A DNA stretch of 64,000 nt from Spirochaetia bacterium (GTDB taxonomy: Bacteria; Spirochaetota; Spirochaetia; UBA9216): the NCBI GenBank assembly GCA_965140585.1, contig OZ223264.1, forward strand, positions 864,001-928,000. Reading direction: 5' to 3'. A program made the position numbers and the translations under genes. Of this stretch, positions 1 through 64,000 are shown one piece after another. The notes beneath the pieces were generated by a model, which did no database searches, was not told where the DNA came from, and saw nothing but the letters and a program-made list of their open reading frames with translations. The stretch's first letter is position 1; each line of letters starts with the position of its first letter.

Positions 1-116
1 GAGCCTTCTCCGACCATACCGAAAGCTGCTTTCTCTTCAATATTTGGAAACTGATTTTTTAAGGCAGGCAGCCCCGCTTCGAGAAAGAATTGCTTGGAGA
101 TTTTTAAACCTGACAT
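1..116 (-). CDS. DUF4037-family protein, 5' end only (runs off window)
   Basis: Manual translation from ATG at 116: MSGLKISKQFFLEAGLPALKNQFPNIEEKAAFGMVGEGS, matching the typical N-terminus (GxVGEGS) of DUF4037 nucleotidyltransferase-like proteins. Confidence 0.65.
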   Translation of the reverse strand, partial: MSGLKISKQFFLEAGLPALKNQFPNIEEKAAFGMVGEG

Positions 117-219
117 CTGTAACAAAATATATTTATTTATTATACACCCGGCAACATTAAAGTGAATATTTTGTGTTGAATATGGTAGTATTTATAGTAT
201 CAAATATGGAGTAAAAACA

Positions 220-1131
220 GTGGTTGAGGTAAAACAGGTATCAAAAAGTTACGGCAGTCTGAAAGCTGTTGATGAGCTTTCATTTTCAATTCAACCGGGG
301 CAGATTTATGGTTTACTTGGTCCCAACGGAGCAGGAAAATCAACAACGATCAGGATGATAATGAATATTATCAGCCCTGATTCGGGTGAGATTCTTTTCG
401 ATGGAACCCCCATCAATGAAGGGGACAAGGATCGTATCGGTTATCTTCCTGAAGAGCGGGGGCTGTATAAAAAGGTTGTTGTTGAGGACCTTCTTCTATA
501 TCTGGCAGAGCTGAAAGGTGCCAGTTTATCTAAGGCCAAAAGCGATATGGTTCCGCTTCTAAAAAGATTCGATCTGCTTGATTGGAAAAATAAGAAGACG
601 GATGAGCTGTCAAAGGGAATGGCTCAGAAAATTCAGTTTATTTCCACCATCCTTCATGACCCGCAGATTATTGTACTTGATGAACCCTTTTCAGGTCTTG
701 ATCCCGTAAGTGCCGATCAGCTAAGTGCTCTTATTGCAGAGCTGAGGGACAGGGGCAAAACTATAATTTTCAGTACCCACGTTATGAGTCATGCCGAACA
801 GATATGCAACCGAATCTGCATTATGAAAAAAGGAAAAGTTAAAACATCGGGTTCACTGTCTGAGGTTAAAAAACAGTTCGGGCGGAATACAGTAAGAATA
901 GATTTTGAAGGCAGTGCAGCCTTTGTGAAAGAGCTGCCCTTTGTCAAGGATATAAACCTCTGGCCAGGCTCATGCGAGGTTGAGCTGATTGAAGATGATA
1001 ATGCCTCGGATAAACTTTTCAGTGCTGTAGCCGGAAAGCTTAAGGTTGCGAGGTTCAAACTTCAGGCCCCAAGCCTGCATAAGATATTTGTTGATCTTGC
1101 AGGAGACGGAGATGAATATGAAAAACAGTAA
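220..1131 (+). CDS. ABC-2 type exporter ATP-binding subunit (YhaQ/NatA-like)
   Basis: Walker A GPNGAGKS, signature LSKGMAQK, Walker B IVLDEP, H-loop STH; GGAG upstream of GTG. Confidence 0.93.
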   Translation: MVEVKQVSKSYGSLKAVDELSFSIQPGQIYGLLGPNGAGKSTTIRMIMNIISPDSGEILFDGTPINEGDKDRIGYLPEERGLYKKVVVEDLLLYLAELKGASLSKAKSDMVPLLKRFDLLDWKNKKTDELSKGMAQKIQFISTILHDPQIIVLDEPFSGLDPVSADQLSALIAELRDRGKTIIFSTHVMSHAEQICNRICIMKKGKVKTSGSLSEVKKQFGRNTVRIDFEGSAAFVKELPFVKDINLWPGSCEVELIEDDNASDKLFSAVAGKLKVARFKLQAPSLHKIFVDLAGDGDEYEKQ

Positions 1132-2350
1132 ATTATTAACAATGATTAAATTCAATTACCGGCGTACCGCAATGAAGAAGAGCTTTATTGTCATTACAAT
1201 TATAGGGCCGGTTCTGATACTTGCAATGACGGTTCTTCCAAGCATTCTGACCGAGAAGAGCCTTGACAGTTTCAGCGGTGCAGAAGTTGAAATCTACGGG
1301 GGAAATCCGGTTGTGGTTGAAGCAATAATGGCCTCAAGTTCCGAGATTCTGACCCTGTCAAAAACAGAGGATCTTGAATCATCCAGGCAGAGAGCAGCAG
1401 AGAACGGGATTGACGGACTGCTTATTCTGCCTGAGGACCCGCTTAATTCAAATGAGCTTGTATTCTATACATCAAATGCCAGTGATATCATGCTTACCGA
1501 GACTGTGCGGAATGTTGTTGGACAGATTGTCACCTCAATGCGGATAAGCGGAGAAGGGCTTGATCCGGTAAAAGTTGCCTCACTTACAGCAAAACCGCGG
1601 CTTGATGTTATTCAGCTTAAAAAGGGCGGAGAGGAAAAAGAAGCTCAGGATTTTACATCTTTTATATACTCCGCAATTGCATTTATCATGCTTCTGTATA
1701 TGACAACCCTTCTTTACAGCCAGATGATCGGCCGTGAAGTAGTAGGAGAGAAAACCAGCAAAACAGTAGAGGTTATGCTTTCTTCAGTTAAACCTGTCAC
1801 ACTGATGCTTGGAAAGATTCTGGGACTCGGTCTTGCGGGGATTTCACAGTATGTGGTTTGGATAGCTGCGTCGCTCCTGCTTATTAAGGTTGTGGGTCCG
1901 GTTTTTAACTTATCTATGCCTTCGGTCTTTTCAGTTGATATGCTTGGCTACCTTGTTCTGTTCTTTCTGCTTGCCTTCTTTCTCTACTCATGTCTCTATG
2001 CCGCAACCGGAGCGCTGGCGGAGGATGAGCAGAGTATGGGCCAGCTGCAGATGCCTATGCTTATTCCGCTTATTCTTCCGATGGTTATGATTTCATACTT
2101 CGTAATGAATCCCGATTCCGGTATTTCACTGTTTTTCTCTCTCTTTCCGCTGACATCTCCAATGGTTATGTTTGTAAGACTGATGGTAGGGCAGCCTCCG
2201 GTCTGGCAGGTTCTGCTGTGTGTAGTGATTCTGATAGTTTCTATTGCAGGTGTTGCAATAGCTTCAGGAAAGATTTTCAGGCAGGCCATACTGATGACCG
2301 GAAAAGCAAAATCGCTGAAAGACGGTTTTAAGATGGTGATTGCAAAGTAG
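1118..2350 (+). CDS. ABC-2 type exporter permease (YhaP/NatB-like)
   Basis: N-terminal TM, periplasmic loop, EKTSKTVEVMLSSVKP..LMLGKILG motif and further TMs. Start moved from 1046 to the ATG at 1118, which follows GGAG and overlaps the ATPase stop. Confidence 0.9.
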   Translation: MKNSKLLTMIKFNYRRTAMKKSFIVITIIGPVLILAMTVLPSILTEKSLDSFSGAEVEIYGGNPVVVEAIMASSSEILTLSKTEDLESSRQRAAENGIDGLLILPEDPLNSNELVFYTSNASDIMLTETVRNVVGQIVTSMRISGEGLDPVKVASLTAKPRLDVIQLKKGGEEKEAQDFTSFIYSAIAFIMLLYMTTLLYSQMIGREVVGEKTSKTVEVMLSSVKPVTLMLGKILGLGLAGISQYVVWIAASLLLIKVVGPVFNLSMPSVFSVDMLGYLVLFFLLAFFLYSCLYAATGALAEDEQSMGQLQMPMLIPLILPMVMISYFVMNPDSGISLFFSLFPLTSPMVMFVRLMVGQPPVWQVLLCVVILIVSIAGVAIASGKIFRQAILMTGKAKSLKDGFKMVIAK

Positions 2351-2372
2351 TTAACTTAAAATCCAAATTAAG

Positions 2373-2400
2373 GGAGGCTGAAATATTCAGCCTCCTTTTT
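2373..2400 (+). terminator. Rho-independent terminator
   Basis: GGAGGCTGA-aatat-TCAGCCTCC stem followed by TTTTT, just after the permease stop. Confidence 0.85.
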
Positions 2401-2530
2401 ATTTAATTAAAGTAATTTATCAGTGTATTAAAAAATAGATTTGCAACTGCTGAGAGTTGTCATACAATATCTATATTTTTTGCTGTACGCCTGCCTGGAC
2501 ATGCTATTTTGATTTTAACCGCTAATATAT

Positions 2531-2678
2531 GAAAAACATATTTCGAAAATGAGTCAATAATGGTGAAATAAGATGGGTTTTAGTCTAAATAATGATAAAA
2601 AAACCTTAAAAAATGAAATGGCTATTGCGAAATTAGAAAACTCGTGTTTTAATATTAATAAATAGGAATGGCCATTTC
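2531..2678 (+). promoter_or_regulatory. Sigma70-type promoter with flanking palindromic operator-like boxes (GAAA-N6-TTTC type)
   Basis: TTGCGA (2625-2630), 17 bp, TTTAAT (2648-2653) with upstream TG. Boxes GAAAAACATATTTC 2531-2544, GAAATGGCTATTGC 2615-2628, GGAATGGCCATTTC 2665-2678. Confidence 0.55.
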
Positions 2679-3614
2679 GAAATACTAAGGAGTGAATATC
2701 GTGACAAAGAAAAAGCCAGAAGGCATTTTTATCCCAATGGTGACTCCATTCAATGCATCTGATGAATCAATAGATTTTTCAGGTCTGAAGGAAGTGACTG
2801 AGTTTCTTGTAAAAAACGGAGTCGACGGGGTAATCCCCTCCGGAAGTACCGGCGAGTTTGTCGCAATGACAAAAGAAGAGCAGATGAAGGTCAATGCAGC
2901 GGTATGTGAATATGCAGCCGGAAGGATGAAGGTGTTCTGTTCAACAGGCGCTTACCGGACTGCTGATACAATTGAAATGTCACAGAGTGCAGAAGCTGCC
3001 GGAGCGGATGGAGTAATGATAGTAACACCATGGTACATGGCGCCTAACGAGGAAGAGCTTTATGACCACTACAAAGCGATCAGGAAATCGATATCGATAC
3101 CGGTAATGGTCTATCATAATCCGTACTATTCAACCTGTCTGATGACAGACGAGTTTATGGCCCGACTTTATAACGACGGATTGATTGATGCAGTGAAGGA
3201 AAGACAGGCTGATGTCTACAGACAGCAGGATCTGAGAGCCTTGACCGATGACGGCTTCGGCATATTTTACGGATATGACATCTGTCCGGTAGAGAGTGTT
3301 TCGATGTGGGCCGACGGCTGGGTATGCGGAACAGGAAACCTGTTTCCGAAAGAAAACAAGACTGTCTATGATCTTGCAAAGTCAAGGCAGATAGAAGAAG
3401 CCCAGAAATATCATTTTGAGAAAATTAGGCCGTATCTTCCCCTGTTTACTGAAAGTACATCAAAGGGACTGCCTTGTCCGTGGTTATCAGTGATAAAGGA
3501 AGGCCTTAAGCTTAGGGGCGTTAATGCGGGAGTTGCAAGGAAACCTGTAATGGAGCTTCCGGATGACGTGATGGTTAAACTGAAAAAAGTTTTAAAGGAA
3601 TACGGGCATCTTTA
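2659..3614 (+). repeat. 956-bp direct repeat, copy 1 (RBS plus whole aldolase gene)
   Basis: Matches 9078-10033 (offset 6419) with no mismatch found by eye. The two ORF translations are identical; the match ends inside the stop codon (TAG vs TAA). Confidence 0.93.
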
Positions 3615-3615
3615 G
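2692..3615 (+). CDS. DHDPS/N-acetylneuraminate lyase family class I aldolase, copy 1
   Basis: TPF, GSTGEF, YHNP and Schiff-base Lys in AVKE; AAGGAG RBS. Confidence 0.9.
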   Translation: MNIVTKKKPEGIFIPMVTPFNASDESIDFSGLKEVTEFLVKNGVDGVIPSGSTGEFVAMTKEEQMKVNAAVCEYAAGRMKVFCSTGAYRTADTIEMSQSAEAAGADGVMIVTPWYMAPNEEELYDHYKAIRKSISIPVMVYHNPYYSTCLMTDEFMARLYNDGLIDAVKERQADVYRQQDLRALTDDGFGIFYGYDICPVESVSMWADGWVCGTGNLFPKENKTVYDLAKSRQIEEAQKYHFEKIRPYLPLFTESTSKGLPCPWLSVIKEGLKLRGVNAGVARKPVMELPDDVMVKLKKVLKEYGHL

Positions 3616-3638
3616 AAGCAAATTAATATAAGGGGTGT

Positions 3639-4985
3639 ATGATGAAACTGAAAAAGGTAGATGTTTTGGTCGCAGGTGGAGGTACTGCTGGTGCTATCGC
3701 CGGTATAGCCGCTGCCAGAAATGGGGCGAATACCTTGATTGTAGACAGGCAAAGATGTCTGGGTGGACAGTTTACTGCAGGAATGCAGGGCGCCTGGGTA
3801 GGATTTAGTGATAAAGAAAAGCTGATTGTCAAAGGAATTGCGTGGGAAATAAGAAATATTCTCAAGGACAAAAACGCAATAGTTGAAGATGATCCTGACA
3901 CCGATGTCTGTTTTCTGTATGACACAGAGGTTGCTAAAGTAGTTCTGGATGAGATGGCTTACAGAGAACCGAATCTAAGCACTTATCTTAATGCTTCTAT
4001 TCTGGATGTTGTTATGGATGGTGATCGAGTAGCCGGCCTGATTGTTCTTTCAGAAATGGAACAGATGGAAATCCGGGCAGATGTTGTAATTGACTGCACT
4101 GGAGATGCTGCGGTTTCTGCGGAGGCTGATGTTCCATTTGAAATAAGACCTAAAAAAGATATACAGCCTATGACACTTATTGGGAAAATGGGCGGTGTGG
4201 ATATGGATCGTGTTAAGCAGTATTACCGTGAAAACCCTCCTGTTCACGATGCTTCTGAACCGCCGGCCTGGCATGATTTCAAGACTTTTCCCGGATTCAT
4301 GCATTTCGGACTGAAGGATGAACTTGAAAATGTAGAACTTCCGCCTGAACTTGAATACCTGCGTAACTGGCTTGCCATTTTTACATCTACACCAAATCCT
4401 GATGAGGTAACGATTAACTGTTCCGGAGCTATCGAGGCACATAGTACTGCCGGATTTGAAGACCGGGCAGCCCAGGAATATATTTCACAGAAATGCCTGT
4501 ATGATGTAGCTGAAGCCCTTAGGTTATATGTTCCCGGTTTTGAAAAATCATACATCTCTTCAATCGCGGGATTACTGGGAATCCGGGAAAGCCGGCGAAT
4601 TATAGGTGATTACAAGGTAACCCTAGATGATTTTCTTGCAGCAAAAGAATTCCCTGACAGTATAGGAAGAGGTGCGATGCCGGCTGGAGCGCATACTGCC
4701 GATGGTGTGACAATGAATGTATATGATTTGGCACCGGGGAGTTCGATGACTATTCCCTACAGCTGTATGATCCCAAAAGGAAAAGATGGACTTCTTGTTG
4801 CAGGACGCTGTGTTTCATATGAGGCACCAGTCGCTAACTGCATAAGGTGTATGCCTCAGTGCATGGTTATGGGAGAAGCCGCAGGGACCGCGGCTGCCAT
4901 TGCAGTTAAAAACGGCACCACACCAAGAAATGTTGATATAAAACTGCTGCAGGAAACATTGATAAAGCAGCAGGTGATTATTTGA
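3639..4985 (+). CDS. FAD-dependent oxidoreductase (FAD_oxidored family)
   Basis: GGGTAG dinucleotide motif, IDCTGD, GIRESRRIIG, IPYSCMIPK..LLVAGRC, R.MPQCMVMGEAAG. Confidence 0.88.
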   Translation: MMKLKKVDVLVAGGGTAGAIAGIAAARNGANTLIVDRQRCLGGQFTAGMQGAWVGFSDKEKLIVKGIAWEIRNILKDKNAIVEDDPDTDVCFLYDTEVAKVVLDEMAYREPNLSTYLNASILDVVMDGDRVAGLIVLSEMEQMEIRADVVIDCTGDAAVSAEADVPFEIRPKKDIQPMTLIGKMGGVDMDRVKQYYRENPPVHDASEPPAWHDFKTFPGFMHFGLKDELENVELPPELEYLRNWLAIFTSTPNPDEVTINCSGAIEAHSTAGFEDRAAQEYISQKCLYDVAEALRLYVPGFEKSYISSIAGLLGIRESRRIIGDYKVTLDDFLAAKEFPDSIGRGAMPAGAHTADGVTMNVYDLAPGSSMTIPYSCMIPKGKDGLLVAGRCVSYEAPVANCIRCMPQCMVMGEAAGTAAAIAVKNGTTPRNVDIKLLQETLIKQQVII

Positions 4986-5017
4986 TTGAGGTGTGAATTA
5001 GATTAGGAGGAACTATC

Positions 5018-6355
5018 ATGAAGAATAAAGTGGTTTTTATACTGATTATAGCATTGGTATTAACAACAGTATCGGTATTTGCTGGCGGAAAGCAGGAAAT
5101 TGAGGAAACTGAAAAACTAATAATATGGACAAACCTCACTGCTGAAGCTCAAACTGTAGTTTTAACAAAACAATTTAATGAAATCGCAGAAGAGATGGGT
5201 ATAGATATTGAAATGGTTACAGTCTCTTTCGGTGATATGTATACAAAGCTTGCAACTGCAATGCAGTCCGGTGATGTTCCTGATATCATGCATACCAATG
5301 AAGGCGGCGTTGCATATCTTTATGCCAATGATATGCTGACGCCAATGAATGATGTAATTAAAAATATAGGTAAGGATGATTTTGTTAAATCCTACCTGGA
5401 TATACTTACAGTTGATGGTACCATTTGGGGAGTTCCTGACTGGGCATTACATACCTCTGTCTGGTATAGAAAAGATCTGTTTAAAGAGTATGGTTTAAGC
5501 ATTCCACGTAATTGGGATGAATTGATGAAGACTGCAAAGTCATTGAATATTGATAGTGATTCAGATGGTAATATTGATACCTATGGTTTTGCCGTATCAA
5601 TGTCGGCGGTAAATGTTGCTGCGCAGGTTTATTATGAATTTCTGTATTCAGCAGGTGTTTATACATTTGACCCTGTAACCGGTGAATATATTTTTGGAAA
5701 TAATAAAAAGAAAGCTACAGAGGTTCTTCAGTATATGATCGACCTCTATCATGCTGCTTCACCACCTTCGAGTATTGAATGGGCATGGAGTGAATTCAGA
5801 AATGCGCTTGTAGAGGGTAATGTTGCAATGACTCAGGATATGGGTGCGGTAATTCTCATGGCGCAGAATAATAATCCTGAATTGGTAGGTAATTTAGGAT
5901 GTTTTGATTTACCAGGTATTAATGGTGATAAAAAAGCATCCTTTGGAGGTTCATATAATTTTGTTGCCGGAAACCAGGGCGGCGAGGATAAAGCTGAACT
6001 TTCTCAAAAATTTATTGAAAAACTCTATACACCTGAACGTGCTGCGGAAAGGGCCCTTTCCCGACCAATGTTTGCATTTCCTTCAATGTATTCTGCTTTC
6101 GATCTGTATAAAAAAGCTGATTCTGTTTCATTGTATCAGGATGAAGTTGATGTAATTTATGATGCATTCCAGAATTCCACATGGTACAGGTACGGCATGG
6201 AAGCCGGGTTGAATCAGATGGCATCCCAGATTGAGTCTACTACATTTTTTGGAGAAGCTATTCAAAGTGCAGCTCTTGGACAATGGACTGCTGAAAAAGC
6301 GGTTGATTATATTGATCAGATGCTTCAGGAGCAGCTTGCAGTTATTGGTTATTAA
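5018..6355 (+). CDS. Carbohydrate ABC transporter substrate-binding protein
   Basis: Signal peptide ending FAGG, GDVPDI, WYRKDLF..GL.IPRNWDEL motifs; upstream of two CUT1 permeases. Confidence 0.9.
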   Translation: MKNKVVFILIIALVLTTVSVFAGGKQEIEETEKLIIWTNLTAEAQTVVLTKQFNEIAEEMGIDIEMVTVSFGDMYTKLATAMQSGDVPDIMHTNEGGVAYLYANDMLTPMNDVIKNIGKDDFVKSYLDILTVDGTIWGVPDWALHTSVWYRKDLFKEYGLSIPRNWDELMKTAKSLNIDSDSDGNIDTYGFAVSMSAVNVAAQVYYEFLYSAGVYTFDPVTGEYIFGNNKKKATEVLQYMIDLYHAASPPSSIEWAWSEFRNALVEGNVAMTQDMGAVILMAQNNNPELVGNLGCFDLPGINGDKKASFGGSYNFVAGNQGGEDKAELSQKFIEKLYTPERAAERALSRPMFAFPSMYSAFDLYKKADSVSLYQDEVDVIYDAFQNSTWYRYGMEAGLNQMASQIESTTFFGEAIQSAALGQWTAEKAVDYIDQMLQEQLAVIGY

Positions 6356-6406
6356 GTCCGTACCGGGCTGATTTAACCATCAGCTGAAGTGATTCTGTAT
6401 ATGCAT

Positions 6407-6460
6407 GGCGGCATTATCGGGTTCATTTGCACATGTTGGATGAATCCGGATAATGCTGTT
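6407..6460 (+). other. Intergenic stem-loop after the SBP gene (probable mRNA-stabilising hairpin)
   Basis: GCATTATC-GGGTTCAT ... ATGAATCC-G-GATAATGC imperfect inverted repeat with no strong U tract. Confidence 0.5.
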
Positions 6461-6492
6461 GTAGTCATAACAGGTTTTGAAGGGAGAGCGAT

Positions 6493-7431
6493 ATGGCAAC
6501 AGGTGAGATGTCTTATTTAATAAAGTCATCAAAACAGAAAATTTCAATTAGAATGAATTTCTATAAAAGAAGACAGTTACTTGGGATTTTATTTATTCTG
6601 CCCACAATCTTATTTTTGGCTGTATTTATTTTATATCCGGTGCTGAGTAATTTAGCCCTCAGTTTTACCGATGCATACCTGATTAAAAAAAACTATAATT
6701 TTATTGGATTAAAAAATTACATAAGTCTTATTACAAACCCCATGTTCCTGAAATATTCATGGAATACATTGTTATGGACTTTCTTCTCGGTTGTCGGTCA
6801 ACTGGTACTTGGTCTTGGACTTGCTCTTCTGATTAATCAGAAGCTAAGCGGCGGTCCATTTATAAGAGGATTTCTTTTAATTCCTTATGTAGTTCCGGCT
6901 GTAGCTCTTGCCCTGATAACAAAATGGATTTTCAATGGAGATTACGGAATTGCGAGTAAATGGCTGCAGAGTCTGGGGGTTATTGACTATAAACAGTCTC
7001 CGCTTGCTCTTCCTGGCGGAGCAATGGCTGTAATTGTGATTGTGAATATTTGGCGGTCATATCCTTTTCCAATGCTTATATACTGGGCTGCTTTAAAAGG
7101 GATAGATAAAGAGCTTTATGAAGCCGCAGATGTAGACGGCGCAAACAGATTTCAATCATTCTGGTATATTACGCTCCCTCAACTTAAGAATACGACAATA
7201 GTGCTTGCTATTCTCCGTATAGTCTGGACGGCAACGTATTTTGATTTAATATGGATGGTTACGGGCGGAGGTCCTGCAGGAACAACAACCCATCTTCCGA
7301 TTATGATTTATCAATCCTCATTCGGAACTTTCAGGATCGGCTATGCCTCTGCTATATCCATGATGCTCGGCATTGTGCTGTTTGTCTGTATCATCTACTA
7401 CGTAAGAAAATCCGGAGATTTTGCGGATTGA
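6493..7431 (+). CDS. Carbohydrate ABC transporter permease
   Basis: FIGLKNY, EAA motif ELYEAADVDGA..FWYITLP, TGGGP. Confidence 0.92.
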   Translation: MATGEMSYLIKSSKQKISIRMNFYKRRQLLGILFILPTILFLAVFILYPVLSNLALSFTDAYLIKKNYNFIGLKNYISLITNPMFLKYSWNTLLWTFFSVVGQLVLGLGLALLINQKLSGGPFIRGFLLIPYVVPAVALALITKWIFNGDYGIASKWLQSLGVIDYKQSPLALPGGAMAVIVIVNIWRSYPFPMLIYWAALKGIDKELYEAADVDGANRFQSFWYITLPQLKNTTIVLAILRIVWTATYFDLIWMVTGGGPAGTTTHLPIMIYQSSFGTFRIGYASAISMMLGIVLFVCIIYYVRKSGDFAD

Positions 7432-7441
7432 GGAAAATAAA

Positions 7442-8293
7442 ATGAATTCTACAATTAAATTAGAGAATCAGAATCTGCTGCGCAAGTGTATCCTGGGTGC
7501 TGTATCGGCATTCTTTATATGTGTGGTAGGATTCCCCTTATTATGGATGGTTTTAAGTTCATTAAAGCCGGCCACAGAGCTGTTTAAATCTCCTCCTACA
7601 ATCTTTCCGGAAACGATCACTTTTGAATGGTACCGAAGTGCATTCAGTGATAAAACCGTAGTGAGATATTTTGTAAACAGTTTTATTGTTGCAACCGGTA
7701 CAACAGCAATAGTGATTATAATGGCAACATTCGGAGCTTATGGATTAACCAGGTTTCGATTTTTCGGCAGAAAGGCAATAACTGTAGCTGTGCTTTCCGC
7801 TTATTGTATTCCTCCTATAATGCTGATGATTCCATTATACCGGATTATTGCAAAGATGCATCTGAATGCATCACTGTTTGGTGTTATTATTGGTCACTCA
7901 ACTGTTACATTTCCATTTGCTGTCTGGCTTCTTATTTCCTTTTTCAGGAGTATTCCGCGGGACATAGAAGAAGCTGCACTTGTGAATGGTGCTTCGGATT
8001 TGACCATTTTTTTTAGAATAATTTTACCTCTATGTGTGCCTGGTATTCTTAGTACCGGGATTCTTGTGTTTATACTCTCATGGAATGAATACCTGCTTGC
8101 AAGCGTATTGATTTCCCAGGATTCCATGAAGACTCTGACTGTAGGAATTGCCAACTATATCAGTTCAACAGAAATAAACTGGGGTGTGATAATGGCTCTA
8201 GGTACTGCAACTACGGTTCCCATTGTTTTAATGTTTACAGCCATTCAGAAATATTTTGTTGAAGGCCTTACTGCAGGGGCTGTAAAAGGGTAA
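7442..8293 (+). CDS. Carbohydrate ABC transporter permease
   Basis: IPRDIEEAALVNGA, WNEY, C-terminal QKYFVEGLTAGAVKG; ATG at 7442 follows GAGGA. Confidence 0.92.
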   Translation: MNSTIKLENQNLLRKCILGAVSAFFICVVGFPLLWMVLSSLKPATELFKSPPTIFPETITFEWYRSAFSDKTVVRYFVNSFIVATGTTAIVIIMATFGAYGLTRFRFFGRKAITVAVLSAYCIPPIMLMIPLYRIIAKMHLNASLFGVIIGHSTVTFPFAVWLLISFFRSIPRDIEEAALVNGASDLTIFFRIILPLCVPGILSTGILVFILSWNEYLLASVLISQDSMKTLTVGIANYISSTEINWGVIMALGTATTVPIVLMFTAIQKYFVEGLTAGAVKG

Positions 8294-8305
8294 GCGGGTA
8301 GAGTA

Positions 8306-8956
8306 ATGAATATTTATTCGATTGAAAGTGATGAATTTGCCGTTTATGGTGAAATCCTTGAAGGCATAGACACAAGTGAGTTGTGTTTGGTGATGAAGGA
8401 AATAAAAATGCCTGATAGGGGAGTATTATATCGCCCCGAGGTGAATGAGCTTGAATCCTGCGCAGTTTTCAATGATTTTCGTGATCTTTTTTTTGGGGGG
8501 CTTGAAATCCAAATTGGTATGTGCTGGGGCTATAATTCAGTATTGAATTGTCTGGAATATCATCGCAGCAGTGAGATCATTGTAGGTTCCGATGATTTTA
8601 TTCTCCTGCTTGCAAGACGTGATGAGCTGGCAGCTAATTCACTGAATACCTCCAAAGTAAAAGGATTCCTGGTTCCTTCAGGTTCTGCTGTTGAGCTGTA
8701 CTCTTCTACCCTCCATTATGCGCCCTGTCATTCTGTTGCTATGCAAGGATTCAGGACTGCTGTTATCCTTCCAAAAGGAACGAATACTGTGCAGCCGTCT
8801 TTCAGCCCTGATAGTATCGGTCAATTCCATCCGTCTGCCATAAATAAGTGGGTGCTGGCACATCCGGAATCTCCGGAGGCTTCTGGTGGTGCAATAATTG
8901 GTCTTTTAGGAAAAAATATTGATATTGGATGCAATAGTCTTGTATATGTGGAATAG
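8306..8956 (+). CDS. DUF4867-family cupin-like protein (ureidoglycolate lyase-like fold)
   Basis: QIGMCWGYNSVLNCLEYHRSSE, ELYSSTLHYAPC, LPKGTN, NKWVLAHPE motifs typical of this family. Confidence 0.75.
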   Translation: MNIYSIESDEFAVYGEILEGIDTSELCLVMKEIKMPDRGVLYRPEVNELESCAVFNDFRDLFFGGLEIQIGMCWGYNSVLNCLEYHRSSEIIVGSDDFILLLARRDELAANSLNTSKVKGFLVPSGSAVELYSSTLHYAPCHSVAMQGFRTAVILPKGTNTVQPSFSPDSIGQFHPSAINKWVLAHPESPEASGGAIIGLLGKNIDIGCNSLVYVE

Positions 8957-9034
8957 GCATTCCGTATAATGAAGGTGAAATTGCATTTTTATGTTTCTTT
9001 TTTCAAAAATGTAATAAATATACTCTCAAAAAAC

Positions 9035-9097
9035 GAAATGGGCATTGTAAAAAGTAAAGAGTTGTGTTTAAATTATCTAAATAGGAATGGCCATTTC
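9035..9097 (+). promoter_or_regulatory. Diverged homologue of the 2615-2678 promoter/operator
   Basis: GAAATGGGCATTGT 9035-9048, TTGTAA 9045-9050, TG-n-TTAAAT 9065-9073, GGAATGGCCATTTC 9084-9097. Confidence 0.5.
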
Positions 9098-10033
9098 GAA
9101 ATACTAAGGAGTGAATATCGTGACAAAGAAAAAGCCAGAAGGCATTTTTATCCCAATGGTGACTCCATTCAATGCATCTGATGAATCAATAGATTTTTCA
9201 GGTCTGAAGGAAGTGACTGAGTTTCTTGTAAAAAACGGAGTCGACGGGGTAATCCCCTCCGGAAGTACCGGCGAGTTTGTCGCAATGACAAAAGAAGAGC
9301 AGATGAAGGTCAATGCAGCGGTATGTGAATATGCAGCCGGAAGGATGAAGGTGTTCTGTTCAACAGGCGCTTACCGGACTGCTGATACAATTGAAATGTC
9401 ACAGAGTGCAGAAGCTGCCGGAGCGGATGGAGTAATGATAGTAACACCATGGTACATGGCGCCTAACGAGGAAGAGCTTTATGACCACTACAAAGCGATC
9501 AGGAAATCGATATCGATACCGGTAATGGTCTATCATAATCCGTACTATTCAACCTGTCTGATGACAGACGAGTTTATGGCCCGACTTTATAACGACGGAT
9601 TGATTGATGCAGTGAAGGAAAGACAGGCTGATGTCTACAGACAGCAGGATCTGAGAGCCTTGACCGATGACGGCTTCGGCATATTTTACGGATATGACAT
9701 CTGTCCGGTAGAGAGTGTTTCGATGTGGGCCGACGGCTGGGTATGCGGAACAGGAAACCTGTTTCCGAAAGAAAACAAGACTGTCTATGATCTTGCAAAG
9801 TCAAGGCAGATAGAAGAAGCCCAGAAATATCATTTTGAGAAAATTAGGCCGTATCTTCCCCTGTTTACTGAAAGTACATCAAAGGGACTGCCTTGTCCGT
9901 GGTTATCAGTGATAAAGGAAGGCCTTAAGCTTAGGGGCGTTAATGCGGGAGTTGCAAGGAAACCTGTAATGGAGCTTCCGGATGACGTGATGGTTAAACT
10001 GAAAAAAGTTTTAAAGGAATACGGGCATCTTTA
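9078..10033 (+). repeat. 956-bp direct repeat, copy 2
   Basis: Matches 2659-3614. Confidence 0.93.
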
Positions 10034-10034
10034 A
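9111..10034 (+). CDS. DHDPS/NAL family class I aldolase, copy 2 (identical protein)
   Basis: 307 aa identical to 2692-3615. Confidence 0.9.
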   Translation: MNIVTKKKPEGIFIPMVTPFNASDESIDFSGLKEVTEFLVKNGVDGVIPSGSTGEFVAMTKEEQMKVNAAVCEYAAGRMKVFCSTGAYRTADTIEMSQSAEAAGADGVMIVTPWYMAPNEEELYDHYKAIRKSISIPVMVYHNPYYSTCLMTDEFMARLYNDGLIDAVKERQADVYRQQDLRALTDDGFGIFYGYDICPVESVSMWADGWVCGTGNLFPKENKTVYDLAKSRQIEEAQKYHFEKIRPYLPLFTESTSKGLPCPWLSVIKEGLKLRGVNAGVARKPVMELPDDVMVKLKKVLKEYGHL

Positions 10035-10047
10035 TGTTTTAAATACG

Positions 10048-10088
10048 GAGTGGGAAAGGTTCGGACAGACTGAACCTCTCACTTTTTC
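10048..10088 (+). terminator. Probable Rho-independent terminator
   Basis: AGTGGGA.AGGTTCGG / CTGAACCT.CTCACT imperfect stem followed by TTTTT. Confidence 0.6.
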
Positions 10089-10187
10089 TAATTCTGATTA
10101 AAACTGTTAATATACTGTTGGTTATTGACTAGCTATGTTAATATGAATTAGAAATAGAAAAGGGTATTTCATATTTATTATGTATAA

Positions 10188-10973
10188 ATGGAGGATTCAT
10201 TTTTGGAAGAGAAATCAAAAGAAAATGTCAAAGCATTGGAAAAGGCTCTTATTATTTTGGAAATGATAAAGGAATCAAAAATTCCTCTGGGAGTAAATGA
10301 AATATCCAGACAATGCAAGATAAATCTGACGACAGCTTTCAGGATCCTTCAAACATTTAAAAGTAAGGGGTGGGTCTATCAGAATTCAGAAGATAAGTAC
10401 ATTATCGGGATGAAAGTTTCATTTGTTACTGATAGAAACAATTTCTACCTTGCTCTTAAAGAAATAGCATATTACACAATGGCAAGATTAAGTGCAAAAG
10501 TATCTCAAGCCATGAATTTGATAGTGAGAGAGAATGAAAAGTGCTTTATTCTGCAGCAGTCCCGGACGGATAAAATTGTAGATTATGTTCCTCCTATAGG
10601 TACAGTTCTTCCTATCTATGCCAGTGCCGGCGGAAAAGTACTGCTGGCTGAACTTCCGGAAATGCTTCTTGAAGAGATTCTGGATATGCTTGATTTTAAA
10701 CCGCTTACGAAATACACAATTATCAGGCGATCAGTTTTTCTTGAAGAGCTTCAGAAAGTTAAAACACTTGGCTATGCAATTGATGAGCATGAATCCCAGG
10801 AGGAAGGGTTTTGTCTTGCTGTTCCGGTAAGAAACCGGGAGAATGAAATAATAGCAGCTTTATCTTTTTCCGGATTTATTGGAACCTTGAATGAAACAGA
10901 AATAAAGGATTGCTATTTAACTCTTAAAGAAGCTTCCGAAGAGATAACAGGAAATCTTTACAAGTACCAGTAA
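10188..10973 (+). CDS. IclR family transcriptional regulator
   Basis: VKALEKALIILE wHTH, LPIYASAGGKVLLA, GYAIDEHE..CLAVPV. Confidence 0.92.
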   Translation: MEDSFLEEKSKENVKALEKALIILEMIKESKIPLGVNEISRQCKINLTTAFRILQTFKSKGWVYQNSEDKYIIGMKVSFVTDRNNFYLALKEIAYYTMARLSAKVSQAMNLIVRENEKCFILQQSRTDKIVDYVPPIGTVLPIYASAGGKVLLAELPEMLLEEILDMLDFKPLTKYTIIRRSVFLEELQKVKTLGYAIDEHESQEEGFCLAVPVRNRENEIIAALSFSGFIGTLNETEIKDCYLTLKEASEEITGNLYKYQ

Positions 10974-11072
10974 TTTAAAACCGGTGTATTCATTTTGCTT
11001 CAGTCAGAAGCTTCTGCATACCAGTCCACTTAAAACAATCAGCCCCTTCTGTTATAGTAGGAGAGGTTTTTT

Positions 11073-11993
11073 ATGAGATACACAGTAATAGGCACCGGAG
11101 CAATAGGCTCCTACTACGGCGGACGCTTACAGCAGTCCGGATTAATGGTTAATTACCTGGCCAGAAGTGACTATGAACATCTTAAGAGTTCAGGCATGGT
11201 CATTGAGTCAATAAACGGTGATTTTAAATTAGAAGATATAGCAGCTTTTAAGAAGGCTGAAGATATTCCTGAAACCGACGTTGTCCTGGTTTCTTTGAAA
11301 ACAACAGCAAATTCAAAGCTTCCTGATCTGATAAGGCCGCTGGTACACCGCGGTACAGTTATTCTTGTGCTTCAAAATGGTCTTGATATGGAAGAGGAGC
11401 TTCGGACGGCCTTTCCAGAGGCCAGGGTTATGGGCGGAATGTGTTTTATATGTTCATTCAGGAAGGCTCCTGGGCATATTATGCATGTTGATAAGGGCTC
11501 AATACTGGCTGCACCTCTGGATCCTGCTGACCTGCCGATTCTGAAACAGATTGAGACTGATTTTATTGCAGCCGGAATTGAGTTTAAAAGCAGTGAAGAT
11601 CTGAGAACCTCCCGATGGAGTAAACTGCTTTGGAATATTCCGTTTAACGGGCTTTCCGTTATTCTGAATGCCACTACAAGCGATATTCTTTCCAGCCGTC
11701 AGGGCGAAACAATAGTTAGAAAGCTAATGTCGGAGGTTGTTCAGGGTGCCAGGGCTGACGGCTGCAGTTTGAATGAAAGCCAGATTGAGCCGATGATTGA
11801 TTTTACAAGGGTAATGACTCCGTATAAGCCGAGTATGAAACTTGATTTTGAATCAGGGAGACCGATGGAAATTGATTACATGTTCCGGAAACCGCTTAAG
11901 GCTGCAGAAAAAAAAGGTATTGAGCTGCCGTCTATTACAATGATTGCGGATCAGCTTGAAATTCTGGAAGGGCTAAATAATCAAGATTGCTGA
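11073..11993 (+). CDS. panE: 2-dehydropantoate 2-reductase (ketopantoate reductase)
   Basis: GTGAIG, LQNG, WSKLLWNIPFN, PSMKLD...RPMEID. Confidence 0.85.
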   Translation: MRYTVIGTGAIGSYYGGRLQQSGLMVNYLARSDYEHLKSSGMVIESINGDFKLEDIAAFKKAEDIPETDVVLVSLKTTANSKLPDLIRPLVHRGTVILVLQNGLDMEEELRTAFPEARVMGGMCFICSFRKAPGHIMHVDKGSILAAPLDPADLPILKQIETDFIAAGIEFKSSEDLRTSRWSKLLWNIPFNGLSVILNATTSDILSSRQGETIVRKLMSEVVQGARADGCSLNESQIEPMIDFTRVMTPYKPSMKLDFESGRPMEIDYMFRKPLKAAEKKGIELPSITMIADQLEILEGLNNQDC

Positions 11994-12022
11994 CCTTCGG
12001 TTTAAGCAGTGAAATAGCAGCG

Positions 12023-12103
12023 ATGGTGAGTGAAAAGAGCAGTCCCGCACCCTTTGTTAAATGGGAAGGCGGAAAGCGGCAGCTGTATAAAGAGCTACCT
12101 TAA
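12023..12103 (+). pseudogene. 26-codon remnant of a second Dam-family methylase N-terminus
   Basis: Translates MVSEKSSPAPFVKWEGGKRQLYKELP*, containing the Dam N-terminal P-F-x-K-W-x-G-G-K-x-Q-L motif, in a different frame from the intact gene. Confidence 0.7.
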
Positions 12104-12134
12104 TTTTTTTTACGATATAGAGTACTATTTCACG

Positions 12135-12977
12135 GTGACATATAAAAGAAACAGACTTGTTGCTCCGGTTGTGAAATGGGTCGGTGGAAAACGTCAGTTA
12201 ATTTCAGAAATTTCTAAGTATTACCCAAAATTCTCTGGAACATATTTCGAACCATTTTTAGGTGGTGCGGCTGTTTTATTCCATTTCCAGCCAAAAGTAG
12301 CTATCGTTAATGATAATAATGCAGAATTAGTGAACTTATACAATGTAATAAAGAATAATCCGGAACTCTTGATATCGGATCTGAAGAAGCACATCAATGA
12401 TAAAGAGTATTTTTATGAGATTAGATCACTTGATCGGGATAAAGAAAAGTATGGTCGGCTGACCCCAATTGAGAGAGCCTCCAGAATATTATTCCTTAAT
12501 AAAACATGTTATAACGGTCTTTTTCGGGTAAATAGTTCAGGTGAGTTTAATACGCCTTTTGGAAGATATAAAAATCCGAATATCGTAAATGAAATAACCA
12601 TTAATGCTGTTAGTAGATATTTCAATAGTGTGGAAATCTCTATTCTAAATGTAGATTTTGAAAATGCGGTTAAGAATGCAAAAAAAGGGGATTTTGTATA
12701 TTTTGATCCACCATACGACCCCATTTCTGATAGTTCAAATTTCACTGGTTACACAAAAATTGGATTTGATAGAGCAGAACAACTAAGGTTGAAATACCTG
12801 TGTGATGACTTAAAAAAAAGAGATGTGAAATTTTTGTTATCCAATTCAGCCACAGATTTTATATGGGAACTTTATAAAGACTATAGTAGAACGAAGATAA
12901 CTGCTACACGTGCTATCAATTCAAAAGCTGAAGGCAGAGGTGTTGTTGAAGAGGTTCTTGTGAAAAATTATGACTAA
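12135..12977 (+). CDS. dam: Dam/DpnM-type (D12 class) N6-adenine DNA methyltransferase
   Basis: KWVGGKRQL, EPFLGG, NKTCYNGLFRVN..G.FNTPFG, catalytic DPPY, SNS. The start is more plausibly GTG 12135 than 12030. Confidence 0.88.
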   Translation: MTYKRNRLVAPVVKWVGGKRQLISEISKYYPKFSGTYFEPFLGGAAVLFHFQPKVAIVNDNNAELVNLYNVIKNNPELLISDLKKHINDKEYFYEIRSLDRDKEKYGRLTPIERASRILFLNKTCYNGLFRVNSSGEFNTPFGRYKNPNIVNEITINAVSRYFNSVEISILNVDFENAVKNAKKGDFVYFDPPYDPISDSSNFTGYTKIGFDRAEQLRLKYLCDDLKKRDVKFLLSNSATDFIWELYKDYSRTKITATRAINSKAEGRGVVEEVLVKNYD

Positions 12978-13200
12978 TGAATTATCTAAAAATGATTAGG
13001 TGTGGATTAAGATTTTCGATAAATACAGTATAAATAAAAGATTTAAAGAAGATGGACACTATTTTATTTCAGCTGATCAGATAAATCAGTATAGGGAAGC
13101 ACGCTTGATGACAAAATTTGATCATTATAGAAACCTTCCAAATCTTTTAAAAGAGTAAAAAGTTAATATTTTACCGATTTCAAGAGGTTTTTATATAATA
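12970..13200 (+). pseudogene. Decayed 5' fragment of a Dam-associated type II restriction endonuclease-like gene
   Basis: ATG overlaps the dam stop. Reads MTNELSKND*VWIKIFDKYSI...YFISADQINQYREARLMTKFDH..NLP.LLKE*KVNILPISRGFYII with two in-frame stops, then is cut by the IS. The REARLMTKFDH..LP..ILPISRG.YII pattern is recalled from putative REases encoded next to dam. Confidence 0.7.
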
Positions 13201-14390
13201 GGCGCTTCTAAAAACTAAAGGAAATTCAATGAATTCAAAAATCTGATATGCTTTTACTTTTGGATGAATAAATGTCAAAGCAGAAAGGTTTTTTCATAGA
13301 AGATTTAAAGCTATCAGAATTATCACAGCACGGAGATCCCTTGCAGAGATTGAGTGCAATGATTCCATGGGAAAACTTTCGGCATAAATTAAATCGTATC
13401 TTTGTAAAAGAAGCAAAAGGCCCTGGAGGAATACCTCCATACGATTATGTGATGATGTTTAAAATCCTCGTATTACAGAGAATTTATAATCTATCCGATT
13501 CGCAAATGCAGTACCAGATCATGGATCGATTATCATTTATGAGATTTCTTGGTTTGAATCTTGATGACAAAGTACCCGATGAAAAAACAATCTGGCACTT
13601 TAGAGAAGAACTTGTTGAATCAAGGAAACTTGAAATACTATTTGAACAGTTCAGGAATTATCTGATAAAAGAAGGAATACTGCTTGAGTCGGGGACAATT
13701 GTCGATGCTTCTTTTGTTGAAGTACCAAAACAAAGAAATAATAAAGACGAAAATAAAGAGATAAAAGAGGGCGAAACTCCTAAAGAGTGGTCAGACAATA
13801 AATTAAGACAAAAAGATGTGGATGCAAGATGGGTAACAAAAGGCGGGCAACGCCATTATGGCTACAAAAATCACATAAAAATTTATCGTAAATCCAAGCT
13901 TATTAACAATTATGTAGTAACCAGTGCTGCAGTTCATGACTCGCAAGTAATAGAAGAAATTTTAGAAGAATCTGATTCGCATCATGAATTATATGCTGAT
14001 AGTGCTTATAGCGGAGCTCCAATAAAAGAAATATTGTCGGAATTGAAAATCAGGAACCGGATACATGAAAAAGGCTATCGAAATAGCCCGTTAACTAAGA
14101 AACAAAAAGAGCGGAATCGAAAAAAGTCGAAGACGCGGGCGAGAGTAGAACATGTATATGGATTTATGGTTAATTCGATGCAAGGTGATTTTATCAGGTA
14201 CATAGGTCAGAAAAGAGCTGAAGCAGTGATAGGATTAAGTAACCTTGTTTATAATATGATGAGGTATATCCAGATATGTTCTGCATGAGCTGGGTAGATT
14301 GATGGATGAGGAATGTATCGACATGCCGGTACAATGATAAAAAAGCTGATGATGTTTAATACAGCATAGCTGAAGGTTTTTAGAGGCGCC
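13201..14390 (+). mobile_element. IS5-family insertion sequence
   Basis: 15-bp terminal inverted repeats GGCGCTTCTAAAAAC (13201-13215) and GTTTTTAGAGGCGCC (14376-14390), one mismatch, around a single transposase. Target duplication is ambiguous (TAA possible if the ends lie 2 bp further out). Confidence 0.9.
13272..14288 (+). CDS. IS5-family DDE transposase
   Basis: PPYD..MMFKILVLQ..YNLSD, DRLSFMRFLGL, VPDEKTIW.FRE, IVDAS, KDVDARW, GYKNH, ADSAY, RARVEH. Confidence 0.93.
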   Translation: MSKQKGFFIEDLKLSELSQHGDPLQRLSAMIPWENFRHKLNRIFVKEAKGPGGIPPYDYVMMFKILVLQRIYNLSDSQMQYQIMDRLSFMRFLGLNLDDKVPDEKTIWHFREELVESRKLEILFEQFRNYLIKEGILLESGTIVDASFVEVPKQRNNKDENKEIKEGETPKEWSDNKLRQKDVDARWVTKGGQRHYGYKNHIKIYRKSKLINNYVVTSAAVHDSQVIEEILEESDSHHELYADSAYSGAPIKEILSELKIRNRIHEKGYRNSPLTKKQKERNRKKSKTRARVEHVYGFMVNSMQGDFIRYIGQKRAEAVIGLSNLVYNMMRYIQICSA

Positions 14391-14821
14391 CTTAAGAAAA
14401 AGCCAATTCTTTATGAATTCAACAACCACTATTACAGAGCCAGCTGATCTAATATGGAAAACTTGCGTCATTCCCATAGGCGAGGTATATCCTCATCTTG
14501 ATGAAATCCAAAATATTTCATTTTTGACTTAGAAAAAGCTGATTATCAGATATCAACACCGGTCCAAAACTGTAGGAAGCACCATAAAGAGGCTTCATGA
14601 TCGAGCTAATTTAACTTTCGCATATTAAATTGTCAGTAAGGGATGCCAAAGATATTAAATGTATTAATGTGCACAAAGTACATTTCTTGCACAGGATAAT
14701 GTGCGCTTCTTATAAAGCTTAAAAAGCAGATACAGTTTTTTATTCTGAATAATTAAAAAGCGTGTTAGGCTAATTACGGTTTTAAATTTTGTTGGATAAA
14801 TATAAAACAGGAGCAAGAATA

Positions 14822-17728
14822 GTGAATATATGGGCGCGTGAATCTTTATTTTTAAAAGGCTGTGACGGCTGCAGGCTGGCAGTAGATATATATAAACCAC
14901 TGTCAGGGCATGGTCTGAAACAACTGCCTGTAATTCTTCACACCGGATACAATCCCCGACGAAGCGCATATAAAAAATTCAGTGTATTCATTGATAAGTT
15001 GATATCGGAAGGATACATTGTTGTGATTGCAGAACCGAGGGGCGTAGGTGCATCTTTCGGACGTCACGACGGGTTCTGGAGCCGGAAAGATGCCAGAGAT
15101 ATGAAGTGCATAATTGATCAGATTGGGAAGATGCCTTGGTGTAACGGCCGAGTTGGAATGTTCGGCAGTTCGAATTGCGGGATGATCCAACTGCTGACGG
15201 CGGCAGAAAAACCAGAGCATCTTAAAGCGATAATTCCATGTGATAATAATTCTGATTTTTATTACCAGAATTTCCCTAACGGGGCCTCTGCATTACCATA
15301 CCTTCCAGAGACTCATAAAGATGCTTCTTCTGAAGTTGTGCCCGTGGATGAAGATAGTGCACCGGATTTTCCTCTGGCAAAAAGCGTGCAAAACGCACAT
15401 CTTAACAACGGAAGGTTTCTGAGTCAGTATGAACCGAATATGTTTCGGGATTCTTTCAATCAGGTTCTTGGGTATGCCCCTAACCAGGAAGTGCCTGCAT
15501 GGGAGAGAGTGGAGAACATAAAATATTCCGATATCAGAGTTTATTCTAACGCATCCTGGTTTGACTCAAGCTGTACCGGTGGGGTTATCGGATATAAAGC
15601 CTACGGCGATAAATTATTAATAGGTCCATGGACTCATAGTCAAATGCACACAGGTGTATCTGCACTGGATAACGGAACCCATGACTGGATGAGTGATCAT
15701 CTAAGGTTTTTCGACGCCTGTTTAAAGGGTGAGGAGAACTCTGTCTTTAACGAACCGCCTGTGCGTTATTATATGTGTAATGGCAAGTCCGGTAATGAGT
15801 GGCGGTGGTCGGCCGATTTCCCTCTGGATAATCAGGTTCTTACTGACCTTTACCTGTCAAGTCCATCCGAATCAGATGTTTCTTCCGATGGAACTGCATA
15901 TCTGACAAGTCAGATGCCGAGGTCGGGTAAGCTTGAGTACAAAGTTGAAAAATCGGTGAATTTCTTCAACGAAACCGGAAAGATGAATAGAAGAATTGAG
16001 AGTGATCTGTCATCTCTGGACAGCCGGACTCTTGTTTTTACTTCAGAGCCGTTATCTCGCGACATTGAATTGATGGGGCTACCGTCTGTAAGTCTATGGG
16101 TAACATCTACATATGAAGACGGAAATTTTATTGCGGTTTTGGAAGAAGTTAATGAAAACGGTGAATCCCGTTACCTGACAGACGGTGCAGGCAGAGCTTC
16201 ACACTCGAAAATTACCCCGCACAGTGTATGGAATTCTTTAGGTCTGGCCTATCACTCCAGTCTGGAAAAAGATGCTGTAAAGCTTTCATCCGAGACACCG
16301 TTGAACCTCGTTTTCAATCTGGATGCTTTGTCGTCCTGTGTGAATGCTGGGTATCGATTGCGGTTAAGGATTATGTGTGCCGAGGAGGCAATGTACCAGC
16401 AGCCGAATGGGTTTCCTGCCCCCCCCCCTACAATCACCCTCTATACAGGTTCTGAGACGGCATCTTTTTTAAGGCTTCCTGTCATAAAGCCTGATTTGAA
16501 CGAATTTAGCGACGGAGAGATTTCGGTATATACCTTTAAAAGGGGTGTTTATTTTAATAAAGCCGGAAATTGGACTTACCATAAAAACGTTCAGGTTTAT
16601 TCTAAGGATGATGAAATCCGTTATGTGACGGAAGCCTTCACCGCTATTAAGAAAACAAATGGAAATACAGTGCAGCTTGGAATTGAAACGCCGGAATTCA
16701 TTTTCAAAGCCTCCGGAAACCTTCCAGAAACGGGATATCTCTCCGAGAATTCTATGGAATTGAAGTTGTTAAAACCGGATAGTTCATTCGGAAAGAATAA
16801 ATCTTCTATAGAACCGGATTTCAAGAATATCTATCTTGCTACTGTTCCGGTAAAGGCCGGGCAAAAGGGCATGCCTAATATTCAGCCCTTCTCTACTTTG
16901 GATCTTTTTATTGATGTTGCATTGCCGGATACCGGAATGGAGAAGTATCCATGTATTGTTAATATTCACGGATATAGTGGTAGTCATCATGATTTTGGTT
17001 ATCTGGCTGAACCGCTTTTAAAAAGCGGGTATGCCATTGCTTCAATTGACTACAGGGTTTATCCACCAAATATCTGGCCTGCACCGATGCATGATGTAAA
17101 GGCTGCTATTAGATTCTTAAAGGCCAATTCGAAGAAATACAAGCTCGATCCGGAACGTTTCGGGGTAATGGGCGGTTCGGCCGGCGGCCATCTGTCTGCA
17201 ATTGTGGCGGCGACAAACGGTAAGCCAGAATTTGAAGGAGACATTGCTGGCAACAATGATTTTACAAGCACCGTAAAGGCTGCGGCAATATATTTCCCAT
17301 GGACTGATATCTTCAGTTTTGGAGATGATCAGAGCATAAAATACTCAGGAAATTCTGAGAAGGTAATGATGGCAGACGGGCCTTATTCGCCGCTTGGTGC
17401 AATGGTGGGGTATTCCGGACCAGGAAAAGGGATGGGAAAATTAAAAAAACATCTTCATGATGAAAGCCCATTTTATAAAACCCTGATTGCTAAATCGATT
17501 GAAGCAAGTCCTGTCTCTCATGTTGATGAAAACAGCGCGCCATCCGTGTTTGTTCACGGGATTTTTGAAGGCGGGGTTGAAATACCTATGCAGCAGAGTA
17601 TTCGCATGTTTGAACGGCTTACGGAGAAGGGTGTGAAATCACTTCTGCTTTGTAACAATAATTGTTTCTACGGTGAAGATCCGGAAGTCCGGATGGCAGT
17701 GCTGGAATTTATAAAGCTCAGAGTCTGA
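14822..17728 (+). CDS. CocE/NonD-family hydrolase fused to a C-terminal HSL-like alpha/beta esterase domain
   Basis: RGVGASFG, PWCNGRVGMFGSS, WFD, IGPWTH, PPVRYY and a PepX_C-like region; then HG, SIDYR, HDVKAAIRFLK, GGSAGGHL, ASP. GTG 14822 follows AGGAG (ORF track starts at 14789). Confidence 0.82.
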   Translation: MNIWARESLFLKGCDGCRLAVDIYKPLSGHGLKQLPVILHTGYNPRRSAYKKFSVFIDKLISEGYIVVIAEPRGVGASFGRHDGFWSRKDARDMKCIIDQIGKMPWCNGRVGMFGSSNCGMIQLLTAAEKPEHLKAIIPCDNNSDFYYQNFPNGASALPYLPETHKDASSEVVPVDEDSAPDFPLAKSVQNAHLNNGRFLSQYEPNMFRDSFNQVLGYAPNQEVPAWERVENIKYSDIRVYSNASWFDSSCTGGVIGYKAYGDKLLIGPWTHSQMHTGVSALDNGTHDWMSDHLRFFDACLKGEENSVFNEPPVRYYMCNGKSGNEWRWSADFPLDNQVLTDLYLSSPSESDVSSDGTAYLTSQMPRSGKLEYKVEKSVNFFNETGKMNRRIESDLSSLDSRTLVFTSEPLSRDIELMGLPSVSLWVTSTYEDGNFIAVLEEVNENGESRYLTDGAGRASHSKITPHSVWNSLGLAYHSSLEKDAVKLSSETPLNLVFNLDALSSCVNAGYRLRLRIMCAEEAMYQQPNGFPAPPPTITLYTGSETASFLRLPVIKPDLNEFSDGEISVYTFKRGVYFNKAGNWTYHKNVQVYSKDDEIRYVTEAFTAIKKTNGNTVQLGIETPEFIFKASGNLPETGYLSENSMELKLLKPDSSFGKNKSSIEPDFKNIYLATVPVKAGQKGMPNIQPFSTLDLFIDVALPDTGMEKYPCIVNIHGYSGSHHDFGYLAEPLLKSGYAIASIDYRVYPPNIWPAPMHDVKAAIRFLKANSKKYKLDPERFGVMGGSAGGHLSAIVAATNGKPEFEGDIAGNNDFTSTVKAAAIYFPWTDIFSFGDDQSIKYSGNSEKVMMADGPYSPLGAMVGYSGPGKGMGKLKKHLHDESPFYKTLIAKSIEASPVSHVDENSAPSVFVHGIFEGGVEIPMQQSIRMFERLTEKGVKSLLLCNNNCFYGEDPEVRMAVLEFIKLRV

Positions 17729-17828
17729 GAATGAGAAATTGTAAAGAATATCAATTCTACTCCCGCATGCGGATGAGTATAGAGTTTTTATATACAGGAA
17801 ATATTAAAAGAATTTGGAGGAATAATTA

Positions 17829-18761
17829 ATGCTGGGTTTCATTGTAAAGCGTATTCTTATGCTTATCCCAATATTGATAGCTGTATCAATATTACTATTT
17901 ATTTTAATGTCGTTTACGCCGGGTGATCCTGCGAAGCTCATTTTAGGTTTAAATGCTTCCGATGAGAAAGTTGCGGCTCTTAGAGCCGATATGGGGTTGG
18001 ATGATCCAATTCCGGTCAGGTATTTAGTATACCTAAAGGGTGTAGTAACCAGGTTTGATCTGGGAACATCCTATATTACCGGTCGCAGTGTTACTCACGA
18101 AGTAAAGGAGCGCTTGCCTTACACCCTTCTGGTGGCCTCCTTCAGCATAGTGATAGCATTGGTTTTTGGAATTCCGCTGGGTTTTATTGCTGCAACAAAT
18201 CAGAATACGTGGAAGGATAATGCGGCCATGTTTCTTTCCCTGTTTTTTATATCTATGCCGGCGTTTTGGTTTGCCCTGATTCTTGTAATGATATTTGCGA
18301 TTAATCTGCATCTACTTCCCGTTGTCGGCATTTCAAGCTGGAAAGGCTTCATTCTGCCAGTAGTTTCTCTTGCTCTGGGCGCTACGGCTGGAATTGCGCG
18401 GCAGACAAGATCCAGTATGCTCGAGGTTATCCGCCAAGATTATATTTCCACCGCCGCCGCCAAAGGCCAGACAGATTTCAAAGTAAAAACAAATCATGTC
18501 CTTCGTAATTCATTAATTCCAATTATTGTCTATGCAGGGTCAGGACTGGGCAGAGCAATGGGCGGGGCTCTAATTGCTGAGAATATATTTTCAATACCGG
18601 GTATGGGAACGTATATGGTTAGTGCTATCGCCAGACGTGATTATCCGGTAATAATGGGCGGGGTTCTGGTCATTTCCGTATGCTTTTGCCTGATAATGCT
18701 GGCTGTGGATGTAATTATGGCATACGTGGATCCCAGGATGAGAGCTCAGATTGTCAAATAA
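17829..18761 (+). CDS. Dpp/Opp-type ABC transporter permease B
   Basis: PGDPA, DLGTS, TRSSMLEV..QDYI.TA.AKG, DPR. Confidence 0.92.
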   Translation: MLGFIVKRILMLIPILIAVSILLFILMSFTPGDPAKLILGLNASDEKVAALRADMGLDDPIPVRYLVYLKGVVTRFDLGTSYITGRSVTHEVKERLPYTLLVASFSIVIALVFGIPLGFIAATNQNTWKDNAAMFLSLFFISMPAFWFALILVMIFAINLHLLPVVGISSWKGFILPVVSLALGATAGIARQTRSSMLEVIRQDYISTAAAKGQTDFKVKTNHVLRNSLIPIIVYAGSGLGRAMGGALIAENIFSIPGMGTYMVSAIARRDYPVIMGGVLVISVCFCLIMLAVDVIMAYVDPRMRAQIVK

Positions 18762-18783
18762 TATAATGGAGGATGATTATAAT

Positions 18784-19659
18784 ATGGGAAACTCTGTCGA
18801 TTTATCGCAGATTAAAAAAAGATCTGCAGTTAAAATATTTTTTAAAAGGCTGGCAAAAAACAAACTTGCCGTAGCTGGCCTGGTAATTATTGCATTATTA
18901 GTTCTTTTAGCTTTGTTCGGACCATTAATTGCACCGTACAGTTATAAAGAGCAGGATCTCAACAATACGTTCGCAAGGTCAAGCCTGGAGCATCCCCTAG
19001 GTACTGACAATCTAGGTCGTGACGAGTTGAGTCGGCTGATCTATGGAACAAGACAATCCCTGAGAATTGGATTCATGTCCGTGCTGCTTGCATCGTTTCT
19101 GGGTACATTTTTTGGTGTAATTGCTGGTTATTACGGCGGCCTTGTGGACAATCTCCTTATGAGAATTCTAGATGTCTATCAATCAATTCCAGGGCTGATA
19201 CTATGTATCGTTCTTGCAGTAACGCTTGGGCCGGGACTCGGCAACGCGATAATTGCTTTAGGCATTGGTACTATGCCTGTTTATGCGAGGATTGTCAGGG
19301 CTCCGATGCTTCAAATTCGGAGTATGGAGTATATTGAAGCAGCTAAGGCCATAAACGCCAGCGATCGGCGCATAATTCTGAGATACGGTCTTCCCAACGC
19401 TATTGCGCCCTTGATTATCCAGATAACTATGAGTGTAGGACTCTCCATTTTAGCAGCAGCCATGCTTAGTTTTATCGGTCTTGGTGCTCAGCCCCCGCTT
19501 GCTGAGTGGGGTGCCATGCTGACGGATGGGAAAGGGTACATCAGAGACCATGGTTACCTTATTACCTATCCGGGCATAGCTATTGTCATAAGTGTGCTTG
19601 CTTTCAATTTATTCGGCGATGGCTTGCGGGATGCGCTTGATCCCCGCCTTAAAAACTAA
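18784..19659 (+). CDS. Dpp/Opp-type ABC transporter permease C
   Basis: HPLGTDNLGRD.LSRLIYG, EYIEAAKA, LSFIGLG, GDGLRDALDP; ATG 18784 after GGAGG. Confidence 0.92.
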   Translation: MGNSVDLSQIKKRSAVKIFFKRLAKNKLAVAGLVIIALLVLLALFGPLIAPYSYKEQDLNNTFARSSLEHPLGTDNLGRDELSRLIYGTRQSLRIGFMSVLLASFLGTFFGVIAGYYGGLVDNLLMRILDVYQSIPGLILCIVLAVTLGPGLGNAIIALGIGTMPVYARIVRAPMLQIRSMEYIEAAKAINASDRRIILRYGLPNAIAPLIIQITMSVGLSILAAAMLSFIGLGAQPPLAEWGAMLTDGKGYIRDHGYLITYPGIAIVISVLAFNLFGDGLRDALDPRLKN

Positions 19660-19677
19660 AAGGAATAAGGTGTTTTA

Positions 19678-20664
19678 ATGATTATGGATTCTGATAAGGA
19701 CATATTACTAGAGGTTAAAGACCTGTTTGTTGAATATAAATCTGATGATGAGATTCTTCATGCGGTTAACGGTATCTCTTTCGATATTAAAAAGGGAGAA
19801 ACTCTCGGGTTGGTCGGCGAAACCGGAGCTGGAAAAACCACGATCGCCAAATCGATTCTGCGAATTCTGCCCAAACTGCAATCGACCATAAAAAACGGTT
19901 CTATTCATTTTTCCGGCAGACAACTTCTGAACCTTGGCGAACGTGAAATGCAGGGCATACGTGGGAATAAAATTTCAATGATATTTCAGGACCCGATGTC
20001 GGCTCTCAACCCTGTTATGTCCATAGGTGCACAGATAGAAGAGTCAATTAAGCTTCACCGCAATTTATCCCGGAAGGACAGGGAGAAACTTGTGGTGGAA
20101 ATTCTGGAAAAGGTTGGGATCCCGGGTTCAAGGAAAAGTGAGTATCCGCATCAGTTTTCCGGGGGCATGAAACAGCGTGTAGTTATTGCAATTGCTCTTG
20201 CCTGCAGTCCCAGTCTGCTTTTGGCGGATGAACCTACTACTGCGCTTGACGTTACAATTCAGGCGCAGGTTCTGGACATGATTGAAAAACTGAAATCCGA
20301 ATTCCACATGTCCATGCTGCTTATAACTCATGATCTTGGTATTGTCGCGGAAACATGCGACAGGGTCGCAATTATCTATGCGGGTGAGATAGTGGAGTTA
20401 GGAGAGGTCGAACAGGTTTTCGATCATCCGCTTCATCCATATACAATAGGCCTTTTCGGTTCACTCCCAAGTATAGAAGATTCAGCTTCAGACAGGCTGA
20501 AGCCAATCAACGGACTTATGCCGAACCCCCTGGCGCTTCCTGTCGGCTGCAAGTTTGCGTCGCGATGTCCGAGGGTTACTGACTTATGCAGGGAAAATGA
20601 TCCGGAAAGCAGATTATTTAAAGGGCATTATGTCAGCTGCCATCATGCTGAAGGGGGAGAATAA
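19678..20664 (+). CDS. Dpp/Opp-type ABC transporter ATP-binding subunit D
   Basis: [40 protein letters not shown]. Confidence 0.93.
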
Positions 20665-21614
20665 TGGCGCCAATTTTACAGGTAGAAAATCTAAAGAAGT
20701 ATTTTAAATCCCCGAAGGGAAATTTACATGCAGTTGATAATGTGAGTTTTACTATTGAAAAAGGTGAGACTCTTGGTGTTGTTGGTGAATCAGGTTGCGG
20801 TAAATCCACATTGGGTAGGACTCTGATGCACCTTGTTGAAAATACCGGCGGAAAGATTATTTTCGACGGCGAAGATATTACAAAGGTAAGCAAGCAAAAA
20901 CTGAGAAAAATTCGTGAAAACATGCAGATTATTTTTCAGGATCCTCTTTCCTCTCTGAACCCCAGGATGACTGTGATTCAGACCATCAGCGAACCATTTT
21001 ATATTCAAGGTATAAAAACCAGAAAAGAAATAGAGTATGAAACACAAAAACTCATGGATACAGTCGGTCTGTCACGGGAGTTCGCCTATGCCTATCCACA
21101 TGAACTGGATGGCGGACGCTGTCAGCGAATAGGGATCGCACGAGCCCTTACTCTGGAGCCGAAGTTTATTGTTTGTGATGAACCTGTTTCTGCACTTGAT
21201 GTATCGATACAGGCCCAGGTTTTGAACCTGATTCAGGATTTGCAGGAAGAAAAAGAACTGACCTATCTTTTTATTACCCATGACTTATCGGTTGTAAAAC
21301 ATATATCTGATCATATATGCGTAATGTATCTGGGCGAGATCGTGGAGAAGGCAACTTCCCGGGATTTATTCAAAAAACCGTTACATCCGTATACCAGGGC
21401 GCTGCTCTCGGCAATTCCTGTGCCCAATGTGCATTTTAAAAAGGAGCGGATTCTGATAGAGGGCGAAATTACATCTCCAATAGAACCTCCGGAGGGATGC
21501 CGTTTTGCTGCCAGATGCATATATGCATCGGAAGAATGCAGGAAAAAGCAGCTTCTTACTGAGGTGGAACCGGAGCACTTTGTGCTGTGTTCAAAAGTCA
21601 AGGAATTCATGTAG
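20664..21614 (+). CDS. Dpp/Opp-type ABC transporter ATP-binding subunit F
   Basis: [35 protein letters not shown]. Confidence 0.93.
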
Positions 21615-21690
21615 AGAGCCCTTTAAAAACAGTTCTAAAGCTGACCTGTTATTCTGAATATCGGTACAGCATATTATAAGGAGGCATATT

Positions 21691-23235
21691 ATGCAGAAAA
21701 AAATTCGATTACTGTTGTTAATTGTAGTATTAGCATTCAGTATGTTGGCATGCGGAGGCAAAGGCAGCGATGCAGATTCCGCCAAATCAGCAGGAGAGGC
21801 AGAACTCTCAAAATTGGTGGTAGCAATACCGGATGATCCCGGTACTTTAACCTTTCTTTCAGCAATGGGTTCGCAATCCTATTACAATATTGTAGGGCAG
21901 ATGTATGACTGCCTGTTCGAATATGGTGTTAATAATGAGATGACCCCTGAACTTGCTGAATCCTGGGAAAAGGTAGACGATTTACACTACATTTTTAATC
22001 TGCGCAAAGATGTAAAATTTTCAGACGGGCGTGAATTTACAGTTGAGGATGTTGTTTTTTCCATGAATATTGCAGCTACAGACCCCGCACAAAGCCAGGC
22101 GGTTGCAGGTATTGTATTGGAGGATCTCAAGATTATCGATGACTATACGATTGAGGTTCCCTTAAAAACAGCGTCTCTCCCTAACTTTGTAAATATCGGA
22201 TCTGTAAGGATAACCAAAGAAGTAGCGTACAACGAGAGTCCTGATCAGCTGAAGACATCTACCTACGGTACCGGTGCCTATATGCTGAAATCATACAAAC
22301 CCGGTAACTCTGTTACACTGGTTAAAAACCCCTACTATTGGGGAGAAGAGCCGTCCATTGATGAAGTTGAGATGAAGATAATATCAGATCCTTCACAGCG
22401 AACAAATGCTCTTGTAGCAGGCGATGTCGATATAATTCAGAATCCATCAATCAATGATCTAACGTATTTTAAAGAAGAGGAAAATTTTGAAGTTAACAGT
22501 CTTATTACCTGGAAATCAGATGGTTTCTTTTTTAATACTACTTCAAACTCTCCATGTGAAGATGTGCATTTAAGAAGAGCAATTGCCTATGCCATCGACA
22601 AAGAAGGAATTCTCAATACCGTATTCTACGGATTCGGATCGCCTTCTGTATCTCCCTTTACTGAAACTTTCATTGACTTTGATGAGGCCTATATTGCCGA
22701 CGGTTACTATGATTATAATGTTGAAAAAGCTAAAGAGGAGCTTGCCAAAGCTAATATTCCTGCGGACATGATGCTTAAAATAATCATCAATAATTCAGCT
22801 GATAGTCAGTCCGTATCCCAGATAATACAGTCGCTACTGTCTACAGTAGGGATTGTATCTGAGATTGTCTCATACGATTCAGCAGTCTATTTCGGTACAA
22901 TGAGAGATTCTTCCAGCGGCTGGGATATTGCCTTGAACTATACAACCTGCCCCAGCGGTCTGGCTTCAGACCTTGTAAACGCCTGGGTACTTCACCTTGG
23001 TATTTCCGGGTACAGAGATCCGGATATGGTAGGTGCTATCGATACTGCGCTTCAGCTGGGTAATGTAGATGAAATGGCCCCTTCAACTGAAGTTGTGTAT
23101 AAAAAAGTAATCGATGATTTGCCGTTCTTTTCTTATATCCAGACTGCAGTTAATATTGCATACAACAGCAAGGTTGAGGATTTTGACTGGTGGGGTCGAG
23201 GGAATATGAAATTCCGTCTGTATTCAGTAGAATAA
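21691..23235 (+). CDS. Family 5 ABC substrate-binding lipoprotein
   Basis: Lipobox MLAC, PELAESW, LRKDVKFSDG..FT.EDV, GTGAY, RRAIAYAID. Confidence 0.9.
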   Translation: MQKKIRLLLLIVVLAFSMLACGGKGSDADSAKSAGEAELSKLVVAIPDDPGTLTFLSAMGSQSYYNIVGQMYDCLFEYGVNNEMTPELAESWEKVDDLHYIFNLRKDVKFSDGREFTVEDVVFSMNIAATDPAQSQAVAGIVLEDLKIIDDYTIEVPLKTASLPNFVNIGSVRITKEVAYNESPDQLKTSTYGTGAYMLKSYKPGNSVTLVKNPYYWGEEPSIDEVEMKIISDPSQRTNALVAGDVDIIQNPSINDLTYFKEEENFEVNSLITWKSDGFFFNTTSNSPCEDVHLRRAIAYAIDKEGILNTVFYGFGSPSVSPFTETFIDFDEAYIADGYYDYNVEKAKEELAKANIPADMMLKIIINNSADSQSVSQIIQSLLSTVGIVSEIVSYDSAVYFGTMRDSSSGWDIALNYTTCPSGLASDLVNAWVLHLGISGYRDPDMVGAIDTALQLGNVDEMAPSTEVVYKKVIDDLPFFSYIQTAVNIAYNSKVEDFDWWGRGNMKFRLYSVE

Positions 23236-23316
23236 TTTAATTTAGCTTCTTTTAATATATATCCGCCGGCAGTTTAATCTGGTCGGCGGAATAATTGTCA
23301 TGCAGGAGATCATTCA

Positions 23317-24111
23317 ATGGCATCAATCAGTTGTACTTTCTATTCAGAAATTTTGGAAAAAGAGGTGCAGGCGTTTGTTTTTCTCCCTGCGTTTACTTTC
23401 AAGGACAAAGGATTCCCGGAAGAAGAAAGATATTTCAAAAAACGTAAATTTAAAACTCTTGTATTATTGCATGGTTATTCGGGAACCTTTTCATCCTGGC
23501 AAAGAAATACCCGGCTTGAATATTATGCCGAACAAAATGATTTGGCGGTTATCTGTCCCGACGGTAATAACGGACATTACAGCGACTGGGAAAGTGGTCC
23601 AAGGTATCTGAGCTTTCTTAATGATGAATTTTTACCTGCTACTCGCTCAATGTTTCCGCTTTCAACTGAAAAAGAGGATAATTTTATCGGTGGTTATTCA
23701 ATGGGCGGCTACGGTGCGGTAAAATGGGCTTTTACATATCCCGATATTTTTTCCCATGTAATAAATTTTTCCGGCGGTCTGAACATTTTACCGCGGATTG
23801 AGTATTACAAAAAAATGATAGGTGTTGAACAGACAAAAGCGGTTTTCGGAAATCTAGACGAAATAGAAAACAGCCGTCATGATATTTACTGGCTTATGCA
23901 GGAATATATGAAAAATGATAATTCCCGATTGCGCATTTACTCCTGTTCAGGTACGGAGGACCTTCCTGCAACGGAAGCACATATGTTATTTGTAAGAATC
24001 GCCGAGAAACTTGGCTATGATATTACTACTTTCACTGGTCCGGGAGGACATGATTTTGATTTTTGGGATGAGGTATTAAAAAAAGTGATTTATCAGTGGC
24101 TTCCGCTCTAA
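23317..24111 (+). CDS. Alpha/beta hydrolase, tributyrin esterase / S-formylglutathione hydrolase-like
   Basis: LLHG, GYSMGG nucleophile, GTED, GGHDFDFW. Confidence 0.87.
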   Translation: MASISCTFYSEILEKEVQAFVFLPAFTFKDKGFPEEERYFKKRKFKTLVLLHGYSGTFSSWQRNTRLEYYAEQNDLAVICPDGNNGHYSDWESGPRYLSFLNDEFLPATRSMFPLSTEKEDNFIGGYSMGGYGAVKWAFTYPDIFSHVINFSGGLNILPRIEYYKKMIGVEQTKAVFGNLDEIENSRHDIYWLMQEYMKNDNSRLRIYSCSGTEDLPATEAHMLFVRIAEKLGYDITTFTGPGGHDFDFWDEVLKKVIYQWLPL

Positions 24112-24141
24112 AACCTTAAAAGATTTCAGGACTTACAATAA

Positions 24142-24735
24142 ATGAACATTACTGACAGAATAATAAAACACGTATACAGCACAGATTTTAAGGATATTCC
24201 AGAGGCAGTGATAAATATTCAGAAGAAAGCACTAATCGATGCTGTTGCTGTATCCTTTGCCGCCTCTTCAAAAGGCGAGAGTTGCGGTGAATTCATCGGG
24301 CTTGCTAAAGATCTTGGAGGAGCGGAGTCTTGTGTAGTGATAGGCTGCGGGTTTAAAGCTTCTCCCGTTGGAGCGGCTCTTGCAAACGGTGCAATGGCTC
24401 ATGCGATGGATTATGAGGATGCGCATGATCTTTCCTGTATACATTCCAACGCAGTCTCTACAGCGGCAGCACTTACGATGGCGGATCTTAAAAGGCCGGA
24501 TGTCCGGAAAGGATTTTCTTGCTGCACTGACATTAGTAAGCGATATCTCCATAAAATAACGGATGTTTTCTATATGCCGGTAGATATTCCTGAAAATTGC
24601 TCGCCGGTTATCGTTGAACCTGAAAATCCAAAATTCAATGAGATAAATAATTATATAGAAAAGATTACAAGAGCAGAAAACATTGATACGGAATTTACTG
24701 TTTGCGGTAACGAAATAAAGATTAATCTGAAATAA
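24142..24735 (+). pseudogene. Truncated, frameshifted MmgE/PrpD-family gene joined to an unrelated 3' fragment
   Basis: AALANGAMAHAMDYED.H...H motif. Homology continues in another frame (GRMSGKDFLAALTLVSDI) near 24490 and stops about 24555, far short of the usual ~450 aa. Confidence 0.75.
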
Positions 24736-24755
24736 TATTTTAGGGAGGATTTGAT

Positions 24756-25556
24756 ATGGGGTTCTTCAGATATACATTTTTATCGGTAATTCTGGAATGT
24801 ACAACATCAATTACCGTTACATTACCAGATTTTGAGCGGCAGCATAGGGATAAATCCCTTGATGATATTTATCTCGAAGGTGTCAAACTGCCCACCATTT
24901 ACCTGCTTCACGGCGGAAGTGGTGATTCTTCTGATTGGTTAAGAAAGACTCAGATAGAGCTGCTATCGAATGAAATGGGTTTCATGACCGTCTCGATTGA
25001 TGCTTTGGAGAGTTTTTACTCCGATATGATACATGGCAGGGATTATTTTACCTATCTGACTGAAGAAGTCCCCCGGATAGTTCAGCGACTGTTCCCCTCG
25101 TCTCCGTACAGGAAAGATAACTATATTGCCGGTTTTTCTATGGGCGGACACGGTGCCATGAAAGTAGCATTAAGGTGTCCCGAAAAATTTACAGCAGTTC
25201 TGGCCCTCTCCGGAGCCAAAGACATGGTGAAGATGGCAAAGCTTGCCGAAGAAATGGGGATCATTGCGTCTAACAGCACTGTAGACGAGGCCTTCGGCTC
25301 GATTGACAATATCTATGACTCAGAGAATGATCTCTTGTTTCTGGCAAAAGAATTAAAGAAGTCAGGAAAACAGCAGCCTGAGATCTTTCTGGGCTGCGGT
25401 ACCGAAGACTATGGTTATGAATTATGCCGTGAATACAGTTCTTTTCTGAAAAAAACAGGCTTGAAAAATGAGTTCATTTCCATTCCGGGAAAGCATGATT
25501 ATTTTTTCGTCAATCAGATGATAACCAAAGCAGTTAAAGAATTATTTAAATTATGA
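24756..25556 (+). CDS. Alpha/beta hydrolase, tributyrin esterase-like (paralogue of 23317-24111)
   Basis: YLLHG, GFSMGG, CGTED, GKHDY. Confidence 0.87.
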   Translation: MGFFRYTFLSVILECTTSITVTLPDFERQHRDKSLDDIYLEGVKLPTIYLLHGGSGDSSDWLRKTQIELLSNEMGFMTVSIDALESFYSDMIHGRDYFTYLTEEVPRIVQRLFPSSPYRKDNYIAGFSMGGHGAMKVALRCPEKFTAVLALSGAKDMVKMAKLAEEMGIIASNSTVDEAFGSIDNIYDSENDLLFLAKELKKSGKQQPEIFLGCGTEDYGYELCREYSSFLKKTGLKNEFISIPGKHDYFFVNQMITKAVKELFKL

Positions 25557-26743
25557 CAGATTCTGACAAACTGTTTTCTAGAGACTATATTCTTATATCC
25601 ATTCTGGGCCTGCTTATTAGATTCAGCATGTTTATTAAGATGACTATTCAGCCGCTTTACCTTATTAATCTCTTTTCATCCAAAACTGTAGCGGGATTGG
25701 CTGTGACTGTATTCACAATATCCGCACTGGTGCTCCGGCCTCTGTCCGGGAGAATAATCGATAAATACGGACGAAGGAATATGTTTTTTTGGGGGACAGT
25801 AACCTTTTCGCTGACAACTCTACCTTTGGGTTTTATCGACAATCTTTTTATAATATATATCTTCCAGGCAGTTGGAGGAATCGCTTTTTCAATTCAATCA
25901 GTCGCCGACACAACGATGGTCACGGATGTTGTTCCTGAATCAAAACTGACACAGGGTCTCGGATATTATGGATTAACGGCAACTCTTGCACAGGCTCTGG
26001 GACCCTCCGTAGGGCTATTGTTAATTTCAGCTTATAATTACAGTATTAGCTTCCTTATAACCGGAGCAATTAATCTTATTTCAATATTTCTTGTATTTTT
26101 AATAGCTTATGAAAAACAACCTGCTTATATTCGTTCAGTTGCGGAACGAATACGGAACAGGAGTGATGTTAAACGGACATTTCTTGACAATCTTATAGCA
26201 AGAAGTGCGGCATATCCTTCCCTGTATATTGGCATTCTTTCTTTTATCGGTGCCTCAATAGGTACTTTTCTTGTGCCGTATGCAAAGCTGTCAGGAATAC
26301 CAAGCATCGGTCTATACTTTTCATTCAGAGCCATTGGTGTTGCATTGTCGCGGATGTTTGTCAGCCGGGTAACAGATGCTTTGGGAAAATTCAAATCATT
26401 GATTCTAAGTATGCTCCTGATTGTATTCGGGACAACAGGAATCCTTTTCATGAGTAATATTTTTATGGTGGTACTGGTAGCGCTTTTATATGGTATCGGA
26501 TTTGGAATAGCCTCGGTGGTGTTAAACGTAGGTGCAGTAATTAACACTCCTCAAGTCAATAGAGCCGCCGCAAATGCAACCTTCTTTTTGATGATAGATG
26601 CGGGTATTGGATTAGGCTCGGTAACATGGGGTATTATAGGCGATACTCTGGGAATTAGCAGTATATTTATTGGTTCAGCCATTATGTCACTTTTCGTTTT
26701 TATAGTATTTGCAGGAATGAAGAAAAGTCGTGAGATATTCTGA
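25553..26743 (+). CDS. MFS transporter
   Basis: About 12 TMs, motif A GRIIDKYGRR. Confidence 0.9.
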   Translation: MTDSDKLFSRDYILISILGLLIRFSMFIKMTIQPLYLINLFSSKTVAGLAVTVFTISALVLRPLSGRIIDKYGRRNMFFWGTVTFSLTTLPLGFIDNLFIIYIFQAVGGIAFSIQSVADTTMVTDVVPESKLTQGLGYYGLTATLAQALGPSVGLLLISAYNYSISFLITGAINLISIFLVFLIAYEKQPAYIRSVAERIRNRSDVKRTFLDNLIARSAAYPSLYIGILSFIGASIGTFLVPYAKLSGIPSIGLYFSFRAIGVALSRMFVSRVTDALGKFKSLILSMLLIVFGTTGILFMSNIFMVVLVALLYGIGFGIASVVLNVGAVINTPQVNRAAANATFFLMIDAGIGLGSVTWGIIGDTLGISSIFIGSAIMSLFVFIVFAGMKKSREIF

Positions 26744-26849
26744 TTTTGAAGATTTTACTGTTCGTTTGTTTTTTACATATTCAAGCACATGAGTTATTTT
26801 TTTACATCTTTAATCACTTGATCGATAATAATGGTGGTGTATGTGTCGG

Positions 26850-27523
26850 TTTGATTCGCTGAAGCTCGCTATATTCTGTTTCATCTGCTCAAAGGTTGAT
26901 GCCCCTGAAAGGTTCCATTACCCATACAGGTATTTTATAATGTTTAAGCAGCTCCACCTTAGCTTCAGCATCCTGGAAGGACCAGTCAACATAGTTAAGC
27001 TGCAGCTGACCGAATTCCATATGCTCGCCATAGGCTTCAAGAAAACGTTTTATCACTTCGTAACTTCCATGTGCTGAAAAACCGAGGTGTTTTATTCTTC
27101 CGTTTTTTTTCTGCTCAAGAAGGTACTTAAGAATACCCTATCTTTCATTGAGATAGGCATCGATATTAATTTCGCAGACATTATGAAAGAGGTAGAAATC
27201 AAAATATTCAACACCGCATTTTTTCAGCTGTTCTTCGAAGATTTCCTCCACCTTATCCATGTTGGACAGATCGTATACGGAGAATTTTGTTGCAAGATAA
27301 AATTTATTCCTGGGATAGTTGCCCAGGATTCGGCCTATTACTGTTTCTGACTGTCCGTCATGATAGCCGCATGCAGTATCAAAATAATTAACTCCATTAT
27401 CAAATGCATATTTAACCATATCAGCGGCTGCCTGCTCATCTATCTGACCGTCATTACCGGCAGTCTCATTGTTCCCATACCCAGAAGGGACAGATCCTTG
27501 TCTTTAAATTTCCTGTAGATCAT
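26850..27523 (-). pseudogene. Aldo/keto reductase pseudogene (frameshifts and internal deletions)
   Basis: MIYRKFKDKDLSLLGMGTMRLP, then a frameshift to GVNYFDTA.GYH.GQSE..LATKF..YFDFYLFH, and later fragments VWVMEPFRG and STFEQMKQNIASF. The 3' limit is approximate. Confidence 0.8.
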
Positions 27524-28270
27524 TTATTTAACCTCGTTGATGCAGCGTAAGGCATTAAGACTTCTGGGATAGCCTATAAAAGGAAGACACCGCGACAGAA
27601 TCTTAATAAGAAATGCTTTATCATTTCCTACGTTAATGTTGCCGGCCACATGCCCCATAAGCTGAGGTTCGCATCCGCCCTGGGCAGCAAGGAAACAGAA
27701 GGTGATCATTTCTCTTTGCGCAAGATCAAGGCCTGTTCTTGTGTAATAATCACCGAAACAGTTATCTGCAAGCCAGCGGTTTATATGTCTGCTTTCTTCG
27801 GGGCCGGATTTCCAGAAATCTTTCATCTGTTCACCGAAGATCTCAACCTGAGCCTGGCTTCCGGCGGGGAGTCTTGTATCAGAGTCGGTTGTAGCCTGAG
27901 GAGGCAGGGGCAGTTCAATTCCATGCTGTGACAGGATTTCATTGACTGCTTTAAGAAATGGCTGTACCCGTCCTATGCCGAGGTAGGCTGTGGCCTGATA
28001 CACTGTTTCCTTGACTTCAACCGGTGTAACTCCGAAATTCAGCGCAGCGGGCAGCATTACCTTAAACTCATCAATTCCCTGGCAGCCGAGAAGGGCTGCA
28101 AGAATAGCAAGCATTCTGGTTTTATCATCAAGATTATCAGTGTTTACAACTTCATCAAAGGCAAAATTGTTAAAAATCTCAACAAACTCAGGATCTGTTT
28201 TCATTAAATCCGGAGTAATGCCAGGAAGCATTCTTTCATGGTATTCTTTTGCTTTACTTGTAATAGACAT
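27524..28270 (-). CDS. Carboxymuconolactone decarboxylase family protein (two CMD domains)
   Basis: DPEF..F.NFAFDEV, LDDKTR, CFGDYYTRTGLD..REMIT, PFIGYPRSLNA. Confidence 0.88.
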   Translation of the reverse strand: MSITSKAKEYHERMLPGITPDLMKTDPEFVEIFNNFAFDEVVNTDNLDDKTRMLAILAALLGCQGIDEFKVMLPAALNFGVTPVEVKETVYQATAYLGIGRVQPFLKAVNEILSQHGIELPLPPQATTDSDTRLPAGSQAQVEIFGEQMKDFWKSGPEESRHINRWLADNCFGDYYTRTGLDLAQREMITFCFLAAQGGCEPQLMGHVAGNINVGNDKAFLIKILSRCLPFIGYPRSLNALRCINEVK

Positions 28271-28279
28271 AATTATTCC

Positions 28280-28655
28280 TTATTTCAGTTTGCTGTAATG
28301 TTCATCGTCAACAGCTTCAAGCCATTCTGTTTTTCCGTTTACTCCCGGAATCTCAACTGCAATATGGACAAACCAGCTGTCTTTAGCCGCACCATGCCAG
28401 TGTTTAACTCCCTGGGGAATATTTACAACATCACCTGCCTGAAGTTCCTGTGCTTCCTTTCCTTCTTCCTGGTACCATCCGCGGCCGCCGGTAACAAGCA
28501 GAATCTGTCCGCCCTTTTTATCGGCCATGTGAATGTGCCAGTTATTTCTGCATCCGGGTTCGAAAGTTACATTGGCAGTAATAAGTCCGTCTCTGGTCCG
28601 CAGTTTTAAATAGCTTTTGCCAATAAAATAATCTCCGAAGGGATTAATTTCACTA
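28280..28655 (-). pseudogene. Cupin-domain protein apparently lacking a canonical start codon
   Basis: The frame reads INPFGDYFIGKSYL..ANVTFEPGCRNNWHIH..GGQILLVTGGRGWYQE..GDVVNIP.GVKHWHGA. The first ATG (28528) lies inside the conserved core and no upstream in-frame ATG/GTG/TTG is seen. Confidence 0.6.
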
Positions 28656-28754
28656 TAAAAATTGCCTATTCCTCCGAAATGCAGGACTATTTACCTCTAA
28701 AACAGCTTAATTTATGCTTAATATCTTATTACAGTCAGTTAATGAGGTGAAAAT

Positions 28755-29636
28755 ATGGGCACAGGAACCGAACAAATGAAAAAACTGCTTCTTGAATATC
28801 TTCCAAAAGAGAAAGCTGTTGATACTGCAATAAGGGGAGTCAGAATCTTCAGGCGTGATGAGCCCTATGATCCGAAGCCTCTTATATATAAGCCCCAGAT
28901 TATTATCCTGGCCCAGGGACGGAAGGACCTTTACATTGGTGATAGGAAATATACCTATGATGCTGATAACTACATAGTTTTGACTGTACCTCTTCCTGTT
29001 GTCTGTGAAGCAATTATAAAGAAGGGAGAACCGATGCTCGGAATGGTGATAGAAATAGAACCGCAGATTATCGGAGAGATCCTTTATGAGATGGATGTGG
29101 AGCCTGTGAAGAAGCCGGTGCTGAATAACAGCATGTATCAGGCTGCAGTGTCGGATGAGATTATTGATGCTGCTTTACGGCTTTTAAAGACCCTCAGATC
29201 AAAAAATGAAACTAGAATTCTTGGTCAGATCTATGTGAAAGAAATTCTGTTCAAAGTTCTTAACGGTGAGCATGGGGAGATTCTGAAGGAACTTGCTTTC
29301 AATAACAGGAGCCTTTACCAGATTTCAAGAGCTATAAACAGGATTCATGAAGATTTTCCCAAGCCTCTTGAGGTTCAGACTCTGGCAAAGGAAGCGGGAA
29401 TGAGTGTTTCCACCTTCCACAGCAACTTTAAAGATATTACCAGTACCTCGCCTCTTCAGTATATAAAGAATATCCGGCTACATAAGGCCAAGGAACTGAT
29501 TCAGCAGGAAGGTGAGAAGGTATACGAAGCCGCTGTAAGAGTGGGCTATGAGAGTTCTTCCCAGTTCAACAGGGAGTATAAACGGCTTTTTGGAATTACA
29601 CCGGCAAAGGATAGTGTTGCCAGTCCGGTTCATTAA
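28755..29636 (+). CDS. AraC family regulator (YqhC-like, AraC_N domain)
   Basis: IY.P.IIILAQGRK, AGMS.STFH..FK, SPLQYIK.IRL, VGYES.SQFNREYKRLFG; divergent from the cupin/CMD/AKR genes. Confidence 0.9.
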   Translation: MGTGTEQMKKLLLEYLPKEKAVDTAIRGVRIFRRDEPYDPKPLIYKPQIIILAQGRKDLYIGDRKYTYDADNYIVLTVPLPVVCEAIIKKGEPMLGMVIEIEPQIIGEILYEMDVEPVKKPVLNNSMYQAAVSDEIIDAALRLLKTLRSKNETRILGQIYVKEILFKVLNGEHGEILKELAFNNRSLYQISRAINRIHEDFPKPLEVQTLAKEAGMSVSTFHSNFKDITSTSPLQYIKNIRLHKAKELIQQEGEKVYEAAVRVGYESSSQFNREYKRLFGITPAKDSVASPVH

Positions 29637-29694
29637 AAAAACTTTTAATTTAACCCGCTGTGAAATACATGATAATATAGCTCAGGAGTGAAAC

Positions 29695-30417
29695 ATGAAA
29701 CAGCCGCATATATTATGTGATTCAGAAGATGTAGCAGAAAGAGTTCTTCTGCCCGGAGATCCTGCCCGTGTGTTCAGGGTAGCAGAGCTCCTTGATAATG
29801 TCCGTGAGATTGCATTCAATAGGGAGTTCAGGACTGTAACCGGAAGCTATAGGGGGACTCCTGTGACAGTTACTTCAACTGGTATAGGCGGGGCATCGGC
29901 AGTTATTGCAGTTGAAGAACTTGCAGCCTGCGGGGCAAAGTCCTTCATCAGAATTGGCAGCTGCGGAGCCTGTCAGCCGGGAATTGCCCTTGGTGATCTG
30001 GTTATTTCAACCGGTTCCGTACGTGAGGACGGGGCTTCCGTGATGTACGCCCCGAAAGAGTTTCCGGCTGTTCCTGACTTCTCACTTTTATCGGCTCTTG
30101 TTAAAGCCTGTTCCGATGCCGGTTATTCTTATCATACCGGGATTACACGCAGCCATGATTCCTTCTATATAGATCATGAGGCTGAGCTGATGCGCAGGTG
30201 GAACAGTCTGGGAGTTATGGCCTCGGACATGGAAACCTCTGCACTCTTTACGCTTGCATCAATCCGCCGGGTTCGGGCGGCATCAATCCTTAATAATGTT
30301 GTATTGTATGAGGGCGATGTGAAGGAAGGAGTCGGTGACTATGTTGATGAAGCTGCCGCAGCCGCTGAGGGAGAAAAGAAGGAAATCCTTGCAGCACTGA
30401 ATGCCTTGGTAATCTGA
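29695..30417 (+). CDS. udp: Uridine phosphorylase-like nucleoside phosphorylase
   Basis: PGDPARV, NREF, STGIGGAS, RIGSCG, HDSFY, DMET. Confidence 0.8.
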   Translation: MKQPHILCDSEDVAERVLLPGDPARVFRVAELLDNVREIAFNREFRTVTGSYRGTPVTVTSTGIGGASAVIAVEELAACGAKSFIRIGSCGACQPGIALGDLVISTGSVREDGASVMYAPKEFPAVPDFSLLSALVKACSDAGYSYHTGITRSHDSFYIDHEAELMRRWNSLGVMASDMETSALFTLASIRRVRAASILNNVVLYEGDVKEGVGDYVDEAAAAAEGEKKEILAALNALVI

Positions 30418-30419
30418 AC

Positions 30420-30722
30420 TCATCCTCCGCCGAGCAGAACCTTGAAGATAATCTTCTCACCATCTGAAACTTCAGTCCTGTCCAGTGCATAGGGGCCGAT
30501 CACCTCACCCATATACTCGGTTTTAATCGGATGCCGCATCATTTTCCTGTTATGATCGAATATTTTATCCCAAAGTTCCGGAGTCTCTTTATAAAGACTG
30601 GTAATAATATCAGCGATTGAGTCTCCTGAATTAAACTTGGTTTTTACAGTATAGGGGCCGGGTTTTTCTGTCTGAAAGTGATAGGAAAGAGGCGGATAAA
30701 TCTGAACTTCGGCTTTAGGCAT
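30420..30722 (-). CDS. MoaD/ThiS-like ubiquitin-fold protein
   Basis: 100 aa ending V.DGEKI.....GGG; GGAG RBS. Confidence 0.65.
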   Translation of the reverse strand: MPKAEVQIYPPLSYHFQTEKPGPYTVKTKFNSGDSIADIITSLYKETPELWDKIFDHNRKMMRHPIKTEYMGEVIGPYALDRTEVSDGEKIIFKVLLGGG

Positions 30723-30823
30723 TTCTGATATCTCCGGTGAGTTATCATACCAAACTTTATTAAATTTTTCATCATTAGCTATTGTTTATTAATACTCCTG
30801 AATATAGATTCAAATTATATATT

Positions 30824-32053
30824 ATGAACAGACCTACATATTTAAATATACTTATGGCTGCTACATTTCTATTCAGCCTGGCAACCGGAATGGTTAGTTT
30901 TGCAATTGTTTTTTACGTAAAGCAGCGTTTTGATGCTGATCATACTATGATAGGTATGATTACTTCAGGACAAACTCTTTTCTATATAATAGGAGTTCTT
31001 GCTTTTTCCCTTAATAAAAATACGCATCCAAGGTATTTTCTCGGTTTTTCCGCCCTTGGTATGGCTGTATTGTTAACTGTCTACCAGATTTTTCCATACT
31101 GGCGTCTCACCCTTATTTGCGGATGTCTGTACGGACTCTTTATGGCTCTTTTCTGGCCGCGAATTTCAGGCTGGGTATCCTGGGGTCTTGAGGGTAATAA
31201 CCTGAGTAAAACCATGTCCCAGTATAATTTTTCGTGGTCTACTGGGGGAATTATTGCTCCGGCAGTCAGTGGTTTTCTTACCGAGCGAAATATTGTTCTA
31301 CCATTTATTTCAACTATATTTATGCTGCTGTTTATAGGACTGCTTCTTTTTATATTTTCACGTATCTATCCGGAAATGAGAAAGGGGCAGGCGGAAATCA
31401 GAAAAGCAAGAGTAAAGGCTCTGGAAGTGGGTGAAGAACCTGCCGATACAGATCCGGAAATCGGAACCACTCAGATGACTCCGCTCAGGTTTCCTGCGAG
31501 GCTTGGTGTGATTTCGACCTTTGTAATTTCCGGGATGATAGTTTTTATTTTTCCGGCATATATGAGGGAAAGTCTTGGCTACCGGGAAGGGATAATCGGT
31601 TTTTTCCTTCTGTTCAGACAGATCTTTTCAACTGCGGGCTTTATTCTCTGGGGGAAATGGAAGGGCTGGCATTTTAAGCCGCGACTGATTCTTTTTAATC
31701 AGATACTCACTGTACTGACACTTGCCCTGCTTATGGTATCCAGGACTCCTGCAGCCCTGCTTGTTTTCTTCGGTGTGATGGGATTTAATCTCAGCTTTTC
31801 CTATACTCTGGGACAGTTTTACGGAGCAACCGGAAGTACCAACCGGGAACGCAGTATGGCTATGCATGAGGGAGTGATTAACCTGGGAATAATTGTAGGA
31901 ACGTTCTTCGGCGGAATAATCAGTGACGGGAAGGGCATGTCTGTGACGCTTTTTTCTTTCCTTATTGTCTGCACTGCCTTGCTAATCGCCCAGTTCATTC
32001 TTTTGAGATATTTTAAGAAAAAAGGACTTCTTGTATTTGTAGACATGGTATGA
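30824..32053 (+). CDS. MFS transporter
   Basis: Two 6-TM halves with a central hydrophilic loop; ATG 30824 preferred over TTG 30782. Confidence 0.82.
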   Translation: MNRPTYLNILMAATFLFSLATGMVSFAIVFYVKQRFDADHTMIGMITSGQTLFYIIGVLAFSLNKNTHPRYFLGFSALGMAVLLTVYQIFPYWRLTLICGCLYGLFMALFWPRISGWVSWGLEGNNLSKTMSQYNFSWSTGGIIAPAVSGFLTERNIVLPFISTIFMLLFIGLLLFIFSRIYPEMRKGQAEIRKARVKALEVGEEPADTDPEIGTTQMTPLRFPARLGVISTFVISGMIVFIFPAYMRESLGYREGIIGFFLLFRQIFSTAGFILWGKWKGWHFKPRLILFNQILTVLTLALLMVSRTPAALLVFFGVMGFNLSFSYTLGQFYGATGSTNRERSMAMHEGVINLGIIVGTFFGGIISDGKGMSVTLFSFLIVCTALLIAQFILLRYFKKKGLLVFVDMV

Positions 32054-32054
32054 T

Positions 32055-32921
32055 GTGAAGAGTATGAAGCTCCAGCATTACTATCTTTTTCACAGGGAGA
32101 ATCTCTATAAGGACGATATCTCATCAATTACCCTTCTTGGTGATCTGGTATGCACCCCTGACTACTACCGGGAACCGCATCATCACAGTGAGGATATTGA
32201 AATCTGCCTGATAACTGCCGGAAAAGGAAGCTTTATAATAGAAGATACCGAATATAAAGTGAAACAGGGAGACCTGTTTTTTGCCATGCCTTACCAGGTT
32301 CATCATTCAATTGCTGATCCCCACGATCCATACCGGATGTATTATCTTGCCTTTCGACTCTTTGATGATCCGGTATATAAAAAACTTTATGACGAGATGT
32401 CACATGTTACACAGCACGTGTTTACCGATCAATTCAACCTGCCTCAATATTTCAGTGCACTTATTGAAGAAGTTCTGAATAATTTTACAGCCAGAAACAA
32501 GGCTATTGAAAGTCTGTTTCATTCTATCGTTATTTTTCTTCACCGTAACTGCCTGGTCGATAAGGCAGGAATAGTCCGGGAATACAGCAGCAAGCAGCTT
32601 CTTATCCAGAAGATTACGACATACATCGATTCTAATATACACCAGAAATTCTACCTCGATGACATAGCAAATGAACTGGGCTACTCCTCATACTACATCA
32701 GCCGTGTTTTTAAAGAGCAGATGGATATGCCGCTTTCGGGATACTGGAACAGGGCCAAGATCCTGAGAGCCCGATACCTGCTTAAAAATAATCCTGAAAT
32801 GACGCTGCTTGAGGCTTCTGAACGGGTCGGTATCGATGACTATCACTACTTTTCAAGACTATACAAGCAGATTACCGGACTTTCACCCACAGCCGACCGC
32901 AAAATAATCCAAGAAACCTGA
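32055..32921 (+). CDS. AraC family regulator with N-terminal cupin sensor
   Basis: HHH..IEI...G.G, GDLFF..P..H; YISRVFKE, YFSRLYKQITG.SP. Confidence 0.9.
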   Translation: MKSMKLQHYYLFHRENLYKDDISSITLLGDLVCTPDYYREPHHHSEDIEICLITAGKGSFIIEDTEYKVKQGDLFFAMPYQVHHSIADPHDPYRMYYLAFRLFDDPVYKKLYDEMSHVTQHVFTDQFNLPQYFSALIEEVLNNFTARNKAIESLFHSIVIFLHRNCLVDKAGIVREYSSKQLLIQKITTYIDSNIHQKFYLDDIANELGYSSYYISRVFKEQMDMPLSGYWNRAKILRARYLLKNNPEMTLLEASERVGIDDYHYFSRLYKQITGLSPTADRKIIQET

Positions 32922-33011
32922 CAAAACAGTCTAACGACAACCCGCAGATCCTGAACGATAATTAAACTAAATAATGAAATAATTGTTAAGAATGCAGTCC
33001 GGAGGCGAGGT

Positions 33012-34874
33012 ATGAGCGAAATAGAGGTGTGGAAGGATCTTATAGGGGATGCCGATTCCGGCAATTCTGTTTATATAAACAGGGTTAGAAAATGCTTCAC
33101 TGATATGGACAATAAGCAGACTGTGAATATAAGCCTGCTTTTAACTGCTCTTGAAGGTGAAAACCGCTCACGCTTTGATATAATTCTGCCGGATCCCGAA
33201 GCAGTGGAATCTGAGTTGGCAGATCTATCCCGCCGTTATCTGTACGCTGAAGTCTATAATATCCTTTCGTCACTTGGCGGCAGAATGCTTGAGATCTTCT
33301 ATGACAAGGCAAACCGCAGCCTTGATGCTCTGTGCTCCTCACTTGATGAGGCCTTCGGCATCAGTTTAAGCCGGAAAGACAGGCCTGGTTACGGCAGATG
33401 CGTAAATGTAATTGACCGCATGCTTGCCGCCCTTTCTTCAGATAATGAGCGTTTCAGTTTTGTTTATTCGGATATCAGCACTCTCGGTAATCCATCACCT
33501 GTATCTTCTGAATCCGGCAGAGAATCAGGGCTTGTTATATTCAGACGAGCTGTCGATGGCCTTGAGGGAAAGCTGCTCTGCGGAATTGATGTAGGCGGGA
33601 CCGATATCAAGCTGGCCGTTGTCTATGACGGACGGGTGATTGCTTTCAAAGAATACGACTGGTTTCCGGCTGTTTTTAAACAGTCGAAGCAGCTTGTTGA
33701 ACCTGTAGTCCTGCTTACAAGAATGCTCCGTAATATTTTCATACTTACTCATGTGCATGATAAAGTCCCGGTCGAGCTCAAGGTTCGAATTGCCGATGTT
33801 CTCAGACGCGAAGCTTCGGAGACGGAAATGTCTGTATTTTGTGATGATGCCGAATCCTTTCTGAAGGATCACATCATTAACTTTGACGGAATAGGCCTTT
33901 GCTTTCCTGATGTCGTAATCAGGGACAAGGTTGTAGGCGGTGAGGTCTACAAGACCAGAGGAATAAGGAATAACCCCGAGATAGATTATGAGGATGATTT
34001 TACAAGCCTTACGGATCTTAATGTGCGGCTTGAGCAGTACTGCTCAAAGCCCGGGGCTGTCAGCATGATAAATGACGGACCGATGGCGGCCTTCACTGCT
34101 GCCGTTGAAATGGCTGCTTCGGATAAGGCTCCGATGGTTGAAAAGGGTGTATTTGCCCATACTCTTGGAACAGAGCTTGGTACAGGCTGGGTCCGTGAGG
34201 ATGGTACAATACCTGATATACCGCTTGAAGTGTACAACTTTATAATCGATCTCGGATGTGTACCGGAACAGCAGTACCATCCGGACGATCTTAGAAGTGT
34301 GAATAATTTCAACACAGGGCTTTCCGGAACGCTTCAGAAATATACAAGCCAGAGCGGTGTCTTCAGGCTGGCGGTAAAATACTTTCCGGCAGAACGTCCC
34401 GACCTTTACAGGGAGCTTGAAGAAAAGGGCTATGTACAGGCTGTTCAGATTGACGGGGAAAGCAGACTGATTGTTCCAACTGAGCCGGAAGATATGAGAA
34501 AGGCTTTTCTTGAGCACATGATGATGCTTGCAGAAAGGGAAAAAGATGAAACCAACCGTAAAATCTGGCTTGAAATTGGTTCTGCACTTGGAGTCACCTG
34601 GATTGAAACCGAACGTATCCTGCACCCGGCTGCAAAAACGCGGTTTCAGTTCGGCCGTCTTGTTAAACGGAAGGTTTGCTATGACCTTCTTCTGGAGGGA
34701 GCAAAAACAATTGTTCCGGAGATTGAGTTTGAAATAGCAGACTCAACTCTGGCCAATACAAGCCTTATGAAACAGCTTGAGGAGGATCGGGACTATACGG
34801 TTGCCCAGTTTGCACAGGCTGTTGGAGCAATTTATTATGCCAATGAATGCCTGACCGGAAAAGGCCTGGTATAA
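33012..34874 (+). CDS. Divergent ROK/ASKHA-fold sugar kinase-like protein with ~185-aa N-terminal extension
   Basis: GIDVGGTDIK phosphate-1 motif, GIGLCFPDVV, INDGPMAA, HTLGTELGTG, GTLQKYTS, AQAVGA. No Cys-rich zinc motif and no HTH recognised. Confidence 0.7.
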   Translation: MSEIEVWKDLIGDADSGNSVYINRVRKCFTDMDNKQTVNISLLLTALEGENRSRFDIILPDPEAVESELADLSRRYLYAEVYNILSSLGGRMLEIFYDKANRSLDALCSSLDEAFGISLSRKDRPGYGRCVNVIDRMLAALSSDNERFSFVYSDISTLGNPSPVSSESGRESGLVIFRRAVDGLEGKLLCGIDVGGTDIKLAVVYDGRVIAFKEYDWFPAVFKQSKQLVEPVVLLTRMLRNIFILTHVHDKVPVELKVRIADVLRREASETEMSVFCDDAESFLKDHIINFDGIGLCFPDVVIRDKVVGGEVYKTRGIRNNPEIDYEDDFTSLTDLNVRLEQYCSKPGAVSMINDGPMAAFTAAVEMAASDKAPMVEKGVFAHTLGTELGTGWVREDGTIPDIPLEVYNFIIDLGCVPEQQYHPDDLRSVNNFNTGLSGTLQKYTSQSGVFRLAVKYFPAERPDLYRELEEKGYVQAVQIDGESRLIVPTEPEDMRKAFLEHMMMLAEREKDETNRKIWLEIGSALGVTWIETERILHPAAKTRFQFGRLVKRKVCYDLLLEGAKTIVPEIEFEIADSTLANTSLMKQLEEDRDYTVAQFAQAVGAIYYANECLTGKGLV

Positions 34875-34887
34875 GGAGGAATCAGCA

Positions 34888-37278
34888 ATGAACAGCAATG
34901 ACAGAAGCAGATATGTAAAAGAAATAAAGGGTCTGGACTTATCAGGACGGATAGGAAAGTTAAAAGAATTGATGCTCGATGAACCGCGTTATCTTTCCAT
35001 AGAACAGGCCCTGATTGTTACCTCTGTTTACAAGAAAAATGAGGATAAACCGGTAGAAATTAAACGGGCTATGGCGCTAGCTGCAGCCCTCGAAAAGATT
35101 GATATAAGAATTGATGTAGGTGAGCTTATAGTTGGAAACCGCACCGCAGGTGTCCGGGCCGGAGTTGTTTCTCCTGATGCAGGAATTTCCTGGATAGACC
35201 GTGAAATAGAGCATCTGCACGACCGGCCACAGGACCGCTTTAATGTTCACCCTGAAGATATTGAATTGTTCAGAAAAGAGATTTTGCCCTACTGGAAGGG
35301 CAGGAGTCTTGAAGATCTTATTTACAGCAGTATCGGGGACGAGGTTTCGGCTATCGGTAAGGTTGCAAAGATAAACCAGAAAGATCACGCCCAGGGCCAT
35401 ATATGCCCGGATACTGAAAACTGGATTGCCAGAGGGCCTGCAGGGCTGCTTGAAGAAGCAAGGCTTAATGCCATGAATGCTTCCGATAAAAACAGGAATT
35501 TTTATACAGCAGTCGAAACTGTACTTACTGGCACTATCAGTTTTATTCTCCGTTATGCGGATGAGGCTGAGAGGCTGGCCTCTGAAGCTTCCGATGGAAA
35601 GATTAAGGCTGATTTTGCAGAAGTTGCACGAATCTGCCGTAAACTTGCATCTGAACCGGCTGGCAGCTTTCATGAGGCGCTTCAGTCTATGTGGTTTCTG
35701 TATGTAATACTTCAGATGGAATCAAATGCCTCATCCTTCTCTCCCGGCCGCGCCGATCAGTATCTCTACCCCTACTGGAAAAAGGATATGGACAAGGGTG
35801 ATATTGATTACGCACGATCTCTTGAACTGGTTGAGGCGCTCTGGCTGAAGTTTAATCAGATTGTATACCTGCGTAATTCAGGGAGTGCCCGCTACTTCGC
35901 CGGATTCCCAATAGGGTTTAATGTAGCTCTGGGCGGACAGACCTCTTCCGGTGAGGACTCATCCAATGAGCTTTCGTTCCTGTTTCTGAAGGCGCAGGAA
36001 CATATCGGCCTTCCCCAGCCGAACCTCTCTGCCAGGCTGTTCAAGGGCAGTCCCGATGACCTGGTTGATGAGTGTGCCAGGGTAATAGGGAAGGGCAGCG
36101 GAATGCCCCAGATCTTCAATGATGAAAGCATTATCCTGGCACTGATGAACCAGGGGATTGAACCCGATGATGCCAGAAATTACGCTATTGTCGGCTGCGT
36201 TGAGCTAACGACTCACGGCAACAACCTTGGCTGGAGTGATGCCGCGATGTTTAATCTGAACAAGGCTCTGGAACTTACGCTCAACAACGGCATCTGTCTT
36301 TTAACCGGTGATAAAATCGGTATGGACCTCGGTTCACTTGCTGATTATAAAACCTATGAAGAGCTGGAGGCTGCGTATACAAAGCAGCTTGATTATTTTA
36401 TAGACCGGATGATGCTGATGTGCGATCGGGTTGACCGTTTTCATGCAGAGGTTGTCCCCTCGGCGTTTCTGTCCTCTGTGATCGATAACTGCCTGGAAAA
36501 GGGAGTGGATGTCACTGCGGGAGGAGCCCGCTACAACCTGTCAGGTATTCAGGCCATCCAGGTAGCAAACCTTGCCGACAGCTTTGCAGTAATCAAGAAG
36601 CTTGTTTATGATGAAAAAAGCGTAAGCGGTGAGCAGCTGCTGAAAGCACTTCAGACCAACTGGGAATCCGACGAGGTTCTCAGGCAGAGAGTTCTCAACA
36701 GGGTTCCGAAATATGGAAATGATGAAGAATGGGTTGATGCAATAGGCGCCAAATGGGTTAATTACTTTGCCGGCCGTATGGGAGAGTTTACCAATGCCCG
36801 CGGCGGCCGATATCATACCGGTTTGTATACAGTTTCGGCCCATGTCCCGATGGGGCAGAATGTAGGAGCATCACCGGACGGGCGCCTTGCAAAGGATCCA
36901 CTTGCAGACGGAGGCATGTCGGCAATGTACGGCCGCGACATCGAGGGCCCCACAGCCCTGCTGAAGTCTGTATCAAGAATACCCGCAGCCTGCGGAAGCA
37001 ACGGAACCCTGCTTAATATGAAATTCCTTCCGGAGTTTTTTCATACTGAGGACGGCATCAGAAAGTTCAACGGCTTTCTGAGAACCTTCGTCCGGCTGAA
37101 TATAAACCACATCCAGTTCAACGTTCTGCGGAAGGAAGACCTGATAGCCGCCAGGGAGACTCCCGAGAAGTACCGGAGCATGACTGTCCGTGTAGCCGGC
37201 TATACAGCCTATTTTACCGAGCTTGCCGGCGACCTCCAGGAGGAGATAATAGCCCGTACAAGCTACGGTGATGCATAG
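34888..37278 (+). CDS. pflD: Glycyl radical enzyme, PflD clade
   Basis: Single-Cys loop GCVE and glycyl loop RVAGY. Blocks RPQDRF, INQ.D..QGH, ESNASS.S.GR.DQY, SARYFAGFP, LPQPNL, PQIFNDE and YTVSAHVP match E. coli PflD as recalled. Confidence 0.85.
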   Translation: MNSNDRSRYVKEIKGLDLSGRIGKLKELMLDEPRYLSIEQALIVTSVYKKNEDKPVEIKRAMALAAALEKIDIRIDVGELIVGNRTAGVRAGVVSPDAGISWIDREIEHLHDRPQDRFNVHPEDIELFRKEILPYWKGRSLEDLIYSSIGDEVSAIGKVAKINQKDHAQGHICPDTENWIARGPAGLLEEARLNAMNASDKNRNFYTAVETVLTGTISFILRYADEAERLASEASDGKIKADFAEVARICRKLASEPAGSFHEALQSMWFLYVILQMESNASSFSPGRADQYLYPYWKKDMDKGDIDYARSLELVEALWLKFNQIVYLRNSGSARYFAGFPIGFNVALGGQTSSGEDSSNELSFLFLKAQEHIGLPQPNLSARLFKGSPDDLVDECARVIGKGSGMPQIFNDESIILALMNQGIEPDDARNYAIVGCVELTTHGNNLGWSDAAMFNLNKALELTLNNGICLLTGDKIGMDLGSLADYKTYEELEAAYTKQLDYFIDRMMLMCDRVDRFHAEVVPSAFLSSVIDNCLEKGVDVTAGGARYNLSGIQAIQVANLADSFAVIKKLVYDEKSVSGEQLLKALQTNWESDEVLRQRVLNRVPKYGNDEEWVDAIGAKWVNYFAGRMGEFTNARGGRYHTGLYTVSAHVPMGQNVGASPDGRLAKDPLADGGMSAMYGRDIEGPTALLKSVSRIPAACGSNGTLLNMKFLPEFFHTEDGIRKFNGFLRTFVRLNINHIQFNVLRKEDLIAARETPEKYRSMTVRVAGYTAYFTELAGDLQEEIIARTSYGDA

Positions 37279-37290
37279 GAAGCCGTTTTA

Positions 37291-38043
37291 TCAGCCGCCC
37301 ATATGCTGCGGGGTAAGCGATTCAAGCTCTATGCCCCTGTTCACTGCTTCTGCTGCATCTGTCAGGATAGCGGCGGTTGCAGTGGCTCCGGCCCGTATTA
37401 CACCGATTGAGCGGACGTAAAGAAGGTCTTTCAGGGTTCTGACTCCGCCTGCAGCCTTTATCTGAATGCTGCTGTCTGTGTTCGCCCGCATCAGTTTCAG
37501 ATGAGCTTCGGTGGCGCCCTTGTAGGTGTAGAATCCGTTGTCCTGTTTTACAAATCCGTAGCCGGTACTTGTTTTTACAAAGGCAGGTTTAACTTCACTG
37601 CAGATCCGGCAGAGCTGAATTATCGTTTCATCATCAAGATAATCGTTCTCAAAAATCACTTTCAGATACGCGCCACCGGTTACCGCAGCCTCATTAACAG
37701 CGGCAATTTCATCTTTTACAAAGCTCCATTCTTTGCCCAGGGCCTTGCCGATATTTATTACCATGTCAATTTCTGCAGCTCCATCGGCACATGCTCGGGC
37801 TGTTTCAGCAACCTTGATTTCAGTACTGCTGTTTCCATGGGGGAAGCCGATTACAGTTCCGACGGCCACATCTGTGTCCGCAAGTATTTCAACCGCGAGT
37901 GAAACTGCATACGGCTTGATGCATACCGATGCGGTATCATAATTTGCTGCAACTTCGCATTCTTTTCTTAGTATTTCATCAGTCATTGTCGGGTGAAGCA
38001 GTGAGTGGTCTATCATCTTTGCCAGATCTTTTACACTTATCAT
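37291..38043 (-). CDS. deoC: Deoxyribose-phosphate aldolase family
   Basis: IDHSLL.P, TVIGFPHG, EIDMVINIG, KVIFE, FVKTSTG, IKAAGGVRT. Confidence 0.9.
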   Translation of the reverse strand: MISVKDLAKMIDHSLLHPTMTDEILRKECEVAANYDTASVCIKPYAVSLAVEILADTDVAVGTVIGFPHGNSSTEIKVAETARACADGAAEIDMVINIGKALGKEWSFVKDEIAAVNEAAVTGGAYLKVIFENDYLDDETIIQLCRICSEVKPAFVKTSTGYGFVKQDNGFYTYKGATEAHLKLMRANTDSSIQIKAAGGVRTLKDLLYVRSIGVIRAGATATAAILTDAAEAVNRGIELESLTPQHMGG

Positions 38044-38213
38044 CTATATCCTCCGGTATAGTATTAATAATATCGGTACTCTTTTAAATCGAGAATGTGC
38101 AGACAGGAAAATGGCATATCAATTCGGGCAAAACGGGTTATAATGAGTTGATGGTTGCCGAGATAAATAATTTTTACAGAAAAGACTATGTTCGCAGAGC
38201 CGGTGTTGTGGAT

Positions 38214-39020
38214 ATGTATAAGGAGATAAAGCCGTCTTTTCTTGATTTTCACAGAATGACGGTCAGCAGGGATTATGAATATCCGGGACATCAGCATGAA
38301 AATTATGAGCTTATCTGGGTTGAGCACGGACCCTATATGTTCAGTCTCAATCATCAGGAGCTTGAAATAAGAAATAATATGTTTGTTGTAATCAAGCCCG
38401 GTGATCTTCATCAGGATCATCTGAAAAAAGGTCAGTCTCACTTTGTACTCCATTTTTCTCTCAACGAACCACTTTTTTCTCCCCTGGTAACAGCTCCGGA
38501 GCAGATAGGTGCTTCGATCCTTGACGGAGCTGCGAGTATCCTGAATGATATGGAGCAGGAAGCCTCTGTTTCAGGAAATACCGACCGCTTTTCCGGAGCT
38601 CTTCAGGATTCCCTGTTGGAAACCCTCTTCTGGCACATCGCGAGAATTTTGCCTGAAACATCCCTGTCTGAGGTGTTTAGAAATTATTCAGACCGGCAGC
38701 TTTTTGTTTCCAGACTGTATTCTGTTTTCAAAGAAAAACTGAATCAACCGTTGGGAGTTGAAGAGATAGCCGGGAAAATGGGCATTTCAAAAAGGGCATT
38801 GTCGATGAAATGCAGTGAGTACCTCAACAGTTCACCGGCCCGGCTGTATCTGGAATCACGATTTCAGAAGGCGGAGACTCTTCTGAGGCATAGTGATAAA
38901 ACAGTTAAAGAAATAAGTATTGAGCTGGGATTTGATTCTCCGTTTAACTTTACACGTGCATATAAGCGGGTGAGGGGCCTTACACCTTCCGAGTTCAGGG
39001 AACTGAATGATTTTTCCTGA
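38214..39020 (+). CDS. AraC family regulator with cupin sensor, divergent from deoC
   Basis: HQH..YELI, PGDLHQD, ISIELGF.SPFNFTRAYKR..G.TPSEFR. Start uncertain (the frame is open from 38097). Confidence 0.85.
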   Translation: MYKEIKPSFLDFHRMTVSRDYEYPGHQHENYELIWVEHGPYMFSLNHQELEIRNNMFVVIKPGDLHQDHLKKGQSHFVLHFSLNEPLFSPLVTAPEQIGASILDGAASILNDMEQEASVSGNTDRFSGALQDSLLETLFWHIARILPETSLSEVFRNYSDRQLFVSRLYSVFKEKLNQPLGVEEIAGKMGISKRALSMKCSEYLNSSPARLYLESRFQKAETLLRHSDKTVKEISIELGFDSPFNFTRAYKRVRGLTPSEFRELNDFS

Positions 39021-39045
39021 TAAGCATTAAGTATCAACAATAAAT

Positions 39046-40011
39046 TTAAAGAAGCGCTGAACTCTTTCTTTTGATTATCTCCCTGGCCGTTGCTTCATCG
39101 GTTATCAGAGATTTTATATAATTCTGCGAGGCTGCGCTTATTATTGCATCAGCCTTTCGCATCCCGCTGGCGATTGCTATAACGTTCGGAATCTGCTGCA
39201 GCGTTTCAAGATCCATACTGGTCATCATATAATTTTCAGGCATTTTGAGTATTTCGTGATCATCGTAGAATACATGACCAAGCAGATTCCCGTGCGGTTT
39301 AGAAAAAGCCCTGCTTGTATCGATTTCCCTGCCAAAAAAAGATACCTCTTCCAGATATGGATAATCAATATTCAGGGGGCCTCCCACTGAAAGCACCACT
39401 GTATCAAGCTGACTGTATGACTGAAGCAGTTCCTTATGCCGGTTAAGGTCCAGATCCGTCATCAGGTTGCGGTTAATGCAGATTGGAAAGTTGTTGTAAT
39501 GACATGCTCCACCGAACGGCCTTGCAAATGAGTCAAGAAGCACTCCTGCCTGGAGGTAGGTATTGTCTGTTCCGGAGGTTCCGACTATAGAGTAAAAATC
39601 AGGAGGCTGAGGGAGACTTTGTTTTGTAAGCTGTGAAGCGGTGTGATACAGGGTTTTCCCGAGACCGATACCTATACGTCTGCTTTTGAGCAGTACCTCT
39701 TCAAGACGCCGGGCGGCAAAAAAATACATTGATTCATCCGGATTCCCTTCAGAGGACAGACTGGGGGCGATAAATACATCTGCAAGGTTCAGTGAAGAGC
39801 ATAACTGTTCAGACAATGTTTCCAGATCCTGATCTTCAGGGGCTGCAATTTTTATGCTGACAAAGCCCAGCTCTCTCGCCATTTTAAGGATCCGTGAAAT
39901 CTGGGATCTGTGAATATTCTCTTTATCAGCTATTTCCTGCTGGCTCAGACGATCAAGATAGTAATCCTTTGCAATCCTGAGTATTACCATCTTGTCAACG
40001 TTCAGCGTCAT
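39046..40011 (-). CDS. SorC/DeoR(Bs)-type sugar-binding transcriptional regulator
   Basis: IAKDYY...SQQEIA....HRSQISRIL..ARE.G.V.I.I; IGIGLGKTL; IAIASG.RK..AI, LITDE.TA. Confidence 0.9.
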   Translation of the reverse strand: MTLNVDKMVILRIAKDYYLDRLSQQEIADKENIHRSQISRILKMARELGFVSIKIAAPEDQDLETLSEQLCSSLNLADVFIAPSLSSEGNPDESMYFFAARRLEEVLLKSRRIGIGLGKTLYHTASQLTKQSLPQPPDFYSIVGTSGTDNTYLQAGVLLDSFARPFGGACHYNNFPICINRNLMTDLDLNRHKELLQSYSQLDTVVLSVGGPLNIDYPYLEEVSFFGREIDTSRAFSKPHGNLLGHVFYDDHEILKMPENYMMTSMDLETLQQIPNVIAIASGMRKADAIISAASQNYIKSLITDEATAREIIKRKSSALL

Positions 40012-40052
40012 CAGCGCTCCTTAATGTGCAATCCGGATTTGAAATCTTATAA

Positions 40053-40180
40053 TCACATTTGTGACTTGTCAAGCTTGGATGGAATTCAGTCTTTTATCCT
40101 GAAAGTTTTAATTGACTTGTGCAGGATGTTGATTTATTATTTTGATAAATTGAAATAACATATGTGAATCACAAATGTGA
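40053..40180. promoter_or_regulatory. Three palindromic T(C/A)ACA-WW-TGTGA boxes in the divergent promoter
   Basis: TCACATTTGTGA 40053-40064, TAACATATGTGA 40156-40167, TCACAAATGTGA 40169-40180. Confidence 0.6.
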
Positions 40181-40241
40181 ATAGCTGCAACACTAAATAA
40201 CAGCAGCAAAACAGGGAGAAGATTAAAAACGGGAGTGGGGT

Positions 40242-41096
40242 ATGCAGGAGAAACTAAGCAGTACGGAGGTTCTTGGTGAACCTCTGTTTATAAGCAGATC
40301 TTCAAAAATTTATAAGTGGAAAGAAAACCAGCTGATAAAACTTTTTAATGAAGAAATTGAATCTGAACTGATTGATAATGAAGAGATAAACTCGAAGGAG
40401 ACTTTTTCCAGGGGAATCTCGAGTGTTAAATGTTACGGCCAGATAAGTGTAGGAACGCAGACCGGGCTGATAATAGAAAAAATACCGGGAATGCCTCTGA
40501 TAAGTCTTGCAGGGGCAAAGCCCCTTACAGCCTTTAATGTCCCCAAGCTTATGGTTCAGCTGCAGCTTGCGATGCATGAAACTCATACTGAAGTAATTAG
40601 AAGCTATAAGGATATGGTCAGAGAGGCCCTGAAGTCTGAACCCCTGGATTTTCTTACGGTTACTGAAAGGACTATGGTTGATAAGCTGCTTCAGAACCTT
40701 CCTGATGGAAGCTCGATACTTCATCTTGATTTTCATCCTGATAATATAATGTCTGATACAAAAGCAACCTCGATAATTGACTGGATGACCGCAGCGCGGG
40801 GGGTGCCGGCCGCTGATGTTGCTGCAACTCTCTTTCTCCTTAATGAATGTGAAATGATTCCCGGTTTTAACAGGATTACAGCAGCGGTCCTTGAAGGAAT
40901 CAGAAAAACCATCTGCAGAAATTATCTGAAGCAGTACAAAAAGGCTTCGGGGATATGTGATGAAGAAATTACATGCTGGAGGCTTCCATTCATGATTGTG
41001 CGGCTGGGCCTCTGGAACATTGAAAGTGAGCGTGAAACCTTGCAGCAGAAAATTAAAGTTGCCATTCTGGAAATAAACGAACTGGAGTGTAAATGA
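40242..41096 (+). CDS. APH/choline-kinase-fold small-molecule phosphotransferase
   Basis: IKLF, LH.DFHPDNI, IIDW..A..G.PAADVA. Confidence 0.8.
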   Translation: MQEKLSSTEVLGEPLFISRSSKIYKWKENQLIKLFNEEIESELIDNEEINSKETFSRGISSVKCYGQISVGTQTGLIIEKIPGMPLISLAGAKPLTAFNVPKLMVQLQLAMHETHTEVIRSYKDMVREALKSEPLDFLTVTERTMVDKLLQNLPDGSSILHLDFHPDNIMSDTKATSIIDWMTAARGVPAADVAATLFLLNECEMIPGFNRITAAVLEGIRKTICRNYLKQYKKASGICDEEITCWRLPFMIVRLGLWNIESERETLQQKIKVAILEINELECK

Positions 41097-42322
41097 CTGA
41101 AAATCAGGAAACCGCGGAAAGTCTTCTGGATTACAGCGGACGACTTAAGACCGCAGGAATGGATCTGGATAATTCCGTTATTGCAGCACGATTTAACGGC
41201 GGTCAGTTTCTTATTCTTGAAAATGGTGGGGAGAATGCTGAGGTTTTAACAAGGGTAGAGCTCCTTCGAAGGCATCCTGCTGTTTATGGAATATTCCGCC
41301 GGAGCCGGAAGGTTAGTGCTGTAATCAGAGGCGCGTCAAAGTTCTGTTCGGTTGCTGCTGAGGCCGGGGGAAGAATCCCGCCGGTTCTTGATGATATGGC
41401 ACAGATTCTCGGAGTCTATGTAAAACACTGTTCTCCTTTTAATACATTTCGGCTGCTTCGAATCACAGGCGGTAACGGCGCATGTCTGACCGGTCCTTCA
41501 AAGGGACTGGCACCGGGGCTTCTGGCTGTCGGAGCCGATCTGCGCACAGCCTACACTGCAGCACTTGTGATTGAGAAGGCGGCACAGGTACATGTTCAGG
41601 CCGGACAGCTTGGGGATGCTAAACCTCTGCCGCTGATTGAAGCAATGCTGATGCATTTCGCATATAAACTGGCCTATTCAAAAAAGGCGGCGGCAGTTAA
41701 ACATCAGAGTGTATCTGATATCGATAGAAAAATTGACCAGGATGAGCTGAAGCTGCGCCGTGAGATCATAAGTCTTGGAAACCGGCTGGTGGAAAGTAAT
41801 CTTGTGCAGGGAACCTGGGGGAATATTTCAGTACGGCTTGATGAGGACTATATGCTCTGTACACCTTCCGGAATGGATTACTCTACGATCAATGAATACG
41901 ACATTGTCAGGGTTAATATCAGCACTCTGGAATATGAGGGAGCTGTGAAGCCAACCGGTGAAAAATCGTTTCATGCAGCCCTTCTTGCTGCACATCCGGA
42001 TGTCAGCTGTATTATTCACAGCCATCCGTCAAACTGCAGTGTTTTTGCCGCTGCACATAAACAAATCATTCCGTTTGATCTGGAAAGCGCTGCTCTGCTT
42101 GGCGGGGAAATAAGGCTTGCTGAATACGGACTGCCCTCATCAAAAAGGCTGTCGGATAATGTTGTTTCTGCCATTCGGGAAAATAGAGCCTGCGTGATGG
42201 AGAATCACGGCATGGTAGTCTGCGGAACAGATATGGAAGACGCTTTTGCAAAGTGCAGAGCAGCCGAGAAAAGTGCCGAAGAGCAGCTGAAGTCTCTGGA
42301 AAAGGAAAAAATTATTGTATGA
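41093..42322 (+). CDS. Class II aldolase/adducin protein with two tandem domains
   Basis: C-domain has GNISVR, TPSG, PTGE..FH, IIHSHP and ENHG. The N-domain keeps the fold pattern (H..IFR..V.AVI, LDDMAQI, A....EKAA) but lacks the HxH and NHG zinc ligands. Confidence 0.82.
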   Translation: MTENQETAESLLDYSGRLKTAGMDLDNSVIAARFNGGQFLILENGGENAEVLTRVELLRRHPAVYGIFRRSRKVSAVIRGASKFCSVAAEAGGRIPPVLDDMAQILGVYVKHCSPFNTFRLLRITGGNGACLTGPSKGLAPGLLAVGADLRTAYTAALVIEKAAQVHVQAGQLGDAKPLPLIEAMLMHFAYKLAYSKKAAAVKHQSVSDIDRKIDQDELKLRREIISLGNRLVESNLVQGTWGNISVRLDEDYMLCTPSGMDYSTINEYDIVRVNISTLEYEGAVKPTGEKSFHAALLAAHPDVSCIIHSHPSNCSVFAAAHKQIIPFDLESAALLGGEIRLAEYGLPSSKRLSDNVVSAIRENRACVMENHGMVVCGTDMEDAFAKCRAAEKSAEEQLKSLEKEKIIV

Positions 42323-44100
42323 GCAGTATCAGTAAAATCCGCAGAAAGATAAATGAAATTTCTCCGGATATAAAAATATCTGAGGTAAGGAACTGCATAG
42401 TTCTGGAAGGTGAGGTTGACAGCTGGGAAACCGTTGTAAAGGCAGGGCAGGCTGCGGTAGATAAAAAGCATTATCTTGGTGTGATTAATAATATAAATCT
42501 TAAAAATTTTACACAGCAGCGGATACTTCCCGAAGTAAATGATTATGAACTTGATGGGCTCAAAACGGATGTTCTGATAATCGGAGGCGGAATTACCGGC
42601 TGTTCCATTGCGCGCGAACTTTCAAGATACAAACTGAATGTAATTCTTGTCGAGAAGGGTGAGGATGTCGCTGTAGGGGCCTCCAGAGCCAACGGCGGGG
42701 TTGTCCATGTCGGTATTAACTTTTCCAGAAAATCACAGAAGCACTATTACAATATCAGAGGAAACAGAATGTACGCAGGGCTTTCGAAAGCCCTTGATGT
42801 TCCATTTGAGCAGGAAGGACAGATAATGCTCTGCAGCAAAAACTGGGAGCGCCTTCCTGTTTTCCTTCTGAGGCTGAATGCAAAACTTCTCGGCATTCCC
42901 GGCGTTAAATATCTAAAAAGGGAAGAGCTTAAAAAATATGAGCCAGAGCTTCCTGATTTTGCAATAGGCGGAATGTATATGCCTATAGGCGGTATAACAA
43001 ATCCTTATGAGATGACCGTTGCACTGGCCGAGAATGCTGTTTCAAACGGAGTCCGGCTGAGCCTCAATACTGTTGTTACCGGCATGACGGTGGGTGATGG
43101 TAAAATTAAAAGCGTCCTCACAAACCGGGGCAGAATGTACCCTCGGCTTGTGATAAATGCGGCCGGTGTCTATTCGGATGAAATTGCTGAGATGGCGGGT
43201 GACAGAACCTTCACAATTCATCCGAGACGGGGCACTAATATAATTACCGATAAAAAAGCCGGTTACATGGTCAGATCAAGTATGGGTAAATCACCCTTCA
43301 GTATTCTTCCTTACCAGGAGGCTGATAAACCCAAGGGGCTGAAAAAGCGTATCCGTTTTTTCCTCGATACAATAACCAGTAAAAGCCATACGAAGGGTGT
43401 GGGGCTTATTCATTCTGTTCATGGAAATATGCTTATCGGTCCAAACGCTGTAGAGACTCCCGATCGGGAAAATACGGCTACAAACAGAGCTGAAGTTGAA
43501 TCTATAATAAACATGCAGCAGCATATAGCCGTAGACTTAAAATACTCCGATATCATCGCATATTTTACCGGTGTCCGTGCAGCGACATATGAAGAGGATT
43601 TTGTGGTGAGAAAGGGGATATTCACAAAGAATATTCTGCAGGCTGCCGGTATTCAGTCGCCCGGAATTACTGCTGCGCCTGCTATTGCAGTTGATATCTG
43701 TAAATGGGCAATTGATTTTTTCGGCGGCGGAACAGAGCTCAAAAAAGAAGACCAATACAGTATGAGCCGCAAAGCAAAACTAAAACTTTCGGAAATCAGT
43801 GATGAGGAACGAGATGCTCTTATAAAGAAAAATCCTGATTATGGAATCATAGTCTGCCGCTGTGAGGAAGTCAGCCGAGGCGAAATTATTGACGCTCTAA
43901 ATTCCCCGCTTTGTGTCCCTACACTTGACGGAATTAAGCGACGGCTTAGACCCGGAATGGGACGCTGCCAGGGCGGCTTTTGCTCACCGCTTATTACGCA
44001 GATTATAGCGGAGCATCAGGGAATAAGCCTTTCCGGAGTAAGAAAGGGCAGTCCGGGTTCTGTTGTAACTTTAGGAACGGTACAGGAGCTCGGTAAATGA
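42319..44100 (+). CDS. GlpA/LhgO-like FAD dehydrogenase with N-terminal BON-like and C-terminal BFD-like [2Fe-2S] domains
   Basis: IVLEGEV.SW..VVKAG.....GVINNI (BON-like), GGGITG, GASRANGGVVH, INAAG, GIQSPG, VCRCEEV..RPGMGRCQGGFC; ATG 42319 overlaps the aldolase stop. Confidence 0.85.
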   Translation: MSSISKIRRKINEISPDIKISEVRNCIVLEGEVDSWETVVKAGQAAVDKKHYLGVINNINLKNFTQQRILPEVNDYELDGLKTDVLIIGGGITGCSIARELSRYKLNVILVEKGEDVAVGASRANGGVVHVGINFSRKSQKHYYNIRGNRMYAGLSKALDVPFEQEGQIMLCSKNWERLPVFLLRLNAKLLGIPGVKYLKREELKKYEPELPDFAIGGMYMPIGGITNPYEMTVALAENAVSNGVRLSLNTVVTGMTVGDGKIKSVLTNRGRMYPRLVINAAGVYSDEIAEMAGDRTFTIHPRRGTNIITDKKAGYMVRSSMGKSPFSILPYQEADKPKGLKKRIRFFLDTITSKSHTKGVGLIHSVHGNMLIGPNAVETPDRENTATNRAEVESIINMQQHIAVDLKYSDIIAYFTGVRAATYEEDFVVRKGIFTKNILQAAGIQSPGITAAPAIAVDICKWAIDFFGGGTELKKEDQYSMSRKAKLKLSEISDEERDALIKKNPDYGIIVCRCEEVSRGEIIDALNSPLCVPTLDGIKRRLRPGMGRCQGGFCSPLITQIIAEHQGISLSGVRKGSPGSVVTLGTVQELGK

Positions 44101-45392
44101 AAACAACAGATGTTACAGTGATAGGCGGCGGTCCGGCCGGCCTTGCTGCGGCAATTGCCGCGGAGAAAAGCGGAGCCGCTGTACTTTTAATTGAAAGAGA
44201 AGCACGCCTTGGCGGCATCCTCAAACAGTGCATTCATGACGGATTCGGAATTGTTCGCTTTAAAGAGAAACTGACAGGTCCTGAATATGCTGAAAGGTTT
44301 ACCTGCGAGCTGCTGGAGCGCAGAATCGATACTATGGTTCTTACATTCGTTACCGCGATTGAGAAAAGGGAGGGCCTCTTCCATATTACTACAGTCAGCA
44401 GGGAAGGGGTGAGTGTCATCGCTTCAAAGACCATCATCCTTGCTACAGGATGCCGGGAGAGAACGGCCAGACAGGTTTTTATACACGGCACACGGCCCTC
44501 GGGAATTTTTACCGCCGGGACCGCACAGCATTACATCAACATCCTCGGTGAGATGCCCACAAAGCGCTGTGTGATTCTTGGAAGCGGAGACATCGGGCTG
44601 ATTATGGCACGCAGGCTGTCCCTGGAAGGAGCGGAGGTTATAGGCGTCTATGAGGCCAAGCCAACCCCTTCTGGGCTTACGCGCAATATTCATCAGTGCC
44701 TGAACGATTATGATATACCACTCCATCTTTCAAAGACTGTTACAAGGGTATTCGGAAATGAAAGGCTCACCGCCGTTGAGGTAAGTTCAGTGGATGAAAA
44801 GATGCAGCCTCTCTCCGGCACAGCTGAAATTATTGAATGCGATTCTCTTATTCTGTCTGTAGGTTTGATTCCGGAGAATGAACTGGCTGACAAGCTTGGA
44901 GTCCGGATAGATCCGCTTACCAAGGGCCCTCTATGCAATTCAAAGCTTATGACTTCTGTCGAAGCTGTTTTCGCCTGCGGCAACGCACTGCATGTAAACG
45001 ATCTTGTAGATTATGTTTCAGAGAGCGGTGAGTTTGCCGGGAAGGCAGCGGCTGAGTACAGTGCTGCCAGGCAGGAAGGGGCGGCTTGCTGTGATGCTGA
45101 ATCAACTGCAGTTGACATTAAACCGGCTGTTATTTCTCCAGGACAGGGGCTGGCCTATGTTGTACCACAGCGACTATCAGTTGATGATTCAGAAGAAGAG
45201 ACAGTTCTGTTTTTCAGAAGCCGTGAAATACTATCAGACTGTTTTCTTGTTATCAGGATAGACGGTGCAGAGGTCTTCCGTAAAAAGTACGGTTTTATGA
45301 AACCGCCGGAGATGGAAAGGCTTGAATACCGCTTCGGGCAGCATAATCTGCCCGCTCGTGCTCAAATCACTCTGGAAATTGAGGTAGCTTGA
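44097..45392 (+). CDS. FAD/NAD(P)-dependent oxidoreductase partner subunit (TrxB-like)
   Basis: GGGPAG, GGILKQCIHDGFG, LTGPEYA, ATGCRER, GSGDIGLIMARR, GNALHVNDLVDYVS. Confidence 0.87.
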   Translation: MKTTDVTVIGGGPAGLAAAIAAEKSGAAVLLIEREARLGGILKQCIHDGFGIVRFKEKLTGPEYAERFTCELLERRIDTMVLTFVTAIEKREGLFHITTVSREGVSVIASKTIILATGCRERTARQVFIHGTRPSGIFTAGTAQHYINILGEMPTKRCVILGSGDIGLIMARRLSLEGAEVIGVYEAKPTPSGLTRNIHQCLNDYDIPLHLSKTVTRVFGNERLTAVEVSSVDEKMQPLSGTAEIIECDSLILSVGLIPENELADKLGVRIDPLTKGPLCNSKLMTSVEAVFACGNALHVNDLVDYVSESGEFAGKAAAEYSAARQEGAACCDAESTAVDIKPAVISPGQGLAYVVPQRLSVDDSEEETVLFFRSREILSDCFLVIRIDGAEVFRKKYGFMKPPEMERLEYRFGQHNLPARAQITLEIEVA

Positions 45393-45393
45393 A

Positions 45394-45753
45394 ATGACTG
45401 AAATTGTATGTATTGAATGCCCGAAAGGCTGTATTTTGAAAATAGGCGGGGAGTCGGGTAAGCCTGATATCAGTGGATACAGCTGTCCAAGAGGAAAAGA
45501 CTTTGCTTTATCCGAGATAATTTCTCCAATGAGAACCCTCAGCTCTACAGTAAGGACCGTTTTTTCAGATACCCCGGTTGTCCCTGTGAAGGTCTCAGCC
45601 GAAATCCCCAAGTCAAGGATTTTTGATGTGATGCATGAAATTCACAAGGTAAGGCTGGGAAACCGGCTTGGTTCAGGTGATGTAGTGATCGGGAATGTCC
45701 TGGGACTTGGTGTTGAGGTTGTGCTCACGAGTAATATGCTCAGGGAGTTTTAG
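45394..45753 (+). CDS. DUF1667-family small Cys-rich subunit
   Basis: CIECPKGC, GYSCPRG, P.RTL.STV, PVK....IPK. Confidence 0.85.
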   Translation: MTEIVCIECPKGCILKIGGESGKPDISGYSCPRGKDFALSEIISPMRTLSSTVRTVFSDTPVVPVKVSAEIPKSRIFDVMHEIHKVRLGNRLGSGDVVIGNVLGLGVEVVLTSNMLREF

Positions 45754-45825
45754 GTTGTCGATTTAATTTGCGATATTAAATTTACATGATCGGGCCGTGC
45801 TCATATGGAGCCGGCCCTTCGGTAT

Positions 45826-46540
45826 TTATTTATAATTACGTGGGATATCAGATACATCCCGATTTTCATTGCGTATGAATTCTTTGGAGAGGTATGGGAA
45901 CTTGGCCACTTTAACACGGATTTCTTTTTGCAGCGCTTTCTTTCCTCTGCAATCATGGTTAAAGTTGACCAGAAAGCCCCAACCCACATCATATGAAGTT
46001 ACAAAGCGGGACTGCAGATCATCCCCAACGCTTCCCCAAAGTCTTCTGTTTCGATTATACATACTGAACATTGGATTGCTGTCACAGAATGCTTCAAGTC
46101 CATCGTCATCTGATTCATACCATGGCAGCGGGTAGTGAATATGGATGTTAGGAAAACCTGCTTCGGTATGGTTCATAAGGTTATAGGCATTTATACCGAG
46201 CTTTTTTGCTCCGAATGACTGTCCAGCCTTCCAGATCTTTTCGTATATATCCTCGAATTCATCCATTGGTTCGTGTACTTCATAGGCAAGGTTACCGCTC
46301 ACATCCATTCCGCTTGTTTCAAGAAAATACTGAATGGGCGGATTAAGCCAATAGGTCCTGTAGGTGTCATCTGAAATCTTGAGAACAACTCCAGCAGTCA
46401 TTATTTGCCCTTTCTTATTGCAGATTACGGCATGTCTGATTCCATTCGGTCCGAGTTTTGAGAAATCATTTATACAGATTGAATTAAGAAATTTTACAGC
46501 ATCGAATCCTTTTACATCAAAGATAGGACACTTCAGAATA
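45826..46540 (-). pseudogene. GcvT/LigM-like aminomethyltransferase-family remnant with 5' loss and internal deletions
   Basis: PIFDVKG.DA.KFL..IC.NDFS, RHAVICN..GQIM..GV, AYEVH, HTEAGFP, D.GWGFLVNF.HD..GK.AL; only about half the normal length. Confidence 0.72.
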
Positions 46541-46545
46541 AACAT

Positions 46546-47178
46546 CTGCAGATATCCCAGTCTTTTAAAGAAAAGGAGATTCTTTTAAGAGAAGTTCATC
46601 ACAGGGTAAAGAATAATTTATCGCTTGTTATATCCTTTCTTTCTCTTCAGTCTGATGTAGTAAGTAATGAGGAACTGCTTGACGTCCTGGGTAAGCTGCA
46701 GAACAGGAGATATGCCATGTCGCTTGTACACGAACAGCTGTACAAGGATAATAAAATAGAACTGATCGATATACAGGAATATCTGAGAGAATTGTGTGAT
46801 TCAGTGATATACAGTTATCACGATAAAAGTAAATTATCAGTTACATATAACCTTCAGGTCGAAGAACAGAATCTGACTATGGACCTGATGATTCCAATAG
46901 GTCTGGTTTTTAATGAACTGGTTACCAATTCAATAAAACATGCTTTCGATGGAATAGCTGATCCTGCCATTTTAATCAGAGGTAGAAAGGACGCTGATCA
47001 ATATATCTTTGAATACAGGGATAATGGTGTGGGCTTTTCCGGAAAAACTGCATCGAAGGAGAATAATTCGCTGGGCATGCTTATTATAAGCACTCTTATG
47101 ATTCAGATTGAGGGTGACTATAAGGTTGACGGTTCAGATGGTCTGAGGGTGAGTTTCTCAGTTCCGCTGCCTAAGTAA
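46546..47178 (+). pseudogene. 5'-truncated HisKA_2-type sensor histidine kinase
   Basis: The frame upstream of ATG 46717 reads EKEILLREVHHRVKNNL (H-box), followed by NELVTNSIKHAF, DNG.G and LG. There is no start codon or sensor domain before the H-box. Confidence 0.75.
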
Positions 47179-47268
47179 ACCGCACTGCTCCAGAAGAAGC
47201 AAGAAAGCATATCCCGCCGCCTGGAGGAATTGTTGTATTCCTTTGGCTTGGAGATTTCAGTACAGATC

Positions 47269-48486
47269 CTATTCAGCTTCAGGGGTCCTGCTTAGTATCA
47301 TAGAATACTCTGTCCCATGGCTGCTTGAAACCGAAAGAGTCCCTCGCATCTGCTGAACCAGCAGCGGGATCAGCACCCGCCCCATGCCTGTTTCCCGATT
47401 ACTATTACCTGCATCTTCAATTCCGCAGCCATTGTCGGAAATTGTAAATGAATAGCTTTTCTCATCGATATCCCTGATACGGATTATTATTTCGGCATTT
47501 GCTGATGTTGTAAAAGCATATTTAATTGAATTTGTGATAATTTCATTTGTTATAAGACCTATAGGAATTGCATTTTCAAAACTTATATTAAACTCTTCAT
47601 CGATATCATATTCCACATTCAGTTTAAGATCCGGGGCTGCGAGTCCTGCTATCAGATTATCAACCAGCTTATGAATGTACTCTTCTAATTTTATGTCCTT
47701 GAGATCTTCAGATTTATAAAGTATCTCATGAACAATACTCATAGCCTGAATTCTATTCTTTATTGACAAAGTCTGAAGGCGCCTTTCCCCGCTGAGTCTT
47801 TCGCTGTCCTGCAGTTCTATGAGGTTGGTAATTATCTGCATATTATTTTTGACCCGATGATGAACCTCGCTCAGCAGGATCTCCCTTTCTTTAACCATAT
47901 CTTTAAGTTTAACATTTATCTGTTCAAGCTGATGAAAGTAGCCTAAAACCTGAACATGATTTTCAATGAGGTTTTGAAGATCTTCTTCAATAACTGATTT
48001 CAGAATATCCATCAGATGTACATGTTTGTCAGAATACGGATTTTCTTTGGAGTCCAGAATGCATAGTGTTCCGAAAAACTCCCCGTCAGGCCATTTTATA
48101 GGGAAGCCAAGATATGAAATCATCCCAAGTTTGATATCAGGGTTATTTTTCCATTCTTCAAGTTTAGTTGCATCAGGTATTCTAAGGTTTTCACCTGTAC
48201 CTATAACTGTTTCGCAATACAGCCCCATTAGCAGTTTTTCCGATTCCCCCTCTTTGTAAGGGTTCCCGGCAGAATGGCTTGATAGAAATACTGATATTTT
48301 TGAGGCATGAATCTCCATAATCAATCCGGATGGTACATCAAGGCATTCAGCCATAACATTAATTAGATTCTGCCATTTACTTTTTATATCATTTCTAATG
48401 TGAGGTTTGTTACTGGTAACAGGTACGGTAACAGCGATTGTCCTGCCCTGAATTTTTACGTTTGCTTGCCGTATTGAATCAGACAT
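47269..48486 (-). CDS. Cytoplasmic GAF-domain HisKA_2 sensor histidine kinase
   Basis: GLYCE.V, SYLGFPI.WPDG..FGTLC.LD (GAF); EVHHRVKNN, NEIITNSIKYAF, DNG.G, GMG. Confidence 0.88.
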   Translation of the reverse strand: MSDSIRQANVKIQGRTIAVTVPVTSNKPHIRNDIKSKWQNLINVMAECLDVPSGLIMEIHASKISVFLSSHSAGNPYKEGESEKLLMGLYCETVIGTGENLRIPDATKLEEWKNNPDIKLGMISYLGFPIKWPDGEFFGTLCILDSKENPYSDKHVHLMDILKSVIEEDLQNLIENHVQVLGYFHQLEQINVKLKDMVKEREILLSEVHHRVKNNMQIITNLIELQDSERLSGERRLQTLSIKNRIQAMSIVHEILYKSEDLKDIKLEEYIHKLVDNLIAGLAAPDLKLNVEYDIDEEFNISFENAIPIGLITNEIITNSIKYAFTTSANAEIIIRIRDIDEKSYSFTISDNGCGIEDAGNSNRETGMGRVLIPLLVQQMRGTLSVSSSHGTEYSMILSRTPEAE

Positions 48487-48567
48487 CAGGTTATCTCTTG
48501 TATATTAGCTTAATATAATAAGCATATGGATTTCGATGTCTGATTTCAACAAAAAAAGGGATAAAAA

Positions 48568-49443
48568 TTATTTTAGAACCATATCAAGAAAAGCTTTTCC
48601 GACATTACTCAGGCGGTTTTCATTCCAGACTACAATTGAATTCATATTGTGAATCTCCGGAACATCGATGAATTTGAAATTAGGATTATGATAGAGGAAA
48701 CACCCCTTGTCCACGGCTGCAAGTCCCAGTCCTGCTTCGGCCCAGAGCGCAAGAGTTCTAAGGGTCGGGGCATATTTAAGTTTGGGTGTAAATCCAGCCT
48801 CTGCACAGGATTCCTTGAGTTTGGCAACAACGTCACTGCTGACATCAGGGTCGAGGATTACATAAGTTTCATCTGAAAAGTCGGCCAGGGTAAGGCCTTT
48901 CTGGTTTACCTTTGGATGATCGGCCGGGATTGCCAGATAGTTGTGGTTCGTGGCAATAACATCATGTCGGAGAGTCGGGTATTTTCCAAGCTCAAATTCA
49001 AGGGTAAACCCTATATCTATCTGATTATCATTAAGTTTTTCAAGTAGCTCAATCAGCTTGAACTGATCAACGGTTATTTTGATATCCGGATATTTCTCGG
49101 TTAATACAGAAATAGCCTTTGTGCATTTGGGACTGATGCTTCGATCTTCCAGATAGCCGATTCTGATTGTTCGCTGTGCACCCTCACTGGCCCTTTTTAC
49201 TTCTGAAAGCATTATATTAAAATCGCCGGATAGCCTTTTGAGGCCTTCAAGAAACATTTTACCGGGTTCAGTCAGGTATACACGTTTTTTTATACGCAGA
49301 AAAAGCTGTATTTCCAGTTCTTCCTCCAAAGAGGCCACCTGTTTGCTTAAGGCAGGCTGAGACAATTCAAGTTTATTTGCCGCTTCAGTAAAGCTCAGGC
49401 ATTCAGCAGCCTCCATGAAACACTGAATCTGGGAAATTTTCAC
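48568..49443 (-). CDS. LysR family transcriptional regulator
   Basis: SFTEAA.KL.LSQPALSKQV..LEEEL...LF.R....V.LT..G. Confidence 0.92.
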   Translation of the reverse strand: MKISQIQCFMEAAECLSFTEAANKLELSQPALSKQVASLEEELEIQLFLRIKKRVYLTEPGKMFLEGLKRLSGDFNIMLSEVKRASEGAQRTIRIGYLEDRSISPKCTKAISVLTEKYPDIKITVDQFKLIELLEKLNDNQIDIGFTLEFELGKYPTLRHDVIATNHNYLAIPADHPKVNQKGLTLADFSDETYVILDPDVSSDVVAKLKESCAEAGFTPKLKYAPTLRTLALWAEAGLGLAAVDKGCFLYHNPNFKFIDVPEIHNMNSIVVWNENRLSNVGKAFLDMVLK

Positions 49444-49527
49444 TTATCCGACCATCCTGTAATATTATTCATTTGAGCCAATTGCGAAACTAACAGAGTT
49501 TTGCAAGAAGCTTCAGTTACTATAAGA

Positions 49528-49559
49528 GTTGTCCGCCGGAAGAGCAACCGGCGGACAAC
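49528..49559. terminator. Perfect 12-bp hairpin downstream of the AbfD-like gene (possible terminator)
   Basis: GTTGTCCGCCGG-aagagcaa-CCGGCGGACAAC; the U tract on the minus strand is weak. Confidence 0.5.
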
Positions 49560-49653
49560 AAAAATATGGAAAATCGAGGCAATTAAAAAGTATTAAACTT
49601 TTTAATTGCTTCATTAGATGCAGGGATATGCAATCATATTTTGATTGCATATC

Positions 49654-51174
49654 CTATTTCTGGGTTTTTCTGAATTTATCAAGCATAACTCTAGGTGTCA
49701 TTGTAGGTCGTTCATATCTGGGGATGTCGTCATTTATACCTGCGAGATATTTTCCAATATCAAGCAGCGGTTTCAGATCGTATCTGGACATCATCGTGAT
49801 TGTTTCCATCAGCGGAGAGCCGCCGCCGTGTACGCCTGCTACCATTTCAGCTCCGCTGAAGGGTGAACAGAGCTTGTTTTCCATCATCCTGAAGGTTCTG
49901 TGAGCATCCTCGGCTGAGTATTCAGGATTTCGTTTGGTGTATTTGGCAACAAGTTCCGCGGTTTCCGGATCGTAATAGGACTCTTCAGTAGGCAGTGATG
50001 CACTGATGCCTCCGGCAAGGTCTGCAAGAATTGAATACTCATTGTAGATTTCGCTTCCTGCAAGTCTTCTTCCGGCATTTGTCAAAATCTCGTCCGGAAC
50101 CCATGACCCATTGGGGAACTTCACTGCCCGGTACGCGCTGGCCTGTCCTGCTGCGAAAACAAGTTCGGCAGTTCCGATTATGTGGGATATCTTCTCCTGG
50201 ACATGGTCTTTCTTGAGGATTCCGTTCACATCTGCAACGAGTGTTGCCTGTGATGCCAGAACTTCGGATACGGCAGTTTTGCAGCCGGTGTATGAGTGTC
50301 TGTGAAAGTGGGCGAACATAAGGGCAAGGTAGCCTGCATACTGTACATTGTCCGGATTCTCAAGACCGTTTAGAAAGATTCTGTCGTTAGGGACAAATAC
50401 ATCATCAAAGATTGTCAGGGATTCTACATCGCCGACCTCGGCAACAGGAGCATTCAGTTTGCTTCGTTTTGCCTGAAGTCCGGGAAGTCCCATGATCTTG
50501 ATGCCGTCCCAGTCTGCCGGAAGTGCAAATGCAACTGCGTATGCAGCATCTTTTGAGCCCATGAATCTTGTAGGAAGGGCGATTATTTCATCGGTGTAGG
50601 GTGCAATTGAGTTACAGACCTTTGCTCCGCGTACAACGATACCATCGTCGCGTACTTCTACAATTCTGAGGTATTGATCCGGATCCGGCTGTTCATGCGG
50701 CCGTAATCCTCTGACACCCTTAACGTCAGTCTGTGCACAGTTGCATGTAAGGTCCTTTTCCTGGCAGAAAGCCAGGTACTTATTGAGTCTGTCATAGTAC
50801 TTAGTGCCGTTTGCCTGGTCACAGTCATATGTAACTACTGAAAGGGCATTAAGTGCGTCAGTTCCCATACATCTCTGGATACATCCGCCTACTCTGTGAC
50901 AGAGAAGTTTTGTCATAAGCTGTTTGTTCAGCAGGTCGTCAACCGACTGGTGAATGTGCGTGAACCTGTTTATCTTTTCACCGGTAAGATGTGAAGTTGC
51001 TGTACATACATCTTCATATTTTGGATCATGAGCGCAGTCATATGTCTGTTTGATTACATACAGACCGCCTCTCATGAAATCTCCGTCACGTCCAACCTTT
51101 TCTCCATTGATATAGATATTCGGTTTCATTTTAAAAAGTCTTTCTTTATATTCTTCGAATGTTCCTAATCCCAT
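49654..51174 (-). CDS. 4-hydroxybutyryl-CoA dehydratase-like FAD/[4Fe-4S] protein (AbfD/HpaB family)
   Basis: CIQRCMG and HRHSYTGCK (AbfD-type cluster ligands), QTDVKG.R, DPDQYL.IV, GIVVRGAK, DLAGG, HGGGSP. Confidence 0.85.
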   Translation of the reverse strand: MGLGTFEEYKERLFKMKPNIYINGEKVGRDGDFMRGGLYVIKQTYDCAHDPKYEDVCTATSHLTGEKINRFTHIHQSVDDLLNKQLMTKLLCHRVGGCIQRCMGTDALNALSVVTYDCDQANGTKYYDRLNKYLAFCQEKDLTCNCAQTDVKGVRGLRPHEQPDPDQYLRIVEVRDDGIVVRGAKVCNSIAPYTDEIIALPTRFMGSKDAAYAVAFALPADWDGIKIMGLPGLQAKRSKLNAPVAEVGDVESLTIFDDVFVPNDRIFLNGLENPDNVQYAGYLALMFAHFHRHSYTGCKTAVSEVLASQATLVADVNGILKKDHVQEKISHIIGTAELVFAAGQASAYRAVKFPNGSWVPDEILTNAGRRLAGSEIYNEYSILADLAGGISASLPTEESYYDPETAELVAKYTKRNPEYSAEDAHRTFRMMENKLCSPFSGAEMVAGVHGGGSPLMETITMMSRYDLKPLLDIGKYLAGINDDIPRYERPTMTPRVMLDKFRKTQK

Positions 51175-51350
51175 TGTATGTCTCCTAAGATAATAATAAG
51201 TTATGAAGTTATAATAATATAGAATGAACTGGTGAGGAAAGCAAGAGGGTAGGAGAGGCTTATAAGCAGAATATGTTTCAATTGCTGTATTTCCGCATTA
51301 TGGGGTGATATCGGAGGAGTATTTTTTTAGTAATCCAAGGGGTTAAAATT

Positions 51351-52247
51351 CTATATCAAATTCCACTTTTTCCGTTTCGGGTAGCGGTGATATTTCCGGT
51401 CGGTATAGCCCAGGGTGAAGACCAGACCCACACTTCGGTTGTCGGGTATGCCGGTAAATTTTCTTATTTTTTTATTTTTCAGCACAACCTCGGCAAAACC
51501 TATCATGCATGAACCGATACCCCTTGCCTCGGCCGTGAGCATCATATTCTGCCCGGCAAGTGCGCAGTCGGTTCTTCCAAAACGCTCCGAACCTTTGGGG
51601 TAGGTGAGTATTACCACGCATGGAGAATTGAAAAATAAGGGGTCTGACTCTCCCTTTACGGCAGAGCTGAGTCTAGAGTAATAGCTGGTCAGTTTGCTTT
51701 TTGCAGAATACCGCTTTAAGCCGATCAGTTTAAGAACAAGCCGGCCGGCAGGGTTGTTTGCTGTTTTAACGACCCGGTACATTAGGCCGATCATTGCCTT
51801 CTGTACGGCAGCAAGATGAGCATCTCTTAGTATCACAGCAGAAACCTGGCAGGTATTGCTTGCTGTGGGACTCATATATCCTGCTTTTATAACAGCCTGC
51901 AGATCCTCTGCGGGTACCTCTTTCTGCCGGTAGCTTCGTATTGAGCGTTTTCCAAGTATAAGCTTATCGGCTGCAGAGATAAGTTCCTGCTGATTGATGG
52001 ATGAAACAGGATATGTTTCGAACTGTTCTCCATCTGTACGTACAGCACCCGCAGCGCATATTGCACCGCAATGTCCGCACTGCATGCATAGAGAATTATC
52101 TATTTCTGAAAATGCAGCTTTTTTGTCAATATTAATTACCTGCTGCGGGCAGTCTAAGGCACATAAGCCGCAGAATGTACATGAACTATTGTCTATTGTG
52201 AAAATCAATTTCAGGTCCTGAGTTATTTTTTTCTTTTCCGGGGGCAA
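51351..52247 (-). CDS. Nitroreductase family protein with N-terminal 2x[4Fe-4S] ferredoxin
   Basis: CTFCGLCALDCP, CMQCGHCGAIC, RSIRSY, PTASN, NMML.A...GIGSC.IG; AGGAG before TTG. Confidence 0.9.
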   Translation of the reverse strand: MPPEKKKITQDLKLIFTIDNSSCTFCGLCALDCPQQVINIDKKAAFSEIDNSLCMQCGHCGAICAAGAVRTDGEQFETYPVSSINQQELISAADKLILGKRSIRSYRQKEVPAEDLQAVIKAGYMSPTASNTCQVSAVILRDAHLAAVQKAMIGLMYRVVKTANNPAGRLVLKLIGLKRYSAKSKLTSYYSRLSSAVKGESDPLFFNSPCVVILTYPKGSERFGRTDCALAGQNMMLTAEARGIGSCMIGFAEVVLKNKKIRKFTGIPDNRSVGLVFTLGYTDRKYHRYPKRKKWNLI

Positions 52248-52330
52248 GTTTGCTCCTGTAAAAACTTCTATTCCATATTAACACGGAAGAGAAGTTTCTA
52301 ACAGTTTTCAGCCTGCTTTTGGAGGATTTA

Positions 52331-54094
52331 TCAGTACTTATTAAGGTAAAGTCTGTAATCTCCGGTACGGAAATATCCGTAGTGGGAGGCCTCTATGCTG
52401 TAGGTTCCAGGGCCCAGCGTTCTTGAGATATAGGAGTTAAGTCCGTAACCGTCGAAGCCCGAGTCATCATTATAGGCTATGCGGTTTGAAGATGAAGGTG
52501 TCGCCCCGCTGTACAGGTAGAGATAAGTGTCAAAACTTCTTGAGCCGTAGTAGCCGTTTAATCCAATTTGAACTGTTGATGTAGAGCTGAGAGTAAATAC
52601 CCAAACGTCTGCATACTTGCTTGAGGAACTTACAGATATACTGTCACTGGTGGTGAGTTCTCCGTAATTGTAGCCCCATGAAGCGTAACCGCTTGTAACT
52701 GGTGCATATGTAACAGAACTCTGAGCCGGTGAGCTGTAGAGAGTGTCGTCATCTCTTGCGTATACGCTATAATACCAGGTTCCTGCAGATGCAAGACTGT
52801 CTGAAGCTGATGTCCCGGTTCCTCCGGAATAAACTGTTGTTGCACTGCTGTCGGAAACTGAAGCGGCGTAGCTTCCCGATTTCTTTAATACAATTATTTC
52901 AGCAAGATCGGCATCGCCCGGGTTTGTCCAGGAAAGCGATACATTTCCATTTGATTCCAAAGCTGCGAAGGATGAGGGAGTCCCCGGTGCAAGGGTGTCT
53001 GCAGGTGTTGAAGAAATATAGGCTGCTGGTCCGTAATAATAGGTGCCGGAGCTTTCCGTATATGGAAAGACTGTATAGTTGCGGTTAATTCCATTGGTCA
53101 GCCCGGTATGTGCATAGCCTGTTCCAGTTCCCCTGTAGAGTTCAGTGCCTTCAGCTGCAGACTGCGGTGACACAGAAGTGGATGAAACCAGCACTACCCC
53201 GTCAAACCATGTCCCTGAGGGGTTGACCCAGCTCAGATCTACCCTGTTATCCGAACCAGAGGCGGTGAGTGTGCTTACCGCAGGCATCAGGTCCACACTG
53301 AATTCGTTCAATAGTGTTCCACCGGGGATTATTTCCGAGCTCAGAGTTACTGCCGCTGCTGTATTGGAGTCTGTAAGGGCTGTCAGGCTGATGCCTTCAA
53401 AGCTTATCCTGCCTGATTCTGCATCACTGAAGCTTAGGGATGTCTGCACCGAAGCGGAATCTGCTCCGTTTGATTGTGTTGAAAACGTGAGAGAAATAGT
53501 AGGTATGGGTTCTCCGGAAGGATTATTCGGCCACTCGGTAACGTTAACATAACCGTCAACGCTGTAGTTGAACATGCTGTTCTGTGAGGCCGCCGGAGGT
53601 ACGGTGATATTTGTAAACTTAACTATGGGTAGGTTTGCAGGCTGATAAAGCGAAAGCGATATTGCCGCGGATAAAGCTGTTGTTGCCGAGGCTGTAAGTG
53701 TTCTTTTGCCGTATGCGACAACCTCGCCGGCAGCATCAAGCCCGAATGCTTCCAGTTCAAGCAATGTATTAACCGGTACTGATGCATCTATTACAAAGTT
53801 TCCTGACTCATCAGCTGTGTCCGGGATCTTTGAAATCAGATCTTCGCTGCCGCCCGATCTTCGTACAGAAAGGCTTACACGTGAAATCTCCACCTCGGTT
53901 ACAGCTCTTGAAAAGTTGTAGACTGAGGTCGGAATTGTGATGCTTACCTGTCCCAGCTCCTCGGTTTCAGTTGCAGTACCATCATCAGTACCGTCTATCG
54001 GATCAAGAGTACAGCCTGCCATTGACAAAATGATCAGATATATAATAGTAAAAACTAAAAAATTCTTATTTAGACGTAAGGTTGACAACCGCAT
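52331..54094 (-). CDS. Secreted Ser/Thr-rich lipoprotein with two Fn3-like domains and a C-terminal PPC-like domain
   Basis: GGAGG RBS, lipobox MAGC, V.LSW.NP twice, and YADVW.F..FDTYLYLY..IAYNDDSG..NS.I...L.PGTY.IEA. Confidence 0.75.
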   Translation of the reverse strand: MRLSTLRLNKNFLVFTIIYLIILSMAGCTLDPIDGTDDGTATETEELGQVSITIPTSVYNFSRAVTEVEISRVSLSVRRSGGSEDLISKIPDTADESGNFVIDASVPVNTLLELEAFGLDAAGEVVAYGKRTLTASATTALSAAISLSLYQPANLPIVKFTNITVPPAASQNSMFNYSVDGYVNVTEWPNNPSGEPIPTISLTFSTQSNGADSASVQTSLSFSDAESGRISFEGISLTALTDSNTAAAVTLSSEIIPGGTLLNEFSVDLMPAVSTLTASGSDNRVDLSWVNPSGTWFDGVVLVSSTSVSPQSAAEGTELYRGTGTGYAHTGLTNGINRNYTVFPYTESSGTYYYGPAAYISSTPADTLAPGTPSSFAALESNGNVSLSWTNPGDADLAEIIVLKKSGSYAASVSDSSATTVYSGGTGTSASDSLASAGTWYYSVYARDDDTLYSSPAQSSVTYAPVTSGYASWGYNYGELTTSDSISVSSSSKYADVWVFTLSSTSTVQIGLNGYYGSRSFDTYLYLYSGATPSSSNRIAYNDDSGFDGYGLNSYISRTLGPGTYSIEASHYGYFRTGDYRLYLNKY

Positions 54095-56774
54095 CCCAGT
54101 CCTCCCCCGGGTCGTTTTTAAGATATTCCCGGCTTAGATCCAGAAATTTTAAAGACGGTCCGTCGTTTTCATTGATTTTAAGGCAGTTCTCAAAACTGCT
54201 GACAGCTGAACTGAAATCCCTGTTTTCATATGCACTTAATCCTGATTCAAATATTTCTACAATTTCTGTTTCTTCTGAAGATGCGTCTTTTCTGAATTCA
54301 ACAAGTTCAAAAAGTCTGACCGGGGTATTGATTCCCACAACTCTTACCCTGTCGAGTTTTCGTGAAAGAAAACCGTCTCCTATATGGCTGTGTGTTTCTT
54401 CACTTGTGAGGATCCAGGTCCCATACTGCTTGTTGACGCCTTCAAGCCTTGCAGAAAGGTTTACTGCGTTGCCCATCATTGTATAGTTCATCTTGCGTAC
54501 GGTACCCATATTACCTACAACCATATCTCCGCTGTTGATTCCAATCCTTGTTAGAAGGGGACCTGGCGTCATCTGATTTGCCAGGAACTCTTTATTCAGC
54601 TTCTGCTCTATCCGTTTCATCAGAATAGCACTGGAGCAGGCACGGAGTGCATGATCCTTAAGTTCTATCGGTGCTCCGAAAAAGGCAATGATTGCATCAC
54701 CCTCGTATTTGTCTATTGTCCCCTTATAGTCCAGCACAACATCACTCATCTCGCCAAGGTAGCGGTTTAGAAGAGTTACAAGCTCTGCCGGTGTCAGCTG
54801 TTCCGATATAGTTGAAAAGCCCTTCACATCGGTAAACATTGCGGTAAGGTAGCGCTGCTCTCCGCCGAGAGAGAGTTTATCCGGATCGTCGAGTACTTCA
54901 CTTATTACATCCTCCGAGAGGTAATGGGAAAAAGCATCTTTTATAAAACCTTTTTCAGCCTCTGCAGCTCTGAACTTGATGATTGTAAAAGCTGCATAAA
55001 CAACGGCTGTATTTATCAGCAGATCAACAGGTGATATAAAGATTCCAAGATTTATCAAAATCAAAAGGCTTATCGATACTCCTGCAGCTGCAAGTGCAAC
55101 ACTTATCAGTCCGGAAAGTACAGGCCCCCGGGATCTGATGAGAAATGCAAGAGCAAAGCTCAGCAGCATTGAAATTGCCGATGCCCAGAACCAGGGCCTG
55201 TCGTCAATAAAGCCGGCATTGAGTATGGTATTGGCCACTGCAGCATGCGTTCCAATGTTCACATATTCTCCCGAGAAAGGGTTAACTCCGATATCTGTTG
55301 TTCCGGTTGCAGCATTACCTATTACTGCAAACTTACCTCCCAGGGCTTCACGGAAATAACTTCGGTTCTCAGCCAGTCTTTCCGCCTGGCTTATAACAGC
55401 TTTGCGCCATACGGGATAATCATTTTTGATAAACAGAGCATCCTCTTCGCTAACTGCTCCTGATGCGAGTCCTGCTTCAAGCCTGGAAAGAAAGTCTTTT
55501 TCCAGCTCGTCTGAAAGGTAGTTCTCTATTTCTGTTATGAATCTGTCGATTCCGCTGCTGTATTTCTGAAGCAGTTCCCTGTTTGAGCTGTAAACAGCGC
55601 TGCGTCTTTCCTCCGAAAGTTTCAGGGCAAGTGAAGCAAGAGGTGTTTCTCCCGTATACTCATCAAGATATCCCCAGTCATCCCTGATTCTGATATTTCT
55701 GAACAGTGATGTAATAAGATTGTTAGTTTCAAGGATAAGGCCGAAAGATATGTGGCTGAAGCTGTCAAAGTAATCGGCATGCGGCCAGTTGATAAGCATG
55801 CTCCCGCTGCCTGTCCGGGGAATTACTATTGTCTCCGGTACGTCCGGGTATCTGGAATTAATTCCGCTTATGATAATTTTACTCTTGCTTACTTCAACAG
55901 AGGGGTTTCCGAGTACCGACATCAGCGGTGTGAATACAAGCTGGCCGTATATTTTCCCGTCGTAGCTCTGCAGCAGATCAACACGCCGTCTTACTCCGTC
56001 ACTGTCGATTATTACATTTGGGAATCCGGCACCTGCTGATCTTGTTATTACAGGTTCAATTGTAGGCATTATTGAGGAGGCTGAAGGAATTGAATCAACA
56101 GCACCCGAAATGTTTTTAAGGCTTATGTTTTCCGTGTAGTATCTTTTAAGATCGGGATCGATATTTATCAGCACACCCGGTGCAAGGTTTACGGTAAAAA
56201 ATGCTGAGCCCAGCAGTTCTCCTGCACGGCCCAGGTACTCATCACTGTTAGCGGCAAGATCACTGTAGGTATCAAGAAGTCTTCTTTCAGTTTTCTTAAA
56301 CTCATCCTGCAGATCCGGAAGGTAGTATTCCAGTTCACTCCGGTCAAGCCTTCCCTCTGCTGCGGCTTTAAGCAGTGACGACACTGTGGTTTCCAGTGAG
56401 TTGAGCATGGATGAACTGCTTTCTGGAAGGATGTTATTAAGAAGCTCTTCATCTACTGTGGAGGGGCTTAAATCTACGTATTCAATATCAAATACAAGTA
56501 CATCAAGTCCCATTTCGGCCATGAAAATAACAGCATCGGCAGTAAGATCACGCCTTATAGGCCATGTCCCTGCATAATCTATTGCACGGTCATCTACGTC
56601 GATAAAGATGATCTCATCGCGTGCAGGCAGTTCCGGTGAAAGCTTCAGTCCTGTGTCATAGGCCATACCGTCCAGAAAACTCAAAAGGCCGGTAACTGAC
56701 AGCAGCGCTGCAGCTACGGATACAATAAGGGGAGTCAGTATAGTTGTTTTTAATGCGACCTGCGGTTTGCTCAC
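54066..56774 (-). CDS. CHASE2-domain class III adenylate/guanylate cyclase (likely adenylate)
   Basis: IDVDD.A....G.WP..R, FDIEY, D.DGVRRRV, G.HA..ANTIL, three TMs, FSHYLS, FTDVKGFSTISE, DKYEGDA, RIGIN.G, G.AVNL.ARLE, C-terminal TPR-like tail. Confidence 0.92.
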   Translation of the reverse strand: MSKPQVALKTTILTPLIVSVAAALLSVTGLLSFLDGMAYDTGLKLSPELPARDEIIFIDVDDRAIDYAGTWPIRRDLTADAVIFMAEMGLDVLVFDIEYVDLSPSTVDEELLNNILPESSSSMLNSLETTVSSLLKAAAEGRLDRSELEYYLPDLQDEFKKTERRLLDTYSDLAANSDEYLGRAGELLGSAFFTVNLAPGVLINIDPDLKRYYTENISLKNISGAVDSIPSASSIMPTIEPVITRSAGAGFPNVIIDSDGVRRRVDLLQSYDGKIYGQLVFTPLMSVLGNPSVEVSKSKIIISGINSRYPDVPETIVIPRTGSGSMLINWPHADYFDSFSHISFGLILETNNLITSLFRNIRIRDDWGYLDEYTGETPLASLALKLSEERRSAVYSSNRELLQKYSSGIDRFITEIENYLSDELEKDFLSRLEAGLASGAVSEEDALFIKNDYPVWRKAVISQAERLAENRSYFREALGGKFAVIGNAATGTTDIGVNPFSGEYVNIGTHAAVANTILNAGFIDDRPWFWASAISMLLSFALAFLIRSRGPVLSGLISVALAAAGVSISLLILINLGIFISPVDLLINTAVVYAAFTIIKFRAAEAEKGFIKDAFSHYLSEDVISEVLDDPDKLSLGGEQRYLTAMFTDVKGFSTISEQLTPAELVTLLNRYLGEMSDVVLDYKGTIDKYEGDAIIAFFGAPIELKDHALRACSSAILMKRIEQKLNKEFLANQMTPGPLLTRIGINSGDMVVGNMGTVRKMNYTMMGNAVNLSARLEGVNKQYGTWILTSEETHSHIGDGFLSRKLDRVRVVGINTPVRLFELVEFRKDASSEETEIVEIFESGLSAYENRDFSSAVSSFENCLKINENDGPSLKFLDLSREYLKNDPGEDWDAVVNLTSK

Positions 56775-56798
56775 TCCATTCTCCCCCTTTTTTCACTT

Positions 56799-58253
56799 TT
56801 AGTTAGCCCCTTCAAATACTATCAGGCCGTTCGTCCCGTCGCCTGCTGCCGGAAATGAATTACTGTCGAGTTCCATTCTGACATGGCTCCATGCATAGGC
56901 TGCCGAATCATTTGAATCACCGAACTCTGCGTCAAATGCAAGCAGATAAAGTTCTGCTTCAAGTCCGGTATTATCAAAAAGGCTTCCGTTTACTGAAAAT
57001 TCACCGGGACCGAATCCGGCTGCAGGATAGCTTCCGTCTGTATCGGTACCTGTTCCTTCTTCAATGATAGTGTCTGCCGAAGCCAGAATCAAATCCAGTT
57101 CAGGTGAAACAGTTTCCCTGGAATTTTCGGTTCCGAGGGCTGAAGTAATCCCTGATACCCATTCTGACCAGTTGGAATAGGCTGAACCGGCTGGAACTTC
57201 TGTTCCTGCAAGGCTGCCGTAGACTGCGGAGTATTCCGCTGATTTCAGTATCCACAGATATCTTATCTGTCCTGCAGTATCATCTGTCACATCGGCCTGC
57301 CAGAGTACAACTCCGTTTTCAGTGTCGTAAAGGTCATAGTACCGTCCTGCGGTGATATTTCTTATCCATGGTGCAAAATTTATATCGAACTGGGTATCAG
57401 AACCAGGATTCATCACAAATGCCTGCCTTAAAACATTGTGCTGCGGATTGGCTATCTCAAGCCAGTAAAGTCTGTTATACCAGTCAGTTACACTATCTCC
57501 GTCATCATCGGGAAAGAGATAGCTGAGAGTGATATCGGAGCCTGTGCTCTGGTTAAGCTGGGTTGTGGTTTCATCAAACAGAATTGATGACTCGGGAAGG
57601 CTTTCGTCATATGAAAACGATGTTTCAGAAACATTACCGTTATCATCAATTATTCTCCAGTACCATCTTTCATAGGAAGTTGACCCGTCATCAAGAAGAG
57701 TTTCTCCGTAGTCGTTGAAATCAATCGATAGTTCAGCTGTGTTGAGGTTTGATGTCATTCTGTTAATTCTGGGCAGTCTCTGCAGACTTCCGTCATCATA
57801 CTGATTGAGGGCAAGATAGATTGAGGCGGCAGCAGAGGATATGAATTTTGTTGTTGACCCGGAGAACAGCAGTACATCGTAGCCTGATGTGTCGGCTACT
57901 TCCCAGTCGATTAACTCATAATAATGAGATGTTTCGTTTCCGTAGGCAAAAGCTTCTATAGTAAGGTCTGTCATTGTTGGAATATCGGGGGCTTCACCGA
58001 GCCATCCAGATTCAGGATCAAGGGTCATGGATGCTACAAGGTTCTCACCCTCTGTGGTATAGACATAGACATCAATCCTTGATACATCGTCTATTGTTCC
58101 GTAGTAACCTCTGGATTCAAACTGATGTGCGGCAGATATTGTCAGGCTCGCTCTGTCTGCCGGCTGAAGCGAACATGACACCAGTGCAACAACTGTTAAA
58201 ACTGCAATCAGTATGCCTGTACCTGATATATTTCTTCTGTTAGTCATATCCAT
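56799..58253 (-). CDS. Acidic lipoprotein of unknown function
   Basis: 484-aa ORF with RBS, lipobox LVSC, Asp/Glu- and aromatic-rich beta-type sequence. Confidence 0.72.
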   Translation of the reverse strand: MDMTNRRNISGTGILIAVLTVVALVSCSLQPADRASLTISAAHQFESRGYYGTIDDVSRIDVYVYTTEGENLVASMTLDPESGWLGEAPDIPTMTDLTIEAFAYGNETSHYYELIDWEVADTSGYDVLLFSGSTTKFISSAAASIYLALNQYDDGSLQRLPRINRMTSNLNTAELSIDFNDYGETLLDDGSTSYERWYWRIIDDNGNVSETSFSYDESLPESSILFDETTTQLNQSTGSDITLSYLFPDDDGDSVTDWYNRLYWLEIANPQHNVLRQAFVMNPGSDTQFDINFAPWIRNITAGRYYDLYDTENGVVLWQADVTDDTAGQIRYLWILKSAEYSAVYGSLAGTEVPAGSAYSNWSEWVSGITSALGTENSRETVSPELDLILASADTIIEEGTGTDTDGSYPAAGFGPGEFSVNGSLFDNTGLEAELYLLAFDAEFGDSNDSAAYAWSHVRMELDSNSFPAAGDGTNGLIVFEGAN

Positions 58254-58259
58254 CCCCCT

Positions 58260-59996
58260 CTATCTGACAGAAACCACGACAGGAGCAGACTCCTGTATGG
58301 AATTAGTCGTAACGGCTTCGGTAAAGCCGATTTGAACATTCAGCTTTGCAAATTCAGGAATACTTACCTCCTGAATGCCATTTTCCTGCACTACTGCTGT
58401 TTCCTTTGAAATACCGGTAGCTTCGCCGCTGCCCGAAACAGCAACTTCAGCGCTTTCCCCGGTTTCTACAAGTACTTCATCGCCGGTATCTTCTGCCGGT
58501 GTTTCTTCAGCGATGTCTTCATCGCTATTTTCTGCTTCTGCTGACTGATCGGCTGCATCCTCGCTCTTTGATTCCTCTTCCCCGGCGGCTTCAGCTGCTT
58601 CTCTTGGTTTCTGCTTGTCACGCTGTATATTTCTGCTTGGAGGTCCAATTTTTAGCGCTACCTTACCTTCAAAAACCCTGAGGTTCAGTCCGTCAAAGCT
58701 GAATTCTGTTCCTCTGACAGAAGCAGTTGCATGCGGTGCCATGACCTTGAAATCATGAGCACCCTCGCTTGCATCAACCTTTGCTTTGACCGAACCTACT
58801 CTCATGAAGAGACTCGTCTGCTGAACACCGCCGTTCGAGGAAAGGGCATCAAGGGTCACCCTGCTCATCGGAGAAACTGATATGACTGAATCACCGAGCT
58901 GGATTTCCGCTGAAGCCCCAAAGCCTGTGGCAACAGTATCACTTAGGTCCAGAGCCATTCCATTCTGGAGGCTCATCCATTCACCTGAATATTTCTGAAC
59001 TTCAACCTTTCCCTTAATGCTTTTAACAACAGCAGAAGGCTGAGCTTCATTTACGAATATTTTTAAAGCGGCGGTTGTCACATTCTGTCCATCGCTTACT
59101 GCAACTTTAATCTGGTAGTCCCGGCCCTTTTCAGGAAATCTGGAAAAGTCGAGGTAGGCTGATGCGCCTTCAGCAGCCCTCTGATCATCAACAAGCCACA
59201 GATACTTCAGCTCACTGCCCTCAGGATCAAGAGCTGAAGCTGTAAGTCTAATGCTTTCTCCATAATCTATTACACTGTAAGGAGCGCTCAATCTAAGTAC
59301 AGGTGCGGAATCCCGTATTTCTTCAGATTCCCTGGTAATTAGACTTGTAAGAAGTATATTGTCAATTTCAGCCTGTTTCGCTGCTATGTTTACAGTACTG
59401 ACTGCTTCTATTGTATTCTCACCGTCTGAAACTCTTACAGATATTGTTGCTGTTCTTTCATAGTCAGTTCTTAGATCAGTTACAAAAACCGGCTCGGTTT
59501 CTCCGGGCTGAAGTCTTCCGTCAACGTACCAACGATAGGCAAGGCTGTCGCCGTCGGGGTCCGTTGCTACTGCTTCAAATCTGCTTCTGTGATCTTCCAG
59601 GGTTTTTGATGTAATCATTGCTGCAGGGTCTCCGTTTCCGGGAGTTATCAGGTAGACCGCACCAATTCCTGTAATCAGCTTGCTGCTCTGATCGAATACC
59701 GCAGCCTGTACAAGACTTGACTGTGTAAGTTTTATTTCATTCCGGTATACAGGAGAGTTTGCTGTAGGAGGTGTTCCGTCGGTTGTGTAATGAATTTCCG
59801 CTCTTCTTATGTTTGTATCAATTCTTACTGCAATTGAACTGTTGTAGTCGCCTGGTTCGGGGTAGAAGGACAGCCCGGAGGAGGCTTTATCAGTTATATC
59901 CGGACTGCACTGTGAAAAGAGAACTACTGCTGCAAGTGATAATACTATGATTGCCGCGTATAAACTGTATGTTCTGTTATCTTCACTTGATCTCAT
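58260..59996 (-). CDS. Exported multi-domain protein: chitobiase-C/Fn3-associated domain, two Ig/PKD-like repeats, FecR domain
   Basis: IHYTTDGTPPT.NSPVY; ATDPDGD.L.Y.W.VDG and ALDPEG..L.Y.W.VDD, each followed by VSDG; G.VEV..W......GD.V.TG-like segment and ATASVRGTEF..V.EGKV (FecR). Possible lipobox FSQC. Confidence 0.8.
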   Translation of the reverse strand: MRSSEDNRTYSLYAAIIVLSLAAVVLFSQCSPDITDKASSGLSFYPEPGDYNSSIAVRIDTNIRRAEIHYTTDGTPPTANSPVYRNEIKLTQSSLVQAAVFDQSSKLITGIGAVYLITPGNGDPAAMITSKTLEDHRSRFEAVATDPDGDSLAYRWYVDGRLQPGETEPVFVTDLRTDYERTATISVRVSDGENTIEAVSTVNIAAKQAEIDNILLTSLITRESEEIRDSAPVLRLSAPYSVIDYGESIRLTASALDPEGSELKYLWLVDDQRAAEGASAYLDFSRFPEKGRDYQIKVAVSDGQNVTTAALKIFVNEAQPSAVVKSIKGKVEVQKYSGEWMSLQNGMALDLSDTVATGFGASAEIQLGDSVISVSPMSRVTLDALSSNGGVQQTSLFMRVGSVKAKVDASEGAHDFKVMAPHATASVRGTEFSFDGLNLRVFEGKVALKIGPPSRNIQRDKQKPREAAEAAGEEESKSEDAADQSAEAENSDEDIAEETPAEDTGDEVLVETGESAEVAVSGSGEATGISKETAVVQENGIQEVSIPEFAKLNVQIGFTEAVTTNSIQESAPVVVSVR

Positions 59997-60247
59997 TTAA
60001 GCCTCCTGCTTCTATTAAAGCAATAGCTGTGCCAGAAAGTGGAGAAAAATTGCAGATAATAGAGTTTGAAAAATGCCTTAATCGGTGTTTAATAAGGTTG
60101 AAAAAGAATAAAAATACAGTTTATTTATGTAATACGAATATAGGTTTTATGAGAGATAATTCCCCGGGTTTTCCTTTTTCATATTGATAATGATGTGATT
60201 GAGCTGTCTATCATTTTGATAATAAGTTTCCTGAAAAAACGGTTAGT

Positions 60248-61654
60248 TTAAAAACTCACAGTCAGTGCTAAAGAGCCGGCCCAGAGAACAGGCTTTTCAC
60301 TAAGCTCAGAACTGAATGCTCCGTCCGGGGAGTAGCCGGGGGCAAAGGCGCTTACGGCAGCTGCTGCAGTCAGGTCTGAAAGAAGCTGCCATGTCAGATT
60401 CAGTGAAGCTTCTGTCCCGAGGTAGGGTGATAGTGAAGCGCTGTCGACACCGTATGCTGATATCGGCGCAACTGATGATCTGAAAAGTGATTTAACAAGA
60501 AGCCTGAATGACAGATTCTGCATCAGGAAACTGGATGAATCAAGAAAGGGGGCTGCTATCCATCCAAGATCGATATACCATGTATTTCCAAGAAGCAGTG
60601 ACAGTACATTTGAAACAGTGACTGTCGAAACAGGGAAGTACGAAGTGTCGGTTCCTGCAGTGTTTCCCTCCTGTAATGCTGTTTTATCCCGGTCGCCGCT
60701 TGAGTAAACAAAATCAGCCTGAAACATGGAAAACAGCAGTTCCGGTGCAGAGAATGACAGGTTTATTCCGCCAGTGAAGGCTGTAATCGGAGTGTAGGCG
60801 TATGAATCCGGAAAGGCTGCTGAAGTGCCGTAGGACATAATCCTTCCGGTTTCAAATACCCCGAATGCAGTGTACCCAAGCCTGTTTCCTATTGCTCCGC
60901 TGTTCAGCAGTTCTGCATGCAGGGTATCTATCAGTCCGCCAAGATGCTGAGACTCAAGGCTCTCTCCTTCAGCAATAAGAAACTCGGTACTGTATAAAGC
61001 TCTCAGATCCTTCTGATAAAGGAGGTAGAGACTGAATGCACCGGCTTTTTCGGTAACCGTCTCAGCTTTAGCATAAAACAGGAGTCTGGGGGCCGCCAGG
61101 ACTGTGTAATCCTGACTGCTGTAGTACAGATCAAGAGTGGATATCAGTATTCCTGATTCCTGTTTCCATACAAGCCCGCTGTATGCGGAACCGAGGCTCA
61201 GGCTGATATCTCCGGCTGTGATGTAGGCACTCAGACCGTCCAGCGGCTGACTGAGGATGTGCATTGCAGGATCTGAATGTTGAAATCTGCCTGCCTTCAG
61301 CCCCTTGAACCAGTCTGAAGTTTCCGGTGCAGGAATGTATTGGTAATACAGTTCGGAAGGAAAAATGATATTTGTAATCAGCGAGCCTGAAACTTCTTCA
61401 GCCTGCCAGTCGAAAATTTCTGATTCATACCATCCCAGGGCCAGACTGCCCTGGATAAGCGATTCAGGTGTAAGTTTTTCTCCCGCCTTGAATGTAATTC
61501 CTGTACTCAGGGGGAAACTGAAAGTGACTCCGTCATCTGAAAGTGAAAGGGAGGTTGTCGTATTGCCTCCAAAATCAATTCCATTAACAATTTCAGTTCC
61601 GGACAGAATTAAGATACCTATAAGTATAAGGTGGAAATAACCGGTCTTTTTCAC
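60248..61654 (-). CDS. Exported hypothetical protein, probable outer-membrane beta-barrel
   Basis: Signal peptide, alternating amphipathic strands, GRF..SD, SGD, YLGTE and C-terminal ..SLALTVSF ending in Phe. Confidence 0.62.
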   Translation of the reverse strand: MKKTGYFHLILIGILILSGTEIVNGIDFGGNTTTSLSLSDDGVTFSFPLSTGITFKAGEKLTPESLIQGSLALGWYESEIFDWQAEEVSGSLITNIIFPSELYYQYIPAPETSDWFKGLKAGRFQHSDPAMHILSQPLDGLSAYITAGDISLSLGSAYSGLVWKQESGILISTLDLYYSSQDYTVLAAPRLLFYAKAETVTEKAGAFSLYLLYQKDLRALYSTEFLIAEGESLESQHLGGLIDTLHAELLNSGAIGNRLGYTAFGVFETGRIMSYGTSAAFPDSYAYTPITAFTGGINLSFSAPELLFSMFQADFVYSSGDRDKTALQEGNTAGTDTSYFPVSTVTVSNVLSLLLGNTWYIDLGWIAAPFLDSSSFLMQNLSFRLLVKSLFRSSVAPISAYGVDSASLSPYLGTEASLNLTWQLLSDLTAAAAVSAFAPGYSPDGAFSSELSEKPVLWAGSLALTVSF

Positions 61655-62103
61655 TGGTAGGTATCCCGCCAGTTAATTGCTCTCTGAACAGTTGAAAGCA
61701 GATATTCACCGCTGAAATATGCTGATGGATTCTCTGTCGGTTTGATGATTCCCTTAAATGTCATTTCTTTAAAGGCATATCCCGGATTTTTAAATATTGA
61801 ATACATTATGCCGCCCTTCATTTCAAGAACAGACATCATGGTGCACATAAAGACATCGAGTGGAATTGCTGTGACGTAATTATACTCTTCAAGGCATGAT
61901 GTGCGTAAAGATACCTTATTAAAAGCTGACGCCTCGTCATCAGCAGCAGACAGCTCTCCTGATGCTGCAAGCAGGATATACGACATCTGTCCGGCTGTTA
62001 TCATACTGCTTTCAAGCAGCTGATCAATTGCCTGATTCGATTGTGCAGCTGATAATGCGGCGGAAAGAATAATCATACATATTGCCGCTGTTATTCTCTT
62101 CAT
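61651..62103 (-). CDS. Small exported hypothetical protein (SLH-like spirochaete family)
   Basis: Signal peptide then QS..ID.LL...T.GQ, KGG.MY.IF..P.YA.KE....G, SGE..L; its stop overlaps the next ATG. Confidence 0.6.
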   Translation of the reverse strand: MKRITAAICMIILSAALSAAQSNQAIDQLLESSMITAGQMSYILLAASGELSAADDEASAFNKVSLRTSCLEEYNYVTAIPLDVFMCTMMSVLEMKGGIMYSIFKNPGYAFKEMTFKGIIKPTENPSAYFSGEYLLSTVQRAINWRDTYQ

Positions 62104-62215
62104 GCTTAAATATTAGGCTAAGAAATTTCTATTTTCAAATAGATTTATTATATGCTGTAAATAATGTTATTTTAGTTTGGTAAAAGAATGAATCAGGCAG
62201 TATATGGATGAGAAA

Positions 62216-62261
62216 ATTTTACATATGTAAAATAGACTAAATAAAACTTTACAAAAGTAAA
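62216..62261. promoter_or_regulatory. Two TTTAC-N4-GTAAA operator-like palindromes
   Basis: Perfect 18-bp ATTTTACATATGTAAAAT at 62216-62233 and TTTACAAAAGTAAA at 62248-62261. Confidence 0.55.
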
Positions 62262-62316
62262 TAAATAGATTATATTCGAATCATCCTGATAATAAAGAAA
62301 TTTGACGGGGGGAAAA

Positions 62317-63276
62317 ATGAAGCTGTCAAAACAAATACACAAAGAGCTTCTGCTCAAGATGATGCAGACAAGAGAATTTGAAGAAACTGCGGCCAGACTT
62401 TTCGTAGAAGGAAAGGTCCATGGAACCGCACATTTCAGTATCGGAGAGGAGGCTGCTGCAATAGGAGTATGTCATCCGCTTGAAAAAGAAGACTACATCC
62501 TTCAGACTCACCGAAGTCATAACCAGGCTATAGGTAAGGGAATGGATCTCGGCCGGATGATGGCGGAGTTCCGCGGAAAGGCCACCGGATACTGCAAGGG
62601 CAAGGGTGGAAGTATGCATATAGCGGACTTTTCGGTCGGAAGCCTCGGAGCAAACGGTGTTGTAGGCGGGGGGCTTCCTTTGGCCACCGGCGCTGCTCTT
62701 AAACAGCAGTATAATAAAGAAAATAACATTACAGTCTGTTTCTTCGGAGACGGAGCCTCAAATGAAGGCGCTTTTCATGAGTCTCTGAACCTTGCTTCAG
62801 TATGGAAGCTTCCTGTACTTTTTGTATGTACAAACAACTTTTACGGTATGTCCACAAGTACTAAGCAGTCAATGAATATCGACGATATTTCCATTAGAGC
62901 AACAAGCTATGGAATGAAGGGTATTTCCCTCGACGGAAACGATGTTCTCAAGATCTATGAAGAGACTGTTAAAGCAAAAAAATATGTACTTGAAAACGGA
63001 CCCATGCTGATGGTTCTCAATACCTACCGGTGGCTCGGCCATTCCAAGAGTGACGCCCAGCTGTACAGAACCAAGGATGAGGTTGCTGAATGGAAGGAAA
63101 AATGTCCTATTAAGAGGCATTCCGCTTATCTTCTTGAAAATAAAATAATGACTCAGGCCGAGATTGATGCTATTGCAAAGCAGGCTGCGGATGATGTTGT
63201 TAAGGCCGTTGAGTTTGCCGAGAACAGCCCTGAACCGAAGATCGAGGACATCTTCGACGACGTCTATGCTGATTAA
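62317..63276 (+). CDS. TPP-dependent 2-oxoacid/acetoin dehydrogenase E1 alpha subunit
   Basis: R.FEE, G.EA, THR.H, GKGGSMH, TPP motif GDGA.NEG..N, YRW.GHS.SD. Confidence 0.9.
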
Positions 63277-63287
63277 AGGAGTTTTAT

Positions 63288-64000
63288 ATGAGAGAAATTA
63301 CATATGCACAGGCAATAAATGAGGCCATGAGTGAGGAAATGCGCCGTGAGAAGAATCTTATTTTTATCGGCGAGGATATAGGTTTATACGGCGGAGCCTT
63401 CGGTGTCTCAAGAGGGATGTTTGAAGAATTCGGTCCTGAAAGAGTCAAGGATACTCCTATTTCGGAGCTTGTAATTGCAGGCTGTGCCGCCGGCGCGTCT
63501 ATGACGGGGCTGCGAACAATAGCTGAGATCATGTTCAGCGATTTTATCACCCTATCAATGGAGCAGCTTGCGAACCAGGCAGCCAAGAACCGTTTTCAGT
63601 TCGGCGGTCAGGCCAATGTTCCAATGGTACTCAGAACCCCCGGCGGTTCAGGAACAGGAGCGGCCGAACAGCACAGCCAGAGTCTTGAAGCCTGGGTAGC
63701 CCATGTTCCTGGGCTTAAGGTTGTCATTCCTTCAACTCCCTACGATGCAAAGGGTCTTCTTAAAACTGCAATACGCGACAACAATCCGGTTGTTTTTATA
63801 GAACAGAAACTTCTTTACAGAGCAAAGGGACCGGTTCCCGAGGTTGAAGAAGAATATACAATTCCCCTGGGAAAGGCTGATGTAAAAAGAGAGGGTAAAG
63901 ATGTTTCCATAATTACCTACGGCCGCATGGCTCCCAGAAGCATAAAGGTTGCTGAAGATCTTGCTAAAGAGGGCATAGATGTTGAAGTTGTAGATATCAG
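63288..64000 (+). CDS. Dehydrogenase E1 beta subunit, 5' part (runs off window)
   Basis: Manual translation [55 protein letters not shown]; AAGGAG RBS. Confidence 0.9.

Follow-up and report, generated by a model that had tools for sequence, protein, structure and literature searches.

A kinase-linked glycyl radical enzyme of the PflD-like branch in a Spirochaetia bacterium: a candidate PTS-independent variant of anhydroglycolysis

Known systems and the present locus

Anhydroglycolysis in Escherichia coli has a 1,5-anhydromannitol branch, made up of frwCB-pflD-pflC-frwD together with ptsA, fsaB and gldA, as described by Ma et al. (JACS 2024, via PMC13450708 and PMC12441222). A 1,5-anhydroglucitol branch is made up of ybiY-ybiW-ybiV-ybiU and fsaA. 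Both PflD and YbiW are glycyl radical enzymes (GREs), a family in which clades of untested function are described as a recognised gap (PMC13450708).

The locus considered here lies in a window of 64,000 nucleotides from a Spirochaetia bacterium (contig OZ223264.1, positions 864,001 to 928,000). An MFS permease (30824-32053, plus strand; PF07690), whose orthologues share the same start methionine, is followed on the same strand by an AraC-family regulator with a cupin sensor, recognised by family match (32055-32921), and by the two core members of the locus: a 620-aa kinase-like protein, here called KIN (33012-34874), and a 796-aa GRE (34888-37278), which matches PF02901 with 672 bits and PF01228 with 97 bits. 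Converging on the GRE gene from the minus strand, with 12 bases between the two stops, is deoC (37291-38043), which encodes a DeoC-family aldolase (TIGR00126, 188 bits against a cut-off of 117). A second AraC regulator (38097-39020, plus strand, with a possible start ATG at 38151) is divergent from deoC. This gene order and the closely spaced, convergent deoC had already been read from the sequence alone, and both are confirmed by the open reading frames and family matches. No activase gene is found within the window; the missing activating enzyme had gone unmentioned in that sequence-only reading. Scans of the window for promoters (26 versus 18.0 +/- 4.6) and terminators (11 versus 10.3 +/- 3.6) were uninformative.

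The conserved unit

Comparison of 160 loci of the KIN family and a further 31 loci picked by their GRE revealed that the conserved unit is GRE, activase and KIN, not MFS, kinase, GRE and DeoC. A GRE of the same clade is present in 73 of the 96 KIN loci that have at least 4 kb of upstream sequence, and the order GRE-activase-KIN is found in 88 of the 160. The other 23 well-flanked loci lack a clade GRE. Several of them adjoin a further sugar kinase (Glk or ROK), so the first phosphorylation may fall to an enzyme other than KIN. GRE-less KIN loci also adjoin phosphomannose isomerase (L064, L082) or AGE-family epimerase (L084, L173) genes, a hint of the manno configuration. Among the 31 GRE-picked loci, KIN is found in 10, an ordinary ROK kinase occupies the same slot in 9, and a PfkB kinase lies upstream in 1.

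PTS EIIB/EIIC genes, searched with E. coli FrwB and FrwC as queries, are absent from all 160 KIN loci and all 31 GRE loci, and PF02378 has no match above the cut-off in the genome (G000). The earlier proposal of a PTS-independent, kinase-linked, PflD-like GRE is thus supported. In one locus (L038), KIN is found with a true PflD orthologue (68%), an activase and a YbiU-like gene, again without a PTS gene. A YbiW orthologue is encoded in 28 of the 160 KIN loci and 10 of the 31 GRE loci, and YbiU-like genes are present in 8 KIN loci. Oxidoreductase-like genes also co-occur: an AroE-like gene in 55 of the 160, and RmlD-like, Gfo and GMC genes in 14, 11 and 5 of the 31, respectively. The GRE clade, present in 36 of 401 sampled genomes of the class, is often met among anaerobes of sediments and digesters, and loci are also found in Bacillota, Planctomycetota and Chloroflexota.

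The glycyl radical enzyme

The GRE, an enzyme of an oxygen-sensitive kind, has a PFL-like barrel, a Cys loop and a C-terminal RVAGY glycine loop, and its residues C437, E439 and G771 are invariant in 81 of 81 clade sequences. Its best solved relatives are the PflD structures 8yjo and 8id0. It is 42.5% identical to E. coli PflD, with which it shares the CXE loop, but scores only 754.9 bits against the PflD equivalog PRK09983, below the cut-off of 1,109. YbiW is more distant (33.7%), and the YbiW His281/Arg453-type motif positions are lacking. In a FastTree phylogeny of 117 sequences, the GRE falls in a clade of its own with 81 members (support 0.91), outside that of E. coli PflD; the sisters of this clade are another unnamed group (support 1.0) and then the PflD group (0.885). 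By its sequence, it is thus placed in an uncharacterised clade of the PflD-like branch and not among the PflD orthologues.

Ten mapped positions are the same as in PflD (H171, S282, S283, R329, F337, G343, C437, E439, D451 and Y647), as are V649 and H652, which are invariant in all 81 clade sequences; the contacts used from 8ID0 were Cys431 and Glu433. Seven residues near the active site differ from PflD and are fixed throughout the 81 sequences (GRE/PflD: H167/K, Y327/L, I342/T, W449/L, S450/H, A452/I and Q558/G). The sequence-only reading had quoted the PflD motifs TDKGQGH and GLHDIAMF correctly and had noted that the corresponding segments differ here. This difference stands, except that the initial Lys of KDHAQGH does not characterise the clade: of the 81 sequences, 39 have Lys and 42 have Thr there. 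A second PflD-like GRE (44%) adjoins the clade GRE in two loci (L047 and L115), which suggests that there are several specificities within the PflD-like branch.

The B12-independent glycerol dehydratase (1r8w) and other GRE 1,2-eliminases share the fold family, the CXE loop and the His164 and Asp447 positions with the window GRE, but identity to the glycerol dehydratase is 37%. Apart from His164, Cys433 and Glu435, the active-site positions of this dehydratase are assignments that we presume; at those that we take to be His281, Tyr339 and Ser642, the GRE has Ser, Gly and Val, as does PflD.

The kinase-like protein

No Pfam or NCBIfam family, PF00480 included, matches KIN at E<=0.01, and its sequence has no significant match in the PDB, although it has at least 1,273 relatives among 8,000 candidates scored. 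The predicted model (pLDDT 91.9) gave ROK kinases as the top Foldseek matches (E 1.3e-10), superimposed on NanK 2aa4 (VIA) with Z 21.0 and an rmsd of 2.7 over 283 aligned residues, and was in agreement with the hhalign comparison to ROK (97.5%). By predicted fold, residues 185-620 are a divergent ROK/ASKHA domain resembling NagK (7p7w), NanK and glucokinase (2qm1/3vgk), so that the earlier label of "ROK-like" finds its support in the fold and not in any family model. The N-terminal domain of about 170 aa reached a best Z of only 5.2 when run alone in the fold search; therefore, neither a structural match nor a new fold is demonstrated.

Mapped onto the metal, base and 3-OH residues of NagK (PMC10031466), KIN retains the metal Asp, the base Asp, the phosphate Thr and the 3-OH Asn/Glu, and thus shares with ROK kinases the phosphate-1 motif, the Asn-Asp base pair, the GT motif and the sugar-binding Glu. 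D193, N354, D355, T387 and E406 are invariant in 73 of 73 sequences and T197 is present in at least 90%. However, unlike ROK kinases, KIN has the additional N-terminal domain and several insertions, lacks the Zn-cysteine motif, has Asn in place of His, and carries Gln in place of the acid that contacts the sugar 1-OH. This residue, Q442 (Gln in 73 of 73), aligns with the Glu of GCLE, the single protein used as in-genome ROK control. Among 26 rows examined, the same position could be read in 12 island ROKs, always as Met or Ile; in the 3 slot ROKs where it could be read, by eye, it is Ile. The loss of the acid is a weak sign: it is missing from a distant ROK relative of 466 aa too, and a hydroxyl can be bound by Gln as well.

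A distant island with the matching activase

About 145 kb from the KIN-GRE pair is a second island (G000:C1:748-761 kb) with an activase that matches the GRE clade, a YbiW orthologue (54%), an ABC importer and a second ROK kinase. In the activase tree, in which E. coli PflC was a 232-aa truncated copy, the island activase of genome G001 nests among activases that adjoin clade GREs. It is intact there (306 aa), whereas in the G000 assembly the activase, the binding protein and the ATPase carry frameshifts. These breaks are mostly single-base insertions within one 5-kb patch. Sequencing run X1, possibly from the source sample, covers this patch at a depth of about 1-2, and its contig pieces stop at three of the breaks, which is no more than a hint.

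Neighbouring genes and the aldolase step

The deoC gene is a local neighbour and is not supported as a member of the pathway. It was found beside only 1 of the 160 KIN loci, that of the sister genome, and beside none of the 31 GRE loci, and its 8 closest relatives that were fetched are all in unrelated contexts. The expectation that both kinase and deoC would travel with this GRE group thus held for the kinase and failed for deoC. The DeoC protein itself has the Schiff-base lysine motifs VKTSTG and KAAGG, in alignment with solved DERAs. The MFS permease, like DeoC, had been taken for a pathway member, and is equally local: it is found in 1 of 160 KIN loci, and its orthologues (76-77%) in two genomes (G007 and G010) stand alone, apart from the GRE islands of those genomes, which rules it out as the pathway importer. 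A contig-end fragment (L065) that at first clustered with the MFS failed in later comparison. The AraC protein at 32055-32921 probably regulates the KIN-GRE pair, judging from a 49% identical relative at the head of an AraC-activase-KIN-GRE string in another genome (G005, L206). The second AraC is kept only in the sister genome.

Fsa or transaldolase genes are found in only 3 of the 160 KIN loci and none of the 31 GRE loci, and the genome has no canonical Fsa, in accordance with the absence of Fsa noted earlier. The one transaldolase-like protein of the genome (358 aa) has Gln at the Gln59 site and Phe at the Tyr131 site. Another genome (G292) has the trio, yet gives no TAL/FSA match.

A proposed pathway

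The explanation that we favour, and consider somewhat probable, is that KIN uses ATP to phosphorylate an imported anhydro-hexitol, likeliest 1,5-anhydromannitol or a close isomer, and that the GRE opens its ring by radical C-O cleavage in the manner of PflD. The observations behind it are the linkage, predicted folds, residues and absence of PTS genes from the loci; the substrates and steps are inferred. An anhydro-hexitol is preferred over a pentitol because the gene context points to the former and nothing points to the latter. The anhydro-hexitol would enter through the ABC importer of the distant island and be 6-phosphorylated by KIN, replacing the PTS. The GRE would be activated in trans by the clade-matched activase, the C437 thiyl radical would abstract a hydrogen, and E439-assisted ring opening would yield a 1-deoxy-ketose 6-phosphate. 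The gluco isomer would fall to the island's YbiW orthologue and its second ROK kinase.

On this best reading, the locus is an ATP-kinase-fed variant of anhydroglycolysis in which the aldolase step is unaccounted for. As in the E. coli pflD system, there is a dedicated activase clade, and the YbiW branch occurs in the same islands. However, ABC import and ATP kinases would take the place of the PTS, the GRE is of a separate clade, Fsa and GldA are not linked, and some 145 kb separate the pair from its activase in this genus.

Alternative explanations

The strongest competitor, which we consider unlikely but well worth weighing, has the same architecture and another chemistry: the substrate would be a sugar phosphate outside the anhydro-hexitols of the E. 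coli pathway (a cyclitol, a substituted sugar or a ring of different size), and its product would pass to AroE-like, RmlD-like, Gfo/Idh/MocA or GMC oxidoreductases, with no aldolase involved. The seven fixed differences from PflD, the lack of an aldolase in the loci, the co-occurring oxidoreductase genes and the second PflD-like GRE of two loci all agree with this. However, the ten mapped positions are those of PflD, KIN also partners a true PflD, and the aldolase gap is not special to the window GRE, since no aldolase accompanies the YbiW branch of those islands either.

A bolder proposal, possible though still doubtful, makes the clade a third radical sugar isomerase, acting on a substrate of its own that would be supplied by a new kinase family whose N-terminal domain is novel. 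The deoxy-ketose phosphate would be handled without Fsa by AroE-like and RmlD-like oxidoreductases, or by a recruited DeoC in this genus, and the 36 genomes of the class would harbor a complete, undescribed anaerobic sugar pathway.

Local recruitment of DeoC could also be combined with the favoured pathway: DeoC would replace Fsa in this genus and split the 1-deoxy-ketose phosphate into hydroxyacetone and glyceraldehyde-3-P. This is quite unlikely, even though the genome lacks a canonical Fsa, has three deoC paralogues, and close DeoC relatives occur in other sugar clusters (G006 and G027). One DERA is reported to take dihydroxyacetone and glycolaldehyde as donors (PMC8097096), but that is a different enzyme with lower activity towards them. 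Moreover, deoC and the pair have no shared promoter, and other genomes with the module have neither Fsa nor an adjacent deoC, so that some alternative exists.

It is very unlikely that the pair is a stranded relic that lost its adjacent activase while the distant one is truly broken. The lack of an activase in the window and the fragmented island activase of G000 would fit, but the activase of G001 is intact, the breaks have the clustered, single-base character described above, and both KIN and GRE are unbroken, with 94% identity from one genome to the other.

The pentitol route of the sequence-only reading, in which KIN would phosphorylate a polyol such as a pentitol, the GRE would form 2-deoxyribose-5-P from it by dehydration and DeoC would cleave the product, is the least probable of all: the adjacent, well-scoring deoC kept in the sister genome would suit it, but that gene is almost never linked elsewhere and lies on the other strand, next to a divergent regulator of its own. 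In addition, the presumed dehydratase His281 and Tyr339 are missing from the GRE, and the site residues are unchanged in clade members that have no deoC. Diol dehydration by GREs is in itself established chemistry, according to PMC13450708.

Significance

The analysis defines a testable set consisting of a GRE, the activase that matches it, an importer, and the unnamed family of kinase-like proteins, which has more than 1,200 members. If the best reading is true, the missing aldolase step points to a further enzyme awaiting discovery, the KIN family would gain a function, and anhydroglycolysis would reach past the PTS-bearing gut bacteria.

The GRE locus and its conserved core

Reading of the open reading frames places genes for an MFS protein (30824–32053), an AraC regulator (32055–32921), a 620-aa kinase-like protein, KIN (33012–34874), and a 796-aa glycyl radical enzyme (GRE; 34888–37278) on the plus strand. 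deoC (37291–38043, minus strand) converges on the GRE gene, with 12 bases between the two stops, and a second AraC gene (38097–39020, plus strand) is divergent from deoC. This is the six-gene arrangement of the sequence-only reading, and family searches (Pfam, NCBIfam) verified the MFS, both AraC proteins, the GRE and DeoC. The window locus contains no radical-SAM activase.

To sample conservation by KIN, 160 loci were taken, the 80 best of 277 in GTDB genomes and the 80 best of 164 in metagenomes. In 97 of these loci, and in 73 of the 96 that extend 4 kb or more upstream, KIN adjoins a GRE with at least 55% identity to that of the window; the most common order is GRE-activase-KIN (88/160). 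Other neighbours are an activase (109), an AroE-like dehydrogenase (55), a sugar-binding protein of one ABC type (50), a YbiW-like GRE (28), a second ROK kinase (26) and a YbiU-like protein (8). Fsa or transaldolase occurs in three loci and PTS EIIB/EIIC in none, while deoC and the MFS gene each occur once, both in a 94% identical sister locus (L008). PflD-like GREs carrying CVQ instead of the CXE motif adjoin a GRE of the window clade at L047:2951 and L115:236.

Since these loci had been selected through KIN, a second sample was chosen by the GRE. Among 401 genomes of the class, 36 match the window GRE (E ≤ 1e-250), at 37 places, 16 of which have KIN. Six places were already sampled, all with KIN and only the source genome (G000) and its sister (G001) with deoC. 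Among the remaining 31 loci, which include some of the same DNA as the KIN-selected GTDB loci, several short contigs and non-independent relatives, 29 have an activase, 10 have KIN and nine have an ordinary ROK kinase immediately behind the GRE or its activase; RmlD-like (14) and Gfo-type (11) oxidoreductases and YbiW (10) are also found, and deoC, Fsa, transaldolase and PTS are found in none. A phylum-wide sample added three clade members: KIN accompanies one and a PfkB kinase another, and the third lies on a short contig.

The GRE and kinase form a real, conserved module. The absence of PTS that had been pointed out extends to both samples, that of Fsa to the 31 loci chosen by the GRE. The predicted co-occurrence holds for KIN and the GRE but fails for deoC. 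The eight closest deoC relatives fetched (45–69%) have neither GRE nor KIN nearby, and MFS orthologues in G007 and G010 (76–77%) stand alone. The proposal that the GRE forms a 2-deoxy-aldose phosphate for DeoC (for example 2-deoxyribose-5-phosphate from a pentitol phosphate) is therefore not supported. A second deoC of the source genome, with a short N-terminal extension, lies among the shell-protein and aldehyde dehydrogenase genes of a microcompartment locus (G000:C5, L090:4407–9757).

A distant island with related genes

Some 145 kb separate the KIN-GRE pair from an island (G000:C1:748–761 kb; 748328–760810; L088:4320–16829) encoding RmlD-like and AroE-like proteins, a YbiW orthologue (54%), an activase, an ABC importer, a ROK kinase and a DeoR regulator. 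These are the neighbours found around GRE-activase-KIN in relatives, and the island is the second half of the system. Its activase is intact in G001 (306 aa), and this copy nests among activases adjoining clade GREs rather than with YbiY or PflC. In G000, the activase and ABC genes are frameshifted, mostly by single-base insertions, all within about 5 kb (a patch of about 25 relative to G001, L088:8980–13800). Contig pieces of sequencing run X1 end at three of these insertions, at a depth of about 2, so that the frameshifts are probably a low-coverage assembly error.

The closest GRE in the tree is that of G005, where it stands in an AraC-activase-KIN-GRE string whose AraC is 49% identical to the first AraC of the window. 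The window pair may accordingly have arisen from a string of this kind by losing the activase.

The GRE

With E. coli PflD the window GRE shares 42.5% identity, against 33.7% with YbiW and 37.0% with a C. butyricum GRE that follows the numbering of glycerol dehydratase. It scores above the PFL2-3 subfamily cut-off and below the PflD equivalog cut-off. A 117-sequence tree places it within a clade of 81 (0.91) that is sister to a second unnamed group (1.0), with the PflD group next out (0.885). The sister group also has activase and ROK neighbours; its members at L214–L217 (G199, G173, G117, G179) are 43–48% identical to the window GRE and have ESxGSS versus ESNASS.

Active-site positions were mapped through glycerol dehydratase numbering. 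All ten mapped positions equal PflD in 81 of 81 clade sequences. Seven of them (His281, Ser282, Arg325, Phe333, Tyr339, Asp447, Tyr640) are active-site positions of glycerol dehydratase; the others, His164, Cys433 and Glu435, are site residues according to PMC13450708 (section 5.6). Seven nearby positions (H167, Y327, I342, W449, S450, A452, Q558) are unlike PflD in 81/81, and some of these may contact the ligand; the clade thus differs from PflD near the site but not at the mapped residues. Judged by its sequence, the GRE appears to work like PflD, and it is no PflD orthologue.

The kinase

KIN has no match in Pfam or NCBIfam. It has at least 1,273 relatives, and no Pfam domain is present among the 120 listed. 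In the ESM Atlas, unnamed clusters come first, followed by a 443-aa cluster in which 38% of the members have ROK. The predicted structure (pLDDT 91.9) matches ROK kinases over residues 185–620; residues 1–170 form a confident fold (pLDDT 90) without a clear structural match (best Z 5.2). NagK relies on particular residues for metal binding, base catalysis, phosphate binding and 3-OH binding (PMC10031466), and these have invariant counterparts in KIN. The Zn motif is absent, and Gln occupies the 1-OH acid position. The ROK kinase of the G000 island also lacks this acid; of 26 rows of island ROKs, 12 were readable at this position, and all 12 carry Met or Ile. This loss would fit substrates without an anomeric hydroxyl, a sign that is supporting rather than decisive because a more remote ROK relative of 466 aa carries Val at the same position. 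That protein (L084:5951–7348; hhalign 90%) has its own N-terminal extension, and in Bacillota loci that lack a GRE its gene immediately follows KIN and a third ROK.

At L038, KIN accompanies a true PflD (68%), with PTS absent. Four GRE-less KIN loci have phosphomannose isomerase or AGE-family epimerases, which fits a manno-specific kinase; in others, KIN adjoins another sugar kinase, so that it may have a role other than the first phosphorylation.

Other features of the window

Divergent from the MFS gene is a 100-aa ubiquitin-like MoaD/SAMP protein with a GGG end and a weak SAMP1 match (30420–30722, minus strand; E 5e-4). At 39046–45753, a SorC/DeoR-type regulator is divergent from an operon with an APH-like kinase, a 409-aa two-part class II aldolase and a glycerol-3-phosphate oxidase-like flavoprotein with partners; this is probably a separate sugar-phosphate pathway neighbouring the GRE locus. 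Identical 307-aa translations (2692–3615 and 9111–10034), presumably DHDPS-like by motif, flank an FAD oxidoreductase and an ABC transporter 6.4 kb apart and reflect either duplication or an assembly artefact. The lowest-GC part of the window holds an ORF (13272–14288) that is transposase-like by motif and adjoins a gene for a methylase that is Dam-like by motif.

Proposed route and its meaning

Most likely, the substrate would be taken up by the ABC importer, phosphorylated by KIN and ring-opened by the GRE through radical chemistry to a 1-deoxy-ketose 6-phosphate, with a YbiW branch running in parallel. Every chemical step is inferred from PflD and YbiW, as described in PMC13450708 (section 5.7) and PMC12441222 (section 5.1). 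The next step of the E. coli route requires Fsa. G000 has a single transaldolase-family protein (358 aa; G000:C2, L095:1450–2526). Its acid-base pair is mixed, as the Gln59 site has Gln but the Tyr131 site has Phe (residue roles in PMC13259622), and it is neither a canonical Fsa nor a canonical transaldolase. No transaldolase-family protein was found in G292. DeoC could fill the aldolase gap locally, as one DERA accepts dihydroxyacetone (PMC8097096), but its support ends with adjacency to the GRE in two genomes.

Literature searches on PflD/YbiW, anhydroglycolysis and GRE with DeoC listed no account of this GRE clade or the KIN family, nor did those on new sugar/polyol GREs since 2023 or on GREs linked to a ROK kinase and an ABC transporter, although kinase-linked clusters may appear in Ma et al. 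2024. A further GRE, in PDB entry 9rco, has no name. The GRE-kinase module is best read as a variation on an established type of pathway, with a kinase from an unnamed family.
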